Shown here: positions 1 through 64,000 of the stretch, piece after piece
How the letters are laid out: the number at the start of each line of letters is the position of its first letter
Position numbering within the stretch: the stretch's first letter is position 1
Origin: Dehalococcoidia bacterium
Lineage (GTDB): Bacteria; Chloroflexota; Dehalococcoidia; Lucifugimonadales; UBA3495
Assembly (NCBI GenBank): GCA_965204395.1
Contig: OZ241987.1
Location: 767,951-831,950 of the forward strand
DNA length: 64,000 bases
Direction of reading: 5' to 3'
The notes under the pieces: generated by a model
The model's database searches: none
What the model was told of the DNA's origin: nothing
Seen by the model: the letters and a program-made list of their open reading frames with translations, nothing else
Program-made: the position numbers and the translations under genes

Positions 1-31
1 CGTAACGCCCAAGACGTCTTTCCTGGCTTCT

Positions 32-853
32 GTGGGCTACGCCCGCTTGGCCCAGACCGAACTGCTGCGCATCGACTCCGCCCGCGACGCCGTACCCCAG
101 ATGATGGCAGGCCGGAGAGGAAGAACTCGTTTCGGCACTCCCGATCATGTCGACGACGTATTCCTCGAGGACACCCGTTTGGAGGAGGGCATATCCCACA
201 AATACCCGGTGCGGCTCAGGCTTCCCGTGCCCGCGCCTCCCACCGTCAAGGCAAAGTACGCCCAGATAACCTGGAAATTGACCGCGTCCATCCTCGCCAA
301 GTCTGATTGGGTCCCCAACCGCGACGGCCTGCTGGCCAATTTGACCATGGGCCGGGTCGGGGAGAGCAGCCAGGAACTGGTGGTTTTCGCCCATCCCGAT
401 GCCACCAACATCGGCGGAGAGCGACTCCCCGACCATCCAACCGCAGCTAAGGGTTTCCGTCAGGTGAATCTTGACCTGTCGTTGCGCTCCGGCTTGGTTC
501 CCAACGGCGGCGTTATCGAAGGCGACCTCTCCGTCGAAGCGCGGAGGGCCATCAAAGCCCGCGAGCTACGGGTGGAACTGGTACGTTGGGAACGCTCGGG
601 CAACAAGCAGGCCCGGGTCGTGGAAAGCAGCCAGGTATTGCAGCGTCCGGCCCTGCATGAGGCCCAGGAGAAGACCGACTGGGCATTCCGTTTGCCGGTT
701 CCCGACCGTCTCATGCCCTCGGTTCTCGGCCAGCACACCTTCGTCGGTTGGCAGGTTCGCGCCGTCGTGGATCGCGCCCTGCGCCCCAACTTCAGCGTGT
801 CGCAGTTGGTTCAGGTTTACACGTCGCCGAGCATTGACGAATCAGCGGACTGA
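32..853 (+). CDS. hypothetical protein (possibly arrestin-fold/Spo0M-like); may be 5'-truncated by window edge
   Basis: 273-aa ORF. The frame has no stop between nt 2 and the GTG at 32, so the start may lie upstream of the window. Beta-rich sequence with no catalytic motif recognised. Convergent 12-nt overlap with rarA. Confidence 0.4.
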   Translation: MGYARLAQTELLRIDSARDAVPQMMAGRRGRTRFGTPDHVDDVFLEDTRLEEGISHKYPVRLRLPVPAPPTVKAKYAQITWKLTASILAKSDWVPNRDGLLANLTMGRVGESSQELVVFAHPDATNIGGERLPDHPTAAKGFRQVNLDLSLRSGLVPNGGVIEGDLSVEARRAIKARELRVELVRWERSGNKQARVVESSQVLQRPALHEAQEKTDWAFRLPVPDRLMPSVLGQHTFVGWQVRAVVDRALRPNFSVSQLVQVYTSPSIDESAD

Positions 854-2200
854 ACCCGAGCTATCTCCCCACCATCGGCGCAGCCGCTCCGCAATGGACG
901 CTTCCGACCCCTGGTCCGTCGGCTCGTAGTACCGTCTGCCCGCCAGTTCCGGAGGGAGGTATCCCTGCGGCTCGAAGTGACCCTCGTAGTCGTGGCTGTA
1001 CTTGTATCCCGCGCCGTATCCCATCCCCCTCATCAGGCCGGTAACGGCATTTCGCAGGTGCAGCGGCACCGGCTCGTGGGGAGCGTTCCGCACGTCTTCC
1101 ATCGCCCGCTCCAGCGCCATGTAGGCCGCGTTGCTTTTAGGTGATGTCGCCAGATACACCGTCGCTTCCGCCAGTGGGATTCGCCCCTCCGGCAGCCCAA
1201 TGAAGTGCACCGCCTGCTGTGCTGCTACGGCGACCGGCAGCGCCCCCGGATTAGCCAGCCCGATGTCCTCCGCCGCCAATATCACCAGCCTCCGCGCAAT
1301 GAACATCGGGTCCTCTCCGGATTCCAACATCCGCGCCAGCCAGTACAGCGCACCGTCCGGCGACGACCCGCGCACTGACTTGATGAACGCCGATATGGTG
1401 TCGTAGTGGCTGTCGCCCGCCTTGTCGTACAGGGGCGTGCGTCTCTGCAAAGCTTCTGATACGGCATCAACGCTAATCTGCCTGGAACCATCGGTTCCCG
1501 GCTCGCATGCCACCGTGGCCATCTCCAACGCATTCAAAGCGACGCGCGCGTCCCCGTTGGCGATGTTCACCAAGTGCATCAACGCGTCCGACTCCATTTG
1601 GGGTTTCAACATCCCCAACCCACGCTGTTCGTCGTCCAGCGCGCGCCGTACTATCGCCTCCACATCCGCCGGATCCAGCGCATTCAGCGTGAACACCCGG
1701 CAACGCGACAGCAATGGAGCATTGACCTCAAACGACGGGTTTTCCGTGGTCGCTCCTATGAAAACCACCGTCCCATCCTCCACGTGCGGGAGGATCACGT
1801 CCTGCTGCGCCTTGTTGAATCGGTGGATCTCGTCGACGAACAGGATGGTGGGCCGCTGGTAGAACGACCGCCGTTCCCGCGCTTCTGCCACCGCTTTGCG
1901 CAGGTCGGCCACGCCGGCCGACACGGCTGAAACCGGTTCAAAATGCGCCCGCGTTTGAGTCGCTATCAACCGCGCCAGCGTCGTTTTCCCGGAACCCGGC
2001 GGCCCCCAGAACAAAATTGATGGGATGCGGTCGCTGGCTATGGCCCGCCGCAGCACCCTGCCCTCACCCAGGATATGCTCTTGGCCCACGAACTCGTCGA
2101 ACGAGGCTGGCCGCATCCGTTCGGCCAACGGAGCGTTATCACGGGCGTACTGCTGCTCTCCGTGTTCAAACAGCGAGCCGGTATTTTGCCTGCCGGTCAT
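842..2200 (-). CDS. rarA: replication-associated recombination protein A (MgsA/RarA AAA+ ATPase)
   Basis: 452 aa. Walker A GPPGSGKTTLARLIA, Walker B ILFVDEIHRFNK, and the typical MgsA C-terminal region (YDxISAFIKSxRGSDPDA-like, HLRNA). Confidence 0.9.
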   Translation of the reverse strand: MTGRQNTGSLFEHGEQQYARDNAPLAERMRPASFDEFVGQEHILGEGRVLRRAIASDRIPSILFWGPPGSGKTTLARLIATQTRAHFEPVSAVSAGVADLRKAVAEARERRSFYQRPTILFVDEIHRFNKAQQDVILPHVEDGTVVFIGATTENPSFEVNAPLLSRCRVFTLNALDPADVEAIVRRALDDEQRGLGMLKPQMESDALMHLVNIANGDARVALNALEMATVACEPGTDGSRQISVDAVSEALQRRTPLYDKAGDSHYDTISAFIKSVRGSSPDGALYWLARMLESGEDPMFIARRLVILAAEDIGLANPGALPVAVAAQQAVHFIGLPEGRIPLAEATVYLATSPKSNAAYMALERAMEDVRNAPHEPVPLHLRNAVTGLMRGMGYGAGYKYSHDYEGHFEPQGYLPPELAGRRYYEPTDQGSEASIAERLRRWWGDSSGSVR

Positions 2201-2223
2201 GGTTGATCAGCCGGAATAGGCAG

Positions 2224-3246
2224 TCAGCCGCCACGGTTGAAATGCGGGATCACCTCTTCCGCAAACAGCCTCATCGAACGCTCCACTTCCTCGTTGCTCA
2301 ACATGCCGCCGATGTTGAACCAGCACATGATTTCCTGCGGATTGTACAGTTCCCTGAATCCCTCAAGCCGCTCTATGACCTGTTCCGGTGTACCAATCGC
2401 GCCCAACTCACCGTATAAGTCCTCGTACTCAATCTGGAAGGCGCGCCCCGAGCCCCGCGAGTTGTTCTGCATGCTGCGCAGCGTCCCCAGGTAGTTGTTG
2501 ACCGTGGGCGCGAAACCCGCCTTCGCCCCCTCAACCGTCTCTCCCACGTACACCGGCACGTTCACCACCACCTTCACTTTGGACTCATCGTGCCCGTGCT
2601 CGGCTAACGTCTCCCGGTAAGCCGCCAGCCCATCACTAACCCCCTGCACCGTGATGATCAGTGGCGTCACCAGGATACTGTGCCCCAGGCTGCCCACCAA
2701 TGGAAATGTGTCGGCGCCATTGGACGCGATGTACACCGGCGGATATGGCTGCTGTATGGGCTTGGGTTCCAGCCGGATTCCCTCGGCCTGGTAGAACTGC
2801 CCGTGATAATCCAGTTGTTCTTCCGTCCACGCTCGCAAAGCCAGATCCAGCCCTTCCACGAACCGGTCGTTCCGCTCCTCAATTGGGATGCCGTATCCCC
2901 GATAGTGGTTCGGGTTGGATCCCCGCCCGATGCCAAACACCGCCCGTCCGCCCGACAGCACGTCCAACGTCGCCACCTCCTCGGCAATCCGCAGCGGATG
3001 ATGCAACGGCAGCAGGTTCACCGCCGTGCCCAGCATGATCCGTTCGGTGGTCTGGGAAAGCGCGGACGCCATCATCAACGGCGCCGGCATCACCGAAAAC
3101 TGCCGAGCGAAGTGCAACTCTGCCAGCCACGCCATGTCGTAGCCCAATTTGTCCGCCAGTTGCACCTGCGCCATTACGTCGGCATAACGCCCGGCGGGAG
3201 TTTGACCCTCACCGCAAGGGATCTGGTAGAAAACGCCGAATTGCAT
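2224..3246 (-). CDS. LLM-class (luciferase-like) flavin-dependent oxidoreductase
   Basis: 340 aa. N-terminus MQFGVFY and AELHF...LPLHHPLRIAEEVATLDVLSGGR...GIGRG are typical of luciferase-like monooxygenases. Confidence 0.8.
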   Translation of the reverse strand: MQFGVFYQIPCGEGQTPAGRYADVMAQVQLADKLGYDMAWLAELHFARQFSVMPAPLMMASALSQTTERIMLGTAVNLLPLHHPLRIAEEVATLDVLSGGRAVFGIGRGSNPNHYRGYGIPIEERNDRFVEGLDLALRAWTEEQLDYHGQFYQAEGIRLEPKPIQQPYPPVYIASNGADTFPLVGSLGHSILVTPLIITVQGVSDGLAAYRETLAEHGHDESKVKVVVNVPVYVGETVEGAKAGFAPTVNNYLGTLRSMQNNSRGSGRAFQIEYEDLYGELGAIGTPEQVIERLEGFRELYNPQEIMCWFNIGGMLSNEEVERSMRLFAEEVIPHFNRGG

Positions 3247-3349
3247 AATTTGCTACTCCGTAGCGGATTGAGCCGGCTCCGAAAGCGCCTTACGGAAACC
3301 GTTGCGAAGGTCGATTTCCCGTTCATTTCCTCTCATTTCCGCTAATTCA

Positions 3350-3780
3350 GGTATGGCATTGGGCGGGTCGTGGGGCTGAATTGGGGGCCGATGGAAGGGT
3401 TTTGACGGCGGTTTTAGCGGTATTGGAGGACAGATGAGCGGATTTGGGGGAGGGAGTTCGCGGTGTTTGGAAGTGGGTATTGGGTCGGTTGTCTCGGGAC
3501 GTATGGCGACTTTTCATCCTCAGGCTGTCCCGCTGGTCCTTCGACAGGCTCAGGACGAGCGGGATTTGTGCGAGCGCGACGTGTGGCGACTTTGGAAAGG
3601 CCCCGAGCGGACCTGGGCGGCGGGTTGGAATTGGGGTGTTGGGTAATATGGTACGGATGGGGTAGGGGTTAGAGCAAGGGGGAAGTGTCACCTGGGCGTG
3701 GGGTGTCTGAACTGGGGTTTTTGGGGAATTGGGTGATGATGGGGGGCGATGGTAGGTCGTTTTGGCACCGACAGGAATGA
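3350..3780. other. strand-asymmetric G-rich/C-poor non-coding tract with clustered G-runs (G-quadruplex-prone on + strand)
   Basis: Hand count of line 3421-3480 gives 28 G against 4 C. Eleven runs of at least 3 G lie between 3633 and 3746. The ORFs in several frames have Pro/Gly/Arg low-complexity translations only. Confidence 0.6.
3498..3593 (+). repeat. hairpin mini-element (family 1, copy A) flanked by a 16-bp direct repeat
   Basis: Direct repeats gacgtatggcgacttt (3498-3513) and gacgtgtggcgacttt (3578-3593) match 15/16. The internal hairpin 3529-3563 is cccgctggtcct / loop tcgacaggctc / aggacgagcggg. The core is shared with 33339-33379. Confidence 0.7.
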
Positions 3781-4047
3781 CTGTGCTACCTGAGTTGGGG
3801 CGGCGTGGGCGCTGGCAGTGACAGGTTGCGCAAAGTGGGGATACGCGTGGGAGCCGAGTCCAATGTGCGGCTCCATAGGCGCCAGTTCGTCCAGCAACTT
3901 CTCCAGCGAGCGGTGGCCACCGCCGGAACGTCGGCGCGTCCTTCGGCAAAGGCGCGGCCCGCTTTGTATCCGGCCTTGCCCGCTTTCCAGACCAACCATT
4001 TGACGACGAGGCTCTCAAGGATCAAGACTTGGTTTCCCTGATGACAA

Positions 4048-4485
4048 TCAAGCTTGGGCGCCGTCCTCAGTGTCATCCGGCATTGGCTCGTCAAAGGGTT
4101 CGCCCCGCGACGCGGCTTGATCCCGCCGCTGAACCCACTCACGCCAACGCCGATTGCTGCGCTCCTCCCCGATCTCGATTCCTTCCTCACGAGCTTCGCG
4201 TCTGATACGATCCCGCCAGATTCCTGCCAATACCATTCTCATCACCTCCATGATCGGCCAAGTCGCCACAAGCGCCCAGGCCAGGATTTGACCGCCGTCG
4301 TCAAAGACCATCTCTGAGGCCGATTGCCAAGTCGCAGGCCGATGATTGTGGACAATCAACAGTACGTCAATGGCGATTGCCACTGATACCGCCAGATAGA
4401 ACGCGGCAAACGCTTCGGCCGCCCGCTCCAACGGAACGCTCGGTACGCCGATCCATCCCGCCCGGCTGCTTCCCTCCCGCGCCAT
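4048..4485 (-). CDS. hypothetical small membrane protein
   Basis: The ORF 4048-4599 overlaps the pccB-like gene, so the ATG at 4485 (MAREGSS...) is the plausible start, 11 nt after the upstream stop. Two hydrophobic segments and an acidic/basic C-terminal tail. Confidence 0.45.
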   Translation of the reverse strand: MAREGSSRAGWIGVPSVPLERAAEAFAAFYLAVSVAIAIDVLLIVHNHRPATWQSASEMVFDDGGQILAWALVATWPIMEVMRMVLAGIWRDRIRREAREEGIEIGEERSNRRWREWVQRRDQAASRGEPFDEPMPDDTEDGAQA

Positions 4486-4495
4486 TAGGGCATCA

Positions 4496-6076
4496 TTATA
4501 GCGGTATGTTGCCGTGCTTTTTCGCCGGCAGCGTGTCCCGCTTGTTCTGCAGCATCTCCAACGCCCGGATAATGGTGGGCCGCGTCGCCGCCGGGTCAAT
4601 CACGTCGTCCAGGTACCCACGGTTTGCCGCCACGTAAGGATTGGTGAACCGATCCTGGTAGTCCGCGATTAACTCGGCCCTACGGACATCAGGGTCATCT
4701 GCGTTGCCGATCTCTTCCCGGTAAATTATGTTCACCGCGCCGTCCGGCCCCATCACCGCGATCTCCGCGCTGGGCCACGCCAGGTTAACGTCGGAGCGCA
4801 GGTGCTTGCTGCTCATCACGATGTAGGCTCCGCCGTACGCTTTGCGGGTAATCAGCGCCACCTTTGGCACCGTAGCCTCGGCGTACGCATAGATCAGCTT
4901 GGCACCGTGCCGGATGATCCCGCCGTACTCCTGCTCAGTGCCCGGCATGAACCCGGGCACGTCCACCAACGTAACCAGCGGGATATTGAAACAGTCGCAG
5001 AACCTCACGAACCGCGACGCCTTGGCCGACGCGTTGATGTCCAGCACCCCCGCCATAAACGCCGGCTGGTTCCCTACTAGGCCAACCGTCCGGCCCGCCA
5101 TCCTGGCGAAGCCAACCACCACGTTGGACGCGTAGCCCGCCTGAACCTCCATGAAGTCCTCATCATCCACGACATGGTAGATGATCTCGCGGATGTCATA
5201 GGGTCGGTTGGGCTCCGCCGGCACGATGGTCCGCAGAACCTCATCCGTGCGTTCCACAGGGTCGGCAGCACGGTAAGATGGCGGGTCATCCAGGTTGTTT
5301 AACGGCAAAAACGAGATCAACCGGCGCAGTTCCGTCAGGCACTCCTCTTCCGAATCGGCAACGAAATGTGCCACTCCGCTGCGGGCAGCGTGGGCATCCG
5401 CACCGCCCAACTGCTCGTGGGTAACGTCCTCTCCCGTAACCGCGCGCACCACATCCGGCCCGGTGATGTACATCTGGCCCGTGCCGCGCACCATGAAGAT
5501 AAAGTCGGTGATAGCCGGCGAATATACCGCTCCCCCTGCCGACGGCCCCATGATCACCGAGATCTGCGGCACTACGCCGGAATAGAGCGTGTTCAGCAGG
5601 AAGATGTCCCCGTATGCCGCCAAGCTCAGCGCCCCCTCCTGGATGCGCGCGCCGCCCGAGTCGCAGATCCCAATCATCGGGCAGCCAGTCTTTGCGGCCA
5701 GGTCCATCACCTTGCAGATTTTCTGACCAACCACCTCCGACAGCGACCCGCCGAACACCGTGAAGTCCTGCGCGTAGGCGAAAATCTGCCGCCCGTCGAC
5801 GTTGCCGTACCCGGTGACCACGGCATCGCCCAGGAACCTCTGCCGCTCCAGCCCGAAGTCCGTGGTCCTGTGCGTTACGAACCGGTCGATTTCGGTGAAC
5901 GTGCCGGGATCCATCAGGAGTTCGAGCCGCTCCCGGGCCGTTTTCTTGCCCCGCTGATGCTGCTGGTCGATCCGGCGTTGTCCGCCGCCCAGCGCAGCCT
6001 GTTCGCCTAGCTCCAGCAGGTGCTCGAGCTTCCTGTCGTCGGTTGATTCAATTGGTGTTTCGTTGGTCGTCGTCAA
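4496..6076 (-). CDS. pccB: acyl-CoA carboxylase carboxyltransferase (beta) subunit, propionyl-CoA carboxylase/methylmalonyl-CoA carboxyltransferase family
   Basis: Typical family blocks: [61 protein letters not shown]. The maximal ORF runs to 6166. I prefer the TTG at 6076 (GGGGG 5 nt upstream), because a TATTAT box lies inside the longer extension. Confidence 0.85.
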
Positions 6077-6252
6077 ATCGGCCCCCAGCCGTTGCGGTGT
6101 CCGGTTTTCCTGCGGAAAACGTCGAACATGCGGATGCCCGGTATAATAGCACTCACCGTCAGCCACTTGCCGTTGGCAGAGTCGCCCACTTGTCGTCCCA
6201 TACCACGAACCATGAACCCAACCTCCCGCTGACCGTGTCCAACGGTGAGCCG

Positions 6253-7068
6253 ATGGTTTGGGGACGGCGCACCTACGTCATGGGCATCATCAACCTGACG
6301 CCCGACTCATTCTCTGGCGACGGTCTTGCCAACGATCCCCAGGCAGCGGTCGCATTGGCGCAGCGCATGGAATCCGACGGCGCAGACATCATCGACGTGG
6401 GCGCCGAATCCACCCGCCCGGGCAACCAACCCATCTCCGCCGCCGCCGAGATAGATCGGTTGATCCCCGCGCTCTCTGCCATCTGCGACGCCGTCACCAT
6501 CCCGGTCAGCGTAGACACCTACAAGGCCCCCGTCGCCCGTCGCGCCATCGCCGCCGGCGCATCCATGGTCAACGACGTTTGGGGATGCCTCGCCGATGGG
6601 AACATGGCCCCCACTATCGCCGCCGCCGGCGTCCCGGCCATCCTCATGCACAACCAGGCCGGCACCCAATATAACGACCTCGTGCCCGACGTTATAGCCG
6701 GCCTCACCCGAATCGCCGGCATTGCCCAGGCCGCCGGAATCGTCCGCCACAACATGATCCTCGACCCCGGCATCGGTTTCGGCAAGACAGCCGACCACAA
6801 CCTGGAACTGCTCCGGCGGCTGCCCGAGTTTCGCGAGATGGGCTACCCGCTCCTTTTGGGAGTGTCCCGCAAGTCCACCATCGGCCGCATCCTCAACCTG
6901 CCGCCAGAAGAAAGACTCGAAGGCACCGCCGCAGCCGTCGCCATGAGCATCGCCGGCGGCGCCGACATCGTGCGCGTCCACGACGTCAAAGAGATGGTGC
7001 GCGTCGCCCGCATGACTGACGCCATCGTGTGCGACTGGAGACCCTCCGGATGGCCCAACCGGCAATAA
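6253..7068 (+). CDS. folP: dihydropteroate synthase
   Basis: [30 protein letters not shown] and DPGIGFGKT motifs. ATG at 6253 gives 271 aa, the normal FolP size. The ORF extension to 6043 is rejected. Confidence 0.9.
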
Positions 7069-7565
7069 CCTACCTCTGCCTGGGCGGGAATCTCGGCGAC
7101 CGGCTTGCCGCGATGACCGGCGCTCTCGCCCTGTTGGACGCCCACGACGAGATGCGCATGGTGTCCTGCTCTTCAATCTACGAAACTGAACCGTGGGCCG
7201 TTACCGACCAACCGAACTTCCTCAACTTGGTAGCAGGGTTTGAAACTACGTTGTCCCCCGTGGACCTGCTCGCGGTCTGCAAAGACGTCGAAGCCCATAT
7301 CGGCCGCACCGAGTCCTATCGTTGGGGACCCCGCCTGATCGACGTCGACATCCTGCTCTACGGCGACAAGGTCGTCAGCATCCCCGACCCAGACCTCCAA
7401 ATTCCCCACATCCGCATGGCCGAACGAGCCTTCGCACTGGTCCCGCTGGCCGAAATCGCCAGCGACACAGAGGTCCCGCCGGAAGGCACGACTGTGCAAA
7501 CACTGAAGGAAGCGGTGGACGGTGAACACGGCGTCGTCAGATGGGGCAGCGCTCCATCGATCTAG
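7050..7565 (+). CDS. folK: 2-amino-4-hydroxy-6-hydroxymethyldihydropterin pyrophosphokinase
   Basis: YLCLGGNLGDR...IYETEPWG-like...PRLIDVDILLYG...LQIPHIRMAERAFALVPL. Overlaps the folP stop by 19 nt. Confidence 0.88.
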   Translation: MAQPAITYLCLGGNLGDRLAAMTGALALLDAHDEMRMVSCSSIYETEPWAVTDQPNFLNLVAGFETTLSPVDLLAVCKDVEAHIGRTESYRWGPRLIDVDILLYGDKVVSIPDPDLQIPHIRMAERAFALVPLAEIASDTEVPPEGTTVQTLKEAVDGEHGVVRWGSAPSI

Positions 7566-7654
7566 CGCGTGTGCTTGCCAGTTTATCAACCGTATAAGAT
7601 TATTGACGCAACAACATTCAAACGGAATTCCCAACCTCGACGGAGGCAGCCACC

Positions 7655-9292
7655 ATGTCCATCACCACCCTAACCCGCAGCGCCGTCCACGGTCAGAATG
7701 GCATGGTCTGCTCCGATTCACCTCTGGCCGCCGCCGCCGGCCTCCGCGTCCTGCAGGACGGCGGAACCGCGTTCGACGTCGCCCTTGCCGTCGCCGCCGT
7801 GGAAACCGTCACCATCGTGCCCAAGTGCGGATTGGGCGGCGACTCGTTCATCCTCACCTACGAAGCCGCCACGGGCAAGGTGACCAACATCAACAGCAGC
7901 GGAATCGCCGGCTCCGGCGCTGAGGCCGATTACTACCGCAACCAGGGCCTGGCCCTCATGCCCATAACTGGCCCTCACTCCGTCTCCGTACCCGGTGAGG
8001 CCGCCGCTTGGGAAGCCATGCAACGCAATTTCTGCACCATCCCCATGCCCGACCTCGTTGCCCCTGCGATTCGTTACGCCGAGCAGGGATTCCCCGTCCC
8101 TTCCGGTATCGCCCGCTCCTTCGCCGGCAGCGCCGAACTCCTCGCCCGGCACACCGCCACCGCAGACATCTACCTGCGCAACGGCAGGCCGCCACGGGAG
8201 GGCGAAATCCTGGTCAATGCCGACCTTGCCAACACCATTCGTCGCGTCGCCGATGGCGGCGCCGACGCTTACTATCGCAGCGACCTGACCACCCAACTGG
8301 TCGCCGGCCTCAACCAAGCCACCGCCGATGGCCGCCTGTTCACCGAGGCCGACTTCGCCGGTCACTACGCCGACGTCTGCGAACCAATCAGCACCACCTA
8401 TCGTCAGCATATGGTCTACCAGACCCGGCCGCCGTCCCAGGGTTTCCTGCTACTGGAAATGCTCAACATCGTCGCCGGCCACGACCTCACGTCCATGACG
8501 CCCAACTCCGCGGATGCCATCCACCTGCTCGTCGAGGCCAAGAAGATCGCCTACTCCGACCGGAACAGGCTTGCCGGCGACCCCAACTTCGTCGAATGGC
8601 CTTTGGACGGCCTGCTCTCCACCGAGTACGCCGATATGCGCCGCGACCAGATTCACCCCTTCCAGGCCGGCACCGAGGTGCGACCCCTCGTTCCCACCAA
8701 CGGCCTCGGCGATACCACCTACTTCTGCGTCGCCGACCGCGCCGGCAACGCCGTCAGTTGGATTCACAGCCTGTCCAACGGCTTCGGTTCCGGCGTCGTC
8801 GCCCCGGGTACCGGCGTACTGTTCAACAACCGCGCCGGTCGCGGCTTCAGCCTCGAAGCCGACCATCCCAACGTCATCTCCCCGGGCAAGCGCACCATGC
8901 ACACCCTCAACTGCTACCTCACCACCGTCAACGGCGAGGTATCCATCGTGGGCGGCACCCCCGGCGGAGACCTTCAACCTCAGGTCGGTATCCAGATGCT
9001 CACTAAGCTCATCGATGGTGGGCTCCAACCCCAGGACACGGTCGAATCGCCCCGCTGGTTCAGCTTCCCGGGCACCGATCCGGCCACCCTCAACCGCGCC
9101 GGCGAACTCCGCGTCGAAATGGGCATGCCCGACGACACCATCCGCGACTTGGAGCGCATGGGGCACAACGTCGTCCAGAACCCCTTGGGCTCATACCACG
9201 GCTGCGTCCAGTTGATTCTGCGCGACGGCCGCCGTGGCGTCCTCACCGGCGCGTCCGATCCCCGCGGCGACGGCCAGGCCGTGGCCTTTTGA
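7655..9292 (+). CDS. ggt: gamma-glutamyltransferase family protein
   Basis: 545 aa. N-terminal AAAGLRVLQDGGTAFDVALAVA, the autoprocessing-site region GDTTYFCVAD, and C-terminal GASDPRGDG. GGAGG lies 8 nt before the ATG. Confidence 0.88.
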   Translation: MSITTLTRSAVHGQNGMVCSDSPLAAAAGLRVLQDGGTAFDVALAVAAVETVTIVPKCGLGGDSFILTYEAATGKVTNINSSGIAGSGAEADYYRNQGLALMPITGPHSVSVPGEAAAWEAMQRNFCTIPMPDLVAPAIRYAEQGFPVPSGIARSFAGSAELLARHTATADIYLRNGRPPREGEILVNADLANTIRRVADGGADAYYRSDLTTQLVAGLNQATADGRLFTEADFAGHYADVCEPISTTYRQHMVYQTRPPSQGFLLLEMLNIVAGHDLTSMTPNSADAIHLLVEAKKIAYSDRNRLAGDPNFVEWPLDGLLSTEYADMRRDQIHPFQAGTEVRPLVPTNGLGDTTYFCVADRAGNAVSWIHSLSNGFGSGVVAPGTGVLFNNRAGRGFSLEADHPNVISPGKRTMHTLNCYLTTVNGEVSIVGGTPGGDLQPQVGIQMLTKLIDGGLQPQDTVESPRWFSFPGTDPATLNRAGELRVEMGMPDDTIRDLERMGHNVVQNPLGSYHGCVQLILRDGRRGVLTGASDPRGDGQAVAF

Positions 9293-10431
9293 TGCCGGCC
9301 CGGTCATCGCGAATCCATCGCGCTCTACACATCGGAATCGCACGACTCGTAACGATTGCCTGCATACTTGGAATCGCCGGCTTGGCTTGCAATAGCGCCA
9401 CACCGGCGATTCCAACCGTTCCGCCTCTGACCTCGCCGCCTCCGGCTACGCCGACGCCAACTCCACCGGGTGCGACTCCCACCGAAACAATTTCACGTAC
9501 CCCGTCGCCCTCGTCGGCTGCAACTTCGGAGCCTCCACCCAGCCCCGTCCCAACGGCAGTTTCGAATCCCCCGGGCGTTTCGGAAGCCGTAGTAACCCGC
9601 ACCGCTGAACAAACTCAGGATTTGACCGAGCGAATGCTACAGCCTCGCCAGGTTGACGCCGATTTCCTTTGGGGGATGTTCATGACCAACCGTTCGTTCG
9701 TCGGCGGTTGGGGACGCACGCCCGACCCGAACTACACCACTCAGATGCTCGAAATGTGGCACTCAGAAAATCCTTGCTACTCTGCGCTCGAATCAGAAGT
9801 GATCAGGCTGGGTGGCGAGAACAATTTGCCTCCTCTTGAGTTCCTCCAATACGTGGAGCTCCTCAACGTCCAACTCTCTCCCTGTGTCGAGGATCAACTC
9901 CAATCGATCAGCGGCCTCCAGTTTTTCGACAATTCTCCGACTGTCCGCACGCAACGCATCACCATATGGTTCGATCGCACCTGGCAGGACGCCGACGATG
10001 GAACTTTCCCGTTCGCAGATGACTGTCACACTCGATTTTATTCCCACCTGCCCGAGGCTATCGCGGCCGTTGATCCACCCCATCTCGAATCGGCGTGGGC
10101 TTCCGCCATGGTCGTCGTGTCAGGGTGCGCCCGTGATGCAATGCGCGACTACTTCGCGTTCCTTGACATCAGCGAGACGCAGTTGAAGCAACTGCCGCCC
10201 GATGATCGGTACACCGCAGTGAACCTCCAGATGACCATGATTGGACACCTGCTCGCCGTCGACCTCAGGAAACCCAGCGATGGGTGTTGGCCGGACTACG
10301 CGAAACGAATCCCACAGGTCGCGACAACGACCGATTCTGACGAGATGATCGCCGCCAGGAACTCCGCCCTCAGATCCTTACAAACCTGCCTGCAAGAGAC
10401 TCCCGCCAGCAACCCGTTCTCCGAGCGGTGA
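9289..10431 (+). CDS. hypothetical secreted protein/probable lipoprotein
   Basis: TTG at 9289 or ATG at 9292, overlapping the ggt stop. Hydrophobic signal ending in GLAC (non-canonical lipobox), followed by a Pro/Thr/Ser-rich linker and a Cys-containing globular part. Confidence 0.5.
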   Translation: MMPARSSRIHRALHIGIARLVTIACILGIAGLACNSATPAIPTVPPLTSPPPATPTPTPPGATPTETISRTPSPSSAATSEPPPSPVPTAVSNPPGVSEAVVTRTAEQTQDLTERMLQPRQVDADFLWGMFMTNRSFVGGWGRTPDPNYTTQMLEMWHSENPCYSALESEVIRLGGENNLPPLEFLQYVELLNVQLSPCVEDQLQSISGLQFFDNSPTVRTQRITIWFDRTWQDADDGTFPFADDCHTRFYSHLPEAIAAVDPPHLESAWASAMVVVSGCARDAMRDYFAFLDISETQLKQLPPDDRYTAVNLQMTMIGHLLAVDLRKPSDGCWPDYAKRIPQVATTTDSDEMIAARNSALRSLQTCLQETPASNPFSER

Positions 10432-10644
10432 AGTCGTCTACGTTCCAATCTCAAGCCCCGGACCGACGCGGCAACAGCCAGTTCATGGACTACTCGAAAC
10501 ATCGGGTAACCCAACCCTGATCTACATAGGACCCATTCACGCCATCCAACCTGGGCCCAAAACCGTAGATTCCTACACGTTGCCACTGTGCAATGCGGAC
10601 ACCCCCAATACGATCGATTTTCTCCAACGTTTTCAGGAATCGCC

Positions 10645-11859
10645 ATGTCGAACCTCTCGCGACTGATCGACTCACGGCGAGCACGACTTACATCAGCGCT
10701 TCTATTGCTCCTCGTGTCGGCATTTTCGGTGCTGGTGTTCGCCGCTTGCGCCGCGCAACCCGAAGTGCGCCAGGTCGAAATCACCCGGGAAATTCCGGTC
10801 ACGAGAGAAGTCCCCGTAACCGTGGTGCGCACCGAAACCGTCGAAATAACGCGCCAAGTACCAATAACCAGAGAAATCCCGGTCACCGTCGAGGTCGTCA
10901 AAACAGTCGAGGTACCCGTCACTCGGGAGGTGGTTAGAGAGATCGAAGTAACCCGCGAAGTTCCAGTCACCCCCGTCGCGTCGCCGACCCCACAGCCTAC
11001 TGCCACCCCTACTCCGTCACCCACTCCGGTCCCGGTTCCAACACCCACTCCATTGCCACCGAAGTCTCGTTTCGGCAATTGGCAGTTGGACCACGATTTC
11101 CACGCTGGCCGCGAAGTCTCCATCTTCCGGAATGAAGCCACAATCCATGAACCCCTGCCGGACGCCCCGGTGCTCACGTTCCTGTGCGACAACCGTGGCT
11201 ACCGGTCCATGTACATCGACTGGAACCACCCTGTGGTCGGCGTGCTGGATACCAGCCTATCCCCGTACGCCAGCGACACCTTTGACATTTACCGGGAGGT
11301 CGACGCCGAATTCCTCCTGGCCGACTACGCCCGACGCTTGCATGAGTTTGTGACTGGTGTGAGACTCGACCCCCGGGACCGCGGGCGTTTCCGGGAGCTT
11401 TGGCGTCAAATCCAGCGGGATTACGACCTGAGCGAACTCACTAGGCCGGAAAATCTAGTCGAACTCGAAGAACCTGAAGAGCCAGAGGACAATGCGAACG
11501 CCGACCAGGAAGAGGAAATTATCCTGTCCGCGAATCGCGGCTCTGCCCTCATCCAACTCGACTTCGCCGTGGAAATCCCTCGTTTCCTGAGAGAGGAATG
11601 GTACCGTCCTTCAGTCCGCGCAACCATCAGAAGCGACTGGCGCGTGCTGCCCAATCAGCGTACGCTCATAGGCGCCAGCGCTATCGGGTCCATCAGCCAA
11701 AGCTATCGGACTATCGGTCCGCCCCGGTCGGAAGAGGATAGCCAACGCGTGATCACAGCGACCATCGCCGAGCCCGAACAGCCAATCGCCATGTTTGCCA
11801 AATGGGAGGTCACCGAATTGGACCGGATATTGGCGCACTGCCGCAGTCTACAAAATTAG
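10645..11859 (+). CDS. hypothetical lipoprotein with N-terminal VTREVPV-type tandem repeats
   Basis: ATG at 10645 (MSNLSRL...). Signal peptide ends in FAAC. Repeat tract, then a PT-rich linker and a roughly 270-aa C-terminal domain with no recognised motif. Confidence 0.55.
   Translation: MSNLSRLIDSRRARLTSALLLLLVSAFSVLVFAACAAQPEVRQVEITREIPVTREVPVTVVRTETVEITRQVPITREIPVTVEVVKTVEVPVTREVVREIEVTREVPVTPVASPTPQPTATPTPSPTPVPVPTPTPLPPKSRFGNWQLDHDFHAGREVSIFRNEATIHEPLPDAPVLTFLCDNRGYRSMYIDWNHPVVGVLDTSLSPYASDTFDIYREVDAEFLLADYARRLHEFVTGVRLDPRDRGRFRELWRQIQRDYDLSELTRPENLVELEEPEEPEDNANADQEEEIILSANRGSALIQLDFAVEIPRFLREEWYRPSVRATIRSDWRVLPNQRTLIGASAIGSISQSYRTIGPPRSEEDSQRVITATIAEPEQPIAMFAKWEVTELDRILAHCRSLQN
10774..10972 (+). 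repeat. in-frame degenerate tandem repeat encoding (V/I)(E/T)(V/I)TRE(V/I)PVT units
   Basis: The peptide reads VEITREIPVTREVPVTVVRTETVEITRQVPITREIPVTVEVVKTVEVPVTREVVREIEVTREVPVT. The DNA units are diverged at synonymous positions. Confidence 0.7.
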
Positions 11860-11974
11860 CGCGCCAGCCGTCCCCGCCGATGTCGCCCCGAACGGTGCGA
11901 TCCTTGCGCCCGCTCAACACGCAGGAAGAACCGATCTCACCAGACGTCGAGATTTATCGCGCGCCATTGGGGAG

Positions 11975-14556
<2,582 letters not shown>

Positions 14557-14676
14557 TTATCGCAATTCATGATACTGTCGGCGTAGAACTAATTATAGCA
14601 TAACCAGGGTTAAATCACCACATTGCGAGTACGAGAATATGCGAATTTTTGAACCCGGTCGGAAAATTTATGTTAA

Positions 14677-15111
14677 TCATTCCAATAAGGAAGAGTAATA
14701 CCATCGGCCGGACAACAGGCTGTCGATTGCCAGCCGCATTGGCTCAAACAACGGCTTCGGCGGATCGGACAATGGATACCAGCCAAACTCCCCAAACGAC
14801 CCGTCGGATGCCGTGGGCACGGGTTCCTGATCGTCTATGTCCCCGAGAAACTCCACGTCCACGTAATGCCGGTCGTACGCCAGAATGTTGCTGAGGCAAA
14901 GCACCCGCAACTCGCCCACCGTCACACCCAACTCCTCCATCGCCTCCCGTCGGGCACACGCCTCCAGCGTTTCGCCAAACTCCAGGTGCCCGCCCGCCGA
15001 CCCCCAGGTGTCCTCACCATGCGCTCCCCGACGTTTCGCCAGGAACACCTTCCCTTGCCGAACAAACACGACGCCTACGCCCACCAGCGGCCTCTTCCCT
15101 TGCGTACTCAC
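14677..15111 (-). CDS. NUDIX hydrolase
   Basis: Nudix box GGHLEFGETLEACARREAMEELG. I prefer the GTG at 15111 (144 aa). The longer ORF to 15210 would have to read through a 16-bp (non-triplet) tandem duplication. Confidence 0.75.
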   Translation of the reverse strand: MSTQGKRPLVGVGVVFVRQGKVFLAKRRGAHGEDTWGSAGGHLEFGETLEACARREAMEELGVTVGELRVLCLSNILAYDRHYVDVEFLGDIDDQEPVPTASDGSFGEFGWYPLSDPPKPLFEPMRLAIDSLLSGRWYYSSLLE

Positions 15112-15115
15112 AGCG

Positions 15116-15150
15116 ACAGTATAGCGCAGCCACAGTATAGCGCAGCCACA
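15116..15150. repeat. perfect 16-bp tandem duplication (2.2 copies), each unit carrying TATACT on the minus strand
   Basis: acagtatagcgcagcc occurs at 15116-15131 and again at 15132-15147, followed by aca. The minus strand reads ggctgcgctatactgt twice, then cgct, then the Nudix GTG. Confidence 0.85.
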
Positions 15151-15320
15151 CCACCAAACATGCCCGTCTGCCCGGTTAGCGTTGATGGTTTCGACGTTCC
15201 ATTGCGCCACTTTGCCGCCGGATCATTGCCTTGTTCGAGCGCAACCCCGGTGCTAGACTGCGCCCGCCTTCCTGAATACGCCCACTCGCCTAGCCATCTT
15301 TGCCAGGAGTCCATTCCTCG

Positions 15321-16154
15321 ATGACCACTACCTCCGAACACTCCGATCTCCCAGTTTCGCGTTCCGGCCTATCCGCTCTGGAAGTGTGCGAAAACGCAGT
15401 GCGGCGCGCCGGCGAACTCGTGCTGAATCGTTTCCGAACCGATGTGGAGGTGAGCTTCAAGGGCCGCGCCAACGTGGTCACCGACGCCGACCTGGCGTCC
15501 GAGCGGTTGATCCTCGACTATGTCCGCGACGAATACCCCGATTTCGGCGTCTTGTCGGAAGAGTCCGACCCAGTTCCCGGCTCCTCGCCCTACACGTGGG
15601 TGGTCGATCCCATCGACGGCACTCGGAACTTCGCCGAGGGCATCCCCCACTTCTGCATCGTCGTGGCCGTCGCAAATGGCGGTCAAGTAGTTGCCGGCGT
15701 CACCTACGACCCTGTCCGAGACGAACTCTTTTCTGCCCAGCAGGGTGCCGGAGCGTACCTGGACGGCCAGAGGATCCACATATCAGACCGCCAGAACATA
15801 GACGAGGCCATCCTCGGTTTCGACCTCGGTTACGACTTCGATCAGGCCAAACACCTGATAGAAATGGTCGCCGGCATTTGGCCCCAGATATCAGGGTACC
15901 GCCTGATGGGCTCCAGCGCCATGAGCATCGCCTACACCGCCGCCGGTCGCATCGACCTCTACGCCCACCACAGCCTTTCGTCTTGGGACATCGCATCCGG
16001 AATCCTGCTCGCCAAAGAGGCCGGCGCCAACGTCCTCGACCGCGCCACCCTTCAGGACGCGACCCTCTTCTCACCCGGCCTCATCATCGCCAACACATCC
16101 CTGCTGGACCAATTCCTCGCCATGACCGACGGCTACACCTGGCGCACCATGTAG
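15321..16154 (+). CDS. inositol monophosphatase family protein (SuhB/ImpA-like)
   Basis: WVVDPIDGTRNF and SWDIASG motifs. ATG at 15321 is preceded by AGGAG (15305-15309). Confidence 0.85.
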   Translation: MTTTSEHSDLPVSRSGLSALEVCENAVRRAGELVLNRFRTDVEVSFKGRANVVTDADLASERLILDYVRDEYPDFGVLSEESDPVPGSSPYTWVVDPIDGTRNFAEGIPHFCIVVAVANGGQVVAGVTYDPVRDELFSAQQGAGAYLDGQRIHISDRQNIDEAILGFDLGYDFDQAKHLIEMVAGIWPQISGYRLMGSSAMSIAYTAAGRIDLYAHHSLSSWDIASGILLAKEAGANVLDRATLQDATLFSPGLIIANTSLLDQFLAMTDGYTWRTM

Positions 16155-16161
16155 TTGTTTC

Positions 16162-16299
16162 CTAGGGTGTATTCAGGATCGCCCACCACCCATTCGCGAA
16201 GCCTATGATCGTAATGATGAACGCTACGGCCGCGACAGCAAAGGTGTAACAGAACGCGAAAATCGTCGATCGTTTTATCTTTCTGTTTTTGGTGTGCAA
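16162..16299 (-). CDS. possible 45-aa single-TM peptide (below the ORF-track cutoff)
   Basis: My own translation: TTG start 7 nt after the stop of the upstream membrane ORF, with GAGGAAA just before it. The peptide reads ...STIFAFCYTFAVAAVAFIITIIGFANGWWAILNTP. Confidence 0.25.
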   Translation of the reverse strand: MHTKNRKIKRSTIFAFCYTFAVAAVAFIITIIGFANGWWAILNTP

Positions 16300-16306
16300 G
16301 ATTTCC

Positions 16307-16564
16307 TCAAATCACTGGATCTGACCCGGACACCGTCAGCCTTATCCTTTCCAGGAAATTGTGCCACCACCCTATCAACGGTGCCAAGCCCAAGTACGGA
16401 AAAAGAGCCAAAGCTACGGCGGCTCCCCACTCCTGAAACCCCGACGGTTCATACAGACGCTGCGGGACGTTCGCCACGGCTAAAGCTAAACCTCCAGCTA
16501 TCAGCACGACGACCACTACTGTGAACGTCAACCATTGCAGCAAAAACAGTGCGTGAGTTTTCAA
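16307..16564 (-). CDS. hypothetical small membrane protein
   Basis: 85 aa with two clear hydrophobic helices, in an AT-richer pocket. Confidence 0.45.
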   Translation of the reverse strand: MKTHALFLLQWLTFTVVVVVLIAGGLALAVANVPQRLYEPSGFQEWGAAVALALFPYLGLAPLIGWWHNFLERIRLTVSGSDPVI

Positions 16565-16640
16565 TTTCTTTGGTTTTCCTGTGATCTCGGAAGGTTATGG
16601 TGCATATAATAGCAAATTGTAGCTTTCCACGCTAAACATT

Positions 16641-17861
16641 TTATGCACTGATGATCCCAGCCGCCACCAACTCCTCGATTTCGCCCTCCGAATACCCGTG
16701 CTCCAGCAGCACCTCCCTGCTGTGCTCTCCTAGCGCCGGTCCCCGGTGCCGTATCCGACCCGGCGTCGCTGACAACTTCACCGGCACACCGATGTTCTTT
16801 ACTTTGCCCAGCTCGTCGTCCTCTATCTCTACCAGCATCTCCCTCGCCAGCACCTGCTCGTCGGAATACACCTGCTCCATGTCGTAGATAGGACCGGCTA
16901 CCACTCCCGCCGCTTCCAGTTGATCCATCCAGTGCTCCGTGGTGTGCTCGCCCATGATTCCCTCGAGCATTTCGGCCAGTTCTTCCTCACGCGCTTTCCG
17001 ATCGTTTCCATCCTTGTAGCGCGGGTCCTCGATCAACTCCTCCCGCCCGATCGCGCGGCAGAACTGTTCCCACGTAGGCTGCGATGCCGCGCCGATGTTG
17101 ATGTACCCGTCGCTGGTGCGCAGAGCCTGGTACGGCGCGTTCACCCGGTGCGCCGACCCCAACGGCCCCGGTATCTCACCCGTGGCGAAATACTCCGATG
17201 ACTCCCACACGGTGTACGCGATTCCCGCTTCCATCAGCGAACCGTCCACCTGCTGCCCCTGCCCAGTTCGTTGCGCGTGGATGTACGCCGCCAGGATCCC
17301 GACCGCCGTAAAACTTCCGGCCCCGATATCCGTGATGGGCACTCCCACCTTAGCCGGCGGACCGCCCGGGAATCCCGTAATTGACATCAGCCCGCTCATC
17401 CCCTGCGCCACCAGGTCAAACCCGCCCCGGTTGCGATACGGTCCCGTGCCGCCGAACCCCGAGATGCTCGCGTACACCAACTTCGGATTGATCCCGGCCA
17501 ACGTTTCATACCCCAGACCCAACCGATCCATCACCCCGGGCCGGAAATTTTCCACCACGATGTCTGCCGTCTCTGCCATCCGCTTGAAGACTGCCTTGCC
17601 GTCGTCGCCGCGCAGATCCAGCGCGATGCTGCGCTTGTTCCGGTTCAGCGCCAGAAATCCCGCCGCGAACCGCTCCGACAAACGCGACCCCATACGCCGC
17701 GTGTCGTCGCCGCCGCCGGGCCGCTCGATCTTGATCACGTTCGCGCCCATGTCGGCCAATAGCATCGTGCACATCGGCCCCGCCATGATCTGCGTCAGGT
17801 CGAGCACCTTGACGCCTGCGAGTGGCCCATCGGTATGATTGCTTTGGGTCATATTCATCAC
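16641..17861 (-). CDS. CaiB/BaiF family (class III) CoA-transferase
   Basis: LAGVKVLDLTQIMAGPMCTMLLADMGANVIKIERPGGGD is the signature N-terminus of this family. 406 aa. Confidence 0.88.
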   Translation of the reverse strand: MMNMTQSNHTDGPLAGVKVLDLTQIMAGPMCTMLLADMGANVIKIERPGGGDDTRRMGSRLSERFAAGFLALNRNKRSIALDLRGDDGKAVFKRMAETADIVVENFRPGVMDRLGLGYETLAGINPKLVYASISGFGGTGPYRNRGGFDLVAQGMSGLMSITGFPGGPPAKVGVPITDIGAGSFTAVGILAAYIHAQRTGQGQQVDGSLMEAGIAYTVWESSEYFATGEIPGPLGSAHRVNAPYQALRTSDGYINIGAASQPTWEQFCRAIGREELIEDPRYKDGNDRKAREEELAEMLEGIMGEHTTEHWMDQLEAAGVVAGPIYDMEQVYSDEQVLAREMLVEIEDDELGKVKNIGVPVKLSATPGRIRHRGPALGEHSREVLLEHGYSEGEIEELVAAGIISA

Positions 17862-17979
17862 CTATCGAGAGTCCGCGCCCCAATTTGCCAGGAGCCGTCA
17901 GGGTTCGCGCCGAGTCGATTGCCCGTTTGACGCTCCGAGCTTGAAAACGCCATAATGCCGCCCCGGTCGGAGGCAAATA

Positions 17980-18798
17980 ATGGGCGAAATTATACTCGGC
18001 GACAATCTGGATGTCTTACCAACCCTGCCCGACGGCGCATTCCAGCTCATCTACGTCGACCCGCCTTTCAATACCGGCAAGTCCCAGTCCCGCACCCGCA
18101 TCAGGGTAGCGCCCGACGTCGACGGCGACCGCACCGGTTTCCAGGGCCGCCGCTATCGCACCCAGGTCGTCGGAGAGAGCCGGTATGCCGACCGATTCGA
18201 CGACTACGTCGAATTCCTCCGCCCCCGCATGGTCGAGGCCTATCGTCTCCTCGACGACCACGGCAGCCTCTTCTTCCACATCGACTACCGAGAAGTCCAC
18301 TACTGCAAAATCATGCTGGACGATATCTTCGGCCGCGATTCCTTCATCAACGAGATCATCTGGGCCTACGACTACGGCGGACGCCCCAAAACCCGCTGGC
18401 CCGCCAAACACGACAACATCCTCTGGTACGCCAAGGACCCCGACCACTACACCTTCAACTACGACGCCATTGACCGCATACCCTACATGGCTCCCGGATT
18501 AGTCGGCCCCGAAAAGGCCGCCCGCGGCAAGACCCCCACCGACGTCTGGTGGCGCACCATCGTGACCGGCAAGGAGAAGACCGGCTACGCGACCCAGAAA
18601 CCCCTGCACATCATCAGCCGCATCGTCCGTGTCCATTCCAATCCCGGCGACCGCGTCCTCGACTTCTTCGCCGGCAGCGGCACCCTCGGCGAAGCAGCCC
18701 ACCGCGAGGGCCGAGACTTCACCCTCGTCGATAACAACCCAGAGGCCGTGGCCGTAATGCGGCGGCGACTTGGAGCAATAGCATTGGGACGAATCTGA
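17980..18798 (+). CDS. site-specific DNA methyltransferase, beta-class N6A/N4C family (PF01555-like), probably N6-adenine
   Basis: Motif IV IYVDPPFNTG is near the N-terminus and the SAM-binding motif I VLDFFAGSGTLGEAA is near the C-terminus. This is the circularly permuted beta order. 272 aa. Confidence 0.85.
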   Translation: MGEIILGDNLDVLPTLPDGAFQLIYVDPPFNTGKSQSRTRIRVAPDVDGDRTGFQGRRYRTQVVGESRYADRFDDYVEFLRPRMVEAYRLLDDHGSLFFHIDYREVHYCKIMLDDIFGRDSFINEIIWAYDYGGRPKTRWPAKHDNILWYAKDPDHYTFNYDAIDRIPYMAPGLVGPEKAARGKTPTDVWWRTIVTGKEKTGYATQKPLHIISRIVRVHSNPGDRVLDFFAGSGTLGEAAHREGRDFTLVDNNPEAVAVMRRRLGAIALGRI

Positions 18799-18834
18799 TA
18801 CCATGAGATTGATCTCGTTGGAGCTATAAGCTTT

Positions 18835-19494
18835 ATGACCACGCCGACTGATCCTGCCAATGAGCAGGAAGCGATGTCATTCGCTGAAATCCGTGCCTTG
18901 TTGTCAGAGACCGTCCGGGGTCTCGCTGAAACGCGCAAGATCGTCGACGAGAACACCCGCGCCATATCCGAGATGAGTGCTGCCATCGTTGACCTTACGG
19001 AAGCGCAGCGCCGTACCAACCAGGATGTCTCCACCCTCAAGGGTTGGGGCTTGGAACTCTACTGCGAACGAAACCCCGAAATCTTTGCCGAAGCCCTCGG
19101 CATGGGAGAGGAGGAGGTAATCCCCAAAAAGGAAATCATGCGCATCGGCAGCGAGGCGGTGCGCGTCGGGGTGATCACGCCCGACCAACGCCGCAACTTG
19201 AGCCGGGCCGACGTTTACATCTACGCTCGTCGTGAATCTGACCACCAACCCTTTTGCCTGGTGGTGGAAGCGTCGTTCAAAGTGGGCGCTGCCGACGTGA
19301 ACCGAGCGGCGGATCGGGCCGAGATCCTGGACATCGTTCTACAAAAATATCAACCGCGCAACCTCAACGGCCAGGCAATTCCAATTGTCGCCGGCAACGA
19401 TATTGACATCGGCGCTTCCTTCCGGGCCAAGACATTCAACGTTACGTACGTCCCGATCCAGAACGGCAATCAACTCACCAACCCTCCCGAATAA
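18835..19494 (+). CDS. hypothetical protein: N-terminal coiled coil plus C-terminal domain with a PD-(D/E)xK-like signature
   Basis: 219 aa. Residues 10-70 are heptad-like (LSETVRGLAETRKIVDENTRAISEMSAAIVDLTEAQRR). The C-terminus has ADVYIYAR...FCLVVEASFK, which resembles but does not exactly match D...ExK. Lies 36 nt after the MTase stop. Confidence 0.35.
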   Translation: MTTPTDPANEQEAMSFAEIRALLSETVRGLAETRKIVDENTRAISEMSAAIVDLTEAQRRTNQDVSTLKGWGLELYCERNPEIFAEALGMGEEEVIPKKEIMRIGSEAVRVGVITPDQRRNLSRADVYIYARRESDHQPFCLVVEASFKVGAADVNRAADRAEILDIVLQKYQPRNLNGQAIPIVAGNDIDIGASFRAKTFNVTYVPIQNGNQLTNPPE

Positions 19495-19506
19495 GGAGCG
19501 CCCACA

Positions 19507-20994
19507 TTGACCGCCGCCCGCCATATCAAGCAGGACGCCGATTTCATATTTCACGAACTCACCCGGTCCATCTGCCCTGAATGCAAAACCGTCATCGATG
19601 CCCAGGTAATCATCCGCGACAACAAGGTTTACATGCGCAAGCGCTGTCCCGAACACGGTTGGTTCGAGGGCATCATCAGTTCCGACGCCGAGATGTATGT
19701 CGGCAGCATCCGTTTCAACAAGCCCGGCACCATCCCCCTGGATTTCAGCACCGAGGTCGATAAAGGCTGTCCCCTGGATTGCGGCCTCTGCCCCGAGCAC
19801 AAGCAGCACATCTGTCTCGCCCTCATCGAGATCAACACCGCCTGCAACCTCGATTGCCCCATCTGTTTCGCCGACGCCGGCATCGGATACAACCTCACCC
19901 TCGAACAGGTCGAGTCCATGCTTGATCGCTTCGTCGAGATCGAGGGCGATCCCGAGGTCGTCCAGTTCAGCGGCGGCGAGCCTACCATCCACCCGCAATT
20001 GCCCGAGATGATCCAGGCCGCCAAGGACCGCGGCATCCGCCAGGTGATGATCAACACCAACGGTGTCCGCCTCGCCCACGACGACCGGTTCCTCGCCCAG
20101 ATGGCCGCCCTCGATCCCGTCGTCTATTTCCAGTTCGACGGCCTGCGCGAGGACACCTACCGCACCATACGCGGCGAACCGCTGCTGGAAACCAAGATGC
20201 GCGCCCTTGACCGGCTCGCCGACGCCGGCATGACCGCCGTGCTCGTGGCGGCCATCGAACGCGACGTCAACACCGACGAGGTCGGCGCAATCTTGGAGTT
20301 CGGTTTGCGGCATCCCGCCGTCCGCGGCGCCGTGTTCCAGCCAGTGACTCACGTGGGCCGACACATCGAATTCGACCCCATGACCCGTGTCACCATCCCC
20401 GACATCATCCACGGTATCGTCGACCAGACCAACGGCCGGTTCGTTGTAGAGGATTTCGTCCCAGTTCCCTGCTGTTTCCCCACCTGCCAGGTCAATTCCT
20501 ACCTGTTCGTAGATGGCGACAAGGTCACGCCACTGCCACGACTGCTCGACATCGATGAGTACCTCGACTACATCACCAACCGCGCCCTGCCCAAGGCGCC
20601 CGACTCAGCCGCTATTCAGTCTGCGCTGGAAGGGTTGTGGTCTGCTTCCGCCGTCGCCGGCACCGAGCAGACCGCCGGTCAATTCGAGTGCGCCTGCGGT
20701 CCTGGCCTGGACCTGCCTTACGAAATTAACCACCTCAAGGACCACATATTCCAGGTTGCCATCAAGGACTTCCTCGATGCCTGGACCTTCAACGTCAAGC
20801 AGGTCATGAAGTGCTGCGTTGGCATCCTCACCCCCGACGGCCGCGCCATCCCCTTCTGCGCATACAACTCCGTCGGATACCGCGAGCAAATCCGCGACCA
20901 ACTCATCCAGCAGCAGGGGCACCACCGGCTCCGCGCGCTCGGCCTCGATGCGTCCCCGACGGTGGGTTCTCCAATTGAGTCCCCTCTTCCTTGA
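19507..20994 (+). CDS. radical SAM protein with N-terminal Cys3His ribbon and extra Fe-S motifs; MJ0619/Tes (tetraether synthase)-like architecture
   Basis: TTG start 8 nt after AAGGAG. Motifs: C23xxC26...C47xxH50, GCPLDCGLCPEH, radical-SAM CNLDCPIC, Cys-rich C-terminus (PCCFPTC, ECACG, MKCCVG...PFCAYN). The subfamily assignment is from memory of the family architecture. Confidence 0.6.
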   Translation: MTAARHIKQDADFIFHELTRSICPECKTVIDAQVIIRDNKVYMRKRCPEHGWFEGIISSDAEMYVGSIRFNKPGTIPLDFSTEVDKGCPLDCGLCPEHKQHICLALIEINTACNLDCPICFADAGIGYNLTLEQVESMLDRFVEIEGDPEVVQFSGGEPTIHPQLPEMIQAAKDRGIRQVMINTNGVRLAHDDRFLAQMAALDPVVYFQFDGLREDTYRTIRGEPLLETKMRALDRLADAGMTAVLVAAIERDVNTDEVGAILEFGLRHPAVRGAVFQPVTHVGRHIEFDPMTRVTIPDIIHGIVDQTNGRFVVEDFVPVPCCFPTCQVNSYLFVDGDKVTPLPRLLDIDEYLDYITNRALPKAPDSAAIQSALEGLWSASAVAGTEQTAGQFECACGPGLDLPYEINHLKDHIFQVAIKDFLDAWTFNVKQVMKCCVGILTPDGRAIPFCAYNSVGYREQIRDQLIQQQGHHRLRALGLDASPTVGSPIESPLP

Positions 20995-21126
20995 TGGGAC
21001 GGCCGCGGTGAATCCTCAATCGAGTTCTCTCTCCATTGATGGGTGGCACATCCGCCCTACGGCGGGAGGGGGCCAGGGTGCGAGCCTGTCCGCCTCCGGT
21101 GGGTCCGCCTTTGGCGGGAGGGTGAA

Positions 21127-21924
21127 ATGACCATGCTCAACACCTATACTGCCAAGATCTGCTGCGCCGATCTCTATTCGTCCGAACTCGCCCGCTTGAT
21201 CTTGGGCGACAGCCTCCATCCAGGCGGCCTCCGCGCCACCAACCGCCTGGGCCATGCCATGGGCTTGCAACCCGGCTGGCGCGTGCTGGACCTGGCGTGC
21301 GGCCTGGGAGCCAGCGCCACCGCCCTGTCTCGGGTCTTTCGTTGCCACGTTACGGGCTTGGAGCTCGGAGCCCACGCCGCGGCGACTTCTCGCCGGCGAG
21401 CGCTGGAGGAGCCGATACCAGCCAATGTGGCTTTCGTGCGCGGCGACGCCGAGATGCCGCCTTTTCGCTCGGGCGCATTTGACGCCGTAGTCATAGAATG
21501 CGCCACCAGCCTGTTCGCCGACAAAGCCGCCGCCATCGCCGAGGTTCGGCGACTACTCAAGCCCGGCGGAGTAATCGGCCTCTCTGACGTAACCGTCGAG
21601 TCCGGCTCCTTACCTCCCGAACTGGACAGCCCCGTTGGCATGATGCTCTGCCTGACCGATGCCCTTCCCGCCGGCGGCTACCCCGATCTGCTGCAATCTG
21701 GAGGTCTCTCCATCATGGAGCGCGCCGACCTCTCTTCCGAGGTGATGTCGCTCCTGGGGGAACTCCGCACCAAGTTGGCTCTCTGGAGTGGACTCGGACC
21801 AGCCAACCTCGTAGGTGGAGCCGATTGGACTGATTTTCCCCTGGATCTGCTGGATCGCGTGGAGGACCTGGTCGCCCGTGGCGACATCGGATATTGGCTG
21901 TACACAGCACGCAATCCCGCATAA
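21127..21924 (+). CDS. class I SAM-dependent methyltransferase with ArsM-like cysteine layout
   Basis: ATG at 21127 after GGGAGGGTGA. CC pair (KICCADLY), SLHPGG, SAM motif VLDLACGLGAS, later Cys in IECATS and MMLCLTDAL, and KPGGVIGLSDV. Confidence 0.7.
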   Translation: MTMLNTYTAKICCADLYSSELARLILGDSLHPGGLRATNRLGHAMGLQPGWRVLDLACGLGASATALSRVFRCHVTGLELGAHAAATSRRRALEEPIPANVAFVRGDAEMPPFRSGAFDAVVIECATSLFADKAAAIAEVRRLLKPGGVIGLSDVTVESGSLPPELDSPVGMMLCLTDALPAGGYPDLLQSGGLSIMERADLSSEVMSLLGELRTKLALWSGLGPANLVGGADWTDFPLDLLDRVEDLVARGDIGYWLYTARNPA

Positions 21925-21993
21925 CTGGTAAACCCACCTCCGTGCTATGATGCTTGGAGTGTTTCTAAAAATCTTTTATAGCACGCTGACCTG

Positions 21994-22743
21994 ATGTTTA
22001 TCGTAGACTTCGCCCCCCTGGTCACCCGCATCTTGGCTGCCGCCCTGGTGGGATATCTCTTGGGCAGCATCCCGTTCGCGTACCTGGTGGCCCGGTGGAA
22101 GGGCGTGGACATTTTCGCGACGGGCAGCCGCCGCGCCGGCACCGCTAACGTCTTCTGGCACGTGGGGCGACGGCGCGGCATGATGGTTTTCGCTTGCGAC
22201 GTCCTGAAAGGCGCGGCTGCCGTCTACGTGGCCTGGATGTTCGGGCAACACGAACTCCTCGGTTTGGTCGCCGGCGCGGCCGCCATCGCCGGCCACTGGA
22301 AAAGCATATTCACCGGATTCAAGGGCGGCGACGGCATGGTCGTCCTGGTCGGTGTGTCTCTAGCCTACCTGAACTGGTTCGTCCTTATCGGTATCGTCGT
22401 CGGCTTCGTGGTCGTTTTGCTGTTCCGCCGCTCCGTGTTCAGGTCATCCATCGGAATCTTCTTGGGCTACGGCGCGATGCTTGCGATCAATCAATTCATG
22501 GGGCATCGCGGTTGGGAGGTAATGTTCGGCCTCACCGCCCTCGCGTTGGTGGTCATCACCCACAACATACTCACCCACGCAGATCACAAGCCGGAAACCG
22601 TGCCCGCCGCCATCGACCCCGATCTCCTCATCGCGGACACCCCTGAAGTCCACACCGAAGCCGCCGGCCTCAGCGAGGACGCCATCCTGCGCCAGGTTAT
22701 CCCTCCAGACGACGAAAGCGAACCCAACCTCCCTCCTACCTGA
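21994..22743 (+). CDS. plsY: glycerol-3-phosphate acyltransferase PlsY (acyl-phosphate dependent) with C-terminal extension
   Basis: GYLLGSIPFAYLVA...GSRRAGTANV...AGHWKSIFTGFKGGDGMV match the PlsY blocks. Multi-TM protein. Confidence 0.8.
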   Translation: MFIVDFAPLVTRILAAALVGYLLGSIPFAYLVARWKGVDIFATGSRRAGTANVFWHVGRRRGMMVFACDVLKGAAAVYVAWMFGQHELLGLVAGAAAIAGHWKSIFTGFKGGDGMVVLVGVSLAYLNWFVLIGIVVGFVVVLLFRRSVFRSSIGIFLGYGAMLAINQFMGHRGWEVMFGLTALALVVITHNILTHADHKPETVPAAIDPDLLIADTPEVHTEAAGLSEDAILRQVIPPDDESEPNLPPT

Positions 22744-22831
22744 GCGACTAATCCCCACCAGCACCTACCGGATTTTGACAACTGTTTCTGTATTACTTAT
22801 CCTTTTTTCATGATGGAAAGGAGTTGTCGCC

Positions 22832-23020
22832 GTGTGGGATAGGATATTCACCGCCTCGTTGGCTGCGTACTCTCTGAGTCTCGTTATTTTCCTCTTGGGT
22901 AATTACGTACTCGATCAAAACCCCATGACAATGACCGGCATCGCCTTGATGGGCGTGACCGCCGTCGCTATGGGAATCTCAGGTTTCGTCCTCGTAATGA
23001 ATTTGAAGATCCGGGGCTAA
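22832..23020 (+). CDS. hypothetical two-TM small protein
   Basis: 62 aa. GTG start 8 nt after GGAAAGGAG, in an AT-rich pocket (line 22861-22920 hand-counted at 43% GC). Confidence 0.4.
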   Translation: MWDRIFTASLAAYSLSLVIFLLGNYVLDQNPMTMTGIALMGVTAVAMGISGFVLVMNLKIRG

Positions 23021-23026
23021 TCCCGG

Positions 23027-23248
23027 ATGTTCTATCGCGACGCGGGGAAAGCAATCGCCGCGACCTTGATCTTGGTGGTCACCGTGATGGGAGTGGCTCT
23101 TTTTGCCGTTGTGATTCTATCGTTGTTAGACAGATTCACTATCGATAGGATTCTAAGCGTTGTTGGTGCCCTGGGAGCCTTCGGGTGGTTAGTTGGAGTA
23201 ATGATCCAATTGTTAAGGTATCTTTTCGGATCACGTGGAAATGGTTGA
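23027..23248 (+). CDS. hypothetical two-TM small protein
   Basis: 73 aa, starting 6 nt after the previous stop, with two hydrophobic helices. Confidence 0.4.
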   Translation: MFYRDAGKAIAATLILVVTVMGVALFAVVILSLLDRFTIDRILSVVGALGAFGWLVGVMIQLLRYLFGSRGNG

Positions 23249-23271
23249 TTATTGTCTGGTGATCCGCAGTT

Positions 23272-24468
23272 CTACGTCTGTCCACCGCTTCGCTCATCCC
23301 TCATCCGGGTCAAATCCAAAACCCACCCCAACGTCTCGTCCGACTCCGCCTCGGCGTACAGCCCCGGTTGCAACCTGACCGCCTCCGCTAACTGCTCAGC
23401 GCACTGCGCGATATCCCCGCGGTCTGCGTAAAGCCGGGCGGCGTTGTAGTACGCCGCCGCAAATTCCGGCACCGCCTGTTGCGACTCCAGGTAGTTGTTC
23501 AACGCTGCATCAACGTCGCCAAGACTCTCCAACGCCGCGCCCCGATTGCTCAGCACCTCCGCAAAGTCGGGCTGTAACCCCAGCGCGGAATCGTAATCCG
23601 CGATCGCCTCTTCATACTGGCCCAGGGCATCGTATGCGAGACCGCGGTTGTTTATCGCCTCCACGTCATCCGGGCGCAGTTCAATCGCCGCCGTGTAGTC
23701 GGCAACGGCCTCCCGATATCGACCCAAACGATAGCGGACCCTGGCCCGGTTGAAGCGAGCATCGGCGTTGTCCGGGTTGTACTGCAACGCCGAGTCGTAG
23801 TCCGCTATGGCCGCGGCGGTGTCCCCCATCTCGTCCCGCGCGACCCCACGGTTCAAATAAGCGTTCGATATGTCCGGCCGCAGCGCCATCACCCCGTCGA
23901 ACGCCTCGATGGCCTCAGCGTACCGGCCCAGGTTGTTCAACACGATCCCCCGGTTGTAGTGGGCTTGCAGGTAATCCGGACTCAACCCAATCGCCGTAGC
24001 GTAGTCGTCCAGGGCTCCAATGCCGTCCCCCAAGTCGTCCCGCGCGTTACCCCGTTGGTAATACGCCGCCGCCGAAAACGCGTCCAGTTCCAACGCTCTG
24101 GTGAGGGCCCCGACCGCTTCCTCGGGTTGACGATTCCGCAGATACGTCACCCCCAGGTTGAAGTGCACCGCGAAATCATTCGGACGCTCCTCGGCCAACG
24201 CCTGGTACACGGCCAGCGCCTCCGCATACCTCCCTATGGCAAAGCACCCGTTGCCGAATATCAGGCTCCGCGGCCTACTCCCCGCCGGCAGCCCAGCATC
24301 AGACTGCGCCAGTTGCTCCAGCAGCGATGCCACCTCCTCAGCATCCTCGCCATGCAACCGTCCTCCCCGGGGTCGCGGCGTCAACGCCGCCGTGCCCAGA
24401 CCCTGCCACTCCAACAGTCCCGCCAGCCTTCCCAGCAATCCATCCTGAATCGGATCGTTCATAACCAT
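23272..24468 (-). CDS. tetratricopeptide (TPR) repeat protein
   Basis: About eight consecutive 34-aa repeats of the form AxxxYxxAIxLxPDxxxAYxNRGxA. Confidence 0.85.
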   Translation of the reverse strand: MVMNDPIQDGLLGRLAGLLEWQGLGTAALTPRPRGGRLHGEDAEEVASLLEQLAQSDAGLPAGSRPRSLIFGNGCFAIGRYAEALAVYQALAEERPNDFAVHFNLGVTYLRNRQPEEAVGALTRALELDAFSAAAYYQRGNARDDLGDGIGALDDYATAIGLSPDYLQAHYNRGIVLNNLGRYAEAIEAFDGVMALRPDISNAYLNRGVARDEMGDTAAAIADYDSALQYNPDNADARFNRARVRYRLGRYREAVADYTAAIELRPDDVEAINNRGLAYDALGQYEEAIADYDSALGLQPDFAEVLSNRGAALESLGDVDAALNNYLESQQAVPEFAAAYYNAARLYADRGDIAQCAEQLAEAVRLQPGLYAEAESDETLGWVLDLTRMRDERSGGQT

Positions 24469-24573
24469 GCAACCTATCCCTCAATGCGAGGGAATCAAAA
24501 CAATGTTGGTGAAACCAACTCACGCTTGCCGCATCTCTGGCCACGCCGCATCCATGGAGCCTGGCCGTCTTCG

Positions 24574-25122
24574 CTAAAGCGTCGAAACGCGTCCCTCACC
24601 CATCTCCGGACGCAGCGCGATCTGGGCCAAGGCCAAAGCGGTGTAGTACGAGATGGTCATCGTGAGATCCACCACACCCCGGTCTCCCAGGAACGCCCGC
24701 ACCGCCTCGAAATTCTCGTCCGAAACGTCTTTCTCCCTGATCATCTGCTGCACGAAGCGTGCGATGTCCGCTTGCTGCCCCGCCAGGCAACCCGGAGCCT
24801 TGCCGGTGCGTATCCCCTCAATCGACTCGTCCGAGATGCCCGCCCGTGCCGCCGCCACCGCGTGCCCGGTCCATTCGATGCCCGAATCCCATTCCCGCGC
24901 CACCAGGATGATCGCCAGTTCCTTCAGGTCATCCGGCATCGCCGATTTGAACCGCAGCGTGGCACCCATCGACGTCAGATACCCGGCCGCCTCCGGGCTA
25001 TGTAGCAGCGCCCGGAATTGCAGGCTCACCTCGGCTGCGCCACGGTCCTCTCGGATTCGGTCGTAGATTACCTGCCCGTCTGCATCCAGTTCCTCTCGAG
25101 CAACATAGGGGACACGCGCCAT
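24574..25122 (-). CDS. carboxymuconolactone decarboxylase (AhpD-like) family protein
   Basis: ATG at 25122 lies 7 nt after GGGAGGG. LAIILVAREWDSGIEWTGH is typical of the CMD family. Confidence 0.65.
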   Translation of the reverse strand: MARVPYVAREELDADGQVIYDRIREDRGAAEVSLQFRALLHSPEAAGYLTSMGATLRFKSAMPDDLKELAIILVAREWDSGIEWTGHAVAAARAGISDESIEGIRTGKAPGCLAGQQADIARFVQQMIREKDVSDENFEAVRAFLGDRGVVDLTMTISYYTALALAQIALRPEMGEGRVSTL

Positions 25123-25220
25123 CGTCATTCCCTCCCAGTGGTTTGAAATCAGCATATCACAGGGCGGCCAGCCCACAGACTGCCCGTGCTCTTGGCGTCC
25201 AAATCAGTTATCCTGCCACT

Positions 25221-26498
25221 ATGATCAGCGATCTTTGGGTCATAGCCGCGACCATCGCCATCGCCGCGGGCCTGCTCGCCAGCCAGGCCCTGCTGATCGT
25301 GGTCGGCGTGCTGGTGCTGCTCATTTGGATCACGGGCAAACACTGGCCCCGTTACGCCTTCCGCCGCCTCACCTACTCCAGACGCCTGGAGCGCCGCCGC
25401 GCCTTCATCGGCGACGTGCTGGACTACCACATCACGGTCAACAACGACAAGCTCCTGCCGATGATCTGGTTGGACATCTCCGACACCTTCCCCCTGGGCT
25501 TGCAAACCGGCGGCACCTATCGCCGTGGCGTCGGCGCCGAGGCCGAACTGGACCACCGCATCACCACTTCTCTCCTGCCCTACCAACGGGTCACCTGGCG
25601 ATACCGGGTGCGTTGCCGCGCCCGCGGATACCACCGCATCGGGCCCGCCCGTCTCCGCAGCGGGGACATGTTCGGCCTTACCTCCGCCGAACACTACGTC
25701 TCGGACGTCGACTACCTCCTCGTGTATCCTCGCATCGTCGACCTTCGCCGCATGCTGAACCTTTGGGAACGCCCCCTGGGCAGTGGCCGCGGGCGTAGAT
25801 TCGTTCAGGACGACCCCAGCCGTTTCGTCGGCCTCCGCGACTATTTGCCCACCGACCCTCTGAAACGGATCGACTGGAAGGCCACGGCTCGCCACCGAAA
25901 GTTGGAGTCCCGCGTATTTGAACCCGCGGCAACGCGCTATATGCTGATTGCCCTCAATGCCCGCACCGGCGACGCCGCTTGGCAGGGCAGCAACCGCCGA
26001 CTCTTCGAGCGCGCCGTGACCGTAGCCGCCTCCGTAGCCGAATACGCCCGGCGCGAGGACTACACCTTCGGCATGGTCAGCAACGCCATCGCATCCTATT
26101 CCAGCAAGTGGATGTCCGTGGCGCCCGGTTCCGGCGACCTGCAACTGGAATCCGTCCTGGAATCCCTGGCCATGGCCGGCCCGTTCTGGGTCACCGAACT
26201 GTCCTCCGTCCTCCGCACCGAGTCCGAATCGCTGGCGTCCGGCGCAACCGTGGTTCTCGTTACCGCTCTCATTTCCCCAACCGTGATCAACGAGACCGAG
26301 TTGATCCGCCGCCGAGGACACCGGTTGATCATTTTCTATGCCGGCGATGGCGACCCTGGGCCCGCTGCCCGCCAGCTTCCACCCGAAGTTCCTCTTTACG
26401 TGGCCGGCCCGTCCCTCGCTGGACTCGAAGAAATGTGGCGCGACGATTGGCTGGATGACGAAACCGTTGGCGTCGGCCCAGTGGGAGGTCCGGAATGA
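25221..26498 (+). CDS. DUF58 domain-containing protein (MoxR-associated, vWA-like)
   Basis: N-terminal TM pair and the DUF58 signature SRFVGLRDYLPTDPLKRIDWKATAR. ATG at 25221. Confidence 0.75.
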   Translation: MISDLWVIAATIAIAAGLLASQALLIVVGVLVLLIWITGKHWPRYAFRRLTYSRRLERRRAFIGDVLDYHITVNNDKLLPMIWLDISDTFPLGLQTGGTYRRGVGAEAELDHRITTSLLPYQRVTWRYRVRCRARGYHRIGPARLRSGDMFGLTSAEHYVSDVDYLLVYPRIVDLRRMLNLWERPLGSGRGRRFVQDDPSRFVGLRDYLPTDPLKRIDWKATARHRKLESRVFEPAATRYMLIALNARTGDAAWQGSNRRLFERAVTVAASVAEYARREDYTFGMVSNAIASYSSKWMSVAPGSGDLQLESVLESLAMAGPFWVTELSSVLRTESESLASGATVVLVTALISPTVINETELIRRRGHRLIIFYAGDGDPGPAARQLPPEVPLYVAGPSLAGLEEMWRDDWLDDETVGVGPVGGPE

Positions 26499-27862
26499 CC
26501 AACTTCGCCCGCGCTGCGTTCGTCACCGGCATCACCCTGTTCCTAGAGGGGTTTGCCATCTATCTCCTGGGACGTTTGTTGTCCAACGCGATCCGCCTTC
26601 CCGAATCGGGCGTCCCGCTGGGCATCGCCATGATCGCGATCGGTTGGTCTTTCATCCTGTCCTGGTATGTGCAAAACATCCGGTTTTCGTTGAACCTGCG
26701 CGGCGTCATCGGCTTGATCGTGAGCGCCTTGTCGGTCCTGGTCCTGGCTGGCGTCAGCATGGGCGCCGGTTGGTTCCCTATCGGTCTCGTTTTTTCCGGA
26801 GAACTGAACGCCGTGGCTGCCCTCACTATCACCGCCACCCTGTTGTTGCTGTTGTGGTGGCGCGGTACTGCCATCGCCCGCGATGACGTAACCCTCGACG
26901 TAGTGCGAAATGCGTTTGTACGCGGTGTTGTCATCGTCATCGTAGCCGTCGCCGCCGACGCCATCATGGACGCCAACATCATCCGCCTGCCCGTGCTGTT
27001 CATGTTCTTCGCCATCGGCCTTGGTGGCATGGCCCTCAGCCGTTTCGCCATCGATAGTGGCGTCGGTCACATCAGCCGTGGCTGGCTCCTGGCTATCGTC
27101 GTCAGCGTGGTCACGGTCCTGTTCATTTCTCTCATTTTGGGAGCGCTCGGGGTCGGCGGCCTGGACGAGGTCGCCAAGGCCATCGTGCGCGGCATCGCTT
27201 TCATGGGCCTGTGGACTCTCCGCCCGATTTTGCTGCTATTGGGGTTGCTGGCCGCCGGCTTGGTCGCGGTAGGCAATTGGATCGCCAGCTTTTTCGGCGG
27301 GGGCGACCTCAGTGGTCTGGAACTGGCGAGGCTCCAGATCGAGGAGTTTCACGAAAGCTTGCGGGAGGTCGAAGGAGACGGCCCGCCCAGCGTCATCCTC
27401 ACCGTCATCAAATGGTTGGCCTTCTTGGCGGCAATTTCTCTGGCCGGTTGGGTCCTCTTCCGCATGTTCAGACGCCGCCGTCTCACCGGCGGCAACTACG
27501 CCGAGGGTGAGACCCGCGAATCAACGTTCACCCTCCAGACCGCCGGGCAGGACGTAGCCGATGCTCTAGCCGGCTTGCTTTACCGTGCATCCAATCTCCG
27601 CCGACGGCGCCCGCCTCCCGTCAATCCGCGCGAGGTCTATCATCGCATGCTGGACGTCGCCCGCGCCGTCGGTTTTGCCCGCCGGAACTCACAGACACCG
27701 CAGGAACACCGCCGAGAAGCCAACCAGGCTCTGCCCGACCCTCCCGTGGAACGCATCGTCACCGGTTTCCAGCGCTACCACTACGGCCCAAGATCGGAAG
27801 ACCCTGACCCCGAGACCATGCAGGGGCTCACCGACGACCTCGATCACCTGCAGCGCCACTGA
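26495..27862 (+). CDS. multi-TM protein with C-terminal DUF4129-like domain
   Basis: Start overlaps the DUF58 stop (ATGA). At least seven hydrophobic helices. The C-terminus TPQEHRREANQ...FQRYHYGPRS resembles DUF4129. Confidence 0.55.
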   Translation: MTNFARAAFVTGITLFLEGFAIYLLGRLLSNAIRLPESGVPLGIAMIAIGWSFILSWYVQNIRFSLNLRGVIGLIVSALSVLVLAGVSMGAGWFPIGLVFSGELNAVAALTITATLLLLLWWRGTAIARDDVTLDVVRNAFVRGVVIVIVAVAADAIMDANIIRLPVLFMFFAIGLGGMALSRFAIDSGVGHISRGWLLAIVVSVVTVLFISLILGALGVGGLDEVAKAIVRGIAFMGLWTLRPILLLLGLLAAGLVAVGNWIASFFGGGDLSGLELARLQIEEFHESLREVEGDGPPSVILTVIKWLAFLAAISLAGWVLFRMFRRRRLTGGNYAEGETRESTFTLQTAGQDVADALAGLLYRASNLRRRRPPPVNPREVYHRMLDVARAVGFARRNSQTPQEHRREANQALPDPPVERIVTGFQRYHYGPRSEDPDPETMQGLTDDLDHLQRH

Positions 27863-27880
27863 ATCCCGCTGCGCGCGTGA

Positions 27881-28945
27881 TTACCAGGACTTGAGCACCG
27901 GCAGCACCTCGTCGGCAAACAACTTCAATCCCCGCTCTGCTACGTCCATGGGCGTGCCGCCAAACCGGAACGCCACGTTCAACTCAAATTCACCCAGCAG
28001 AGCCCGCCGGTCCTCAAGCCCCCGCAGGATCTTGTCCGGCGTTCCCCAACTGGCGGCTTTCATGAATCCTTCCACCGCGCCTTCCAGGCCGGCCGAACGC
28101 GCGATTTCCGCCTTCTGCTGGTATGCGTCGTAGCCCTTCACCGAGCTGAAATGATCGCCGAGAAATTCGTAGTGATAGAAATTGCTCTCCACAAACTTGC
28201 CCTGGTACTGCCTCGCCTCTTCCTCGCACTGCGCCAAATCGGTACCACAGATCACGAATTCCGTCATCATCAGGGCCGGCGGTTCCGTTCCGTGAAACTC
28301 CCGGTGCAGCGCACGTCCCCGCTCGATTCCTGGCATCCGCATCTCCCACGGGCGATCCGCGAACATGATGATGTGCGCTCCCAACTTGGCGGCTGAGAGC
28401 ACCGAATCATCGCTCGCGGCGACGGCATAAATGCGCCCGTCGAACGAGTGCTGAGGGCGCGGCCGGATCTCCGTCCGTGGCTGCTTGTAGAACTTCCCAT
28501 CCCCCTCGATGAAGCCCGTCTTCAGCGCATCCACGATCATCGGCGCAGACTCGTCAAAACGCTCCCGCGACTCGTCCATGCTGATCCCGAACGTCGCGAA
28601 TTCCCGTCGCGCCAGCCCGCGCCCGAACCCCAGCCGCAATCGGCCGCCGCTCAGCAGGTCCAGCACCGCTGCGTTCTCAGCCACCCGCAGCGGGTTGTGC
28701 CACGGCAATATCACCGCTGCCGTGCCCACGTCGATTTGCGGATGCTTGGCCGCCACGTGCGTCATCAGGTGCAGGTTGTCCGGCACGAAGGAGTAGTCGT
28801 TGAAATGGTGCTCGGCAGACCACAGACAATCAAACCCGGAATCGGCAGCCAACTCAGCGAGGCGCAACTCCTCTTCCCACATCTGGCCGTCCGACCCGTT
28901 TTCCCAGCCGTAGCTGGAAAAGATCATCATCATTCCTACGTCCAT
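27881..28945 (-). CDS. LLM-class flavin-dependent oxidoreductase (second paralogue)
   Basis: FDCLWSAEHHFNDY...LPWHNPLRVAENAAVLDLLSGGRLRLGFGRG. 354 aa. Confidence 0.8.
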   Translation of the reverse strand: MDVGMMMIFSSYGWENGSDGQMWEEELRLAELAADSGFDCLWSAEHHFNDYSFVPDNLHLMTHVAAKHPQIDVGTAAVILPWHNPLRVAENAAVLDLLSGGRLRLGFGRGLARREFATFGISMDESRERFDESAPMIVDALKTGFIEGDGKFYKQPRTEIRPRPQHSFDGRIYAVAASDDSVLSAAKLGAHIIMFADRPWEMRMPGIERGRALHREFHGTEPPALMMTEFVICGTDLAQCEEEARQYQGKFVESNFYHYEFLGDHFSSVKGYDAYQQKAEIARSAGLEGAVEGFMKAASWGTPDKILRGLEDRRALLGEFELNVAFRFGGTPMDVAERGLKLFADEVLPVLKSW

Positions 28946-29206
28946 TCGATTACTCCTTCGACTTCATCCATCTTGTTGTGCGCCCGCAGTACGGGCACGA
29001 TTTACGTCAACAGTCAACCTTCTCGGCTGCCGACTCGCACCTCAACCGTCATCCTGGCCTCAAACCTGTAATTGCGGCCTTGAGCCGGAATCTAGGAAAT
29101 CGTTCCCCCATGCCGAGCTTCACAGCGCCCGGATACTCTGCCGGCTCATCCCTTCGGGGTTGGCACTGTACCGGCAAGCATGCCCGCCAACCCCGACCGG
29201 TTAGAC

Positions 29207-30049
29207 CTAGAAACTCGGCTTGACGGGATACGGCGTCAACTGCAACTCGTGCGTCCAGCACGACTTGTCCTGCGTGTACAAGTAGTAAAACGCCTCCGCG
29301 ATCTTCACCGGATTGATCAGCAGATCCGGGTTCTGCTGCGCCCGTGGCGTCGCCCGCGTCCCTGGCGAATCAATGGTTCCGTCGATCACCACATTCGCCA
29401 CGTGAACCCCGTGCTCCGAATATTCCTCGGTCAACGCCTGCGACAGCGTGCGCATCATCACCCTCGGATAGTACAGGGACTGCCCGGTGAAACGCTTGTG
29501 GCCGCGCAACCCCGCCGCGTTGTTCGAGAACAGGATGGTTCCCTCGCCCTTTTCGCGCATGGCCGGCAGGACTTCCTGCGCCACCAGGAAGGGCCCGCTC
29601 ACGGATATGTGCTGCGCCGTTTCCAGAACCTCGTATGGCACGTGCTCCAGCAACTCCATTTCCGGTGGGAGGTCGCGCCCGTCAATGTATCCGGCGTTGT
29701 ACACCAGAACCTCCGGGTCCCCGGCCTCCTCTCGAATCCGGGCGAAGGCGTCCGATATCGACTCCCTTATTGACAGGTCCAGCTCCACGATCATGCTATC
29801 GCCGCCCTGCTCCCGGATCGCGGCGTTCAGTGGCTCGGCGTTGGCGGCGCTCCGCGTCGTCAACACCGTGAAAAATCCCTCTTGCGCAAACTTTTGCGAA
29901 ATGGCTCCACCGACTCCCCAACGAACTCCCACCGGCAAATCGCTGTCGTCGATGTCCCCACCATGTACCAGGTGAGTATTCCGTCCGTCCGCCTGCCACT
30001 TGGATGTCGCCCCAATCACTACGGCGACTGGCTTTCCTGTCGTGTTCAT
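29207..30049 (-). CDS. SDR-family oxidoreductase
   Basis: ATG at 30049 gives MNTTGKPVAVVIGATSKW, a TGxxxGxG-like Rossmann motif. 280 aa. The upstream ORF extension to 30322 is rejected. Confidence 0.7.
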   Translation of the reverse strand: MNTTGKPVAVVIGATSKWQADGRNTHLVHGGDIDDSDLPVGVRWGVGGAISQKFAQEGFFTVLTTRSAANAEPLNAAIREQGGDSMIVELDLSIRESISDAFARIREEAGDPEVLVYNAGYIDGRDLPPEMELLEHVPYEVLETAQHISVSGPFLVAQEVLPAMREKGEGTILFSNNAAGLRGHKRFTGQSLYYPRVMMRTLSQALTEEYSEHGVHVANVVIDGTIDSPGTRATPRAQQNPDLLINPVKIAEAFYYLYTQDKSCWTHELQLTPYPVKPSF

Positions 30050-30310
30050 GTCTAATTCCTTTTGCAGAGATTTTGCGCTGACGAGCTCGCAGACGGCGGC
30101 ATGATTCCTGGCCGGCATGGCACACCACCAACGCCCCCACGATTCAGCGTAGCCGACCCGAACCGCCTCTGTAGCCTGCGATTCGTATAGATGCGCGTAC
30201 TGTACTACAAACGCCGGGCACAGTGGTAATGCCACCCGCTCATGGTAGGCCGGCCAAACCGGATCGCCCCCTTTCTTTACAGTCGGTAGAGTGCCTGATA
30301 AACATCGGTC

Positions 30311-30332
30311 GGGGCGAGGCATGCCTCACCCC
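30311..30332. repeat. GC-rich 22-nt near-perfect palindrome (family 4 element)
   Basis: ggggcgaggcatgcctcacccc pairs 10/11 around the GCATGC centre. Intergenic between the divergent SDR and pcm genes. Confidence 0.6.
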
Positions 30333-30401
30333 TACCCCTGCCCGACCCCCGCCCGAGGGCTACAGCGCACCATTCCGCGCCAAATCCGTTAGACTTTCAG
30401 A

Positions 30402-31091
30402 ATGGCCGACACCCTGGAAAACGCGCGCAATCAACTGTTGTCCCAACTCACCTCGGCGCTGGGAGACAGCCCGGTGATGCACGCCATGCGGGCAATCCCG
30501 CGCGAACTGTTCGTGCCTCCGGAATCGCGACATCGCGCCTACGACAACCGCCCGCTGTCCATCGGGCACGGCCAGACCATATCCCAACCCACCATGGTGG
30601 TCAGGATGACCTTGGCCTTGACCTTGCGCGGCGATGAGCATGTCCTGGAGATCGGCGCCGGCTCCGGTTATCAGGCCGCGCTTCTGAGTGCATTGCTCCC
30701 CTTCGGACGGGTTATCGCCGTCGAACGCGTACCCAATCTCGTTGACTTCGCCCGAAACAACCTGGAAGCCTGCGGGATCGAAAACGTGCAGGTTATCGCC
30801 GCCTCTGACATTCTGGGCGCTCCCGACCAGGGGTCCTACGACGCCATCCTGGTGTCCGCCAGCGCTCCGTCGGTACCGCCATCCCTCATCGCCCAGCTCA
30901 AACCCAATGGGCGCCTGGTCATCCCCATCGGAGATCGGCTGGGCCAAACGCTCACTCTAGTTCGTTTGTCTGGCGGCCGACGGATAACCCGCCGGCTCAC
31001 CGAGTGTCGGTTCGTACCGCTCTTGGGCCCGGAGGCATGGCCGGAGAATTTCTGGGATGGCTTGCCCCTCATGCCGGCCCCCGACCCGTGA
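30402..31091 (+). CDS. pcm: protein-L-isoaspartate O-methyltransferase
   Basis: GHGQTISQPTMVVRM, VLEIGAGSGYQAALLS, LKPNGRLVIPIG. Confidence 0.9.
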   Translation: MADTLENARNQLLSQLTSALGDSPVMHAMRAIPRELFVPPESRHRAYDNRPLSIGHGQTISQPTMVVRMTLALTLRGDEHVLEIGAGSGYQAALLSALLPFGRVIAVERVPNLVDFARNNLEACGIENVQVIAASDILGAPDQGSYDAILVSASAPSVPPSLIAQLKPNGRLVIPIGDRLGQTLTLVRLSGGRRITRRLTECRFVPLLGPEAWPENFWDGLPLMPAPDP

Positions 31092-31187
31092 TGCCGTCGG
31101 ACCCATACCCACCCCACCTCCGTATGGCATAATACCCACTGCCAGTTAATGCCGTCCCGCACCAATGCGGGACATGGAGGGACCCTT

Positions 31188-31589
31188 ATGGCCGGACAAA
31201 TCCAGATAACGCAGATCAATCACGTGACCACCATGGTCAAGGACACCGCCCGCGCGATGGAGTTTTACAACAAGCTCCTCGGCATCAAGCAGATCCAAAG
31301 CCAGGTCGACAACCCGGCCATCACGTGGCTCCAGCTGGACAACGGGATCATGGTCCACCTCATCGAGACCGATGAGGCTCCCGCCAAACCCGGCAACATC
31401 CACCACGCCTTCCAGGTCGACGACTTGGAAGCCACCCGCGAAACCCTCGAGAGCAACGGCTTCGAGCCTCTGCGCGGCGGCGTCCGCTACGACGGCCAGG
31501 CCTACTTCTTCATCGAAGACCCCGACGGCAACAGCGTCGAGTTCTGCACCGCCTCCGGTTACGCCCCAGCACCCCCTCGCCCCGCCTAA
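31188..31589 (+). CDS. VOC (glyoxalase/bleomycin-resistance/dioxygenase) family protein
   Basis: ATG at 31188 after GGAGGG. INHVTTMVKD...HHAFQVDD...FFIEDPDGNSVEF. Confidence 0.7.
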   Translation: MAGQIQITQINHVTTMVKDTARAMEFYNKLLGIKQIQSQVDNPAITWLQLDNGIMVHLIETDEAPAKPGNIHHAFQVDDLEATRETLESNGFEPLRGGVRYDGQAYFFIEDPDGNSVEFCTASGYAPAPPRPA

Positions 31590-31603
31590 CCTGCAAGGCC
31601 GTC

Positions 31604-31623
31604 ATTCCGGCGCAAGCCGGAAT
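31604..31623 (+). repeat. short hairpin element (family 3): 8-bp stem with GCAA tetraloop
   Basis: attccggc gcaa gccggaat, between the VOC stop and the aroK start. It translates as the VIPAQAGIQ-type string that I recall recurring as a spurious-ORF repeat. Confidence 0.55.
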
Positions 31624-31635
31624 CCAAAATCCCAC

Positions 31636-32208
31636 ATGTCTGCTGACAACATCATCCTGGTCGGTTTCATGGCCACTGGCAAAAGCCATGTCGGTCGCCT
31701 CATCGCCCGTCTGACCGGCCGCCGCGCCGCCGACATCGACGAGGAGATCGTCCGTCGTGCCCGCAAGCCAATCCACCGGATATTCAGCGAAGACGGTGAA
31801 GCGGTGTTCCGCGCCATGGAACGCCACGCCACGTTCAGCTTGTGCGATGGCGGCAACAAGGTGATCTCAGCCGGCGGCGGCGCTTTCGCCCAGGAACTCA
31901 CCCGCCAGGTCTTGCTCGACAGCGGCACCGTGTTCTGCCTGACCGCCCGTCCGGAGACCATCCATAACCGCATCACCCGCGGCAGTCCCAACGCCGCCGT
32001 GCGTCCCATGCTGGCCGGAGGCGACCCCCTCGAACGCATCCGCGAACTCCTTGAGGAACGCGCCGAGTCCTACGCCCACGCTCACTACGCCGTCGCCACC
32101 GACGACCGCACGCCCGAACAGGTCGCCGACGCTATCCTGGAAATCTACGAACAACACGTCCACAACCGCCAACCCGCACCCGAGGCAACTTCCGGAGGAC
32201 CGCAATGA
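31636..32208 (+). CDS. aroK: shikimate kinase
   Basis: ATG at 31636. Walker A LVGFMATGKSHVGR, ADIDEEI, ISAGGGAF. 190 aa. Its stop overlaps the aroB start (ATGA). Confidence 0.88.
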   Translation: MSADNIILVGFMATGKSHVGRLIARLTGRRAADIDEEIVRRARKPIHRIFSEDGEAVFRAMERHATFSLCDGGNKVISAGGGAFAQELTRQVLLDSGTVFCLTARPETIHNRITRGSPNAAVRPMLAGGDPLERIRELLEERAESYAHAHYAVATDDRTPEQVADAILEIYEQHVHNRQPAPEATSGGPQ

Positions 32209-33305
32209 CCAACCCCGACCAAGCCGCAACCGTCCACCACTCCGGCGGCAGCTACCCCGTCATCGCCGGTTGGGGCCTAATTGATCGCCTCGGCGAGCAC
32301 ATCAAGGAACTCGGCCTCGGCAACACCGCCTACATCATCACCGACGAAAACGTGATGCGACCCTACGGTCGTAACGCTCAATGGGCCCTACAGCGCGCCG
32401 GCATCGCCGCCCATTGCTTCGTCATCCCCGCCGGCGAGACCAGCAAATCATTCCAGCAGGCCCAGGAGATCTACGAGTGGCTCGTGGGCCTCAAGGCCGA
32501 GCGCGGACAGCCCATCATCGCCATCGGCGGCGGCGTCTCCGGTGACCTCGGCGGGTTCATCGCGGCCACGTTCCTGCGCGGCGTCCCCTTCGTCCAGGTG
32601 CCCACCAGCATGGCCGCCATGGTCGACGCTTCCATCGGCGGCAAGGTCGCCGTGAATCTGCCCCAGGCCAAGAACATGGTCGGCGCGTTCTACCAGCCCC
32701 GCGCCGTCCTCGCTGACGTCCAGGCCCTCGCCACTCTTGGCAAGCGCGAACTCGCCGAGGGCTGGGCCGAAGCCATCAAGCACGGCCTTATCCTCGACCC
32801 GTCCCTCGTCGACGTATTTGAAGAACACGCCGAAGCCCTCATGGAAGTGGAACCCGAAATCTCCACCGAGGTCATCCGCCGCAGCATGGCCATCAAGGCC
32901 GACATCGTCAGCCAGGACGAGCGCGAAACCCTCGACATCCGCATCCTGCTCAACTACGGCCACACCATCGGCCACGCCCTAGAGGCCTCCACCGAGTACG
33001 GACGCTTCATGCACGGTGAAGGCGTCTCAGTCGGCATGATGGGCGCCGGGCGTATCGCCCGCGAGATGGGCATGATCGGCGACGAAATCCTCGACCGCCA
33101 GCGCGACCTGCTCCAGCAGTTCAGCCTGCCCATCACCGCGCGGGGCGTCGACATCAACGCCATCCGCGGCGCGATGTCCCTGGACAAGAAGACCGTCGGC
33201 GGCACTAATCGTTGGATCCTACTCGAGGATGTCGGCAAGGCCATCGTCCGCCGCGACATCCCAACCGAAATCGTCGACGACACCCTCGCCTGGCTCACCG
33301 ACTGA
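32205..33305 (+). CDS. aroB: 3-dehydroquinate synthase
   Basis: IGGGVSGDLGGFIAATFLRGVPFVQVPTS, DASIGGKVAVN, LNYGHTIGHALE, HGEGVSVGM. Confidence 0.92.
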   Translation: MTNPDQAATVHHSGGSYPVIAGWGLIDRLGEHIKELGLGNTAYIITDENVMRPYGRNAQWALQRAGIAAHCFVIPAGETSKSFQQAQEIYEWLVGLKAERGQPIIAIGGGVSGDLGGFIAATFLRGVPFVQVPTSMAAMVDASIGGKVAVNLPQAKNMVGAFYQPRAVLADVQALATLGKRELAEGWAEAIKHGLILDPSLVDVFEEHAEALMEVEPEISTEVIRRSMAIKADIVSQDERETLDIRILLNYGHTIGHALEASTEYGRFMHGEGVSVGMMGAGRIAREMGMIGDEILDRQRDLLQQFSLPITARGVDINAIRGAMSLDKKTVGGTNRWILLEDVGKAIVRRDIPTEIVDDTLAWLTD

Positions 33306-33436
33306 CCTGCACCGTTCGATCATCGTTGACTCACTGACCCTTCCGCTCGTCCTTCGACAGGCTCAGGATGAGCGGAAGGTGCCTGAGAAAAACCAATCGC
33401 TCCGGACAACACCCTCGCCCGGTTCACCGACTGACC
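33276..33436 (+). repeat. hairpin mini-element (family 1, copy B) flanked by a 28-32-bp direct duplication of the aroB 3' end
   Basis: acaccctcgcctggctcaccgactgacc (33280-33307) matches acaccctcgcccggttcaccgactgacc (33409-33436) at 26/28. The internal 15-bp-stem hairpin is at 33339-33379, with the same tcgacaggctc loop as copy A. Confidence 0.75.
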
Positions 33437-33438
33437 CG

Positions 33439-34533
33439 TTAATCTCCCTCTGCGGCCACTCGCCCGGCGCTGCGAATCTCCCGCAGCCGGGCCAGTCGCC
33501 GCCCGCGCCGGATCTGGGCGACCGCTGCGACCAACAGTAGCGCCACAATCGTTAGCGCCACCAGACCCGACACTCCTAGCAGGAGCAATTGTCCGATCAG
33601 CGTCAGGGTGTCCGACTCAATCAACCGCGCCAACTGGCCGATCCCCACGGCTACACCCGCATTCAGCACCGTCAGGCCAAACAACCCCAATATCCGCGCC
33701 GAGTTCACGAACCTCGTCGCCAGCGCGCCGATCTGCGTGCCCACCGACGCCGCCGCAAACATGATCACCGCTATCATCGGATCAACGTTGCCGCTCAGCG
33801 AATACAGGAACGACCCCAGCGTCCCGGTGATGATTATCTGAAACAGGTCGGTGCCAATCGCCACCGCCGGCGATATTCCCAGCCCGTACACCAGGAACGG
33901 CATCAACAGAAACCCGCCACCTGCTCCCAGCAGCGCCGCGATGAACCCGATCACCAACCCGGTCATGATGGGCACCACCGCAGACATTTCGGGGATCCCC
34001 GCGTTCGGGAAAGCCGGCCGCAAATTGACGCTACCCACTCCCGGAACCGCCATTTGGCTCGGCCCTAACCGCACACTTTGAAAGAACCGTGGAAACGCTC
34101 CCAAATCCCGACGCACCGGACGGTAGCGCAGCCTCCGCAGCCAGTTCCCAACCATCAGCGATCCCAACGTCAGCAGCAGCACGAAATACACCGCGCCAAC
34201 CACCGGCCCCGAAATCCCCGCTGCCTCCAGCGCGCTGTTCACCCTCTCTCCCAGGAAAACGCCCGGAATCGTCCCACACACGATCAGCAGCGCCAGCCGC
34301 AGGTCGACGTTCCCCAGTCTCCGGTGCCGCAAAGTGCTCGTGATCGCCGTCCCCATCACCATCAGCAGCCCGGTTCCCACCGCGTAGATGGTGGGCACGC
34401 CCAACACCAGCAGCCCGCCTGTGATCAGGAACCCGCCGCCCACGCCGAAAAACCCGGTCATCGTGCCAACCACGATCCCCAGAAGCGCCAATAGCAACGG
34501 AGAAACCGTGACTTCAGCTATGGGAAAATACAC
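33439..34533 (-). CDS. TauE/SafE family sulfite/anion exporter-like membrane protein
   Basis: Duplicated GFFGVGGGFLITGGLL / ALLGAGGGFLLMPFL motifs and a polytopic membrane profile. Confidence 0.75.
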   Translation of the reverse strand: MYFPIAEVTVSPLLLALLGIVVGTMTGFFGVGGGFLITGGLLVLGVPTIYAVGTGLLMVMGTAITSTLRHRRLGNVDLRLALLIVCGTIPGVFLGERVNSALEAAGISGPVVGAVYFVLLLTLGSLMVGNWLRRLRYRPVRRDLGAFPRFFQSVRLGPSQMAVPGVGSVNLRPAFPNAGIPEMSAVVPIMTGLVIGFIAALLGAGGGFLLMPFLVYGLGISPAVAIGTDLFQIIITGTLGSFLYSLSGNVDPMIAVIMFAAASVGTQIGALATRFVNSARILGLFGLTVLNAGVAVGIGQLARLIESDTLTLIGQLLLLGVSGLVALTIVALLLVAAVAQIRRGRRLARLREIRSAGRVAAEGD

Positions 34534-34534
34534 G

Positions 34535-34720
34535 TCAGTGCCGCCGCGTCGGTTGACCGAGGTTCAGAGTCCGCGCCACTAGCGATATGCCCCGGCCCAC
34601 CAGGTCCCAGAAAACGTACAGCGTCACCGCGGTGACTGCCATCGCCGCAATCACCACGACCGCCCACAGGACGGAATAGCCCCTCAATACATTGAGGATT
34701 TCCAATAAATCTGCGGGCAT
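34535..34720 (-). CDS. hypothetical single-TM small protein
   Basis: Internal ATG at 34720 (MPADLLEIL...). Its stop abuts the TauE start. One hydrophobic helix. Confidence 0.35.
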   Translation of the reverse strand: MPADLLEILNVLRGYSVLWAVVVIAAMAVTAVTLYVFWDLVGRGISLVARTLNLGQPTRRH

Positions 34721-34723
34721 TAA

Positions 34724-35998
<1,275 letters not shown>

Positions 35999-36041
35999 CA
36001 GGGAGCCCGTGCTATGCCCGGTTGGGGCCAGCACCAGAGGC

Positions 36042-36281
36042 TCAATCGCGGCCATGCCCCTGCAACGCCGCCACGATATCCGGCATCACTCCATCAACCT
36101 GACTCTCGATGCCGGCCGTATCCAACGCAGCCACCGGGTGCTGCAAATACACTGACCCCGTGTAGTCGGGCCGCCCCAGCGACACGATGTGCTGCTCAGC
36201 CGCCGAATGGAACGCCTTGGTGTGCACCAACATAACCGTCTCCCCGTATGACCTACTGTCAACAAACGTCGTCATCTTCAT
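36042..36281 (-). CDS. hypothetical small protein (last gene of the protease/DUF4268 operon)
   Basis: 79 aa from MKMTTFV. Overlaps the upstream protease stop by 23 nt. No motif recognised. Coding status is uncertain. Confidence 0.3.
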   Translation of the reverse strand: MKMTTFVDSRSYGETVMLVHTKAFHSAAEQHIVSLGRPDYTGSVYLQHPVAALDTAGIESQVDGVMPDIVAALQGHGRD

Positions 36282-36636
36282 TCCACATGAGCAGCGCATC
36301 CTCGACGATCAACCGCTTGTTGATCGGGTCAACGATGAAGGACAGGTCTTCCAGCGTCGTCGCTCCCAACAAATAGAGGCCTTCCGGTCCAAATACAACC
36401 CGGGCCTCGCCGTCCATGCTGTCGACTTCAAAAAAAGCCATGCCGGTTTGACGCTCTTCGACCTCACCGTTGGCAAGGCGGAGCCTCCTCGTCCGGGTCG
36501 CCTCAATACCCAACCTCCTCAACAGACTGGCCGGCATTACCGAAAAAGCGGCGCCCGTATCCACGAGCGCATCGACAGTCTCCCGTGCCGCCGAGTATGG
36601 GTTCCCCACCATAACCGGTACTGTGAAAGTGCCCAT
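36259..36636 (-). CDS. retropepsin-like (clan AA) aspartic protease
   Basis: 125 aa. Active-site ALVDTGAAFSVMP and a later LLGATTLEDL flap/dimer-like segment. Confidence 0.7.
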   Translation of the reverse strand: MGTFTVPVMVGNPYSAARETVDALVDTGAAFSVMPASLLRRLGIEATRTRRLRLANGEVEERQTGMAFFEVDSMDGEARVVFGPEGLYLLGATTLEDLSFIVDPINKRLIVEDALLMWNEDDDVC

Positions 36637-36687
36637 GCCGATTGCCTATGCGTGACGATTGATCGCCGGTAAGCAGTGTATCAATCT

Positions 36688-37644
36688 CTAGCCAACCAAC
36701 TCTTGCAGGTGCGGCGTGAACACGCGCTTAACCGCCAGCAGCCGTTCTACCATCCATTTTTGCAATTCTTCCAACGACTCCGGAGTTCCGTTTATGCTGC
36801 CATCGCGCACCGCTGAAATACGACAGGCTCTTGCGTGTTCCAGCCGCTCCCATTCCAGTGAGTCGGCTAATGCGGTTTCAATCTCTCCTGAAACGTTTTG
36901 TAAAGAATCGAACAGTTGCTTGTTCGTATCACGGTCGCCACGGTCGATGTACACTTCGACCCTGGCTATACCCCGTGGAGGGCTGAACGATGGATTGAAA
37001 CTGACGCCTCTTGTTCCAGAGCTAAAGCTATACCAACTTTGTGGCTGACCTTTTCGAGCATTAGTGAACCGGTGCTCTTCCCGCAATGTGTCAATCAATG
37101 ACTGGAAAAATGAGCGGTAACGCTCACCCCTTTCTGAAACCTTACCGCTGCCAGATTGATCCGTTCTGGCGGACTGCTTCCGCCAATCATTGGGAAAAGC
37201 CACCAACCGGAAATGCGGAGCAGGCCGAGAGCCATCGATTTTCCATGCCTCGACCACCACGCCGAAAAACGCTGTATCCTCCCTAGTCCGCTGGTTCAAC
37301 CAATCCAATGCCGCCCGGTGCTCGTCCTGAAAATCCCCGGTGAGCCAGACGATTACGCCGGCGTCGTAGCCAGCGGCGTAGGTAAGCAACTGGCCCAGAT
37401 GCCCGTGGTTGGTGGCTTCCAACTGGTTTTCAATGATTACCGGCCGATCACTGCTTCGGTCGTGGGCCAGCACGTCCAGGAAAAACGGGCCTACCGGAGC
37501 CTCGCTTTCATTCAATTCCAAATCCAGCCCCAGCGCCTCGCCCAGTTTGTCCAGGTTCTCCGCCAGCCACGGTGTGAAATCCTGTGCCTCATGTGGCCAG
37601 ACTTCCCGTAACTCAATGCGTTCTATTGATCCCAAATCCACCAT
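36688..37644 (-). CDS. DUF4268-type protein with N-terminal PD-(D/E)xK-like nuclease module
   Basis: ATG at 37644. FLDVLAHD...VIIENQLEATNHGHLGQLLTYAAG matches my memory of the DUF4268 family N-terminal module. The C-terminal half is typical of the family (WYSFSSG...VEVYID). Confidence 0.6.
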   Translation of the reverse strand: MVDLGSIERIELREVWPHEAQDFTPWLAENLDKLGEALGLDLELNESEAPVGPFFLDVLAHDRSSDRPVIIENQLEATNHGHLGQLLTYAAGYDAGVIVWLTGDFQDEHRAALDWLNQRTREDTAFFGVVVEAWKIDGSRPAPHFRLVAFPNDWRKQSARTDQSGSGKVSERGERYRSFFQSLIDTLREEHRFTNARKGQPQSWYSFSSGTRGVSFNPSFSPPRGIARVEVYIDRGDRDTNKQLFDSLQNVSGEIETALADSLEWERLEHARACRISAVRDGSINGTPESLEELQKWMVERLLAVKRVFTPHLQELVG

Positions 37645-37672
37645 CGTAATGCTCCTTCCCACGCCGCTGGCA

Positions 37673-38035
37673 TTACCCCCCTGGCGGCATCCGTTCCTCA
37701 ATCACAACGTCCCCGCCGTCCCACCAGTCGATGCTGAGTCGGCTCTCCGCCAGCAAAGTAGTCCCAATCAGTGACGTGTCGCCCATCATGTATGCCCGTG
37801 TGTCCTCGGGTTGCCCATGCCAGAGCAAGCGAGCAATACAGGTGTCTGTTTGGATAGTCTGTCCGCTGGCCAGTGTAATGGGACGTGTCCCCGTGGTATG
37901 TAAGCCCATTTCGCGCGCGACGTGGTCAGGCAGCGTGATGGCCCCCTCGAATCCTGTATCTACGACGGCTTCCAATATCTGCATGGTCTGATTTACCGCG
38001 ACAATCCCAACGCTAACACGGGCTTCCAATCCCAC
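37673..38035 (-). CDS. retropepsin-like aspartic protease (AF_0612/TIGR03698-like)
   Basis: 120 aa. AVVDTGFEGAITLP active-site block, LASGQ..., LIGTTLL. Confidence 0.7.
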   Translation of the reverse strand: MGLEARVSVGIVAVNQTMQILEAVVDTGFEGAITLPDHVAREMGLHTTGTRPITLASGQTIQTDTCIARLLWHGQPEDTRAYMMGDTSLIGTTLLAESRLSIDWWDGGDVVIEERMPPGG

Positions 38036-38065
38036 GCCGTTATCCCGTGTCGGCCTTACTTGCCC

Positions 38066-38371
38066 CTAATCATGGCCATCCTTTTTCTTTGAGGCTATAT
38101 ACTCCATAGTCCCCCGCCAACCCAACCTGGCTGAAGTGTATCGTTCCTTGCCTACGAGCTCCGCCCACGTGAAAGCATCCGGCCGCCTTTGAAGCAGGCG
38201 CTTGCTTATTTCCACGTCGCTTTGCAGCCCGGTGTATTCGCCAACTTCGTAATCTCCGCTGTGAATGTCGATCACCACCAACTCGCCCCAGTGGTTGGCT
38301 TCCATTTCTTCGCGGATGCTTTCGTAGATTTTCTGGCCTATCCCCGCCACTTCGTCGCCTGTAAGTTCCAT
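38066..38371 (-). CDS. hypothetical small protein (first gene of the operon)
   Basis: ATG at 38371 (MELTGDEV...) avoids overlapping the enolase-family gene. WGELVVIDIHSGDYEVG resembles small partner proteins found beside AF_0612-type proteases. Confidence 0.4.
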   Translation of the reverse strand: MELTGDEVAGIGQKIYESIREEMEANHWGELVVIDIHSGDYEVGEYTGLQSDVEISKRLLQRRPDAFTWAELVGKERYTSARLGWRGTMEYIASKKKDGHD

Positions 38372-38408
38372 GATTGTCCGTCCTAACGTCAGTGGCCTTC
38401 TTGGTTCG

Positions 38409-39512
38409 TCAATATACCTTGTACTCCTCCAGCACCGCCGCATCCAAATGCAGCCCCATGCCGGGCTCGTCGGGCGCGATGATTTCCCCGTTGTCCCACT
38501 CCGGCAGCACGCTGTTCAATTGGTAGTACACCGGGTCCCGCTCCTCCTCGAACACCTCGACAAACAGCCCGTGGGAGTGCGCCGGCAGCAACTGCACGGC
38601 CAACTGCGGCTCCTCGTGGTGCGCCATCCGGATGCCCCGCATCTGCGCCGCTCCGGCCACCCGACGCCACTCCGATATCCCGCCGCAAATCGCCGCGTCT
38701 ATGTTCAGGATGTCCACCGCCTCGGTATCCATCAAACGCTGCCCACCCCATGAACTGCTCTCGCCCTGGCCGGCCGCCACCGGGATTCCGGTACGCAGAC
38801 GCACCTGCCGCATGTCGTTATCGGCGTCCTGCCAGCGGCAAGGCTCTTCCAGCCACGCCAGTCCCATCTCCCTGGCCGGCCCCGCGAACTCCAGCGCTTC
38901 CTCCAGCGTCCACGCCTGGTTGGCGTCGCACACGATGATGAAATCGTCACCCAGCGTGTCTCGTATCGCCCGCACCCGCAGCAGGTCGTCGGCCACTGCG
39001 ACACCGCCTACCTTCAGCTTCACGCCCCCGATGCCGCGCTCTCGTTGATGAACCAGGTCCTCCACCATGAACGCCGTGTCCCGACCCTGCACGTAGTACG
39101 CGAACCTCACCACCGGCGACCGTTCGGCGTACCCGCCCAGCATCGTACGCACCGGCACCCCCAGCGCCTTGCCCGCGATATCCCACAGCGCGATGTCGAT
39201 GGCGGCAATCGCCCGCATCGCGATGGCCTTATCCCCGATGTGCGGCGTCAGCGCGAACATCTTCTGCCAGCACCGCTCGATGGCCATCGGATCCTCGCCC
39301 TCCACAGCCTCCGCCATCGGCCCCACCACCAGGTCTTTCAGCAACTCGTACCCACTGCGTTCGTCGCCCGAGTACACTTCGCTGACCAGCCCGTCGTCCG
39401 TGTGCACCCGCACGACTATGGTGCATCGAGACTCGATCTGGTAAACGCTGCCGCTGAATCGGGTGCTCAGAGGGATCCGGACAATGTCCGCCTCCACGTT
39501 GGTGATGCGCAT
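38409..39512 (-). CDS. mandelate racemase/muconate lactonizing enzyme family (enolase superfamily) protein
   Basis: KLKVGG, IIVCDANQAW, LAWLEEP, and a GESSS region. 367 aa. Confidence 0.85.
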   Translation of the reverse strand: MRITNVEADIVRIPLSTRFSGSVYQIESRCTIVVRVHTDDGLVSEVYSGDERSGYELLKDLVVGPMAEAVEGEDPMAIERCWQKMFALTPHIGDKAIAMRAIAAIDIALWDIAGKALGVPVRTMLGGYAERSPVVRFAYYVQGRDTAFMVEDLVHQRERGIGGVKLKVGGVAVADDLLRVRAIRDTLGDDFIIVCDANQAWTLEEALEFAGPAREMGLAWLEEPCRWQDADNDMRQVRLRTGIPVAAGQGESSSWGGQRLMDTEAVDILNIDAAICGGISEWRRVAGAAQMRGIRMAHHEEPQLAVQLLPAHSHGLFVEVFEEERDPVYYQLNSVLPEWDNGEIIAPDEPGMGLHLDAAVLEEYKVY

Positions 39513-39659
39513 TTGCTATCGCCTCTCTTCTGGAAATCGGATGAATTATACCCGTTCACTCTGTCTGCGTAGTCGTCCCCCTTCACAAAACCCCATACAT
39601 CCTTTGGTACAATTCAGTTAGAGACCAACCGCACATTCGTGGCAGATCACGAGGACACT

Positions 39660-40619
39660 ATGAACACTCTCAAAACCTTCTTCCTGCTGATGGTCTTGAC
39701 GGGCATGCTCTTGCTCATCGGCGCTGCCATTGGCGGCCAGGCCGGACTCATCATCGCCCTGGTGTTCGCGCTGGCGATGAATTTCGGCGCCTACTGGTTC
39801 AGCGACAAGATCGCCCTGAGCATGGCTCATGCCAAGGAAATCACCCGCGAGGACGACCCTCAGTTCTACGATCTGGTCGAGGAGCAGGCCCGCCTCGCCA
39901 ACATGCCCATGCCAAGGGTGTACGAAATCGACTCCGACTCGCCCAACGCCTTCGCCACCGGCCGTAACCCCCAGAACGCCGCCGTCGCCGCCACCACCGG
40001 CATCCGCCGCATCCTGACCCGCGACGAACTCGCCGGCGTCATGGCCCACGAGATGGCCCACGTCGGCAACCGAGACACCCTCATCATGGCCACCGTCGCC
40101 ACCATCGCCGGCGCAATCTCCATGCTTGCGTTCATGGCCCAGTTCGCCGCCATATTCGGCAGCTTCGGCGGCCACAGCGACGATGACGAGGGCGGTGGCG
40201 GCAACATCATCACCCTCCTTATCATCGCCATCATCATGCCCATCGCCGCCACCATCATCCGCCTCGCCATCTCCCGAGCCCGCGAATACCAGGCCGATCA
40301 GACCGGCGCCCACAACTGCGGTAACCCCGAGGCCCTCGCCCGCGCCTTGGAAAAGTTGGAACTCGGCTCCGAGATCCGCCCCATGAAAGTCAACGAGGCC
40401 GCCTCTCACCTCTTCATCGTCAACCCCCTGAGCGGTAAGTCCATGGCCCGCCTGTTCTCAACCCATCCTCCCATCGAGGAGCGTTGCCGTCGCCTCCGCG
40501 CCATGAACGTCCGCCCCCGGTTCGACGACGTCGACACCTCTTCTGGCATTGAGATGCCACCCACCAACGACCAACCCAACTACGAAATCCCCGACAGCAG
40601 CGACCGCCCCAACTTCTGA
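39660..40619 (+). CDS. htpX: zinc metalloprotease HtpX (M48 family)
   Basis: ATG at 39660 after GAGGA. N-terminal TM helices, HEXXH motif VMAHEMAHVGNRD, and C-terminal STHPPIEERCRRL. Confidence 0.88.
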   Translation: MNTLKTFFLLMVLTGMLLLIGAAIGGQAGLIIALVFALAMNFGAYWFSDKIALSMAHAKEITREDDPQFYDLVEEQARLANMPMPRVYEIDSDSPNAFATGRNPQNAAVAATTGIRRILTRDELAGVMAHEMAHVGNRDTLIMATVATIAGAISMLAFMAQFAAIFGSFGGHSDDDEGGGGNIITLLIIAIIMPIAATIIRLAISRAREYQADQTGAHNCGNPEALARALEKLELGSEIRPMKVNEAASHLFIVNPLSGKSMARLFSTHPPIEERCRRLRAMNVRPRFDDVDTSSGIEMPPTNDQPNYEIPDSSDRPNF

Positions 40620-40638
40620 GGCCTACACGAAAAAAGCA

Positions 40639-40676
40639 CCCTCTCCCCTGAAGGGAGAGGGCTGGGGTGAGGGGGA
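40639..40676 (+). terminator. family 2 hairpin element (copy 1) between convergent genes; candidate bidirectional terminator
   Basis: ccctctccc ctgaa gggagaggg followed by ctggggtgaggggga, starting 20 nt after the htpX stop. There is no T-tract, so terminator function is inferred from position only. Confidence 0.45.
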
Positions 40677-40693
40677 GAACCAACCATTCTCTC

Positions 40694-41650
40694 TCAGAAA
40701 ATCGCGATTGGATTCACCGGGCTCCCCGTAACGTTCCGCAGGCGCAACGCCCCTATCGACAGCATGAACTCGTAGCGGTTGTGCCGCGCCGTGACCTCCG
40801 CCACCTCTTCCAGGTTTGCGTTGTCGATCAGCCACACGCCCAGGTACACCAGGCACGAAATGTGCAGCGGCGACACGATATTCGGGTAATCGTTGGGCCG
40901 GATGTCGTTCGAGGTGTCCGTTCCCAGCATCGCGATCCCGCGCTCCTTGAACCAAGGCGCGCACGCCACGCTCGGCTCCGTCGGAGGCAGCGGACCTTCC
41001 ACCAGCCGCCGGCGGTAATTCCCCGTCCGCACCAGCAGTATGTCTCCGGACTCCACGGTCACCCCGTGGTCCCGCTCCGCCGCATCCAGGTCTTCCGGCA
41101 TCACCGGCGCGTCCGGCGGCAGCCAGTCAACTCCCCGGATCTTGGGTATATCCAGCAGCACTCCCCGGCTCACTAGCCCCTGCGCCGTCAGGTCGATGGC
41201 GTGGCTCTGCGCGCCCTCACGTGACGTCACCACCGCCGCCGGCACGCCGTTGTACATCAACCCGTCGTACGAGTAGTGCGACAGCGCGTCGATGTGCGTG
41301 ATGGTCTGCCCGTGAAACACCATCCCGATGAACTCTGCCGCGCCTCGCCGTGAGTTTCGCCGCTCCAGCGGGTCCGTATCCCGACCCTCGCCGCTGTCCA
41401 CCATGAAACGCTGCACCTGGTGGCTGATGTCCGGCGCCATGTCCGTAGTGATGGGCCGCGCGCAGCTCACCGTCTCCCCGGTCTGCACCAGCGCCGCCGC
41501 CTGCGTCCTCTTGTCCTGCGTGATCAGGTTCAGCGCGCCCAACTGGTCCTGCTGACCCCAGCGCCCCCAGTTGTTCTCGTTCCGGTACCACTCCAACACT
41601 TGCGCCTCTGTGGGCACTCCTGCAAACGCCATAGTTCCCTCCATCGCCAT
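40694..41650 (-). CDS. cyclase family protein (kynurenine formamidase-like, PF04199)
   Basis: HGQTITHIDALSH matches the HxGTHxDxPxH-type metal motif. 318 aa. Confidence 0.7.
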   Translation of the reverse strand: MAMEGTMAFAGVPTEAQVLEWYRNENNWGRWGQQDQLGALNLITQDKRTQAAALVQTGETVSCARPITTDMAPDISHQVQRFMVDSGEGRDTDPLERRNSRRGAAEFIGMVFHGQTITHIDALSHYSYDGLMYNGVPAAVVTSREGAQSHAIDLTAQGLVSRGVLLDIPKIRGVDWLPPDAPVMPEDLDAAERDHGVTVESGDILLVRTGNYRRRLVEGPLPPTEPSVACAPWFKERGIAMLGTDTSNDIRPNDYPNIVSPLHISCLVYLGVWLIDNANLEEVAEVTARHNRYEFMLSIGALRLRNVTGSPVNPIAIF

Positions 41651-42003
41651 CTGCCGGTCCAGGCCGGCTGAGTTCCCGGAATTCTACACCAACGTCCATT
41701 GAATCACTGAAGCGCGAGAGCCTTACGTTGCGCGTTGGTACCACGGCTCTCCCCGTCGAGTCCCCTTGCACCCGGCGCAAACCAACCTGCTACACTGCAC
41801 GTATCTATAAATGCCAGCCCAATGCGCCCACCATGTGCCTATAGCACGGGCATCGCTGGTAGTAAGGCCTGCTTCCGATGTGAAGCGCCGCTGATGAAAC
41901 ACCCGAGTGCCTTGGTAAATGCTGGGGTAAACGGGCTGTGCGTGCCAGCCATGACACGCGGGTTTCGACGCGGTAACCAAACCCGGCATAAGGGAGACAA
42001 CTC

Positions 42004-42195
42004 ATGGCCTCAGGACCAAGGGAACCACGCCAACCCGGCGAACCCAGAGAACCCATCATCTATTGTGCCCGTTGCAACGCCAACACACCCACCCGAGACC
42101 CCGAGATCATCACCATGCGCAACGGCATGCCCGCCACCATCGGCTACTGCGTTCGCTGCGGCACCCGTAAATTCCACCAGGGGGTTGGCCGCTGA
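42004..42195 (+). CDS. DUF5679-like zinc-ribbon small protein
   Basis: CARCNANTPTRDPEIITMRNGMPATIGYCVRCGTRKF has the CxxC...MxNGxxA..G.CxxCGT layout. AAGGGAG lies before the ATG. Confidence 0.55.
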   Translation: MASGPREPRQPGEPREPIIYCARCNANTPTRDPEIITMRNGMPATIGYCVRCGTRKFHQGVGR

Positions 42196-42225
42196 CCCAG
42201 CCCGACCTGATCCCTCGCCTTGCCC

Positions 42226-43209
42226 TTACCCCAAACGCGAGCCTGTGAATTCCGGGTATCCCCGCAAGAACTCTCCACCCGTTGACGCCCTGCGTCCCGC
42301 CAGTTGCAACCGCTTCACCTCCAGTAATCCGTCCGCCGTCCCTACCGCAATCCCGCCGTCCTCTGCCGCGGTTACCAGACCCGGTTCCGCATCCTCACCC
42401 GAAACAGCAACCACCTCCAGCAGCTTCAGTTCCTTCCCTTGCCACATCGAATATAGTCCCGGCCACGGCGTATAGGCCCGTTGCCGTCTGGCCAGCGCTT
42501 CCGCGCTCAGTTCCCAGTCCGCCAATCCATCGGCCCGCTCCAGCTTGCTAGTGTAAGTCGCTCGCTCATCGTCCTGTTCCACAGCCGGCACGGAGCCGTC
42601 AATCCACCCCGGCAACGACTCAATCAACAACGCCGCGCCATCAGCGAACAGCGTTTCCGTCAAAGTCGCCGCGTCGTCCGACTCGTCAACCCGCCGCTCG
42701 CGTTGCGCGATGATCGGCCCCGTGTCCATCCCCTCATCCAGCAGCATCAGCGACACGCCCGTAACCTCGTCGCCCGCCAAAATCGCCCCGGTCACCGGCG
42801 CCGGCCCCCGGTACTTGGGCAGCAGCGAGGGGTGCAGGTTCAAACAGCCGAATCGCGGAATCGACAGCGCCTCGGGAGGAAGCAGCCGCCCGTAAGCAGC
42901 TACCACCACGCCGTCCGGTTGGTAGGACTCCAACTGCGCCACCGCATCAGCATCCCGGAACGTCCTCGGCTGCTCTACCGGGACACCCAATTCCTGCCCG
43001 CGCTGTTTGACCGGAGACGCCTCCAGAATCTGACCCCTGCCGCGCTTGCGGTCCGGCGGCGTGTAAACCGCGGCTAACTCGACGTCCGGGCAATCCCACA
43101 ACGCATCCAGCGCTGGGACGGCGAACGTCGGTGTACCCATGAACACCACTTGGAGCCTGTCCTCGCTCCTGTTGGAGTCCAGAGATTCCTTTGGCGGATG
43201 GCTTGACAA
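42226..43209 (-). CDS. fmt: methionyl-tRNA formyltransferase
   Basis: VVFMGTPTFAVPAL, NLHPSLLPKYRGPAP, and the C-terminal beta-barrel domain. The TTG at 43209 gives an unusually long N-terminus, so the true start may be downstream. Confidence 0.88.
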   Translation of the reverse strand: MSSHPPKESLDSNRSEDRLQVVFMGTPTFAVPALDALWDCPDVELAAVYTPPDRKRGRGQILEASPVKQRGQELGVPVEQPRTFRDADAVAQLESYQPDGVVVAAYGRLLPPEALSIPRFGCLNLHPSLLPKYRGPAPVTGAILAGDEVTGVSLMLLDEGMDTGPIIAQRERRVDESDDAATLTETLFADGAALLIESLPGWIDGSVPAVEQDDERATYTSKLERADGLADWELSAEALARRQRAYTPWPGLYSMWQGKELKLLEVVAVSGEDAEPGLVTAAEDGGIAVGTADGLLEVKRLQLAGRRASTGGEFLRGYPEFTGSRLG

Positions 43210-43277
43210 GTAAATCCCCTGCGATGTAAATTTGTCGTAACCGCTGTGCGGAACTTAAAGAAAGGAGGTGATTGCGA

Positions 43278-43349
43278 ATGGAAGCTAGTTTAACATGCTG
43301 GGGCGATGGTAGGCACCAGTCTGGACACGACGGGGTGAACGCCTCTTAG
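43278..43349 (+). other. 23-codon mini-ORF behind a near-perfect Shine-Dalgarno sequence (possible leader peptide)
   Basis: AAAGGAGGTGAT, then 7 nt, then the ATG at 43278. The peptide is MEASLTCWGDGRHQSGHDGVNAS. The ORF runs into the 5' arm of the long stem at 43300-43324. Confidence 0.3.
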
Positions 43350-43466
43350 CGTCATCGCTTTTCTAAATACGGCATTTAGCCCGTCAGTCGGGCCCAGACC
43401 AGTGTCTACCGTCGCCCCAAGGTTTTGGGAGCATCGGGCGGCAAGCCAAAGGTCCAGTCTGGGCCC
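43300..43466. other. structured intergenic element: 25-bp imperfect inverted repeat plus a mutually exclusive 10-bp stem
   Basis: 43300-43324 pairs with 43394-43418: 21 Watson-Crick pairs, 2 G-U pairs and 2 mismatches. 43390-43399 (gggcccagac) is the perfect complement of 43457-43466 (gtctgggccc). Confidence 0.6.
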
Positions 43467-43556
43467 GATACCCTTTTAATCGCCTGTCCTGACATCCTGT
43501 TGATTGGCCGATTCCATCAACGAGCATGGCATGTTTGCTCGTGAACCTCAGGCAGT

Positions 43557-43585
43557 TTGACAAATTCCCCGGCTAATCATACATT
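43557..43585 (+). promoter_or_regulatory. sigma70-type promoter candidate for rpsP operon
   Basis: TTGACA (43557-43562), a 17-nt spacer, and TACATT (43580-43585), about 40 nt upstream of the rpsP ATG. Confidence 0.5.
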
Positions 43586-43624
43586 GAAAGATACCCTATT
43601 CGTAAATTCAGCCACGGAGTACTA

Positions 43625-43894
43625 ATGCTACGGATTCGCCTGCGGAGAGTAGGAAAGAAAGGCCGCCCCTACTATCGAATCGTCGTAACCGACCAGCGCA
43701 ACCCGCGCGACGGCGCTTATCTCGACGGCATCGGCCACTACGACCCAATGGCAGACCCACCGGCGGTAACCCTCGACGAAAATCGGGCAGTTGATTGGTT
43801 GCGCAAAGGCGCTCAACCCTCAGACCCGGTGCGTCGTATCTTCGATTTCAACGGCATCTTCGACAAGGTACACGCCGATGAAAGAACTGATTGA
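43625..43894 (+). CDS. rpsP: 30S ribosomal protein S16
   Basis: MLRIRLRRVGKKGRPYYRIVVTDQRNPRDG is the canonical S16 N-terminus. GGAG precedes the ATG. Confidence 0.95.
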   Translation: MLRIRLRRVGKKGRPYYRIVVTDQRNPRDGAYLDGIGHYDPMADPPAVTLDENRAVDWLRKGAQPSDPVRRIFDFNGIFDKVHADERTD

Positions 43895-44105
43895 GTTCAT
43901 CGCCCAGTCCCTCACGTCTAACCCCGAAGCGGTGCGCGTCACGGAGTCCGACGAAGGCGATCAGATTGTGATCCGTCTGGAAGTTGCCCCCGAAGACAAG
44001 GGCAAAGTGATCGGCCGGCAGGGACGAGTCGCCCAGGCCATGCGCGTCCTGCTCCGCGTCGCCGCAGTCAAGGACGGAACCCGGGCCGTCCTGGAGATTG
44101 TCTAG
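43878..44105 (+). CDS. KH-domain RNA-binding protein (KhpA/YlqC-like)
   Basis: ATG at 43878. GKVIGRQGRVAQAMRVLL contains the GxxG KH motif. This is the usual position between rpsP and rimM. Confidence 0.85.
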   Translation: MKELIEFIAQSLTSNPEAVRVTESDEGDQIVIRLEVAPEDKGKVIGRQGRVAQAMRVLLRVAAVKDGTRAVLEIV

Positions 44106-44694
44106 GCCCCGACAACCCCGGCGCCGCAGACCCCGGACACCTTCACGGGGCGCGGCTGCTCAGAACTCCTCGTCGGCGCCTCAGGAACCGGAACCCCCGG
44201 ACGGTTGCGTGCTGGTCGGCCGTGTCATGCGTTCCCATGGCCGCGAGGGAGTCCTCAGGATCCAGTCCCTCTCCGACAACCCGAACCGGTTCTGCGTCGG
44301 CGAATCGCTAACGGTGGGCGGCCAGTCCAGAGGCATCGCTTCCTACCAGACTCTCCCCAACGCTCAGGCCCTATTGGGGCTGGACGGTCTGGAAACCCCT
44401 GCTCTCGCCCAATCCTTGGCCGGCGAGTGGATCTTCGCCCCCATCGGCTCCACCGATAGCCTGGAGCCCGACGAGTACTACCACTACCAACTGATCGGCC
44501 TGTCCGTCGTAACTGACGAGGGCGAAACCTTGGGCACCATCAGGGAAATCCTCGCCACCGGCAGCAACGATGTCTACGTCGTCAGGCCCGAATCCGGCCC
44601 CGAAATCCTGCTGCCCGCCATCTCTCAGGTGGTAAAAAGCATCGGCCTCGAATCAAGCACGATGCTCGTCCATCTCCTCAACGGCCTCAGATAA
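44098..44694 (+). CDS. rimM: 16S rRNA processing protein RimM
   Basis: LVGRVMRSHGREGVLRIQSLSDNPNRF, YYHYQLIGLSV, and GSNDVYVV...ILLP. The N-terminal Arg/Pro-rich 40 aa make the start uncertain. Confidence 0.85.
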   Translation: MSRPRQPRRRRPRTPSRGAAAQNSSSAPQEPEPPDGCVLVGRVMRSHGREGVLRIQSLSDNPNRFCVGESLTVGGQSRGIASYQTLPNAQALLGLDGLETPALAQSLAGEWIFAPIGSTDSLEPDEYYHYQLIGLSVVTDEGETLGTIREILATGSNDVYVVRPESGPEILLPAISQVVKSIGLESSTMLVHLLNGLR

Positions 44695-44698
44695 AAAT

Positions 44699-44737
44699 CC
44701 CCTCTCCCTTGATGGGAGAGGGTTAGTGTGAGGGTGA
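44699..44737 (+). terminator. family 2 hairpin element (copy 2) between convergent genes; candidate bidirectional terminator
   Basis: ccctctccc ttgat gggagaggg followed by ttagtgtgagggtga, beginning 5 nt after the rimM stop. About 31 of 38 positions are shared with copy 1. Confidence 0.45.
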
Positions 44738-44767
44738 AATCCTCCCAACAGCCGCCTTAATTCGCCC

Positions 44768-45256
44768 CTAATCTCCAGCCGCCACCGCGTGCCGCTCAGC
44801 GGGGGCGTGCTCGTTTTCCGCCCCGTCCGTGAACTCGTGGTCCTCGCACGCCACCCAGCGCGAACCGTCGGCAAACCACTCCTTCTTCCATATCGGCACG
44901 ATCGTCTTGATGCGGTTCACCGCCTCGTGGCACGCCTCAAACGCCTTCACCCGGTGCGGCGACGCCACGGCAACTACCAGGCTGATGTGCCCAACGTCCA
45001 CGCGACCCGTGCGGTGAGCAATGGCAATATCTTCAATGCCGTAGTCCGCCCGCAGGCTGTCCCGCACCTCGTGCATCTTCTTGACCGCCATCACGTCGTA
45101 GGCTTCGTACTCCAGCCGCGTGACGGTCTTGCCACCGAAATTATCGCGGGTCGTCCCTAGAAAGGTGACCACCGCTCCATTGCCATCCGCTCGTACCGAG
45201 TCGGTGACTGCGACCGGATCCAGCGGTTCGTCTGTAAGGATAATCATCGTCAGCAA
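44768..45256 (-). CDS. moaE: molybdopterin synthase catalytic subunit MoaE
   Basis: GAVVTFLGTTRDNFGGKTVTRLEYEAY...IAHRTGRVDVGHISLVVAVASPHR...PIWKKE. Confidence 0.88.
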   Translation of the reverse strand: MLTMIILTDEPLDPVAVTDSVRADGNGAVVTFLGTTRDNFGGKTVTRLEYEAYDVMAVKKMHEVRDSLRADYGIEDIAIAHRTGRVDVGHISLVVAVASPHRVKAFEACHEAVNRIKTIVPIWKKEWFADGSRWVACEDHEFTDGAENEHAPAERHAVAAGD

Positions 45257-45262
45257 CCTCCG

Positions 45263-45514
45263 CTAACCGCGTCCTCCACTGACTGGAGGTATCAGGCAAA
45301 CCTCGTCTCCGGGCTGCAGCAACTGGTCATCGTCCGCGTATTCTGCGTTCACCGCCACCACAATGCGAACCTCCGGCGGCGCCAGTCGGGGATAGTCGCC
45401 CCTCACCGCCGCCGTGAGATCGCCGACCAACGCTCCGTCGGGCAATTCCACCGTCACTACCGACGCGCCGGCCCGCTCCCGGTACAACGCAAATAATCGA
45501 ACATCAAAAAGCAT
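45263..45514 (-). CDS. moaD: MoaD/ThiS-family sulfur-carrier protein with GG followed by two extra residues
   Basis: 83 aa with a beta-grasp pattern. The C-terminus is ...CLIPPVSGGRG. Confidence 0.8.
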   Translation of the reverse strand: MLFDVRLFALYRERAGASVVTVELPDGALVGDLTAAVRGDYPRLAPPEVRIVVAVNAEYADDDQLLQPGDEVCLIPPVSGGRG

Positions 45515-45550
45515 GGTGCTTAGGATTATGGGCGGGCAGGTACGATGGTG

Positions 45551-46216
45551 TCAACGTGCGGGTGATTGGTATTGGGCCAGAAACATCCGTGTGATTCCGC
45601 AGTACTCCGCTGCTGCATCCGTAAAGACGTCGACAACAGATAGCAGTTGACTTTCGTCGTGTTGGGACAGCGCGTCTTGGAAACGTGCGATCCAACGCTG
45701 CCGGCTTTTCCGCAAATCCCTATTGTTCAACCCTAAGCTGGAAATTGTATTTTGCGCCTTGATACGGTCAGGTTCCGCCAAACCTCCCTTTGGAACTATT
45801 TCGCCAGTGCGCGCACTATAGTCAAAATACAATTTCAACCGTTCCGGGATACATGGAGCACATGGGTCAACTAGTCCTGATGAAGGCCACTGATCCGCCT
45901 TTCTGCTGTTGCACCTATCGCAGCAGAAAACCCAGTTCGACCATTCATAAGTCAATTTGGGAAATTGGCTTTTCGGTTTGAAATGATCAACCGTAGGAGC
46001 TCGGCTGCCCGATTCCGATGTCTCTGCACAAATTCGCTCACAATATCCGCACTTTCCCAGAAACGCGGTTCGCAGTTCTTGACGAAATTTTCTCCAATAG
46101 GAATCGCGCGGCTGCGACTTCCCCGGATTGTTGGAATAACGCACCCAACCAAGCGTGAAATTCAGCCTGTACCGCTCAACTCCGGCCGGTTCAGGCCCTC
46201 GGTCAACCCACCGCAT
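45551..46216 (-). CDS. ptuB: HNH endonuclease, TIGR02646/PtuB-like (Septu nuclease component)
   Basis: C56xxC59 (GKCGYCE), VDHFKPKS, WSNW, and CCDRCNSRK form the HNH zinc-finger layout. 221 aa, starting 3 nt after the ptuA stop. Confidence 0.8.
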   Translation of the reverse strand: MRWVDRGPEPAGVERYRLNFTLGWVRYSNNPGKSQPRDSYWRKFRQELRTAFLGKCGYCERICAETSESGSRAPTVDHFKPKSQFPKLTYEWSNWVFCCDRCNSRKADQWPSSGLVDPCAPCIPERLKLYFDYSARTGEIVPKGGLAEPDRIKAQNTISSLGLNNRDLRKSRQRWIARFQDALSQHDESQLLSVVDVFTDAAAEYCGITRMFLAQYQSPAR

Positions 46217-46219
46217 AGA

Positions 46220-47518
46220 CTACGTGTCCCCCAGGCCTGATCCGGACATTCGCGAACTCAACGCCCTGCGCAACATTTCGTCGAACCGATCGTCTTGCGC
46301 CTTCTGCCATCCTCCAGCTGTCATATCCTCGTCCACCAACCGTTCTAACACGTCCAGTCGGGTTTCCTCTTCTGTCGACAGGACGTCCTTCTCTCGGAGT
46401 TCCCGTAGTTCTTCGGCATGCCGGGCCGTACGCTCATCAGTCGGGTCATCAATCCCCATAAACGTGCGGTAGATTTCATCTGCAGTCCACCCTATGACGT
46501 CCTGCTCGTTGCGCGACCAAACGACCCTCCCCGTTTCCTCCCTTTTGAGCAGGTGAACCTGCCCCGCCTTCAGCCCGGCTACCATCATCGGCGAGTGCGA
46601 ACTGGCGAAAATCTGCACGTTGGGAAAATACTCCGCCAGTGCAGGGATGATTCGTCGCTGCCAGGAGGGATGCAGATGGGCGTCGATATCGTCAATGATG
46701 AAGATACCGGAACGCGCCCGCCAGACATGATCGTCCGCATATTTTTGAGCATGGCCAACGACTAGCCGGACAACCCAGCCGAGAATATACTGCGTGCCCA
46801 GGCTCAAGTTGTCGGACGACACATAGCCGTCGATGGTTTGCGTGGCCACTTGCATATCTCTTCGGCTTCCACTGACAGCCCTGATTTGCAACGGGAATTC
46901 ATCGGTGATTCGCGCCAGAATTTCTCGTATAGTATCATCCACGTCCCTGTCGAACTCGCTGGCCCTCATGTTGTGTCGAGCCAGGAGCGTCGTATTGGGC
47001 AGAATATCCAAGCGGTAATTGGTGTGCGTAACGAAGCCGACGTGCCCAAAATCACTCGACTTGTGCGCATCCCACTCACCATACCGACAACCCGTTCCTG
47101 GGGCAGCAACGCCAAAATCATAAATGTGTCCAACTAGGTCGTCAGCCACGTCCATATATGCCATCCGTTCCATTGCGCCGGATAGAAGTCCATAATCGCT
47201 CTCAAACCGCAGATGGCGATCCCGGTCATTACTCCAATCGATTGCCACAGTTACGGTAGTGGGATCATGCGGAAACCCTACGTGTTGTTGATAGCGGTAT
47301 TGAAAATCGTCTGTCCAACGCTGCGTCAGTAGGTTCACTGCTTGCAAGATGGTGGATTTTCCCACGTTATTGGGGCCAGTGAACAAATTGACCTGCTCAT
47401 CGAAATCAATGCTTACGATGGATGAGTTTAATGATCGGACACCGTCCTCCCCACGACCACTCGCGGGGCGAGGACGAAACGGTCCCAAGTTTCCGAGTTC
47501 CAACGATTTTATCGGCAT
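46220..47518 (-). CDS. ptuA: ABC/AAA_15-AAA_21-type ATPase, PtuA-like (Septu ATPase component)
   Basis: Walker A FTGPNNVGKST near the N-terminus, and distal Walker B/D-loop/H-loop IFIIDDIDAHLHPSWQRR...ASSHSP. 432 aa. Confidence 0.8.
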   Translation of the reverse strand: MPIKSLELGNLGPFRPRPASGRGEDGVRSLNSSIVSIDFDEQVNLFTGPNNVGKSTILQAVNLLTQRWTDDFQYRYQQHVGFPHDPTTVTVAIDWSNDRDRHLRFESDYGLLSGAMERMAYMDVADDLVGHIYDFGVAAPGTGCRYGEWDAHKSSDFGHVGFVTHTNYRLDILPNTTLLARHNMRASEFDRDVDDTIREILARITDEFPLQIRAVSGSRRDMQVATQTIDGYVSSDNLSLGTQYILGWVVRLVVGHAQKYADDHVWRARSGIFIIDDIDAHLHPSWQRRIIPALAEYFPNVQIFASSHSPMMVAGLKAGQVHLLKREETGRVVWSRNEQDVIGWTADEIYRTFMGIDDPTDERTARHAEELRELREKDVLSTEEETRLDVLERLVDEDMTAGGWQKAQDDRFDEMLRRALSSRMSGSGLGDT

Positions 47519-47610
47519 TCCATACCTTCACACCGAGCGATAATCGCCTGTATCATCTCCGAATATAGCATACGTTACATTGTATCGCCCATCTCACCAG
47601 GAGCCGACCC

Positions 47611-48714
47611 ATGCCCGACCGACAGCGCCTTACCCAGACCCTCATCGAACTCATCAAGATCGATAGCCCCACCGGGGAGGAGGACGCCATCGATGCGCAC
47701 CTCTCCAATCGCTTGGCAAATCTGGGCGCGACCGTCCGGCATGATAGCTACGGCAACCTGATCGCTACCATTCCCGATGGCGGCCCGGCTTCCGACCAGC
47801 GCCCGGTCATGCTGTCCGCCCACATGGACACCGTTGAACCCGGCCGCGGAATCAATCCGACCCTGGACTCTGACGGCGAAACGCTCCGCTCCGACGGCAG
47901 CACCATCCTCGGTGGAGACTGCAAAGCCGGCATCGCTATCGTCCTCGAAGGATTGACTTCAGCAATTGAGGAGGGGGCGCCGCTCCGTCCCGTCCAAGTC
48001 GTGTTCTCCCGTGCCGAGGAAGGCGGACTCAATGGCGCGCGCAATTTGGACTTTTCTCTCGTCCACGCCCAAACCGGTATCGTATTCGACGGAGAGGGCC
48101 CGGTCAGCCGCATCTGCGTCGGTGCCCCGGCCCAGAACATCGTTCAGGCAAATATCACCGGAGTAGCCGCCCACGCCGGCCTGGAACCCGAAAACGGCGT
48201 TTCCGCCCTGCTGGTCGCCGCCAACATCCTCACCCGCCTGCCTTTGGGCCGCATCGACGAAGAAACCACCGGCAACATCGGCCTGCTTGAGGGCGGTCTC
48301 AAGCGCAACATCATCCCCGAGCGCGCTTACCTGGACGGCGAACTGCGGTCCCGCAACCAGGCCAAGCTCGACAATTACACCGCGGAGTTTGAACGGGCTT
48401 TCGATCAGGTCGCAACCATGTATCCGTCGGCTGACATCGACCTGAAAATCTGGAGCCAGTATCGGGCTTACAGCGTTCCACAGAACGATCCGGCCCTGGC
48501 ACTCATAACCGGTAGTGTCGCTGCCGCCGGCCTTACGCCATCCACTGAAACGACCGGCGGGGGTTCCGACGCTAACGTATTCTTCGAGCACGGCATCACG
48601 GCCCTGCCCGTCGGCATCGGCGTCCGAGATTTCCACACTACCCGGGAAACCGCCAACTTGAGCGAAATCTTCGACGCCGCTCGCGTCTGCCAGGCTTACA
48701 TCCGCGCCGGGTAA
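47611..48714 (+). CDS. M20-family metallopeptidase (PepT/tripeptidase-like)
   Basis: LIKIDSPTGEE, VMLSAHMDTVEPG, RAEEGGLNGA, GGGSDANVF. Confidence 0.8.
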   Translation: MPDRQRLTQTLIELIKIDSPTGEEDAIDAHLSNRLANLGATVRHDSYGNLIATIPDGGPASDQRPVMLSAHMDTVEPGRGINPTLDSDGETLRSDGSTILGGDCKAGIAIVLEGLTSAIEEGAPLRPVQVVFSRAEEGGLNGARNLDFSLVHAQTGIVFDGEGPVSRICVGAPAQNIVQANITGVAAHAGLEPENGVSALLVAANILTRLPLGRIDEETTGNIGLLEGGLKRNIIPERAYLDGELRSRNQAKLDNYTAEFERAFDQVATMYPSADIDLKIWSQYRAYSVPQNDPALALITGSVAAAGLTPSTETTGGGSDANVFFEHGITALPVGIGVRDFHTTRETANLSEIFDAARVCQAYIRAG

Positions 48715-48911
48715 CTGTTTTCTGGCCCCTTTATCCTGTTGGCGGAACCCGTTTCCGTCCGCCACCTATCGACGCCCGCCGTGCTCTCACACCGCTCTGT
48801 TGCTGGGCTAGATGCAGCGTCTGTCCATATCCCTCATGCTGGACCGTTTAGCATCGTACCTTCGCGCCTGAACCAAAACCGCAGTTTCCGGTAGCACTGT
48901 CTCACGCTCCC

Positions 48912-48940
48912 TTGACAGGGTAGCGGCAGTCCGATAAATT
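48912..48940 (+). promoter_or_regulatory. sigma70-type promoter candidate upstream of the hopanoid cluster
   Basis: TTGACA (48912-48917), a 17-nt spacer, and TAAATT (48935-48940), about 100 nt before the first gene of the cluster. Confidence 0.45.
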
Positions 48941-49037
48941 TTTGGCGTTGGAATGAATCGCCCCGGTTCATCGCCCCGGTCCACTGAATGGCGCGCCGCG
49001 CTGCCCCTCATTCCTATCGCTCGGCAGGCTACCAAAC

Positions 49038-50147
49038 ATGGGCACAACACCAACCGCCTCTGCGGACGCCCCAACGGAGGGGCGCGCCGCCAACGGCGCT
49101 CCGGCCAACCCGGGGCCAAGCCTCCCCCCGATGTTCGACCGTTACCGGTCATATCTGGAGGGCGCATTGGCCGACGCCGTCCCTGCTTTGGAAGACCACC
49201 CCATCAACACGCTGTTGCGTTACCACCTGGGTTGGTCCGACCGGCAGGGCATCCCCTCTCCTACCCCTGCCTCTCAGGGTAAAGCCCTCCGGCCCACGCT
49301 CTGCATGTTCGCCTGTGACGCATTCGCTGGGCAACTGAGCCACGCCGCGCCGGCGGCGGCAGCCCTCGAGTTGATCCACAACTTTTCCCTGATCCACGAC
49401 GACATCCAGGACCGTGGCTATGAGCGGAGGCACCAACCTACGGTGTGGGCCGTATGGGACACCCCCCGCGCCTTGTTGGCCGGCGACTCCATGCAATCCC
49501 TCGGCGACTTCACGTCAATCCGCGCCACGGACTCCATCGACCCCGCCACTGCAATCCGAGTGTCTGCCCTGGTCACCGAGAGCTACCTGGAGATGATCGA
49601 AGGCCAATGTCGGGATTTGCAGTTCGAGCAACGGGAAACCATCGGCACCGACGAATACCTGGACATGATCGCCCTCAAAACAGGAGCCCTGATTCGCAGC
49701 AGCCTGGTTGTCGGCGCGGTCTTGGGAACCGAGGACTCCGAAACCATCGAGGGAGTCGCCCGGTTTGGGCGCGCCATCGGCCGTCTCTTCCAGATTCGCG
49801 ATGATTACCTGGGCATCTGGGGAGACGATGCCATCACCGGTAAATCCACCGACAGCGATATCGTACAACGCAAGAAGAGCTATCCCATCGTTTACGCATT
49901 CCAGGAATCTGTCGGCCCCCACCGAACCGAATTGAGTCGGCTATACTCCAAGGAAACGCTGGACGAACCCGACGTTGACCGTGTCCTGGACATATTGGAA
50001 TACATCGGAGCCGCCGGTGAAACCGACGCGCTCACCGAATCAACGGCCGAGGAAGCCAGGGCGTCGTTGGCCGTTTTGGAGTTGCCCGGTTGGGCAGAAA
50101 CAGACGCTGAACATCTCATCGATTTCATGGCCACCCGTCTGTTCTGA
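49038..50147 (+). CDS. polyprenyl diphosphate synthase (FPP/GGPP synthase family)
   Basis: First Asp-rich motif LIHDDIQD and second FQIRDDYLGIWGD. An alternative start is the ATG at 49131 (MFDRYRSY). Confidence 0.85.
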   Translation: MGTTPTASADAPTEGRAANGAPANPGPSLPPMFDRYRSYLEGALADAVPALEDHPINTLLRYHLGWSDRQGIPSPTPASQGKALRPTLCMFACDAFAGQLSHAAPAAAALELIHNFSLIHDDIQDRGYERRHQPTVWAVWDTPRALLAGDSMQSLGDFTSIRATDSIDPATAIRVSALVTESYLEMIEGQCRDLQFEQRETIGTDEYLDMIALKTGALIRSSLVVGAVLGTEDSETIEGVARFGRAIGRLFQIRDDYLGIWGDDAITGKSTDSDIVQRKKSYPIVYAFQESVGPHRTELSRLYSKETLDEPDVDRVLDILEYIGAAGETDALTESTAEEARASLAVLELPGWAETDAEHLIDFMATRLF

Positions 50148-50184
50148 CCCGTTGGCCGTCCCTCAGCGCCCGGAGACAATACGC

Positions 50185-51276
50185 ATGGTTCAAACTCATA
50201 CCGACCCACCGACCAACATCACTGCACCCACTCCACCGCCGGCCAAACGCCCCATGGAACTGGGCGTCCGAATGGGATGGTACATCCTCAAAAACCGGCT
50301 GCGCGGGCGCAAGCGTTTCCCTCTGGTCACGATGCTTGAGCCTCTGGAAATGTGCAACTTGGCTTGCATCGGTTGCGGCCGCATCCGCGAATATCGCGGT
50401 GTGCTCGACAAGATGATGCCGGTGTCCGAGGCGCTGGACGCGGTCCACCGATCTGGTGCTCCCATCGTCTCCATCGCCGGCGGCGAACCCACTATCCATC
50501 CTCACATCGACGAGATCATCAACACCCTGGTCTCTGAGAAATACTTCGTCTATTGCTGCACCAACGCCCTATTGCTGCCCCGCATGTTGGATAAAATCCC
50601 GCCCTCCAAGTACTTCTGCTGGGTGATCCACATGGACGGCATGGAGGAGAAGCACGATGAGTCCGTGGCCCGGGCCGGAGTGTTCAAGCGCGCCATCGAA
50701 GGCATCCAACTGGCCATCGACCGTGGTTACCGGGTTTGCACCAACACCACGGTTTTCCGCAACAGCGACGTTGACGACCTGCGTGAAATGTTCCGCTATG
50801 TCAGCGACCTCGGCGTCGAGGGTTCAATGATCTCCCCCGGCTATGACTTTGAGGATGCTCCCGATCAGGACCTTTTCCTCACCCGCCAGGAGTCCCGCAA
50901 CGTATTCCGGAACCTCCTTGACCCCACTCGCATGGATGGCATGCGCTTCTACAACAACCCCCTGTATCTCAACTTCCTGCGAGGCGACCGCGAATACCAG
51001 TGCACCGCTTGGTCCAACCCCACCTACACGGTCATGGGATGGCGCAAACCTTGCTATCCCCTCGCCGACGAGCACACCGAAGAGCTTGACGATCTCTACC
51101 AATCGAAACTCTGGGAAGAGCAGTATGGCGTTGGTCGCGACCCCCGTTGCAACAACTGCATGATGCACTGCGGGTTCGAATCAGCCACGATCTTCAACGC
51201 CATCGGCAAACCCAGGGAGTGGGTCACGTTCATCAAGTCCGGAGCGGCGCACAAGGGAGGTATTAGCGTGGGCTGA
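50185..51276 (+). CDS. hpnH: adenosylhopane synthase HpnH (hopanoid-associated radical SAM)
   Basis: ATG at 50185. RFPLVTMLEPLEMCNLACIGCGRIREY (CxxxCxxC), CTNALLL, a C-terminal CNNCMMHCG, and hopanoid gene context. Confidence 0.85.
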   Translation: MVQTHTDPPTNITAPTPPPAKRPMELGVRMGWYILKNRLRGRKRFPLVTMLEPLEMCNLACIGCGRIREYRGVLDKMMPVSEALDAVHRSGAPIVSIAGGEPTIHPHIDEIINTLVSEKYFVYCCTNALLLPRMLDKIPPSKYFCWVIHMDGMEEKHDESVARAGVFKRAIEGIQLAIDRGYRVCTNTTVFRNSDVDDLREMFRYVSDLGVEGSMISPGYDFEDAPDQDLFLTRQESRNVFRNLLDPTRMDGMRFYNNPLYLNFLRGDREYQCTAWSNPTYTVMGWRKPCYPLADEHTEELDDLYQSKLWEEQYGVGRDPRCNNCMMHCGFESATIFNAIGKPREWVTFIKSGAAHKGGISVG

Positions 51277-51389
51277 TCTCGCCCCGCTTGCGCTGGCGCC
51301 TCCGGCCAGCATTCATCCCCTACCCGGTTCGTCAACCACATGCTCGCCACCAGGCCATTCCACGAGGTATCGGTTCACGATCCAGCGCG

Positions 51390-52094
51390 ATGTTAGCGAT
51401 AGTTGCGCCCATGGCCATCGAACTCGCCGCCATCCGGCGGTCGGTACCCGACGATGCTGCTCGCGACGTCTTCTTCAGCGTCCTGGGGATCGGCAAAAAG
51501 CCCGCGCAAAGCTCAATCAGAGGGGTCCTGGAACGCCGGCCCCACGCCATAGTCCTGGCTGGTTTCTGCGGTGGCGCCGATCCCGATCTGGAGCCGGGCG
51601 ATCTTCACGTAGCCCAGTCGTTCCTCTGCCCCGATTTGACCGATGCTGTAGAGGCAGACGCCGAATTGAACGCTCACCTGTCCCGCGCCGGAGAAAATGT
51701 CGGCGCAAGAGTCATAACCGGACCCTCGGCCACGGTCGACGCAATAGCCAGCCCCGGCGTCAAATCCCGGCTGTACCGGAACTCAGGAGCCGCGTCCGTC
51801 AACATGGAGGACTATTGGATAGCCCGCGCCGCCCGTTCCGCAGGCGTCCCGTTCGCATCAGTTCGCGCCGTGTTGGACACAGCCGGCGTCGAACTGCCTG
51901 ACTACCTTTCGGAACAGCCGGTAAGGCCTGGTCGAATGTTGGGAAACTTGATCGTTTACCCGGGTCGAATACCCGTGATGGTGCGGTTCGCGCATTTGGC
52001 GCGCATCGCCCGCAACAGCCTCACCCGCTGTGTACTCGCCGCCATCGAATCCTTGTCATCCGAACGGTCTGCATTGTCGGCGGTCCCAAAATGA
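51390..52094 (+). CDS. hpnG: hopanoid-associated nucleosidase/phosphorylase HpnG (PNP_UDP_1 fold)
   Basis: ATG at 51390 (MLAIVAPMAIEL...). GFCGG, SVNMEDYW, and a position between hpnH and hpnA. Confidence 0.75.
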   Translation: MLAIVAPMAIELAAIRRSVPDDAARDVFFSVLGIGKKPAQSSIRGVLERRPHAIVLAGFCGGADPDLEPGDLHVAQSFLCPDLTDAVEADAELNAHLSRAGENVGARVITGPSATVDAIASPGVKSRLYRNSGAASVNMEDYWIARAARSAGVPFASVRAVLDTAGVELPDYLSEQPVRPGRMLGNLIVYPGRIPVMVRFAHLARIARNSLTRCVLAAIESLSSERSALSAVPK

Positions 52095-53110
52095 CCACGC
52101 TGGTGACCGGCGCAACCGGTTTCATTGGCGGCAACTTGGCCCGGGCGTTGGTTGACCGCGATGAGGACGTGCGCGTTCTCGTCAGGCCCACCTCCAACGA
52201 TCTGGCCGTCCGGGATCTCAACGCCAAGCGGATGATTGGCGATCTGCTGTCTCCGGACTCTCTCCGTCAAGCTGTGGCCGGCTGCGAGACCGTTTACCAC
52301 TGCGCCGCAAACTACTCGTTCTGGTCGCGCCAACGCGACGACATCTATCAGACCAACGTGCGGGGCACCAGGAACCTGCTTGAAGCCGCGCGCGCTGCCG
52401 GTGTACGCAAGGTGGTCTTCACCAGCTCGGTCTCTACCATTGGCCTACCAACTGTGGGCGTCCCAGACCCAAACGGGCCGATGGGAACCGAGGACATGCG
52501 CCCTGACCCATCGCATCTCATCGGATCCTACAAGCAGTCCAAGTACCAGGCGGAGCAACTCGCTCTCTCCGAAAGCGACGACGATCTTCAGGTGGTGGTG
52601 GTCAATCCATGCGCTCCCATCGGCGCATGGGACGTCAAGCCGACCCCTACCGGACGCATACCCTTGGACTTCGCCCGGGGCCGCATCCCCGGATACCTCG
52701 CCACGGGCATGAACTTGGTCGACGTTTCCGACGTCGCTCAGGGGCACATATTGGCGATGGAGCGCGGCAAACCCGGTGAACGATATATCCTTGGCAACCG
52801 CAATCTCACTCTCTTGGAAGTGTTCGGCATGCTGGCGGATATTACCGGTCGCCGTCCTCCACGCATCCGTTTTCCGTATTGGTTGGTCATGGGCGTCGCC
52901 TATTGCGACCAATGGATCGAGAGCGACCTGATGCGGCGAGAGCCCTCGATTCCAGTCGAGGGAATCAAGATAACGAGACACCCCATGTACGTCAGTTCCA
53001 ACAAAGCCATCGATGAACTAGGGCTCCCCCAATCCCCGGTGGAAATGGCATTGGAAAAAGCCATCCGCTGGTTCACCGACTATGGTTACCTGACCGGCCG
53101 GTCGGCATGA
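52091..53110 (+). CDS. hpnA: hopanoid-associated NAD-dependent epimerase/dehydratase-family protein HpnA
   Basis: MTTLVTGATGFIGGNLARAL Rossmann motif and YKQSK (YxxxK). The start overlaps the hpnG stop (ATGA). Confidence 0.8.
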   Translation: MTTLVTGATGFIGGNLARALVDRDEDVRVLVRPTSNDLAVRDLNAKRMIGDLLSPDSLRQAVAGCETVYHCAANYSFWSRQRDDIYQTNVRGTRNLLEAARAAGVRKVVFTSSVSTIGLPTVGVPDPNGPMGTEDMRPDPSHLIGSYKQSKYQAEQLALSESDDDLQVVVVNPCAPIGAWDVKPTPTGRIPLDFARGRIPGYLATGMNLVDVSDVAQGHILAMERGKPGERYILGNRNLTLLEVFGMLADITGRRPPRIRFPYWLVMGVAYCDQWIESDLMRREPSIPVEGIKITRHPMYVSSNKAIDELGLPQSPVEMALEKAIRWFTDYGYLTGRSA

Positions 53111-53134
53111 CACGACTGCTCCGCGATTCATACG

Positions 53135-55231
53135 ATGACGTTGCACCAGATCCAAACCCACCTGAATGGCAAGGCTGACCGGACTGCCCCTGCCGCAGAC
53201 GCCGTAGACGCCGCGATATCGAGATTGCATCACTACCATCGCGCCACCCAGGACGATTCCGGTTTCTGGTGGGGCGAGCTGGAATCCAACAACACCATGG
53301 AGGCAGAGTATGTCATGCTCTGCCGTTTCCTCGGGCATCGGAACCCCGAACGGGAACAGCACATCGTCAACTACCTGCTCAGCAAGCAAAAGGCCGATGG
53401 TTCGTGGGCCGTTTACTACGGCGCTCCCGGCGACCTGTCCACCTCCGTTGAGTGCTACTTCGCCCTGAAACTCTGCGGCGTCGATCCGCAATCTGACCCA
53501 ATGACCCGCGCCCGCGAGTTTATCCTGGTGCGGGGTGGTACTCCGCAAGCCAGGGTATTTACGAGGATTTGGCTGGCCCTGTTTGGTCAATGGAAGTGGG
53601 AAGGCACTCCTCGTCTCCCATCTGAAATGATCCTGCTGCCAAATTGGGCGCCTTTCAGCATTTACCGGTTCGCCAGTTGGGCCAGGGGTTGCATCGTCCC
53701 GCTATCCATCGTGCTGTCGCGCCATCCAATCAGGGAAATCCCTCCCGAACAAGCCATCGATGAACTGTTGCCCGACGGCAAGGATGGCACTGACTATTCG
53801 CTGCCGACTCCTCCAGGGTTCAACCTGCCGAGACTGGTCCACCTGATCGAAAATACGGTTGGCACGATCTATGACCGTCTGCGTTTCAATCCGCTGCGCG
53901 ACGCCGCCGAGAAGAAAGCCATCCGGTGGATCCTCGAACATCAGGAGGCTGACGGAAGTTGGGGCGGAATCCAACCTCCCTGGGTTTATAGCCTGATCGC
54001 GCTGAGCGTTTGCGGGTACGAAAACAACCATCCCGCCATGGCCAGGGGCTTCGCCGGTTTGGAAGGATTTGGAATCCAGAAAGGCGACCAGTGGACCGTG
54101 CAGGGTTGCATTTCCCCGGTTTGGGATACCTGCCTCATCGTTCAGGCCCTGGCGGAAAGCGGATTGCCCTCCGACGATCCCATGCTCACTGCTGCGACCC
54201 GCTGGTTGGTCGAACGGCAGATTCTCGTGGGAGGAGATTGGCAGGTTCAAGCGCCCCAGGTGCCGCCGGGCGGTTGGGCTTTCGAGTTCCACAACAATTG
54301 CTACCCGGACATCGACGATACGGCTGAGGTCGTGCTCGCATTGCGTTTAGCAAGATTGCCGGACCATGAGGACTACCTGCGGCATGAATCGCTCGAGCGC
54401 GCCGTCACATGGGTGGGCGGCATGCAAAACAGAGATGGCGGTTGGGCATCTTTCGACAAAAACAACAACCACGGCTACGTCACCGCCCTCACGTTCAGCG
54501 ATTTCGGCGAGGTCTTGGATCCCTCCAGCGCGGACGTTACCGCCCACGTAATCGAGATGTACGGCAAGCTCGGATATAAGACGGATTTGCCCTCCATCCA
54601 GGCCGCGTATCGCTATCTGCGCGCCGAACAGGAGGACGACGGTAGCTGGTTTGGACGATGGGGCGTCAACTATGTCTATGGCCTCGGAGCCGTCTTGCCG
54701 GGTCTTGAGGCAATCGGCGAGGACATGCGCCAGCCGTACGTCCGTCGCGCCGTGCAGTGGTTGGTCGAGCATCAAAACCTGGACGGCGGTTGGGGCGAGT
54801 CGTGTGCATCATACGTCGACCCCGAACAACATGGCGTCGGGCCCAGCACCGCGTCTCAAACCGCGTGGGCCATCATCGCATTAATCGCCGCCGGTGAGAT
54901 CGACCATCCAGCCACCAGACGCGGCGTTCGCTATTTGCTGGAGACACAGCGCCCTGATGGTCAGTGGGACGAGCCCTATTTCACTGGAACCGGGTTCCCG
55001 GGATACAAAAAGGGCGAACGCGTTCAACACGTGCCAAGGCCCGGAGAACGCGGCTTCCAGGGTGCGGAATTGTCTTCTGGATTTATGATAAATTACCACT
55101 TGTACCGTAACACTTGGCCGTTGCTCGCCCTCGGCCGCTACCGGAACCGGCTATACCGCAAAAACACACGAGACACATCCCAGAGAAACGGTCATTCTCC
55201 GATGCGAGAATCCGGTTCTGCAACTCACTAA
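53135..55231 (+). CDS. shc: squalene-hopene cyclase
   Basis: DxDD motif YPDIDDTAEV, multiple QW repeats (QxxDGSWG, QNxDGGWG, QRPDGQW), GTGFPG, and 698 aa. Confidence 0.93.
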   Translation: MTLHQIQTHLNGKADRTAPAADAVDAAISRLHHYHRATQDDSGFWWGELESNNTMEAEYVMLCRFLGHRNPEREQHIVNYLLSKQKADGSWAVYYGAPGDLSTSVECYFALKLCGVDPQSDPMTRAREFILVRGGTPQARVFTRIWLALFGQWKWEGTPRLPSEMILLPNWAPFSIYRFASWARGCIVPLSIVLSRHPIREIPPEQAIDELLPDGKDGTDYSLPTPPGFNLPRLVHLIENTVGTIYDRLRFNPLRDAAEKKAIRWILEHQEADGSWGGIQPPWVYSLIALSVCGYENNHPAMARGFAGLEGFGIQKGDQWTVQGCISPVWDTCLIVQALAESGLPSDDPMLTAATRWLVERQILVGGDWQVQAPQVPPGGWAFEFHNNCYPDIDDTAEVVLALRLARLPDHEDYLRHESLERAVTWVGGMQNRDGGWASFDKNNNHGYVTALTFSDFGEVLDPSSADVTAHVIEMYGKLGYKTDLPSIQAAYRYLRAEQEDDGSWFGRWGVNYVYGLGAVLPGLEAIGEDMRQPYVRRAVQWLVEHQNLDGGWGESCASYVDPEQHGVGPSTASQTAWAIIALIAAGEIDHPATRRGVRYLLETQRPDGQWDEPYFTGTGFPGYKKGERVQHVPRPGERGFQGAELSSGFMINYHLYRNTWPLLALGRYRNRLYRKNTRDTSQRNGHSPMRESGSATH

Positions 55232-55274
55232 CCACACCCATTCGCTTTGCCCGGGCATCCCCCACGAGGCGACC

Positions 55275-55718
55275 ATGAAAGTCAAAAACTTCTCCCTGAA
55301 AGTTGACACCAAAGATGCGCCCCAACTGATCGATATCACCGATTGGGTCAAAGGTTGCGTCTCCGACTCGCACATCAGAAACGGCCTTGTGCTGGTGTAT
55401 TCCAGGCACACGACTGCCGCAGTGAAAATCAACGAAAACGAGCCGTTGCTGATCGAGGATATGGCCGAATTCCTGGAGCGCATCGCTCCTCGAGATGCCT
55501 ACTATCGGCACAACGATTTTTCCATTCGAACCGTCAATATGACGGAGGATGAGTCTCCAAACGGCCATGCCCACTTGCAGCACCTGATGTTGGGGTGCAG
55601 CGAAACCATTCCTCTGGTCGATGGAAAGATCCCCTTTGGGCAATGGCAAAGCATCTTTTTCATCGAACTCGATCACCCTCGACCACGCGAGGTCATGGTC
55701 CAAGTCATGGGTGAATAG
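55275..55718 (+). CDS. YjbQ/UPF0047 family protein (secondary thiamine-phosphate synthase-like)
   Basis: VLVYSRHTTAAVKINENEP...NGHAHLQHLMLGCSETIPLVDGKIPFGQWQSIFFIELD is a typical UPF0047 signature. Confidence 0.8.
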   Translation: MKVKNFSLKVDTKDAPQLIDITDWVKGCVSDSHIRNGLVLVYSRHTTAAVKINENEPLLIEDMAEFLERIAPRDAYYRHNDFSIRTVNMTEDESPNGHAHLQHLMLGCSETIPLVDGKIPFGQWQSIFFIELDHPRPREVMVQVMGE

Positions 55719-55742
55719 ACTTCCCATCCAACCCGGTTCACC

Positions 55743-56735
55743 ATGTCCACCACCACCGAAACCGGATCCTCAAACTCGCCCTCCACAGTAACCAGGGCCG
55801 CTCCGAGGATTGGGTTGGACGAAGCTTACGAGTTTTGCGCTCGGCTGGCGCGAAGCCACTACGAAAATTTCAACGTGGGCGGGTGGATCACGCCCCGGGA
55901 AAAGTTGCCCCACGTTTACGCCGTGTACGCCTGGTGCCGGATGGTGGACGACCTCGGCGACGAAGATAACCCTGGACAACGGCCCACACCACCGGCATCA
56001 GATGGCCACATAGATTTCGCTGTGGCCCAGCATCGCATTGGTCGATTGGACTGGTGGGAATCCGAGCTGGACTTGGTGTACGTCGGTGAACCGACCCACC
56101 CGGTGAACGTCGCGATTCAACACACCGTTGCAAAATTCGGGATTCCGAAAGAGCCTTTTCGCCGACTGATTCATGCCAACCGGCTCGATCAGGGAACCGG
56201 CAGATTCGATACTCTCGACGACGTTCTTGACTATTGCACCTACTCGGCGAACCCGGTCGGGCATCTCTTCCTTTACCTGTTTGGTTATTCCGACCCTGAA
56301 CGCAAGCGACTCGCCGACAATACCTGCACCGCCCTGCAACTGACCAACTTTTGGCAGGACATCTCCCGGGACTATCACGAACTGGGCCGCATTTACCTCC
56401 CCCAACAAGATATGGCGCGATTCGGTGCGACCGAGTCGGATATCGCAACCGGAAATGCCAGCGACGAATTTCGGGCGTTGTTAGCCTACGAGTGCGAGTA
56501 TGCACGGCAACTCTTCCGCGACGGGGCGCCGCTGATCGGGTCGGTGGACCGCGCTGCCCGCTTGCCCGTTGCCCTGTTCACCCGCGGGGGTGTCGCTGTC
56601 CTGGACGCGATTCACAAGCGAAATTACGACGTATTATCTGCGCGACCGTTCCTCTCCAAGCGCAAAAAAGCCCGGCTGTTGGCATCCGCCTGGTTCCGCA
56701 GCAAGTTTGGCCTCGGTTACGGGCTCCCATCCTAG
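55743..56735 (+). CDS. hpnC: hydroxysqualene synthase HpnC (squalene/phytoene synthase fold)
   Basis: ARSHYENFNVGG...VYAWCRMVDDLGDE and LQLTNFWQDISRD. Lies upstream of hpnD-hpnE. Confidence 0.82.
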   Translation: MSTTTETGSSNSPSTVTRAAPRIGLDEAYEFCARLARSHYENFNVGGWITPREKLPHVYAVYAWCRMVDDLGDEDNPGQRPTPPASDGHIDFAVAQHRIGRLDWWESELDLVYVGEPTHPVNVAIQHTVAKFGIPKEPFRRLIHANRLDQGTGRFDTLDDVLDYCTYSANPVGHLFLYLFGYSDPERKRLADNTCTALQLTNFWQDISRDYHELGRIYLPQQDMARFGATESDIATGNASDEFRALLAYECEYARQLFRDGAPLIGSVDRAARLPVALFTRGGVAVLDAIHKRNYDVLSARPFLSKRKKARLLASAWFRSKFGLGYGLPS

Positions 56736-56747
56736 CCAACTGCTCCA

Positions 56748-57644
56748 ATGGTCATGCCGGGTTCCACAACGTCATCGTCCTCGCCGGCCACCCTGGCAGA
56801 AGCGTACGAGGAATGTCGGCGGGTCACCAAACGCGAAGCCAAGAATTTCTACTTCGCGTTCTTGACGCTACCGCCTCAGCAACGCAAGGGTATCTGCGTT
56901 GCCTACACCTTCTGTCGATATTGCGACGACTCGGTTGATGCCGAAGGCACTCCGGAGGAAAAACTGGCGCGGATTTCCCGGTTGCGCCACATGCTGAGCG
57001 AAACCTACGATGGCCGCGCCACGGAACCTCTCTTCATAGGCTTGGCTGACGTCGCCGACCGGCACCGGATTCCTCAAGAGTATTTTCAGGAAGTCCTGAA
57101 TGGCGTGGAGTCGGACCTGGTCAAAACGCGCTATGCCGACTTTGAAGAACTGCGCCAGTATTGCTACCAGGTTGCCTCCGTCGTCGGCCTGATCTGCATC
57201 CACATTTTCGGCTACACCGGAGGGGAGGTGGCGCGCCGCCATGCCACCAATCTGGGCTTGGCGATGCAATTGACCAACATCTGCCGCGATGTTCGCGAGG
57301 ACTGGGAGTTCGGTCGGGTCTATCTGCCCCAGGATGAGATGCGGCGCTTCGGCGTAATCGAAGACGACCTCGCGGCTGGGATGGTCACCGATTCCTTCGC
57401 GAAATTGCTGCAGTTCCAGATCGATAGAGCCCGCGAGTATTTCGTCAGTGGCCGCGGGTTGTTGCCGTACCTCCCCAAGCGTTCCCGCGCCTGTCCCGCC
57501 GCATTGGGTTTTATCTACGGCGGCGTGTTGGACCGGATCGAACGCGCCGGATACAACGTGTTTGACGAACGCATCACGGTCAGCAAAAAGGCGAAACTGG
57601 CGCTGATGACCAAGGCATGGCTCACCGGCCCGTGGCTGAAGTGA
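56748..57644 (+). CDS. hpnD: presqualene diphosphate synthase HpnD
   Basis: AKNFYFAFLTLPPQQRKGICVAYTFCRYCDDSVD and MQLTNICRDVREDWEFGRVYLP. Confidence 0.85.
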   Translation: MVMPGSTTSSSSPATLAEAYEECRRVTKREAKNFYFAFLTLPPQQRKGICVAYTFCRYCDDSVDAEGTPEEKLARISRLRHMLSETYDGRATEPLFIGLADVADRHRIPQEYFQEVLNGVESDLVKTRYADFEELRQYCYQVASVVGLICIHIFGYTGGEVARRHATNLGLAMQLTNICRDVREDWEFGRVYLPQDEMRRFGVIEDDLAAGMVTDSFAKLLQFQIDRAREYFVSGRGLLPYLPKRSRACPAALGFIYGGVLDRIERAGYNVFDERITVSKKAKLALMTKAWLTGPWLK

Positions 57645-59074
57645 TCGCCGCAACCCGTTCGCCTGGAACCTTCACCCAAACCCAACAACGCTCCGCGCTG
57701 GTATTTGGCGGCGGCGTTGCCGGAATCGCCGCGTCAGCCCGGCTCGCCGAATCCGGATGGAACGTAACGCTGTTAGAAGCCCGGTCTTCCTTGGGCGGAC
57801 GGGTCTTCTCCTTCGAGGATCCCGGCAGCGGGCGGATTCTGGACAATGGTCAGCATGTCGTCGTCGGGGCGTGCACCAATTTGCTCGCTTTCCTGGACAA
57901 GATCGGTGCGCGCCATCTGTGGCACCTGCAGTCACACCTGGATGCCGCCGTGTACGACCGGGCGGGACGGTTGGGAAGGCTCTACGGCATCACTGCCCCG
58001 ACTCCAATGTACTTGCTGCCGGCATTCTTGTCGTATCCCCACCTCAGTTGGCTCGACAAGTTGCAAGCAACCCGTTGTCTCGTATCTGCGATGTTCACCG
58101 CGCGGGATGATCCGGCCTTGGAAGATATGACGTTCTATGAGTGGCTGCGAGCTCGCGGCCAGACGGACCGGATCGTATCCAACCTATGGAACGTGCTGGT
58201 TGAGGGTACGTTGAACGACAACGTCAGGGATGTAAGCGCGACCATGGGCCTGATGATAGTCCAGGAGGGACTGCTTGCGGGCAAAAATGCCGCCACCATT
58301 GGTTATCCCTTCGCCCCGTTGGTTGATGCCTTGGTTAGCCCAGCACAGTCGTACCTGGAAAACGTGGGTGTTTCGATCGCGACCGGCACTCCGGTCCGCT
58401 GCATCCATACTGACCAAGAGTGCATCGTTAGAGGCATCACAGTTGGCGATGGCTCGACCATGCGTGCGGACGCATACATCAGCGCGGTGCCTTTCTGGAC
58501 GTTGCCCAACCTCGTGGAGGGTCTTTTAGCAGAGTCAAAGACGCTGCGCCGCCTGTCCGGCTTGCAAACCTCCCCCATCGTAAACGCACACCTACACTAC
58601 GATAGACCGGTGATGCAAGGAGATTTCTGCTATTTTCTCGATAGCCCGTTGCAATGGGTGTTCAACTCCACTCGCATTTATGGGGACACGAACGAACACC
58701 GTCGGCAATCGCTATCCGTATCGGTGAGCGCGGCATGGGATTACATCGACCTCGAGCGGTCCGATTTTGCCCGCACGATCGCCGATGAGATGCTGCACGC
58801 CTTTCCGGACGCGCGCCATGCGACACTGCTTGACGCAGTGGTGGTCAAGCAACGCAATGCGACGTTCAGATGTACACCCGGAGCCAACAGGTTCCGCCCC
58901 GGTCCTCACACCGAATCTCCCAATCTATTCCTGGCGGGAGAATGGACGAATACCGGTTGGCCGTCCACTATGGAGGGCGCATTGATCAGCGGCTATAATG
59001 CTGCTGAGGCGGTTATGTCGTCCAACGTCGCCCACGTCCCCTCGGAGAAAAGCAGTGTCGGATCAATGGGCTGA
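57641..59074 (+). CDS. hpnE: hydroxysqualene dehydroxylase HpnE (FAD-dependent amine-oxidase fold)
   Basis: Dinucleotide motif LVFGGGVAGIAASARLAESGWNVTLLEARSSLGGR and C-terminal FLAGEWT. GTG at 57641 overlaps the hpnD TGA (GTGA). The ORF also has an upstream alternative start at 57617. Confidence 0.82.
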   Translation: MIAATRSPGTFTQTQQRSALVFGGGVAGIAASARLAESGWNVTLLEARSSLGGRVFSFEDPGSGRILDNGQHVVVGACTNLLAFLDKIGARHLWHLQSHLDAAVYDRAGRLGRLYGITAPTPMYLLPAFLSYPHLSWLDKLQATRCLVSAMFTARDDPALEDMTFYEWLRARGQTDRIVSNLWNVLVEGTLNDNVRDVSATMGLMIVQEGLLAGKNAATIGYPFAPLVDALVSPAQSYLENVGVSIATGTPVRCIHTDQECIVRGITVGDGSTMRADAYISAVPFWTLPNLVEGLLAESKTLRRLSGLQTSPIVNAHLHYDRPVMQGDFCYFLDSPLQWVFNSTRIYGDTNEHRRQSLSVSVSAAWDYIDLERSDFARTIADEMLHAFPDARHATLLDAVVVKQRNATFRCTPGANRFRPGPHTESPNLFLAGEWTNTGWPSTMEGALISGYNAAEAVMSSNVAHVPSEKSSVGSMG

Positions 59075-59720
59075 ACAACGCCTGGAACTGACCGAAGCCA
59101 CTCGTGAGATGTACCGCAGAGGGCTGGTCGGCGCGTACTCCGGGAATACCAGCATGAGGTTGTCCGGTTCCGGAGACGCAGGTCTGTTGCTGGTCACTCC
59201 GACCCACCATCCTTACTACCGTTTGCAGCCGGAAGAATTGGTGGTCGTTGACCTTGAGGGCGAACCCGTCGAAGAAGGAGGGATGGCCCCCTCGTCGGAA
59301 ACGCGGTTGCACCTGGAGATATACCGCAATCGAGACGACGTTCAGGCGGTCGTGCATACCCATTCCATTCATGCGTCCGTGGCATCCGTGGTTGGGCGTG
59401 ACATCCCGCCGCTCATCGACGAAATGCTGCTCACTATCGGCGGCCCGGTCAAGGTCAGCAAATACGCTTTCCCCGGCACTCAGCAGTTAGCCGAGGAAGC
59501 ATACACGGCTTTGGGTGATCGCAACGCCGCGCTCCTGCGGAACCACGGTGTCGTCGGCGTAGGCCCGGACATATGGGAAGCCTTGGAGGTCGCCGATCTG
59601 GTAGAAAGGCTGGCGCAGATCTTCGTGCTGGCCCGCAATTTCGGCGCCCGTACGATTTCCACCTTGCCCGACGACGCGATAGCCACCGAATTGGAAATGT
59701 TCCGAGCGAGTCGTCAGTGA
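59055..59720 (+). CDS. class II aldolase/adducin-family protein
   Basis: GTG at 59055, 7 nt after GGAG, overlapping the hpnE 3' end by 20 nt. GNTSMRL, SSETRLHLEIY, VVHTHSIHAS, LLRNHGVVGVG. Confidence 0.75.
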   Translation: MSDQWAEQRLELTEATREMYRRGLVGAYSGNTSMRLSGSGDAGLLLVTPTHHPYYRLQPEELVVVDLEGEPVEEGGMAPSSETRLHLEIYRNRDDVQAVVHTHSIHASVASVVGRDIPPLIDEMLLTIGGPVKVSKYAFPGTQQLAEEAYTALGDRNAALLRNHGVVGVGPDIWEALEVADLVERLAQIFVLARNFGARTISTLPDDAIATELEMFRASRQ

Positions 59721-59781
59721 AGTGTAATAGCTCATGGTTCAGGCGTAATGACCGCAAGCTCCCATACCAGTAGATTCCTAT

Positions 59782-60825
59782 ATGTCCACAGAGTCTCAAA
59801 ATCCGAGCGAGTTCCCCAGGGCGATAGCTGTCATCGGCGCGTCGTCAACCCTTGGCTCCCTCATGTTGATGGAACTGGAGAGGTCGTTGCCCGATTGTCA
59901 GTTGGTGGCAATCGATGATTACTCTCTGACCCGACCAGTCAAACGGGTTTCGGCGTATCGCATGGAGCCCAACCGTACGGGGGCGATTCTCACCATTGAC
60001 GATATTCCGGAGGTCATGCAATCCAAGGCTTGGGACCTGGTCCTGGATAACCGACGACTGACCATAGCGGATGCTCCGGACGTATTCCACCTGGAATCCG
60101 TAGATTCCGTGATTCACGTAGGCAGCCATTACGACCGGGCGAACGCTAGACAATTCCTGGACGACACGCAACACTGGGTTCAGGCGTGCCGGTTGGCGGG
60201 CCTGCGGCAGTTCGTTTATCTTTCCGACATCCGGGTTTACGGGGCAGGATCTGCCAACCCCATTCCAGTGACCGAGCGTTCGCCAGCGGAACCAGCCCCG
60301 GAGCACCGTTTCCTCCGGGATGCCGAGTCGACCCTGCAACAAGCCGGCAATGATTCGATTGGCGATGACCGTTTGAAGGTTGCGGTGTTGCGTACCGCGA
60401 TGTCGGTCGGCCCCGCAGCATCCAGTCCCGTCGCGGACGAGCTGCTCTGGAATACTGTGGCAGCGAGCCGGAACGGCAGTACGCCATTACAACTGGTCCA
60501 TCAACACGACCTGACCAGGGCTGTTGAATTTACCATCAACCGCCAACTCGACGGTATCTACAACGTGGCCAGCAACGGCACCATAGGGATCAAAACGTTA
60601 CGGGATATGCACAAAGGCCGGCCGGCCTCCGCCCCACGTTCCAAGCGTCGGTCTGCTTCCAGCAAACGGCACCTCGCCAAAAACCCTCTGATCGTTTCCG
60701 ATACGAAACTGCGGCAGGCGGCAGGATTCAAAGCAAAATACTCCTCCGAGCAAGCGGCGCGCGCATACTGCCATTCGTACTTGCTAGAGCCAAGCACCCG
60801 ATATGAACGCGTCGCGCATGCGTAG
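59782..60825 (+). CDS. atypical SDR / NAD-dependent epimerase-dehydratase-like protein
   Basis: N-terminal AVIGASSTLGS Rossmann-like motif. 347 aa with a basic C-terminal tail. I could not identify a clear YxxxK catalytic motif. Confidence 0.5.
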   Translation: MSTESQNPSEFPRAIAVIGASSTLGSLMLMELERSLPDCQLVAIDDYSLTRPVKRVSAYRMEPNRTGAILTIDDIPEVMQSKAWDLVLDNRRLTIADAPDVFHLESVDSVIHVGSHYDRANARQFLDDTQHWVQACRLAGLRQFVYLSDIRVYGAGSANPIPVTERSPAEPAPEHRFLRDAESTLQQAGNDSIGDDRLKVAVLRTAMSVGPAASSPVADELLWNTVAASRNGSTPLQLVHQHDLTRAVEFTINRQLDGIYNVASNGTIGIKTLRDMHKGRPASAPRSKRRSASSKRHLAKNPLIVSDTKLRQAAGFKAKYSSEQAARAYCHSYLLEPSTRYERVAHA

Positions 60826-61747
60826 GCCGGCGCAAATCGTCGTCGATACGGACCCTGGCGTTGACGACGCGGTCGCCATCCTGATGCTGCTGTCAGATCC
60901 GCGTTTCGATATCGTCGGAATGACCACTACTGCGGGCAACGTGCCGCTGGCTCGCTCCACTCGCAACACCCTGGCGTTGTTGGAATATGCCGGTCGGTCG
61001 GACATTCCGGTGTTCCGAGGAGCAGCGCGTCCGGTTCGAGGCCGATATGCGTACGCCCGGCATGTGCATTCGGCATCCGGGTTGACGCGGCGTTTGAAAG
61101 ACCCGGACCTGACCGCGTCCGATACCAAAGCAATGCCCTTCCTGGAGAGGACGCTCGTAAGCAACCCGGAGGACGTAACCATCATCGCGCTGGGCCCCCT
61201 GACCAACCTGGCCCGATTGTGGAAACGGACCCCCGGAGCCTTGAGGTCGGCGGCGAGAATCGTAGTCATGGGCGGCGCAGTTAACACCGCCGGCAACGCG
61301 ACTTCGCACGCGGAATTCAATTTCTACAGCGACCCAACCGCGGCCAAGACCATAATCGAATCCGGACTTCCGCTGACGCTCATCGATCTGGCCGCGTGTC
61401 GGAAAGTATCCATTACGCGGACTCAAGCTGAAAAAGTTCGCCACACCAGCAAACTGGGTACCCTGGCGGCCGAACTGCTGGAGGGTTGGTTTGCGAGAGA
61501 CACGTCCCGCCAGGAGTTCTATCTGTACGACCCGTTGGCAGTGCTGGCGGCGACGCATCCCCACGTGGTCGGGTTGGAAGCCATGACCATGCGAGTGGTT
61601 GACTCGGACGATACCGATGACTCCGAGATGTGGGGAAAGTGCGAGGTCGCTGATGCCAATGGAGGCCCGATCATGGTTGCAGCGCCGGAACGAGTTGACA
61701 GCGACGCTACCTGGGCAGCGATCAAGGATTTGTTGGACTGGGAGTAG
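60803..61747 (+). CDS. nucleoside hydrolase (IUNH family)
   Basis: IVVDTDPGVDDAVAILMLL is the N-terminal Asp-cluster signature. GPLTNLA and AEFNFYSDP. Overlaps the upstream stop by 23 nt. Confidence 0.85.
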   Translation: MNASRMRRPAQIVVDTDPGVDDAVAILMLLSDPRFDIVGMTTTAGNVPLARSTRNTLALLEYAGRSDIPVFRGAARPVRGRYAYARHVHSASGLTRRLKDPDLTASDTKAMPFLERTLVSNPEDVTIIALGPLTNLARLWKRTPGALRSAARIVVMGGAVNTAGNATSHAEFNFYSDPTAAKTIIESGLPLTLIDLAACRKVSITRTQAEKVRHTSKLGTLAAELLEGWFARDTSRQEFYLYDPLAVLAATHPHVVGLEAMTMRVVDSDDTDDSEMWGKCEVADANGGPIMVAAPERVDSDATWAAIKDLLDWE

Positions 61748-61761
61748 GAGAGGGTTACAGC

Positions 61762-63201
61762 ATGGCCGATCAAAAGCGTGTTCTGGTGGTGGTATTCGAC
61801 GGATTGCAGTCGGCTCAGATCACTCCCGACTTGATGCCCAACTTGGCTGAATTTGGTCGGACCGGTGTGACATTCGCCAATCACCATCCGGTATTCCCGA
61901 CCGTGACCAGGGTCAACGCATCGAGCTTGGTCACCGGCTACCCCCCGGGAAAGCACGGACTGGCAGGCAACACATTCCTGTGCCGGGACTACGATCCGAA
62001 CCAGGTAATTCCGGCAATGGAGCCGACCCTACAGGCGATTGCCGATGCCACCGGCCGACCCCTGTTAGTCCCAACCCTCGCTGACCGCCTACACGCGCAC
62101 GGCATGGAATACGTGGCGATCGGCACTGGCACCAGCGGGAACGCCTACGTGCACAACCCCAACGCGGCCACCGCAGGCGGCGCGACCATTCATCCACAAT
62201 TCACGCTGCCTAGGCGCTTGCACGCGGAACTCGAAGACCGCTTCGGAGAGTGGCCCCCCGAAGTGCTGCCTAACACCGCCCGGTTGAACCATGGCCGACG
62301 CATCCTGACCGAGTACGTCCTGCCGGAGATCGACCCAGCCGTCGCGCTGCTGTGGTTGTCCGAACCCGACAAAACCCAGCACGAGGACGGCGTGGGCCTG
62401 GGACGGGCGCCGCAAGCATTGAGGGAGGCCGACGCGGAATTCGGCGAGGTACTCAGTTGGCTGGCGCAAAACGGGCGGTCCGAAACCACCGACATCTTGA
62501 TTGCGTCCGACCACGGCTATTCGACCATCACCGAGCCCATTCCGATCGAGAGCATGATGCGGGAATCGGGATTTCCGACGGTGGAGAAGCAGGGCGGCGT
62601 GGCAGTGGCGGGCAACGGGGGATCGGCCCTGTTCTACGTACATGAGAACAATCCGGACACTGCGGAAACCGTGGCCCAATGGCTGACGAGCCACGAATGG
62701 TGCGGGCCGCTGTTCGCATCAGAAAGGGTCGGGCAACCCAGTGGTACCCTGCCGGCATCATTGATCGGATGCGATGGCCCGCGGGCTCCGGATTTGAGCA
62801 TGTCGTTCCGGTGGGACAGCATTCCCAACGAGGTAGGACACGAAGGGCATGCTTACGCCACAGGGGGACGGGCCGGACAGGGGCAGCACGGGAGCATGAG
62901 CCGGCATGAGTTGCAAAACGTGGGGCTAGCCAAAGGCCCATCGCTGCGCAACGGTACCGTCGTGGAAACCCCGACCGGTAACATCGATTTTGCGCCCACC
63001 ATCTTGCATCTGCTGGGGATGAACGACGCGGTGCCAACGATGGACGGCCGGGTGCTCGGGGAAGCGCTGGCAGAAAACCCGGAATCCTCACCGAGGCCGT
63101 GGGTTTCGACACACCGAGCGCAGTCGGGCGATTACCGCCAAAAAGTACAGATCAGCCACGTTGGCAAGGCTCAGTACGTCGATTGGGGCAATCGCTTATA
63201 G
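61762..63201 (+). CDS. alkaline-phosphatase superfamily enzyme, nucleotide pyrophosphatase/phosphodiesterase-like
   Basis: VVVFDGL...FPTVTRVNASSLVTG gives the nucleophile Thr context. Also SEPDKTQHEDG and ASDHG. Confidence 0.7.
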   Translation: MADQKRVLVVVFDGLQSAQITPDLMPNLAEFGRTGVTFANHHPVFPTVTRVNASSLVTGYPPGKHGLAGNTFLCRDYDPNQVIPAMEPTLQAIADATGRPLLVPTLADRLHAHGMEYVAIGTGTSGNAYVHNPNAATAGGATIHPQFTLPRRLHAELEDRFGEWPPEVLPNTARLNHGRRILTEYVLPEIDPAVALLWLSEPDKTQHEDGVGLGRAPQALREADAEFGEVLSWLAQNGRSETTDILIASDHGYSTITEPIPIESMMRESGFPTVEKQGGVAVAGNGGSALFYVHENNPDTAETVAQWLTSHEWCGPLFASERVGQPSGTLPASLIGCDGPRAPDLSMSFRWDSIPNEVGHEGHAYATGGRAGQGQHGSMSRHELQNVGLAKGPSLRNGTVVETPTGNIDFAPTILHLLGMNDAVPTMDGRVLGEALAENPESSPRPWVSTHRAQSGDYRQKVQISHVGKAQYVDWGNRL

Positions 63202-63208
63202 GGTCCAG

Positions 63209-63296
63209 TGGCGGAGGGAGTGGGATTCGAACCCACGAGGGTATTAGCCCTGCCGGTTTTCAAGACCGGTGCATTCGTCCACTCTGCCATCCCTCC
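63209..63296 (-). tRNA. tRNA-Ser (anticodon UGA), CCA encoded
   Basis: The minus strand reads GGAGGGATGGCAGAGTGGAC...CCGGT CTTGAAA ACCGG...long variable arm...GGGTTCGAATCCCACTCCCTCCGCCA. Acceptor stem, anticodon stem-loop, class II variable arm and T-loop all fold by eye. Confidence 0.9.
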
Positions 63297-63506
63297 GCGA
63301 CGAACACGAGCGAACGGTCACAGTATAACAAGGGGACGCCCGTTTCCATGAACTGGCACGGAATCTGGAACTTCTAAACGGGCCGCACTCGACCGGCCAA
63401 CCTCCAGACAAACCGGGAAAGGCGGACCACCCTAACGCGTAGACTAGGGCAACGTCCGAACATCCCGTCGCGAACGCTGCCCTGTTGTAACCTACCAATC
63501 AAATGG

Positions 63507-63998
63507 TCAGACTCGGCGCAGGAGTTCGGCCTCCAGTCGGTCAGCATCGAAGGCTTCGGTGGAAGCCGCGACTTTGATGTCGCCTTCTCGCACCATGCGT
63601 TCGGCTTCGCTTTCTTCCAAGACTTCCGGAAGGACCTCCTCCCGCTCCCGCTGACGGATCACGTCGCGGTTATGGTCGGCGAAGAGCCTACGCATGGCCA
63701 CTACCACGGAGTCAGTGGACGACAGATACTCAGGCATATCGTACTGGGTGTACTTTTCAGCGTCGTAGTCCTGGTTGCGGAAGTTGAAGTTTAGCTCCCA
63801 GTTGCGATAGGGCCAGGTAGCTCCACTCACCAGTCGCCGGAAGAACCCGGGGCGCTTCTCGTAGCGTTCCACGTTGAGATACACCATGCGGGTCAGATTT
63901 TCTTCCACTGGCACGGGCCAACGGGTGCTGCGGAAGTAACGATTGTTGCCGCCGGTGCGGGACATGCCGGGAAGGCGGGTGCCGTTCCACTCGTTCAC
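63507..63998 (-). CDS. C-terminal fragment of a probable Rieske-type non-heme-iron oxygenase alpha subunit (5' end outside window)
   Basis: The ORF is open to the window edge. ...QDYDAEKYTQYDMPEYLSSTDSVVVAMRRLF resembles the C-terminal E-L-S-x-D...RR block of phthalate-family oxygenases. The call is weak. Confidence 0.35.
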   Translation of the reverse strand: MNEWNGTRLPGMSRTGGNNRYFRSTRWPVPVEENLTRMVYLNVERYEKRPGFFRRLVSGATWPYRNWELNFNFRNQDYDAEKYTQYDMPEYLSSTDSVVVAMRRLFADHNRDVIRQREREEVLPEVLEESEAERMVREGDIKVAASTEAFDADRLEAELLRRV

Positions 63999-64000
63999 GT

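Follow-up and report, generated by a model that had tools for sequence, protein, structure and literature searches.

Tes (GDGT-MAS; MJ0619, 7TOL/7TOM, NF045702) is the only characterised relative of the radical SAM enzyme considered here, and it performs tail-to-tail coupling. Two of its residues, Met439 and Tyr459, show no variation among 1,000 archaeal homologues, and the variants M439A and Y459F/L are still active. We know of no methyltransferase partner at archaeal Tes loci. The sole bacterial tail-to-tail coupling enzyme with experimental support is Mss (Thermotoga / Thermoanaerobacter), a radical SAM protein for which cluster-assisted Csp3-Csp3 coupling on bacterial lipids has been proposed, as for Tes; according to the literature it is only remotely related to Tes. 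TrsS, a radical SAM (seleno)protein, is a further bacterial relative of Tes; its gene lies next to those of a DVU_1556-family class I methyltransferase and of a C_GCAxxG_C_C protein with redox cysteines (L083; NCBIfam NF045646 / NF045667 for the system). Pairing of a radical SAM gene with a methyltransferase, as seen here, is also a feature of ArsS-ArsM and ArsL-ArsM (arsenosugar and arsinothricin biosynthesis).

In a marine SAR202-type Dehalococcoidia genome, three genes lie in tandem on the + strand and encode a Tes-like radical SAM enzyme, a methyltransferase and a PlsY-like protein. A first-pass annotation of the window (the whole 64,000-nucleotide stretch of DNA that was analysed) had reported three co-directional genes, and the open reading frames were found where it had placed them. 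A hopanoid cluster is also present in the window. The genes and their neighbours are as follows.

16641..17861, - strand: family III CoA-transferase, divergent upstream neighbour (Pfam CoA_transf_3, 460 bits)
19507..20994, + strand: gene 1, radical SAM enzyme of the Tes/TrsS superfamily (495 aa; Pfam Zn_ribbon_HMPTM + Radical_SAM)
21127..21924, + strand: gene 2, cysteine-rich class I SAM methyltransferase (265 aa; Pfam Methyltransf_11/25/31)
21994..22743, + strand: gene 3, divergent membrane acyltransferase of the PlsY family (249 aa; Pfam G3P_acyltransf)
23272..24468, - strand: TPR-repeat protein, convergent downstream neighbour (Pfam TPR families)

Gene 1 begins with TTG, with AAGGAG 8 nt 5' of it. 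The frame of gene 2 is open from a GTG at 21043 (21043..21924, 293 aa); its start is most likely the ATG at 21127, which gives the shorter product of 265 aa, since GGGAGG lies 6-11 nt upstream and orthologue conservation begins there.

The best PDB match of gene 1 is 7TOL (E 3.4e-83), and this match, the Zn_ribbon_HMPTM + Radical_SAM order and three sets of cluster ligands bear out the MJ0619/Tes architecture that had been recognised at first reading. The best NCBIfam matches are TrsS for gene 1 (365 bits, cut-off 490) and the DVU_1556 family for gene 2 (126 bits, cut-off 155), both below cut-off; against the Tes profile gene 1 scores 337 bits (cut-off 450). The query and its nearest relatives fall below both the Tes and the TrsS cut-offs, whereas true Tes and true TrsS representatives lie above them. 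In an NJ tree the query and other bacterial sequences are separated from Tes and TrsS in 200/200 bootstraps, with Tes recovered in 192/200 and TrsS in 200/200; the SAR202 sequences and soil loci L092/097/102/105 group together, again in 200/200. By sequence, gene 1 is a member of the Tes/GDGT-MAS superfamily in a third, bacterial clade. Placed by HMM and phylogeny, as the annotation had suggested, it falls within the Tes/TrsS superfamily and not inside the Tes clade; the Tes likeness proposed there holds for the superfamily and fails for orthology to the true tetraether synthase. Gene 1 as a Tes orthologue is rejected on its score below the cut-off, its lack of Met439 and Tyr459 and its separate bacterial clade.

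Tes and gene 1 have their domain order in common, with a rubredoxin-like 3Cys+His site, an N-terminal [4Fe-4S] site of 3Cys+His, a CX3CX2C core and a Cys-bearing C-terminal domain. Every motif listed for gene 1 in the annotation is at its residue: C23/C26/C47/H50, GCPLDCGLCPEH at 87, CNLDCPIC at 113, and towards the C-terminus PCCFPTC at 321, ECACG at 394, MKCCVG at 434 and PFCAYN at 449. The sites are as follows.

19573..19656, + strand: rubredoxin-like metal site, C23-x2-C26 ... C47-x2-H50 (96-100% conserved)
19768..19800, + strand: N-terminal auxiliary [4Fe-4S] ligands C88, C92, C95 (+H98) in GCPLDCGLCPEH (94-95% conserved)
19843..19866, + strand: radical SAM cluster motif C113-x3-C117-x2-C120 (100% conserved)
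20470..20859, + strand: C-terminal region with C322/C327/C436/C437/C451 (aligned with bona fide Tes and TrsS sequences)

The first site has the 3Cys+His pattern of Tes C9X2C12X20C33X2H36, the second aligns with Tes C73/C77/C80 + His and the third with Tes C98/C102/C105. In a conservation alignment of 100 rows (the query and 99 full-length superfamily representatives), C23, C26, C47, C88, C92, C95, C113, C117 and C120 are conserved at 94-100% and C327, C436 and C451 at 88-89%; by this measure the motifs are beyond chance, because the cysteines are conserved across all these superfamily rows. C322/C327/C436/C437/C451 are invariant in alignment A1. In the multiple alignment with Tes and TrsS, K420 and I440 occupy the positions of Tes Met439 and Tyr459, and the loss of these two residues together with the gain of C322, an extra invariant Cys relative to Tes, is specific to methyltransferase-coupled sequences. 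Gene 1 also lacks the ~20-residue insert that Tes has before the C327 equivalent, and in pairwise phmmer comparison residues 328-408 match 7TOL only partially and weakly (8 bits), and 359-408 not at all. Judged from these alignments, three of the four metal centres of Tes have their ligands preserved in gene 1, which also has an altered C-terminal cysteine set. By analogy, the two enzymes probably begin in the same way, by abstracting hydrogen from an unactivated carbon inside a hydrophobic pocket.

Unlike Tes as known, gene 1 has an obligate methyltransferase partner. Its orthologues in 80 SAR202 genomes are 76-97% identical, and the methyltransferase is directly 3' of the radical SAM gene in 79 of the 80. 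The methyltransferase is directly downstream in 26 of 27 judgeable metagenomic loci of the sub-clade, in which the stop and start codons of the two genes often overlap, and downstream too in L081, L084 and L085, in contrast to 0 of 46 metagenomic loci in the neighbouring sister sub-clade. The methyltransferase-coupled clade is common in soil metagenomes. Gene order thus identifies gene 1 plus gene 2 as the functional unit, with the methyltransferase an obligate partner across phyla. Of the three-gene linkage that the annotation had proposed to check, this part is conserved across phyla, and the plsY part in SAR202 only: the PlsY-like gene is adjacent in 73/80 SAR202 loci and 0/80 metagenome loci. 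The CoA-transferase is upstream in 77/80 and 0/80, respectively, and the TPR gene is present at 70/80 SAR202 loci; by synteny both rank with plsY in SAR202 and are candidate module members only. The adjacency of plsY may lack functional meaning because it lies inside a generally syntenic SAR202 block.

Outside SAR202 the genes on either side of the pair are of the thiol-disulfide redox type (VKOR, DsbD_TM, DsbA-like, Redoxin/AhpC-TSA, Pyr_redox_2), with MFS transporters and regulators also among the neighbours. No lipid genes were found adjoining the methyltransferase-coupled pair there, which speaks against the lipid module that had been proposed from adjacency. No thiol-redox or metalloid genes occur within 10 kb of the SAR202 copy. 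Sister bacterial sub-clades adjoin Lgt, an ICMT/PEMT-type methyltransferase, KS/KR/ACP genes and MMPL; ArsP_1 permeases and an MIP channel recur next to them, and methyltransferases of several classes recur next to bacterial superfamily members.

The likeness of gene 2 to ArsM/AS3MT involves both its N-terminal and its later cysteines, which are located as follows.

21160..21165, + strand: vicinal Cys pair C12-C13 of the methyltransferase, K-x-C-C-A-x-x-Y (invariant)
21499..21501, + strand: C125, in an E-C motif, positional equivalent of CmArsM Cys174
21649..21651, + strand: C175, positional equivalent of CmArsM Cys224

In 265-aa numbering the pair C12/C13 and the later C125/C175 are each at least 95% conserved in 84 orthologues. 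C125 and C175, 50 residues apart, align with the As(III)-binding C174/C224 of CmArsM (MAFFT, BLASTP; E 2e-13 and 2e-10). Of an arrangement said to be that of arsenite methyltransferases, the alignments thus uphold the two later cysteines; the CC segment is without statistical support and has no detectable similarity to anything in the PDB. The AF2 model of gene 2 has a pLDDT of 84, with 50-62 in the CC-bearing N-terminal part. Foldseek on this model predicts a RebM/AtmM/PMT-like fold, in which the nearest structural relatives are the natural-product methyltransferases RebM, AtmM, MitM, TleD and SpnF; the best TM-scores include phosphoethanolamine N-methyltransferases, and ArsM is absent from the best 50 matches. 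Gene 2 as an ArsM is rejected on score (63 bits, cut-off 263), fold and the missing third As ligand Cys72. Binding of a structural zinc would be an equally possible role for the four cysteines. The caveat in the annotation, by which the Cys pattern is also compatible with a metalloid or thiol substrate, turned out to be the better lead.

Gene 3 scores 107.5 bits against Pfam PF02660 (cut-off 24.1) and 91.5 against the NCBIfam PlsY equivalog TIGR00023, below the cut-off of 137.2. Its orthologue profile matches Aquifex PlsY (5XJ5) with E 7.6e-24; the two are alike in Pfam family and membrane topology region, and gene 3 retains Ser35, His92, Asn42 and the GG-x-G loop of PlsY. Arg45 and Lys104 of PlsY are residues of the G3P phosphate clamp (PMC5700162). 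In gene 3 these are replaced by W55 and D113, both invariant in orthologues (alignment A5), and two of the four clamp residues are lost. In addition, PlsY Asn37 becomes Arg or another residue and Thr41 becomes Ala, no alignable counterpart of the C-terminal His177/Asn180 motif was obtained, and a non-conserved C-terminal tail of ~50 residues is present, unlike in Aquifex PlsY. Membership of the PlsY family is confirmed; the role of first phospholipid acyltransferase is doubtful because half of the phosphate clamp is gone.

The best overall explanation, put forward tentatively, is a two-enzyme module with an appended PlsY-like enzyme that carries out soft-atom chemistry on a chain. It is somewhat probable that genes 1 and 2 form a distinct module whose substrate is hydrophobic or a lipid, with gene 1 not orthologous to Tes; soft-atom methylation as the specific outcome is a good deal more speculative. 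As in Tes, the 5'-deoxyadenosyl radical would take H from an unactivated carbon in a hydrophobic chain, which is most likely that of a lipid, and the substrate radical would then be caught at the C-terminal cluster of gene 1. In gene 1 the labile Met ligand of Tes is replaced and the extra invariant C322 is present. The intermediate would probably not simply be settled by second-tail coupling, unlike in Tes, and might be resolved via sulfur or other soft-atom chemistry instead. The thiolate site of the methyltransferase could then methylate the soft atom, giving a chain with a methylated heteroatom, and thiol-redox partners, where present, would supply reducing equivalents to the cysteines. 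In SAR202 a neofunctionalised PlsY-family acyltransferase would have been added to the module; with its acyl-phosphate side seemingly intact (His92, GG-x-G loop) and its G3P clamp disrupted, it may use some acceptor that is not glycerol-3-phosphate and move onto it an acyl chain, perhaps the modified one. A lipid chain is a plausible substrate by analogy, because sister sub-clades lie beside lipid genes, SAR202 has the PlsY-like gene and methyltransferases recur beside bacterial members. The recurrence would be understandable for a product with a methylatable group. The methyl-branching of membrane lipids suggested in the annotation runs against established chemistry, as class I methyltransferases are unable to add methyl branches to saturated chains.

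Alternatively, gene 1 may couple two lipid tails in Tes-like fashion (tetraether/diabolic-acid type), with the methyltransferase decorating the head group, a hydroxyl or an unsaturated position of the same lipid and PlsY supplying lysophosphatidic acid. The activity of Tes, the retained ligands of three metal centres (with a modified C-terminal cysteine set) and a Tes pocket that accepts ester-linked bacterial phospholipid favour such coupling, and because the Met439 and Tyr459 variants keep activity, the loss of these residues is compatible with it. Bacterial Tes homologues, many Chloroflexota among them, have been proposed as brGDGT synthases, phosphoethanolamine N-methyltransferases resemble gene 2, and the hopanoid cluster indicates an organism that invests in membrane remodelling. 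However, C-C coupling yields no methylatable group, yet the methyltransferase is obligate across phyla, and neither its invariant thiol set nor the thiol-redox neighbours find an explanation. Gene 1 is also under the Tes cut-off, outside the Tes clade and barely matched to 7TOL over residues 328-408; the PlsY-like protein is without Arg45 and Lys104, no lipid gene is adjacent beyond SAR202, and most known diabolic acid producers lack Tes homologues. As an outcome, simple tail-to-tail coupling is not the one with the best support, and it is considered rather unlikely.

A lower probability attaches to a non-lipid substrate (a cofactor, small molecule, or peptide/protein cysteine), with the PlsY-like gene a syntenic housekeeping neighbour. 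The prevalence of thiol-redox proteins, MFS transporters and regulators over lipid enzymes outside SAR202, the natural-product relatives of the methyltransferase and a plsY synteny matched by the CoA-transferase and TPR genes all fit, and MJ0619 was originally proposed as a pterin methylase. That assignment has been superseded by GDGT-MAS, however; among homologues, the nearest that has been characterised acts on lipids and has hydrophobic pockets, sister sub-clades occur in lipid contexts, and no small ORF conserved beside the pair across clades was found.

Arsenolipids carry arsenic at the chain terminus, and Tes chemistry targets the terminal methyl. A route in which the methyltransferase methylates As(III), Se or Sb on its cysteines, the lipid radical of gene 1 forms a C-As bond and the PlsY-like enzyme esterifies the omega-dimethylarsinoyl chain is nevertheless very improbable: although both known C-As bond-forming enzymes, ArsS and ArsL, are radical SAM proteins working with ArsM, C125 and C175 align with As-binding residues, JGI pipelines label some gene 2 orthologues arsenite methyltransferase and ArsP_1 and MIP genes recur beside sister sub-clades, gene 2 is not ArsM by score, fold or Cys72, ArsP_1 is a broad permease family, no arsR, arsC, acr3 or arsB was found near any copy examined, and the clade is frequent in soil. 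To our knowledge, there are no reports of arsenolipids from soil bacteria.

The module of genes 1 and 2 can be set beside two known systems. In contrast to ArsM, gene 2 has neither a Cys72 equivalent nor the ArsM C-terminal domain, and gene 1 is unrelated to ArsS or ArsL at a locus without ars operon context. Unlike gene 1, TrsS retains an equivalent of Met439, and its sequences make up a separate clade (200/200); no C_GCAxxG_C_C gene was found adjoining query-clade loci, and the TrsS gene order (MT, GCAxxG, TrsS) differs from that of the query pair. The methyltransferase linked to TrsS has no N-terminal CC pair and no counterpart of C175, unlike gene 2. The pair would represent a distinct bacterial system, and it offers a concrete construct with which the role of bacterial 'Tes homologues' can be tested.

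The module comprises three co-directional genes, re-found where the first-pass annotation had placed them:

19507-20994, + strand: gene 1, radical SAM enzyme of 495 residues, with a TTG start preceded by AAGGAG
21043-21924, + strand: gene 2, open reading frame of a cysteine-rich class I methyltransferase; a probable ATG start at 21127, with GGGAGG upstream, gives 265 residues
21994-22743, + strand: gene 3, PlsY-like acyltransferase

Gene 2 residues are numbered in the 265-residue form that starts at 21127. The GC content of the window is about 60%, and a scan for promoters and terminators as operon signals gave nothing exceeding shuffled expectation. Each gene 1 motif listed in the annotation was found at its residue. 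In an alignment of the query with 99 full-length superfamily representatives (100 rows), conservation is 94-100% for the N-terminal and radical SAM cysteines and 88-89% for C327, C436 and C451; the cysteine pattern is thus a family feature rather than chance.

Gene 1 carries the Pfam domains Zn_ribbon_HMPTM (residues 15-58) and Radical_SAM (residues 108-265), and its nearest solved structure is GDGT-MAS/Tes (7TOL, E 3.4e-83). Four metal centres of Tes are described in the structural papers:

Metal centres of Tes and their ligands
Rubredoxin-like Fe: C9X2C12X20C33X2H36
[4Fe-4S]N: C73, C77, C80 and a His
Radical SAM cluster: CX3CX2C
[4Fe-4S]C: three Cys and the labile Met439

The ligand sets of the first three are intact in the query (C23/C26/C47/H50; C88/C92/C95/H98; C113/C117/C120), which bears out the Tes/MJ0619-like architecture first recognized there. 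Five cysteines are invariant in the C-terminal region (C322, C327, C436, C437 and C451). One of these, C322, is an extra cysteine that the query shares with the relatives whose methyltransferase gene lies directly downstream (the MT-coupled clade); the same proteins are without a Tes insert of about 20 residues. Met439, the labile ligand of [4Fe-4S]C, is fully conserved in 1,000 archaeal homologues, as is Tyr459, near the substrate terminus, in archaeal homologues. When true Tes and TrsS sequences are aligned, the Met439 position is occupied by Lys420 in the query and by K, Q, E or H throughout the MT-coupled clade; an equivalent is kept in TrsS and in most Lgt-linked members of a neighbouring bacterial sub-clade. 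The Tyr459 position is Ile440 in the query (CCVGIL versus CCIHY), and the tyrosine is absent from every MT-coupled relative aligned. The two residues are hallmarks of membership, and their loss is no proof of a different reaction, because the Tes variants M439A and Y459F/L are still active.

Scores for the curated families place gene 1 below both relevant cut-offs. Its top NCBIfam match is TrsS (NF045646, 365.2 bits, cut-off 490), followed by Tes/GDGT-MAS (NF045702, 336.7 bits, equivalog cut-off 450), where the best stretch covers residues 19-328 only. An exhaustive homologue search returned 746 representatives at E ≤ 1e-30, of which a sample was scored against the two models. True Tes representatives score 481-610 bits (P0211, P0214, P0225 and P0239 pass) and true TrsS representatives 551-607 bits (P0188, P0200 and P0232 pass). 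The nearest relatives outside SAR202, 35-52% identical to gene 1, have about equal Tes and TrsS scores, under both cut-offs. In a neighbour-joining tree of 31 sequences (459 columns, 200 bootstraps), Tes forms a clade in 192/200 replicates and TrsS in 200/200, with the query outside the latter. The query and all other bacterial sequences are split from Tes plus TrsS in 200/200; L092, L097, L102 and L105, all soil loci, join SAR202 in 200/200. The proposed placement of gene 1 with Tes did not hold: the protein falls outside the Tes clade and misses the NF045702 cut-off. Judged from these sequence comparisons, neither the SAR202 homologue nor the large clade from soil and sea to which it belongs is orthologous to Tes.

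Linkage was examined in 80 genome loci of SAR202 and other Dehalococcoidia (L001-L080), where gene 1 is 76-97% identical; the closest is L001 (Dehalococcoidia MAG S32_242, 97%). Relatives this near assign the window to a SAR202-type member of the Dehalococcoidia (Chloroflexota). The methyltransferase gene lies directly downstream in 79/80, the PlsY-like gene downstream in 73/80, a family III CoA-transferase gene upstream in 77/80 and a TPR gene downstream in 70/80. With counts this high, the whole block is syntenic in the SAR202 lineage. Sequence constraint is uneven within it: in the more distant half of these loci the radical SAM protein remains 76-82% identical where the methyltransferase, PlsY-like and TPR proteins fall to 38-55%.

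Outside SAR202, relatives of gene 1 at 52%, 47% and 40% identity have the methyltransferase gene directly downstream (4-nt overlap, 1-nt gap and 29-nt gap, respectively) and plsY in none. Searching metagenomes with a profile of distant relatives yielded 80 loci. In 30 of them the radical SAM protein scores 500 bits or more against the query clade, and in the other 50 it scores 320-400 bits. A methyltransferase gene lies within 400 nt downstream on the same strand in 26 of the 27 loci of the first group with enough downstream sequence, compared with 0 of the 46 judgeable loci of the second. A PlsY-like or CoA-transferase gene was found in 0/80. The conserved unit is the radical SAM and methyltransferase pair, since in the loci examined the methyltransferase accompanies the radical SAM gene outside SAR202 while plsY never does. 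Of the three-gene linkage originally proposed, the plsY part is specific to SAR202.

The pair is set among several other features of the window:

17980-19494, + strand: type II DNA methyltransferase (PADLOC MTase_II, 473 bits; Pfam N6_N4_Mtase) and a 219-residue open reading frame
24574-25176, - strand: 200-residue open reading frame shared by 36/80 related loci; Pfam gives no match at E ≤ 0.01
36688-37701, - strand: candidate defence family PDC-S11 (PADLOC, 377 bits); small open reading frames adjoin at 37673-38515
45551-47527, - strand: Septu-type defence pair (PADLOC; PtuA ATPase, 149 bits; PtuB HNH-like, 97.5 bits)
48957-59074, + strand: complete hopanoid cluster, about 26 kb downstream of the module and not adjacent to it

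The first of these is an insertion between the CoA-transferase and radical SAM genes that is found in closer relatives only (the methyltransferase in 39/80 loci, the open reading frame in 24/80). The 219-residue product has no Pfam, NCBIfam or PADLOC match and is possibly the endonuclease of the DNA methyltransferase. By eye, the 200-residue product gives the impression of the AhpD/carboxymuconolactone-decarboxylase fold family. Nowhere in the window is GC lower than in the stretch that holds the Septu pair (GC 0.559; GC3 0.51-0.60), a sign that this islet may have been acquired horizontally. The hopanoid cluster includes a polyprenyl synthetase, an HpnH-type protein (Radical_SAM plus DUF3463), an HpnG-like PNP_UDP_1 protein, an HpnA-like epimerase/3beta-HSD, a squalene-hopene cyclase (467 and 404 bits), two SQS_PSY proteins (HpnC/D-like) and an HpnE-like amine oxidase. 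Within 10 kb of the module the genes are unrelated (gamma-glutamyltranspeptidase, GyrB, NUDIX, inositol monophosphatase, DUF58/DUF4129, a luciferase-like monooxygenase, SDR and PCMT).

Gene 2 is a class I methyltransferase by Pfam. The best curated family is that of DVU_1556 (NF045667, 126.4 bits, below the cut-off of 155), and the score for ArsM is lower (NF008823, 62.7 bits, cut-off 263). Source annotations of its orthologues are nearly absent, being confined to 'class I SAM-dependent methyltransferase' and two automatic JGI labels of 'arsenite methyltransferase'. The nearest solved structures by sequence are MitM, SpnF and RebM; ArsM (5EVJ) reaches 39 bits. An AlphaFold model built on an alignment of 50 homologues has a mean pLDDT of 83.9 (50-62 in the first 30 residues). 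Its nearest folds in Foldseek are AtmM, TleD, RebM, SpnF, MitM, the phosphoethanolamine N-methyltransferases (PMT), and SDMT (TM 0.64-0.76); GPPMT is also among the top 50, from which the ArsM fold is absent. Relatives as distant as 30% identity share with SAR202 four invariant cysteines, namely C12 and C13 (K-x-CC-A-x-x-Y), C125 (E-C) and C175, and an invariant HPGG motif. For ArsM, reference sequences were taken from PDB alignments. Both MAFFT and BLASTP (E 2e-13, 2e-10) align C125 with Cys174 of CmArsM (ISNC174V) and C175 with Cys224 (GEC224LGGAL), the two As(III)-binding residues. The ArsM-like cysteine arrangement noted earlier therefore holds for this pair of positions and fails for the rest: no equivalent of Cys72 (GCGNP motif) appears in the alignment, where HPGG lies nearby, and a profile of the N-terminal CC segment detected no relative in the PDB. 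Score, missing Cys72, N-terminal profile and fold together rule out ArsM as the identity of gene 2, with the two-cysteine positional match remaining.

Gene 3 had been taken for PlsY itself. Family membership is clear from PF02660 (107.5 bits, cut-off 24.1), but the TIGR00023 PlsY equivalog cut-off is missed (91.5 bits, cut-off 137.2) and two of the four residues of the glycerol 3-phosphate phosphate clamp are replaced. Matches to 5XJ5 have E 8e-15 with the single sequence and 7.6e-24 with an orthologue profile, and gene 3 was aligned to Aquifex PlsY (PDB index equals paper numbering plus 1). The glycerol 3-phosphate clamp of PlsY consists of Ser35, Arg45, Lys104 and Asn180, and the acyl-phosphate site of His92, Thr41 and the Gly-rich loop 102-107; among 7,288 homologues, Arg45 is 92% and Lys104 95% conserved (Li et al. 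2017, PMC5700162). Ser35, His92 and the GG-x-G loop are retained in gene 3. Trp55 stands in place of Arg45 and Asp113 in place of Lys104, without exception among 12 orthologues of 42-78% identity. In addition, Asn37 is Arg, and Thr41 is Ala, immediately preceded by a Thr (GTAN versus GATN). The C-terminal His177/Asn180 motif found no alignment in gene 3, even by profile. From these substitutions gene 3 would seem to be a paralogue of PlsY that uses a different acceptor.

The reading of the module considered probable, though with modest confidence, is that of a distinct radical SAM and methyltransferase system with a hydrophobic or lipid substrate, and not a Tes orthologue. In Tes, which binds bacterial phosphatidic acid, the substrate radical is captured on [4Fe-4S]C as a C-S adduct. 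Gene 1 would begin as Tes does: its 5'-deoxyadenosyl radical would take hydrogen from an unactivated carbon in a hydrophobic chain, a lipid chain being the most plausible. The radical would then be resolved through a soft atom, either a cluster sulfide or a thiophilic metalloid held on the methyltransferase cysteines, and methyl transfer by gene 2 would follow. In SAR202 the PlsY-like enzyme would pass an acyl chain to a non-phosphorylated acceptor. The specific outcome, methylation at a soft atom, is put forward tentatively and with low confidence. The main competitor, true tail-to-tail coupling as in Tes, is itself judged rather doubtful. Resolution at a soft atom is preferred here because C-C coupling yields nothing methylatable, even though gene 1 has an obligatory partner, a methyltransferase whose thiolate site is ArsM-like.

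A second alternative, a non-lipid substrate, is unlikely. Gene neighbourhoods were also compared among more distant relatives (loci numbered above L080). No lipid-synthesis gene was found beside MT-coupled pairs outside SAR202 in the loci examined. The recurrent neighbours there are thiol-disulfide redox proteins: VKOR (L090), DsbD_TM (L084, L107), a DsbA-like thioredoxin (L107), Redoxin/AhpC-TSA (L105, and fused to DsbD_N in L100) and a Pyr_redox_2 disulfide reductase (six loci, directly upstream of the radical SAM gene in L095 and L102). Among the other neighbours are a DedA/VTT protein and MFS transporters. In contrast to MT-coupled pairs, Tes-like radical SAM genes of the sister sub-clades have lipid contexts. 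Loci with distinctive neighbours are:

L117-L168 (e.g., L149 4816-6764), L169 829-5408 and L096 3570-4523: Lgt-family diacylglyceryl transferase with Tes-like radical SAM (25 loci), often with an ArsP_1 permease
L087/L088 1-7404: KS-KS-KR-nitroreductase-ACP-KR genes, followed at once by two Tes-like radical SAM genes in tandem
L086 724-10452: Tes-like radical SAM with an O-methyltransferase, NAD_binding_4 reductase, ArsP_1, MMPL with sterol-sensing domain, MIP and DUF1302
L170 4795-8188: Tes-like radical SAM, a 135-residue open reading frame and a B12-binding radical SAM gene

The L087/L088 genes have the appearance of a cluster dedicated to lipids of the fatty-acid or polyketide type, and L169 also has an ICMT/PEMT-type membrane methyltransferase near the radical SAM gene. 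Protein representatives P0126 and P0134 are Lgt-linked and B12-radical SAM-linked, respectively. Many Lgt-linked radical SAM proteins are without equivalents of C327, C436 and C451, and by this sequence criterion probably have no C-terminal cluster. A RiPP or peptide substrate is rejected: the search around the pair for conserved small open reading frames gave nothing but plsY and the CoA-transferase gene read in other frames, and these in SAR202 alone.

The preferred reading, a radical SAM and methyltransferase module acting on a lipid, has a more detailed form: a split system that would install methylated S, Se or As on an unactivated terminal lipid carbon, with the re-tooled PlsY of SAR202 esterifying the modified chain onto a non-phosphorylated acceptor. 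In this full form it is very unlikely. If true, it would provide a bacterial route to omega-methylthio or omega-dimethylarsinoyl lipids ('arsenolipids'), for which no published pathway was found in the literature searched. Organoarsenical lipid synthesis as such is the least likely of the alternatives and decidedly improbable, with ArsM excluded as the identity of gene 2, even though the two enzymes known to form C-As bonds are radical SAM proteins paired with ArsM.

Reports of Tes homologues in bacteria date from 2022 onwards; such genes were counted in 111 Black Sea MAGs of Chloroflexota, and a role as synthases of branched GDGTs (brGDGTs) has been proposed for them. Lloyd et al. (2022) and Zeng et al. 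(2022) explicitly raise the question of what these homologues do. Their function bears on which organisms make brGDGTs, which are palaeoclimate proxies. Metagenomic surveys count Chloroflexota 'Tes hits' as brGDGT potential, and for the MT-coupled clade this may be wrong, because the SAR202 homologue is, by sequence, not a Tes orthologue and is fixed in a pair with a Cys-rich methyltransferase, with thiol-redox partners in other phyla. In the literature searched, no description was found of the pairing with a Cys-rich methyltransferase, the sub-clade loss of Met439 and Tyr459, the thiol-redox context or the altered PlsY. The analysis also defines a compact construct of two or three genes, suited to direct expression and assay, from a bacterial group that ranks among the most abundant in the deep ocean. 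Should the soft-atom reading be true, cluster-assisted radical chemistry would be extended from C-C to C-heteroatom bonds on lipids.

Among known systems, Mss of Thermotoga and Thermoanaerobacter is, according to the literature, only remotely related to Tes. Methyltransferases of several classes recur beside bacterial members of the Tes/TrsS superfamily. At a true TrsS locus a methyltransferase and a C_GCAxxG_C_C protein are encoded just upstream of TrsS; no homologue of the latter occurs in the 80 metagenome loci or among the annotated neighbours in the window. Gene 1 is rejected as TrsS by its score below the cut-off, by the separate clade of true TrsS with its Met439, and by the methyltransferase of that system, which, unlike gene 2, has the C125 equivalent only and is without two cysteine sites, the CC pair and the equivalent of C175.
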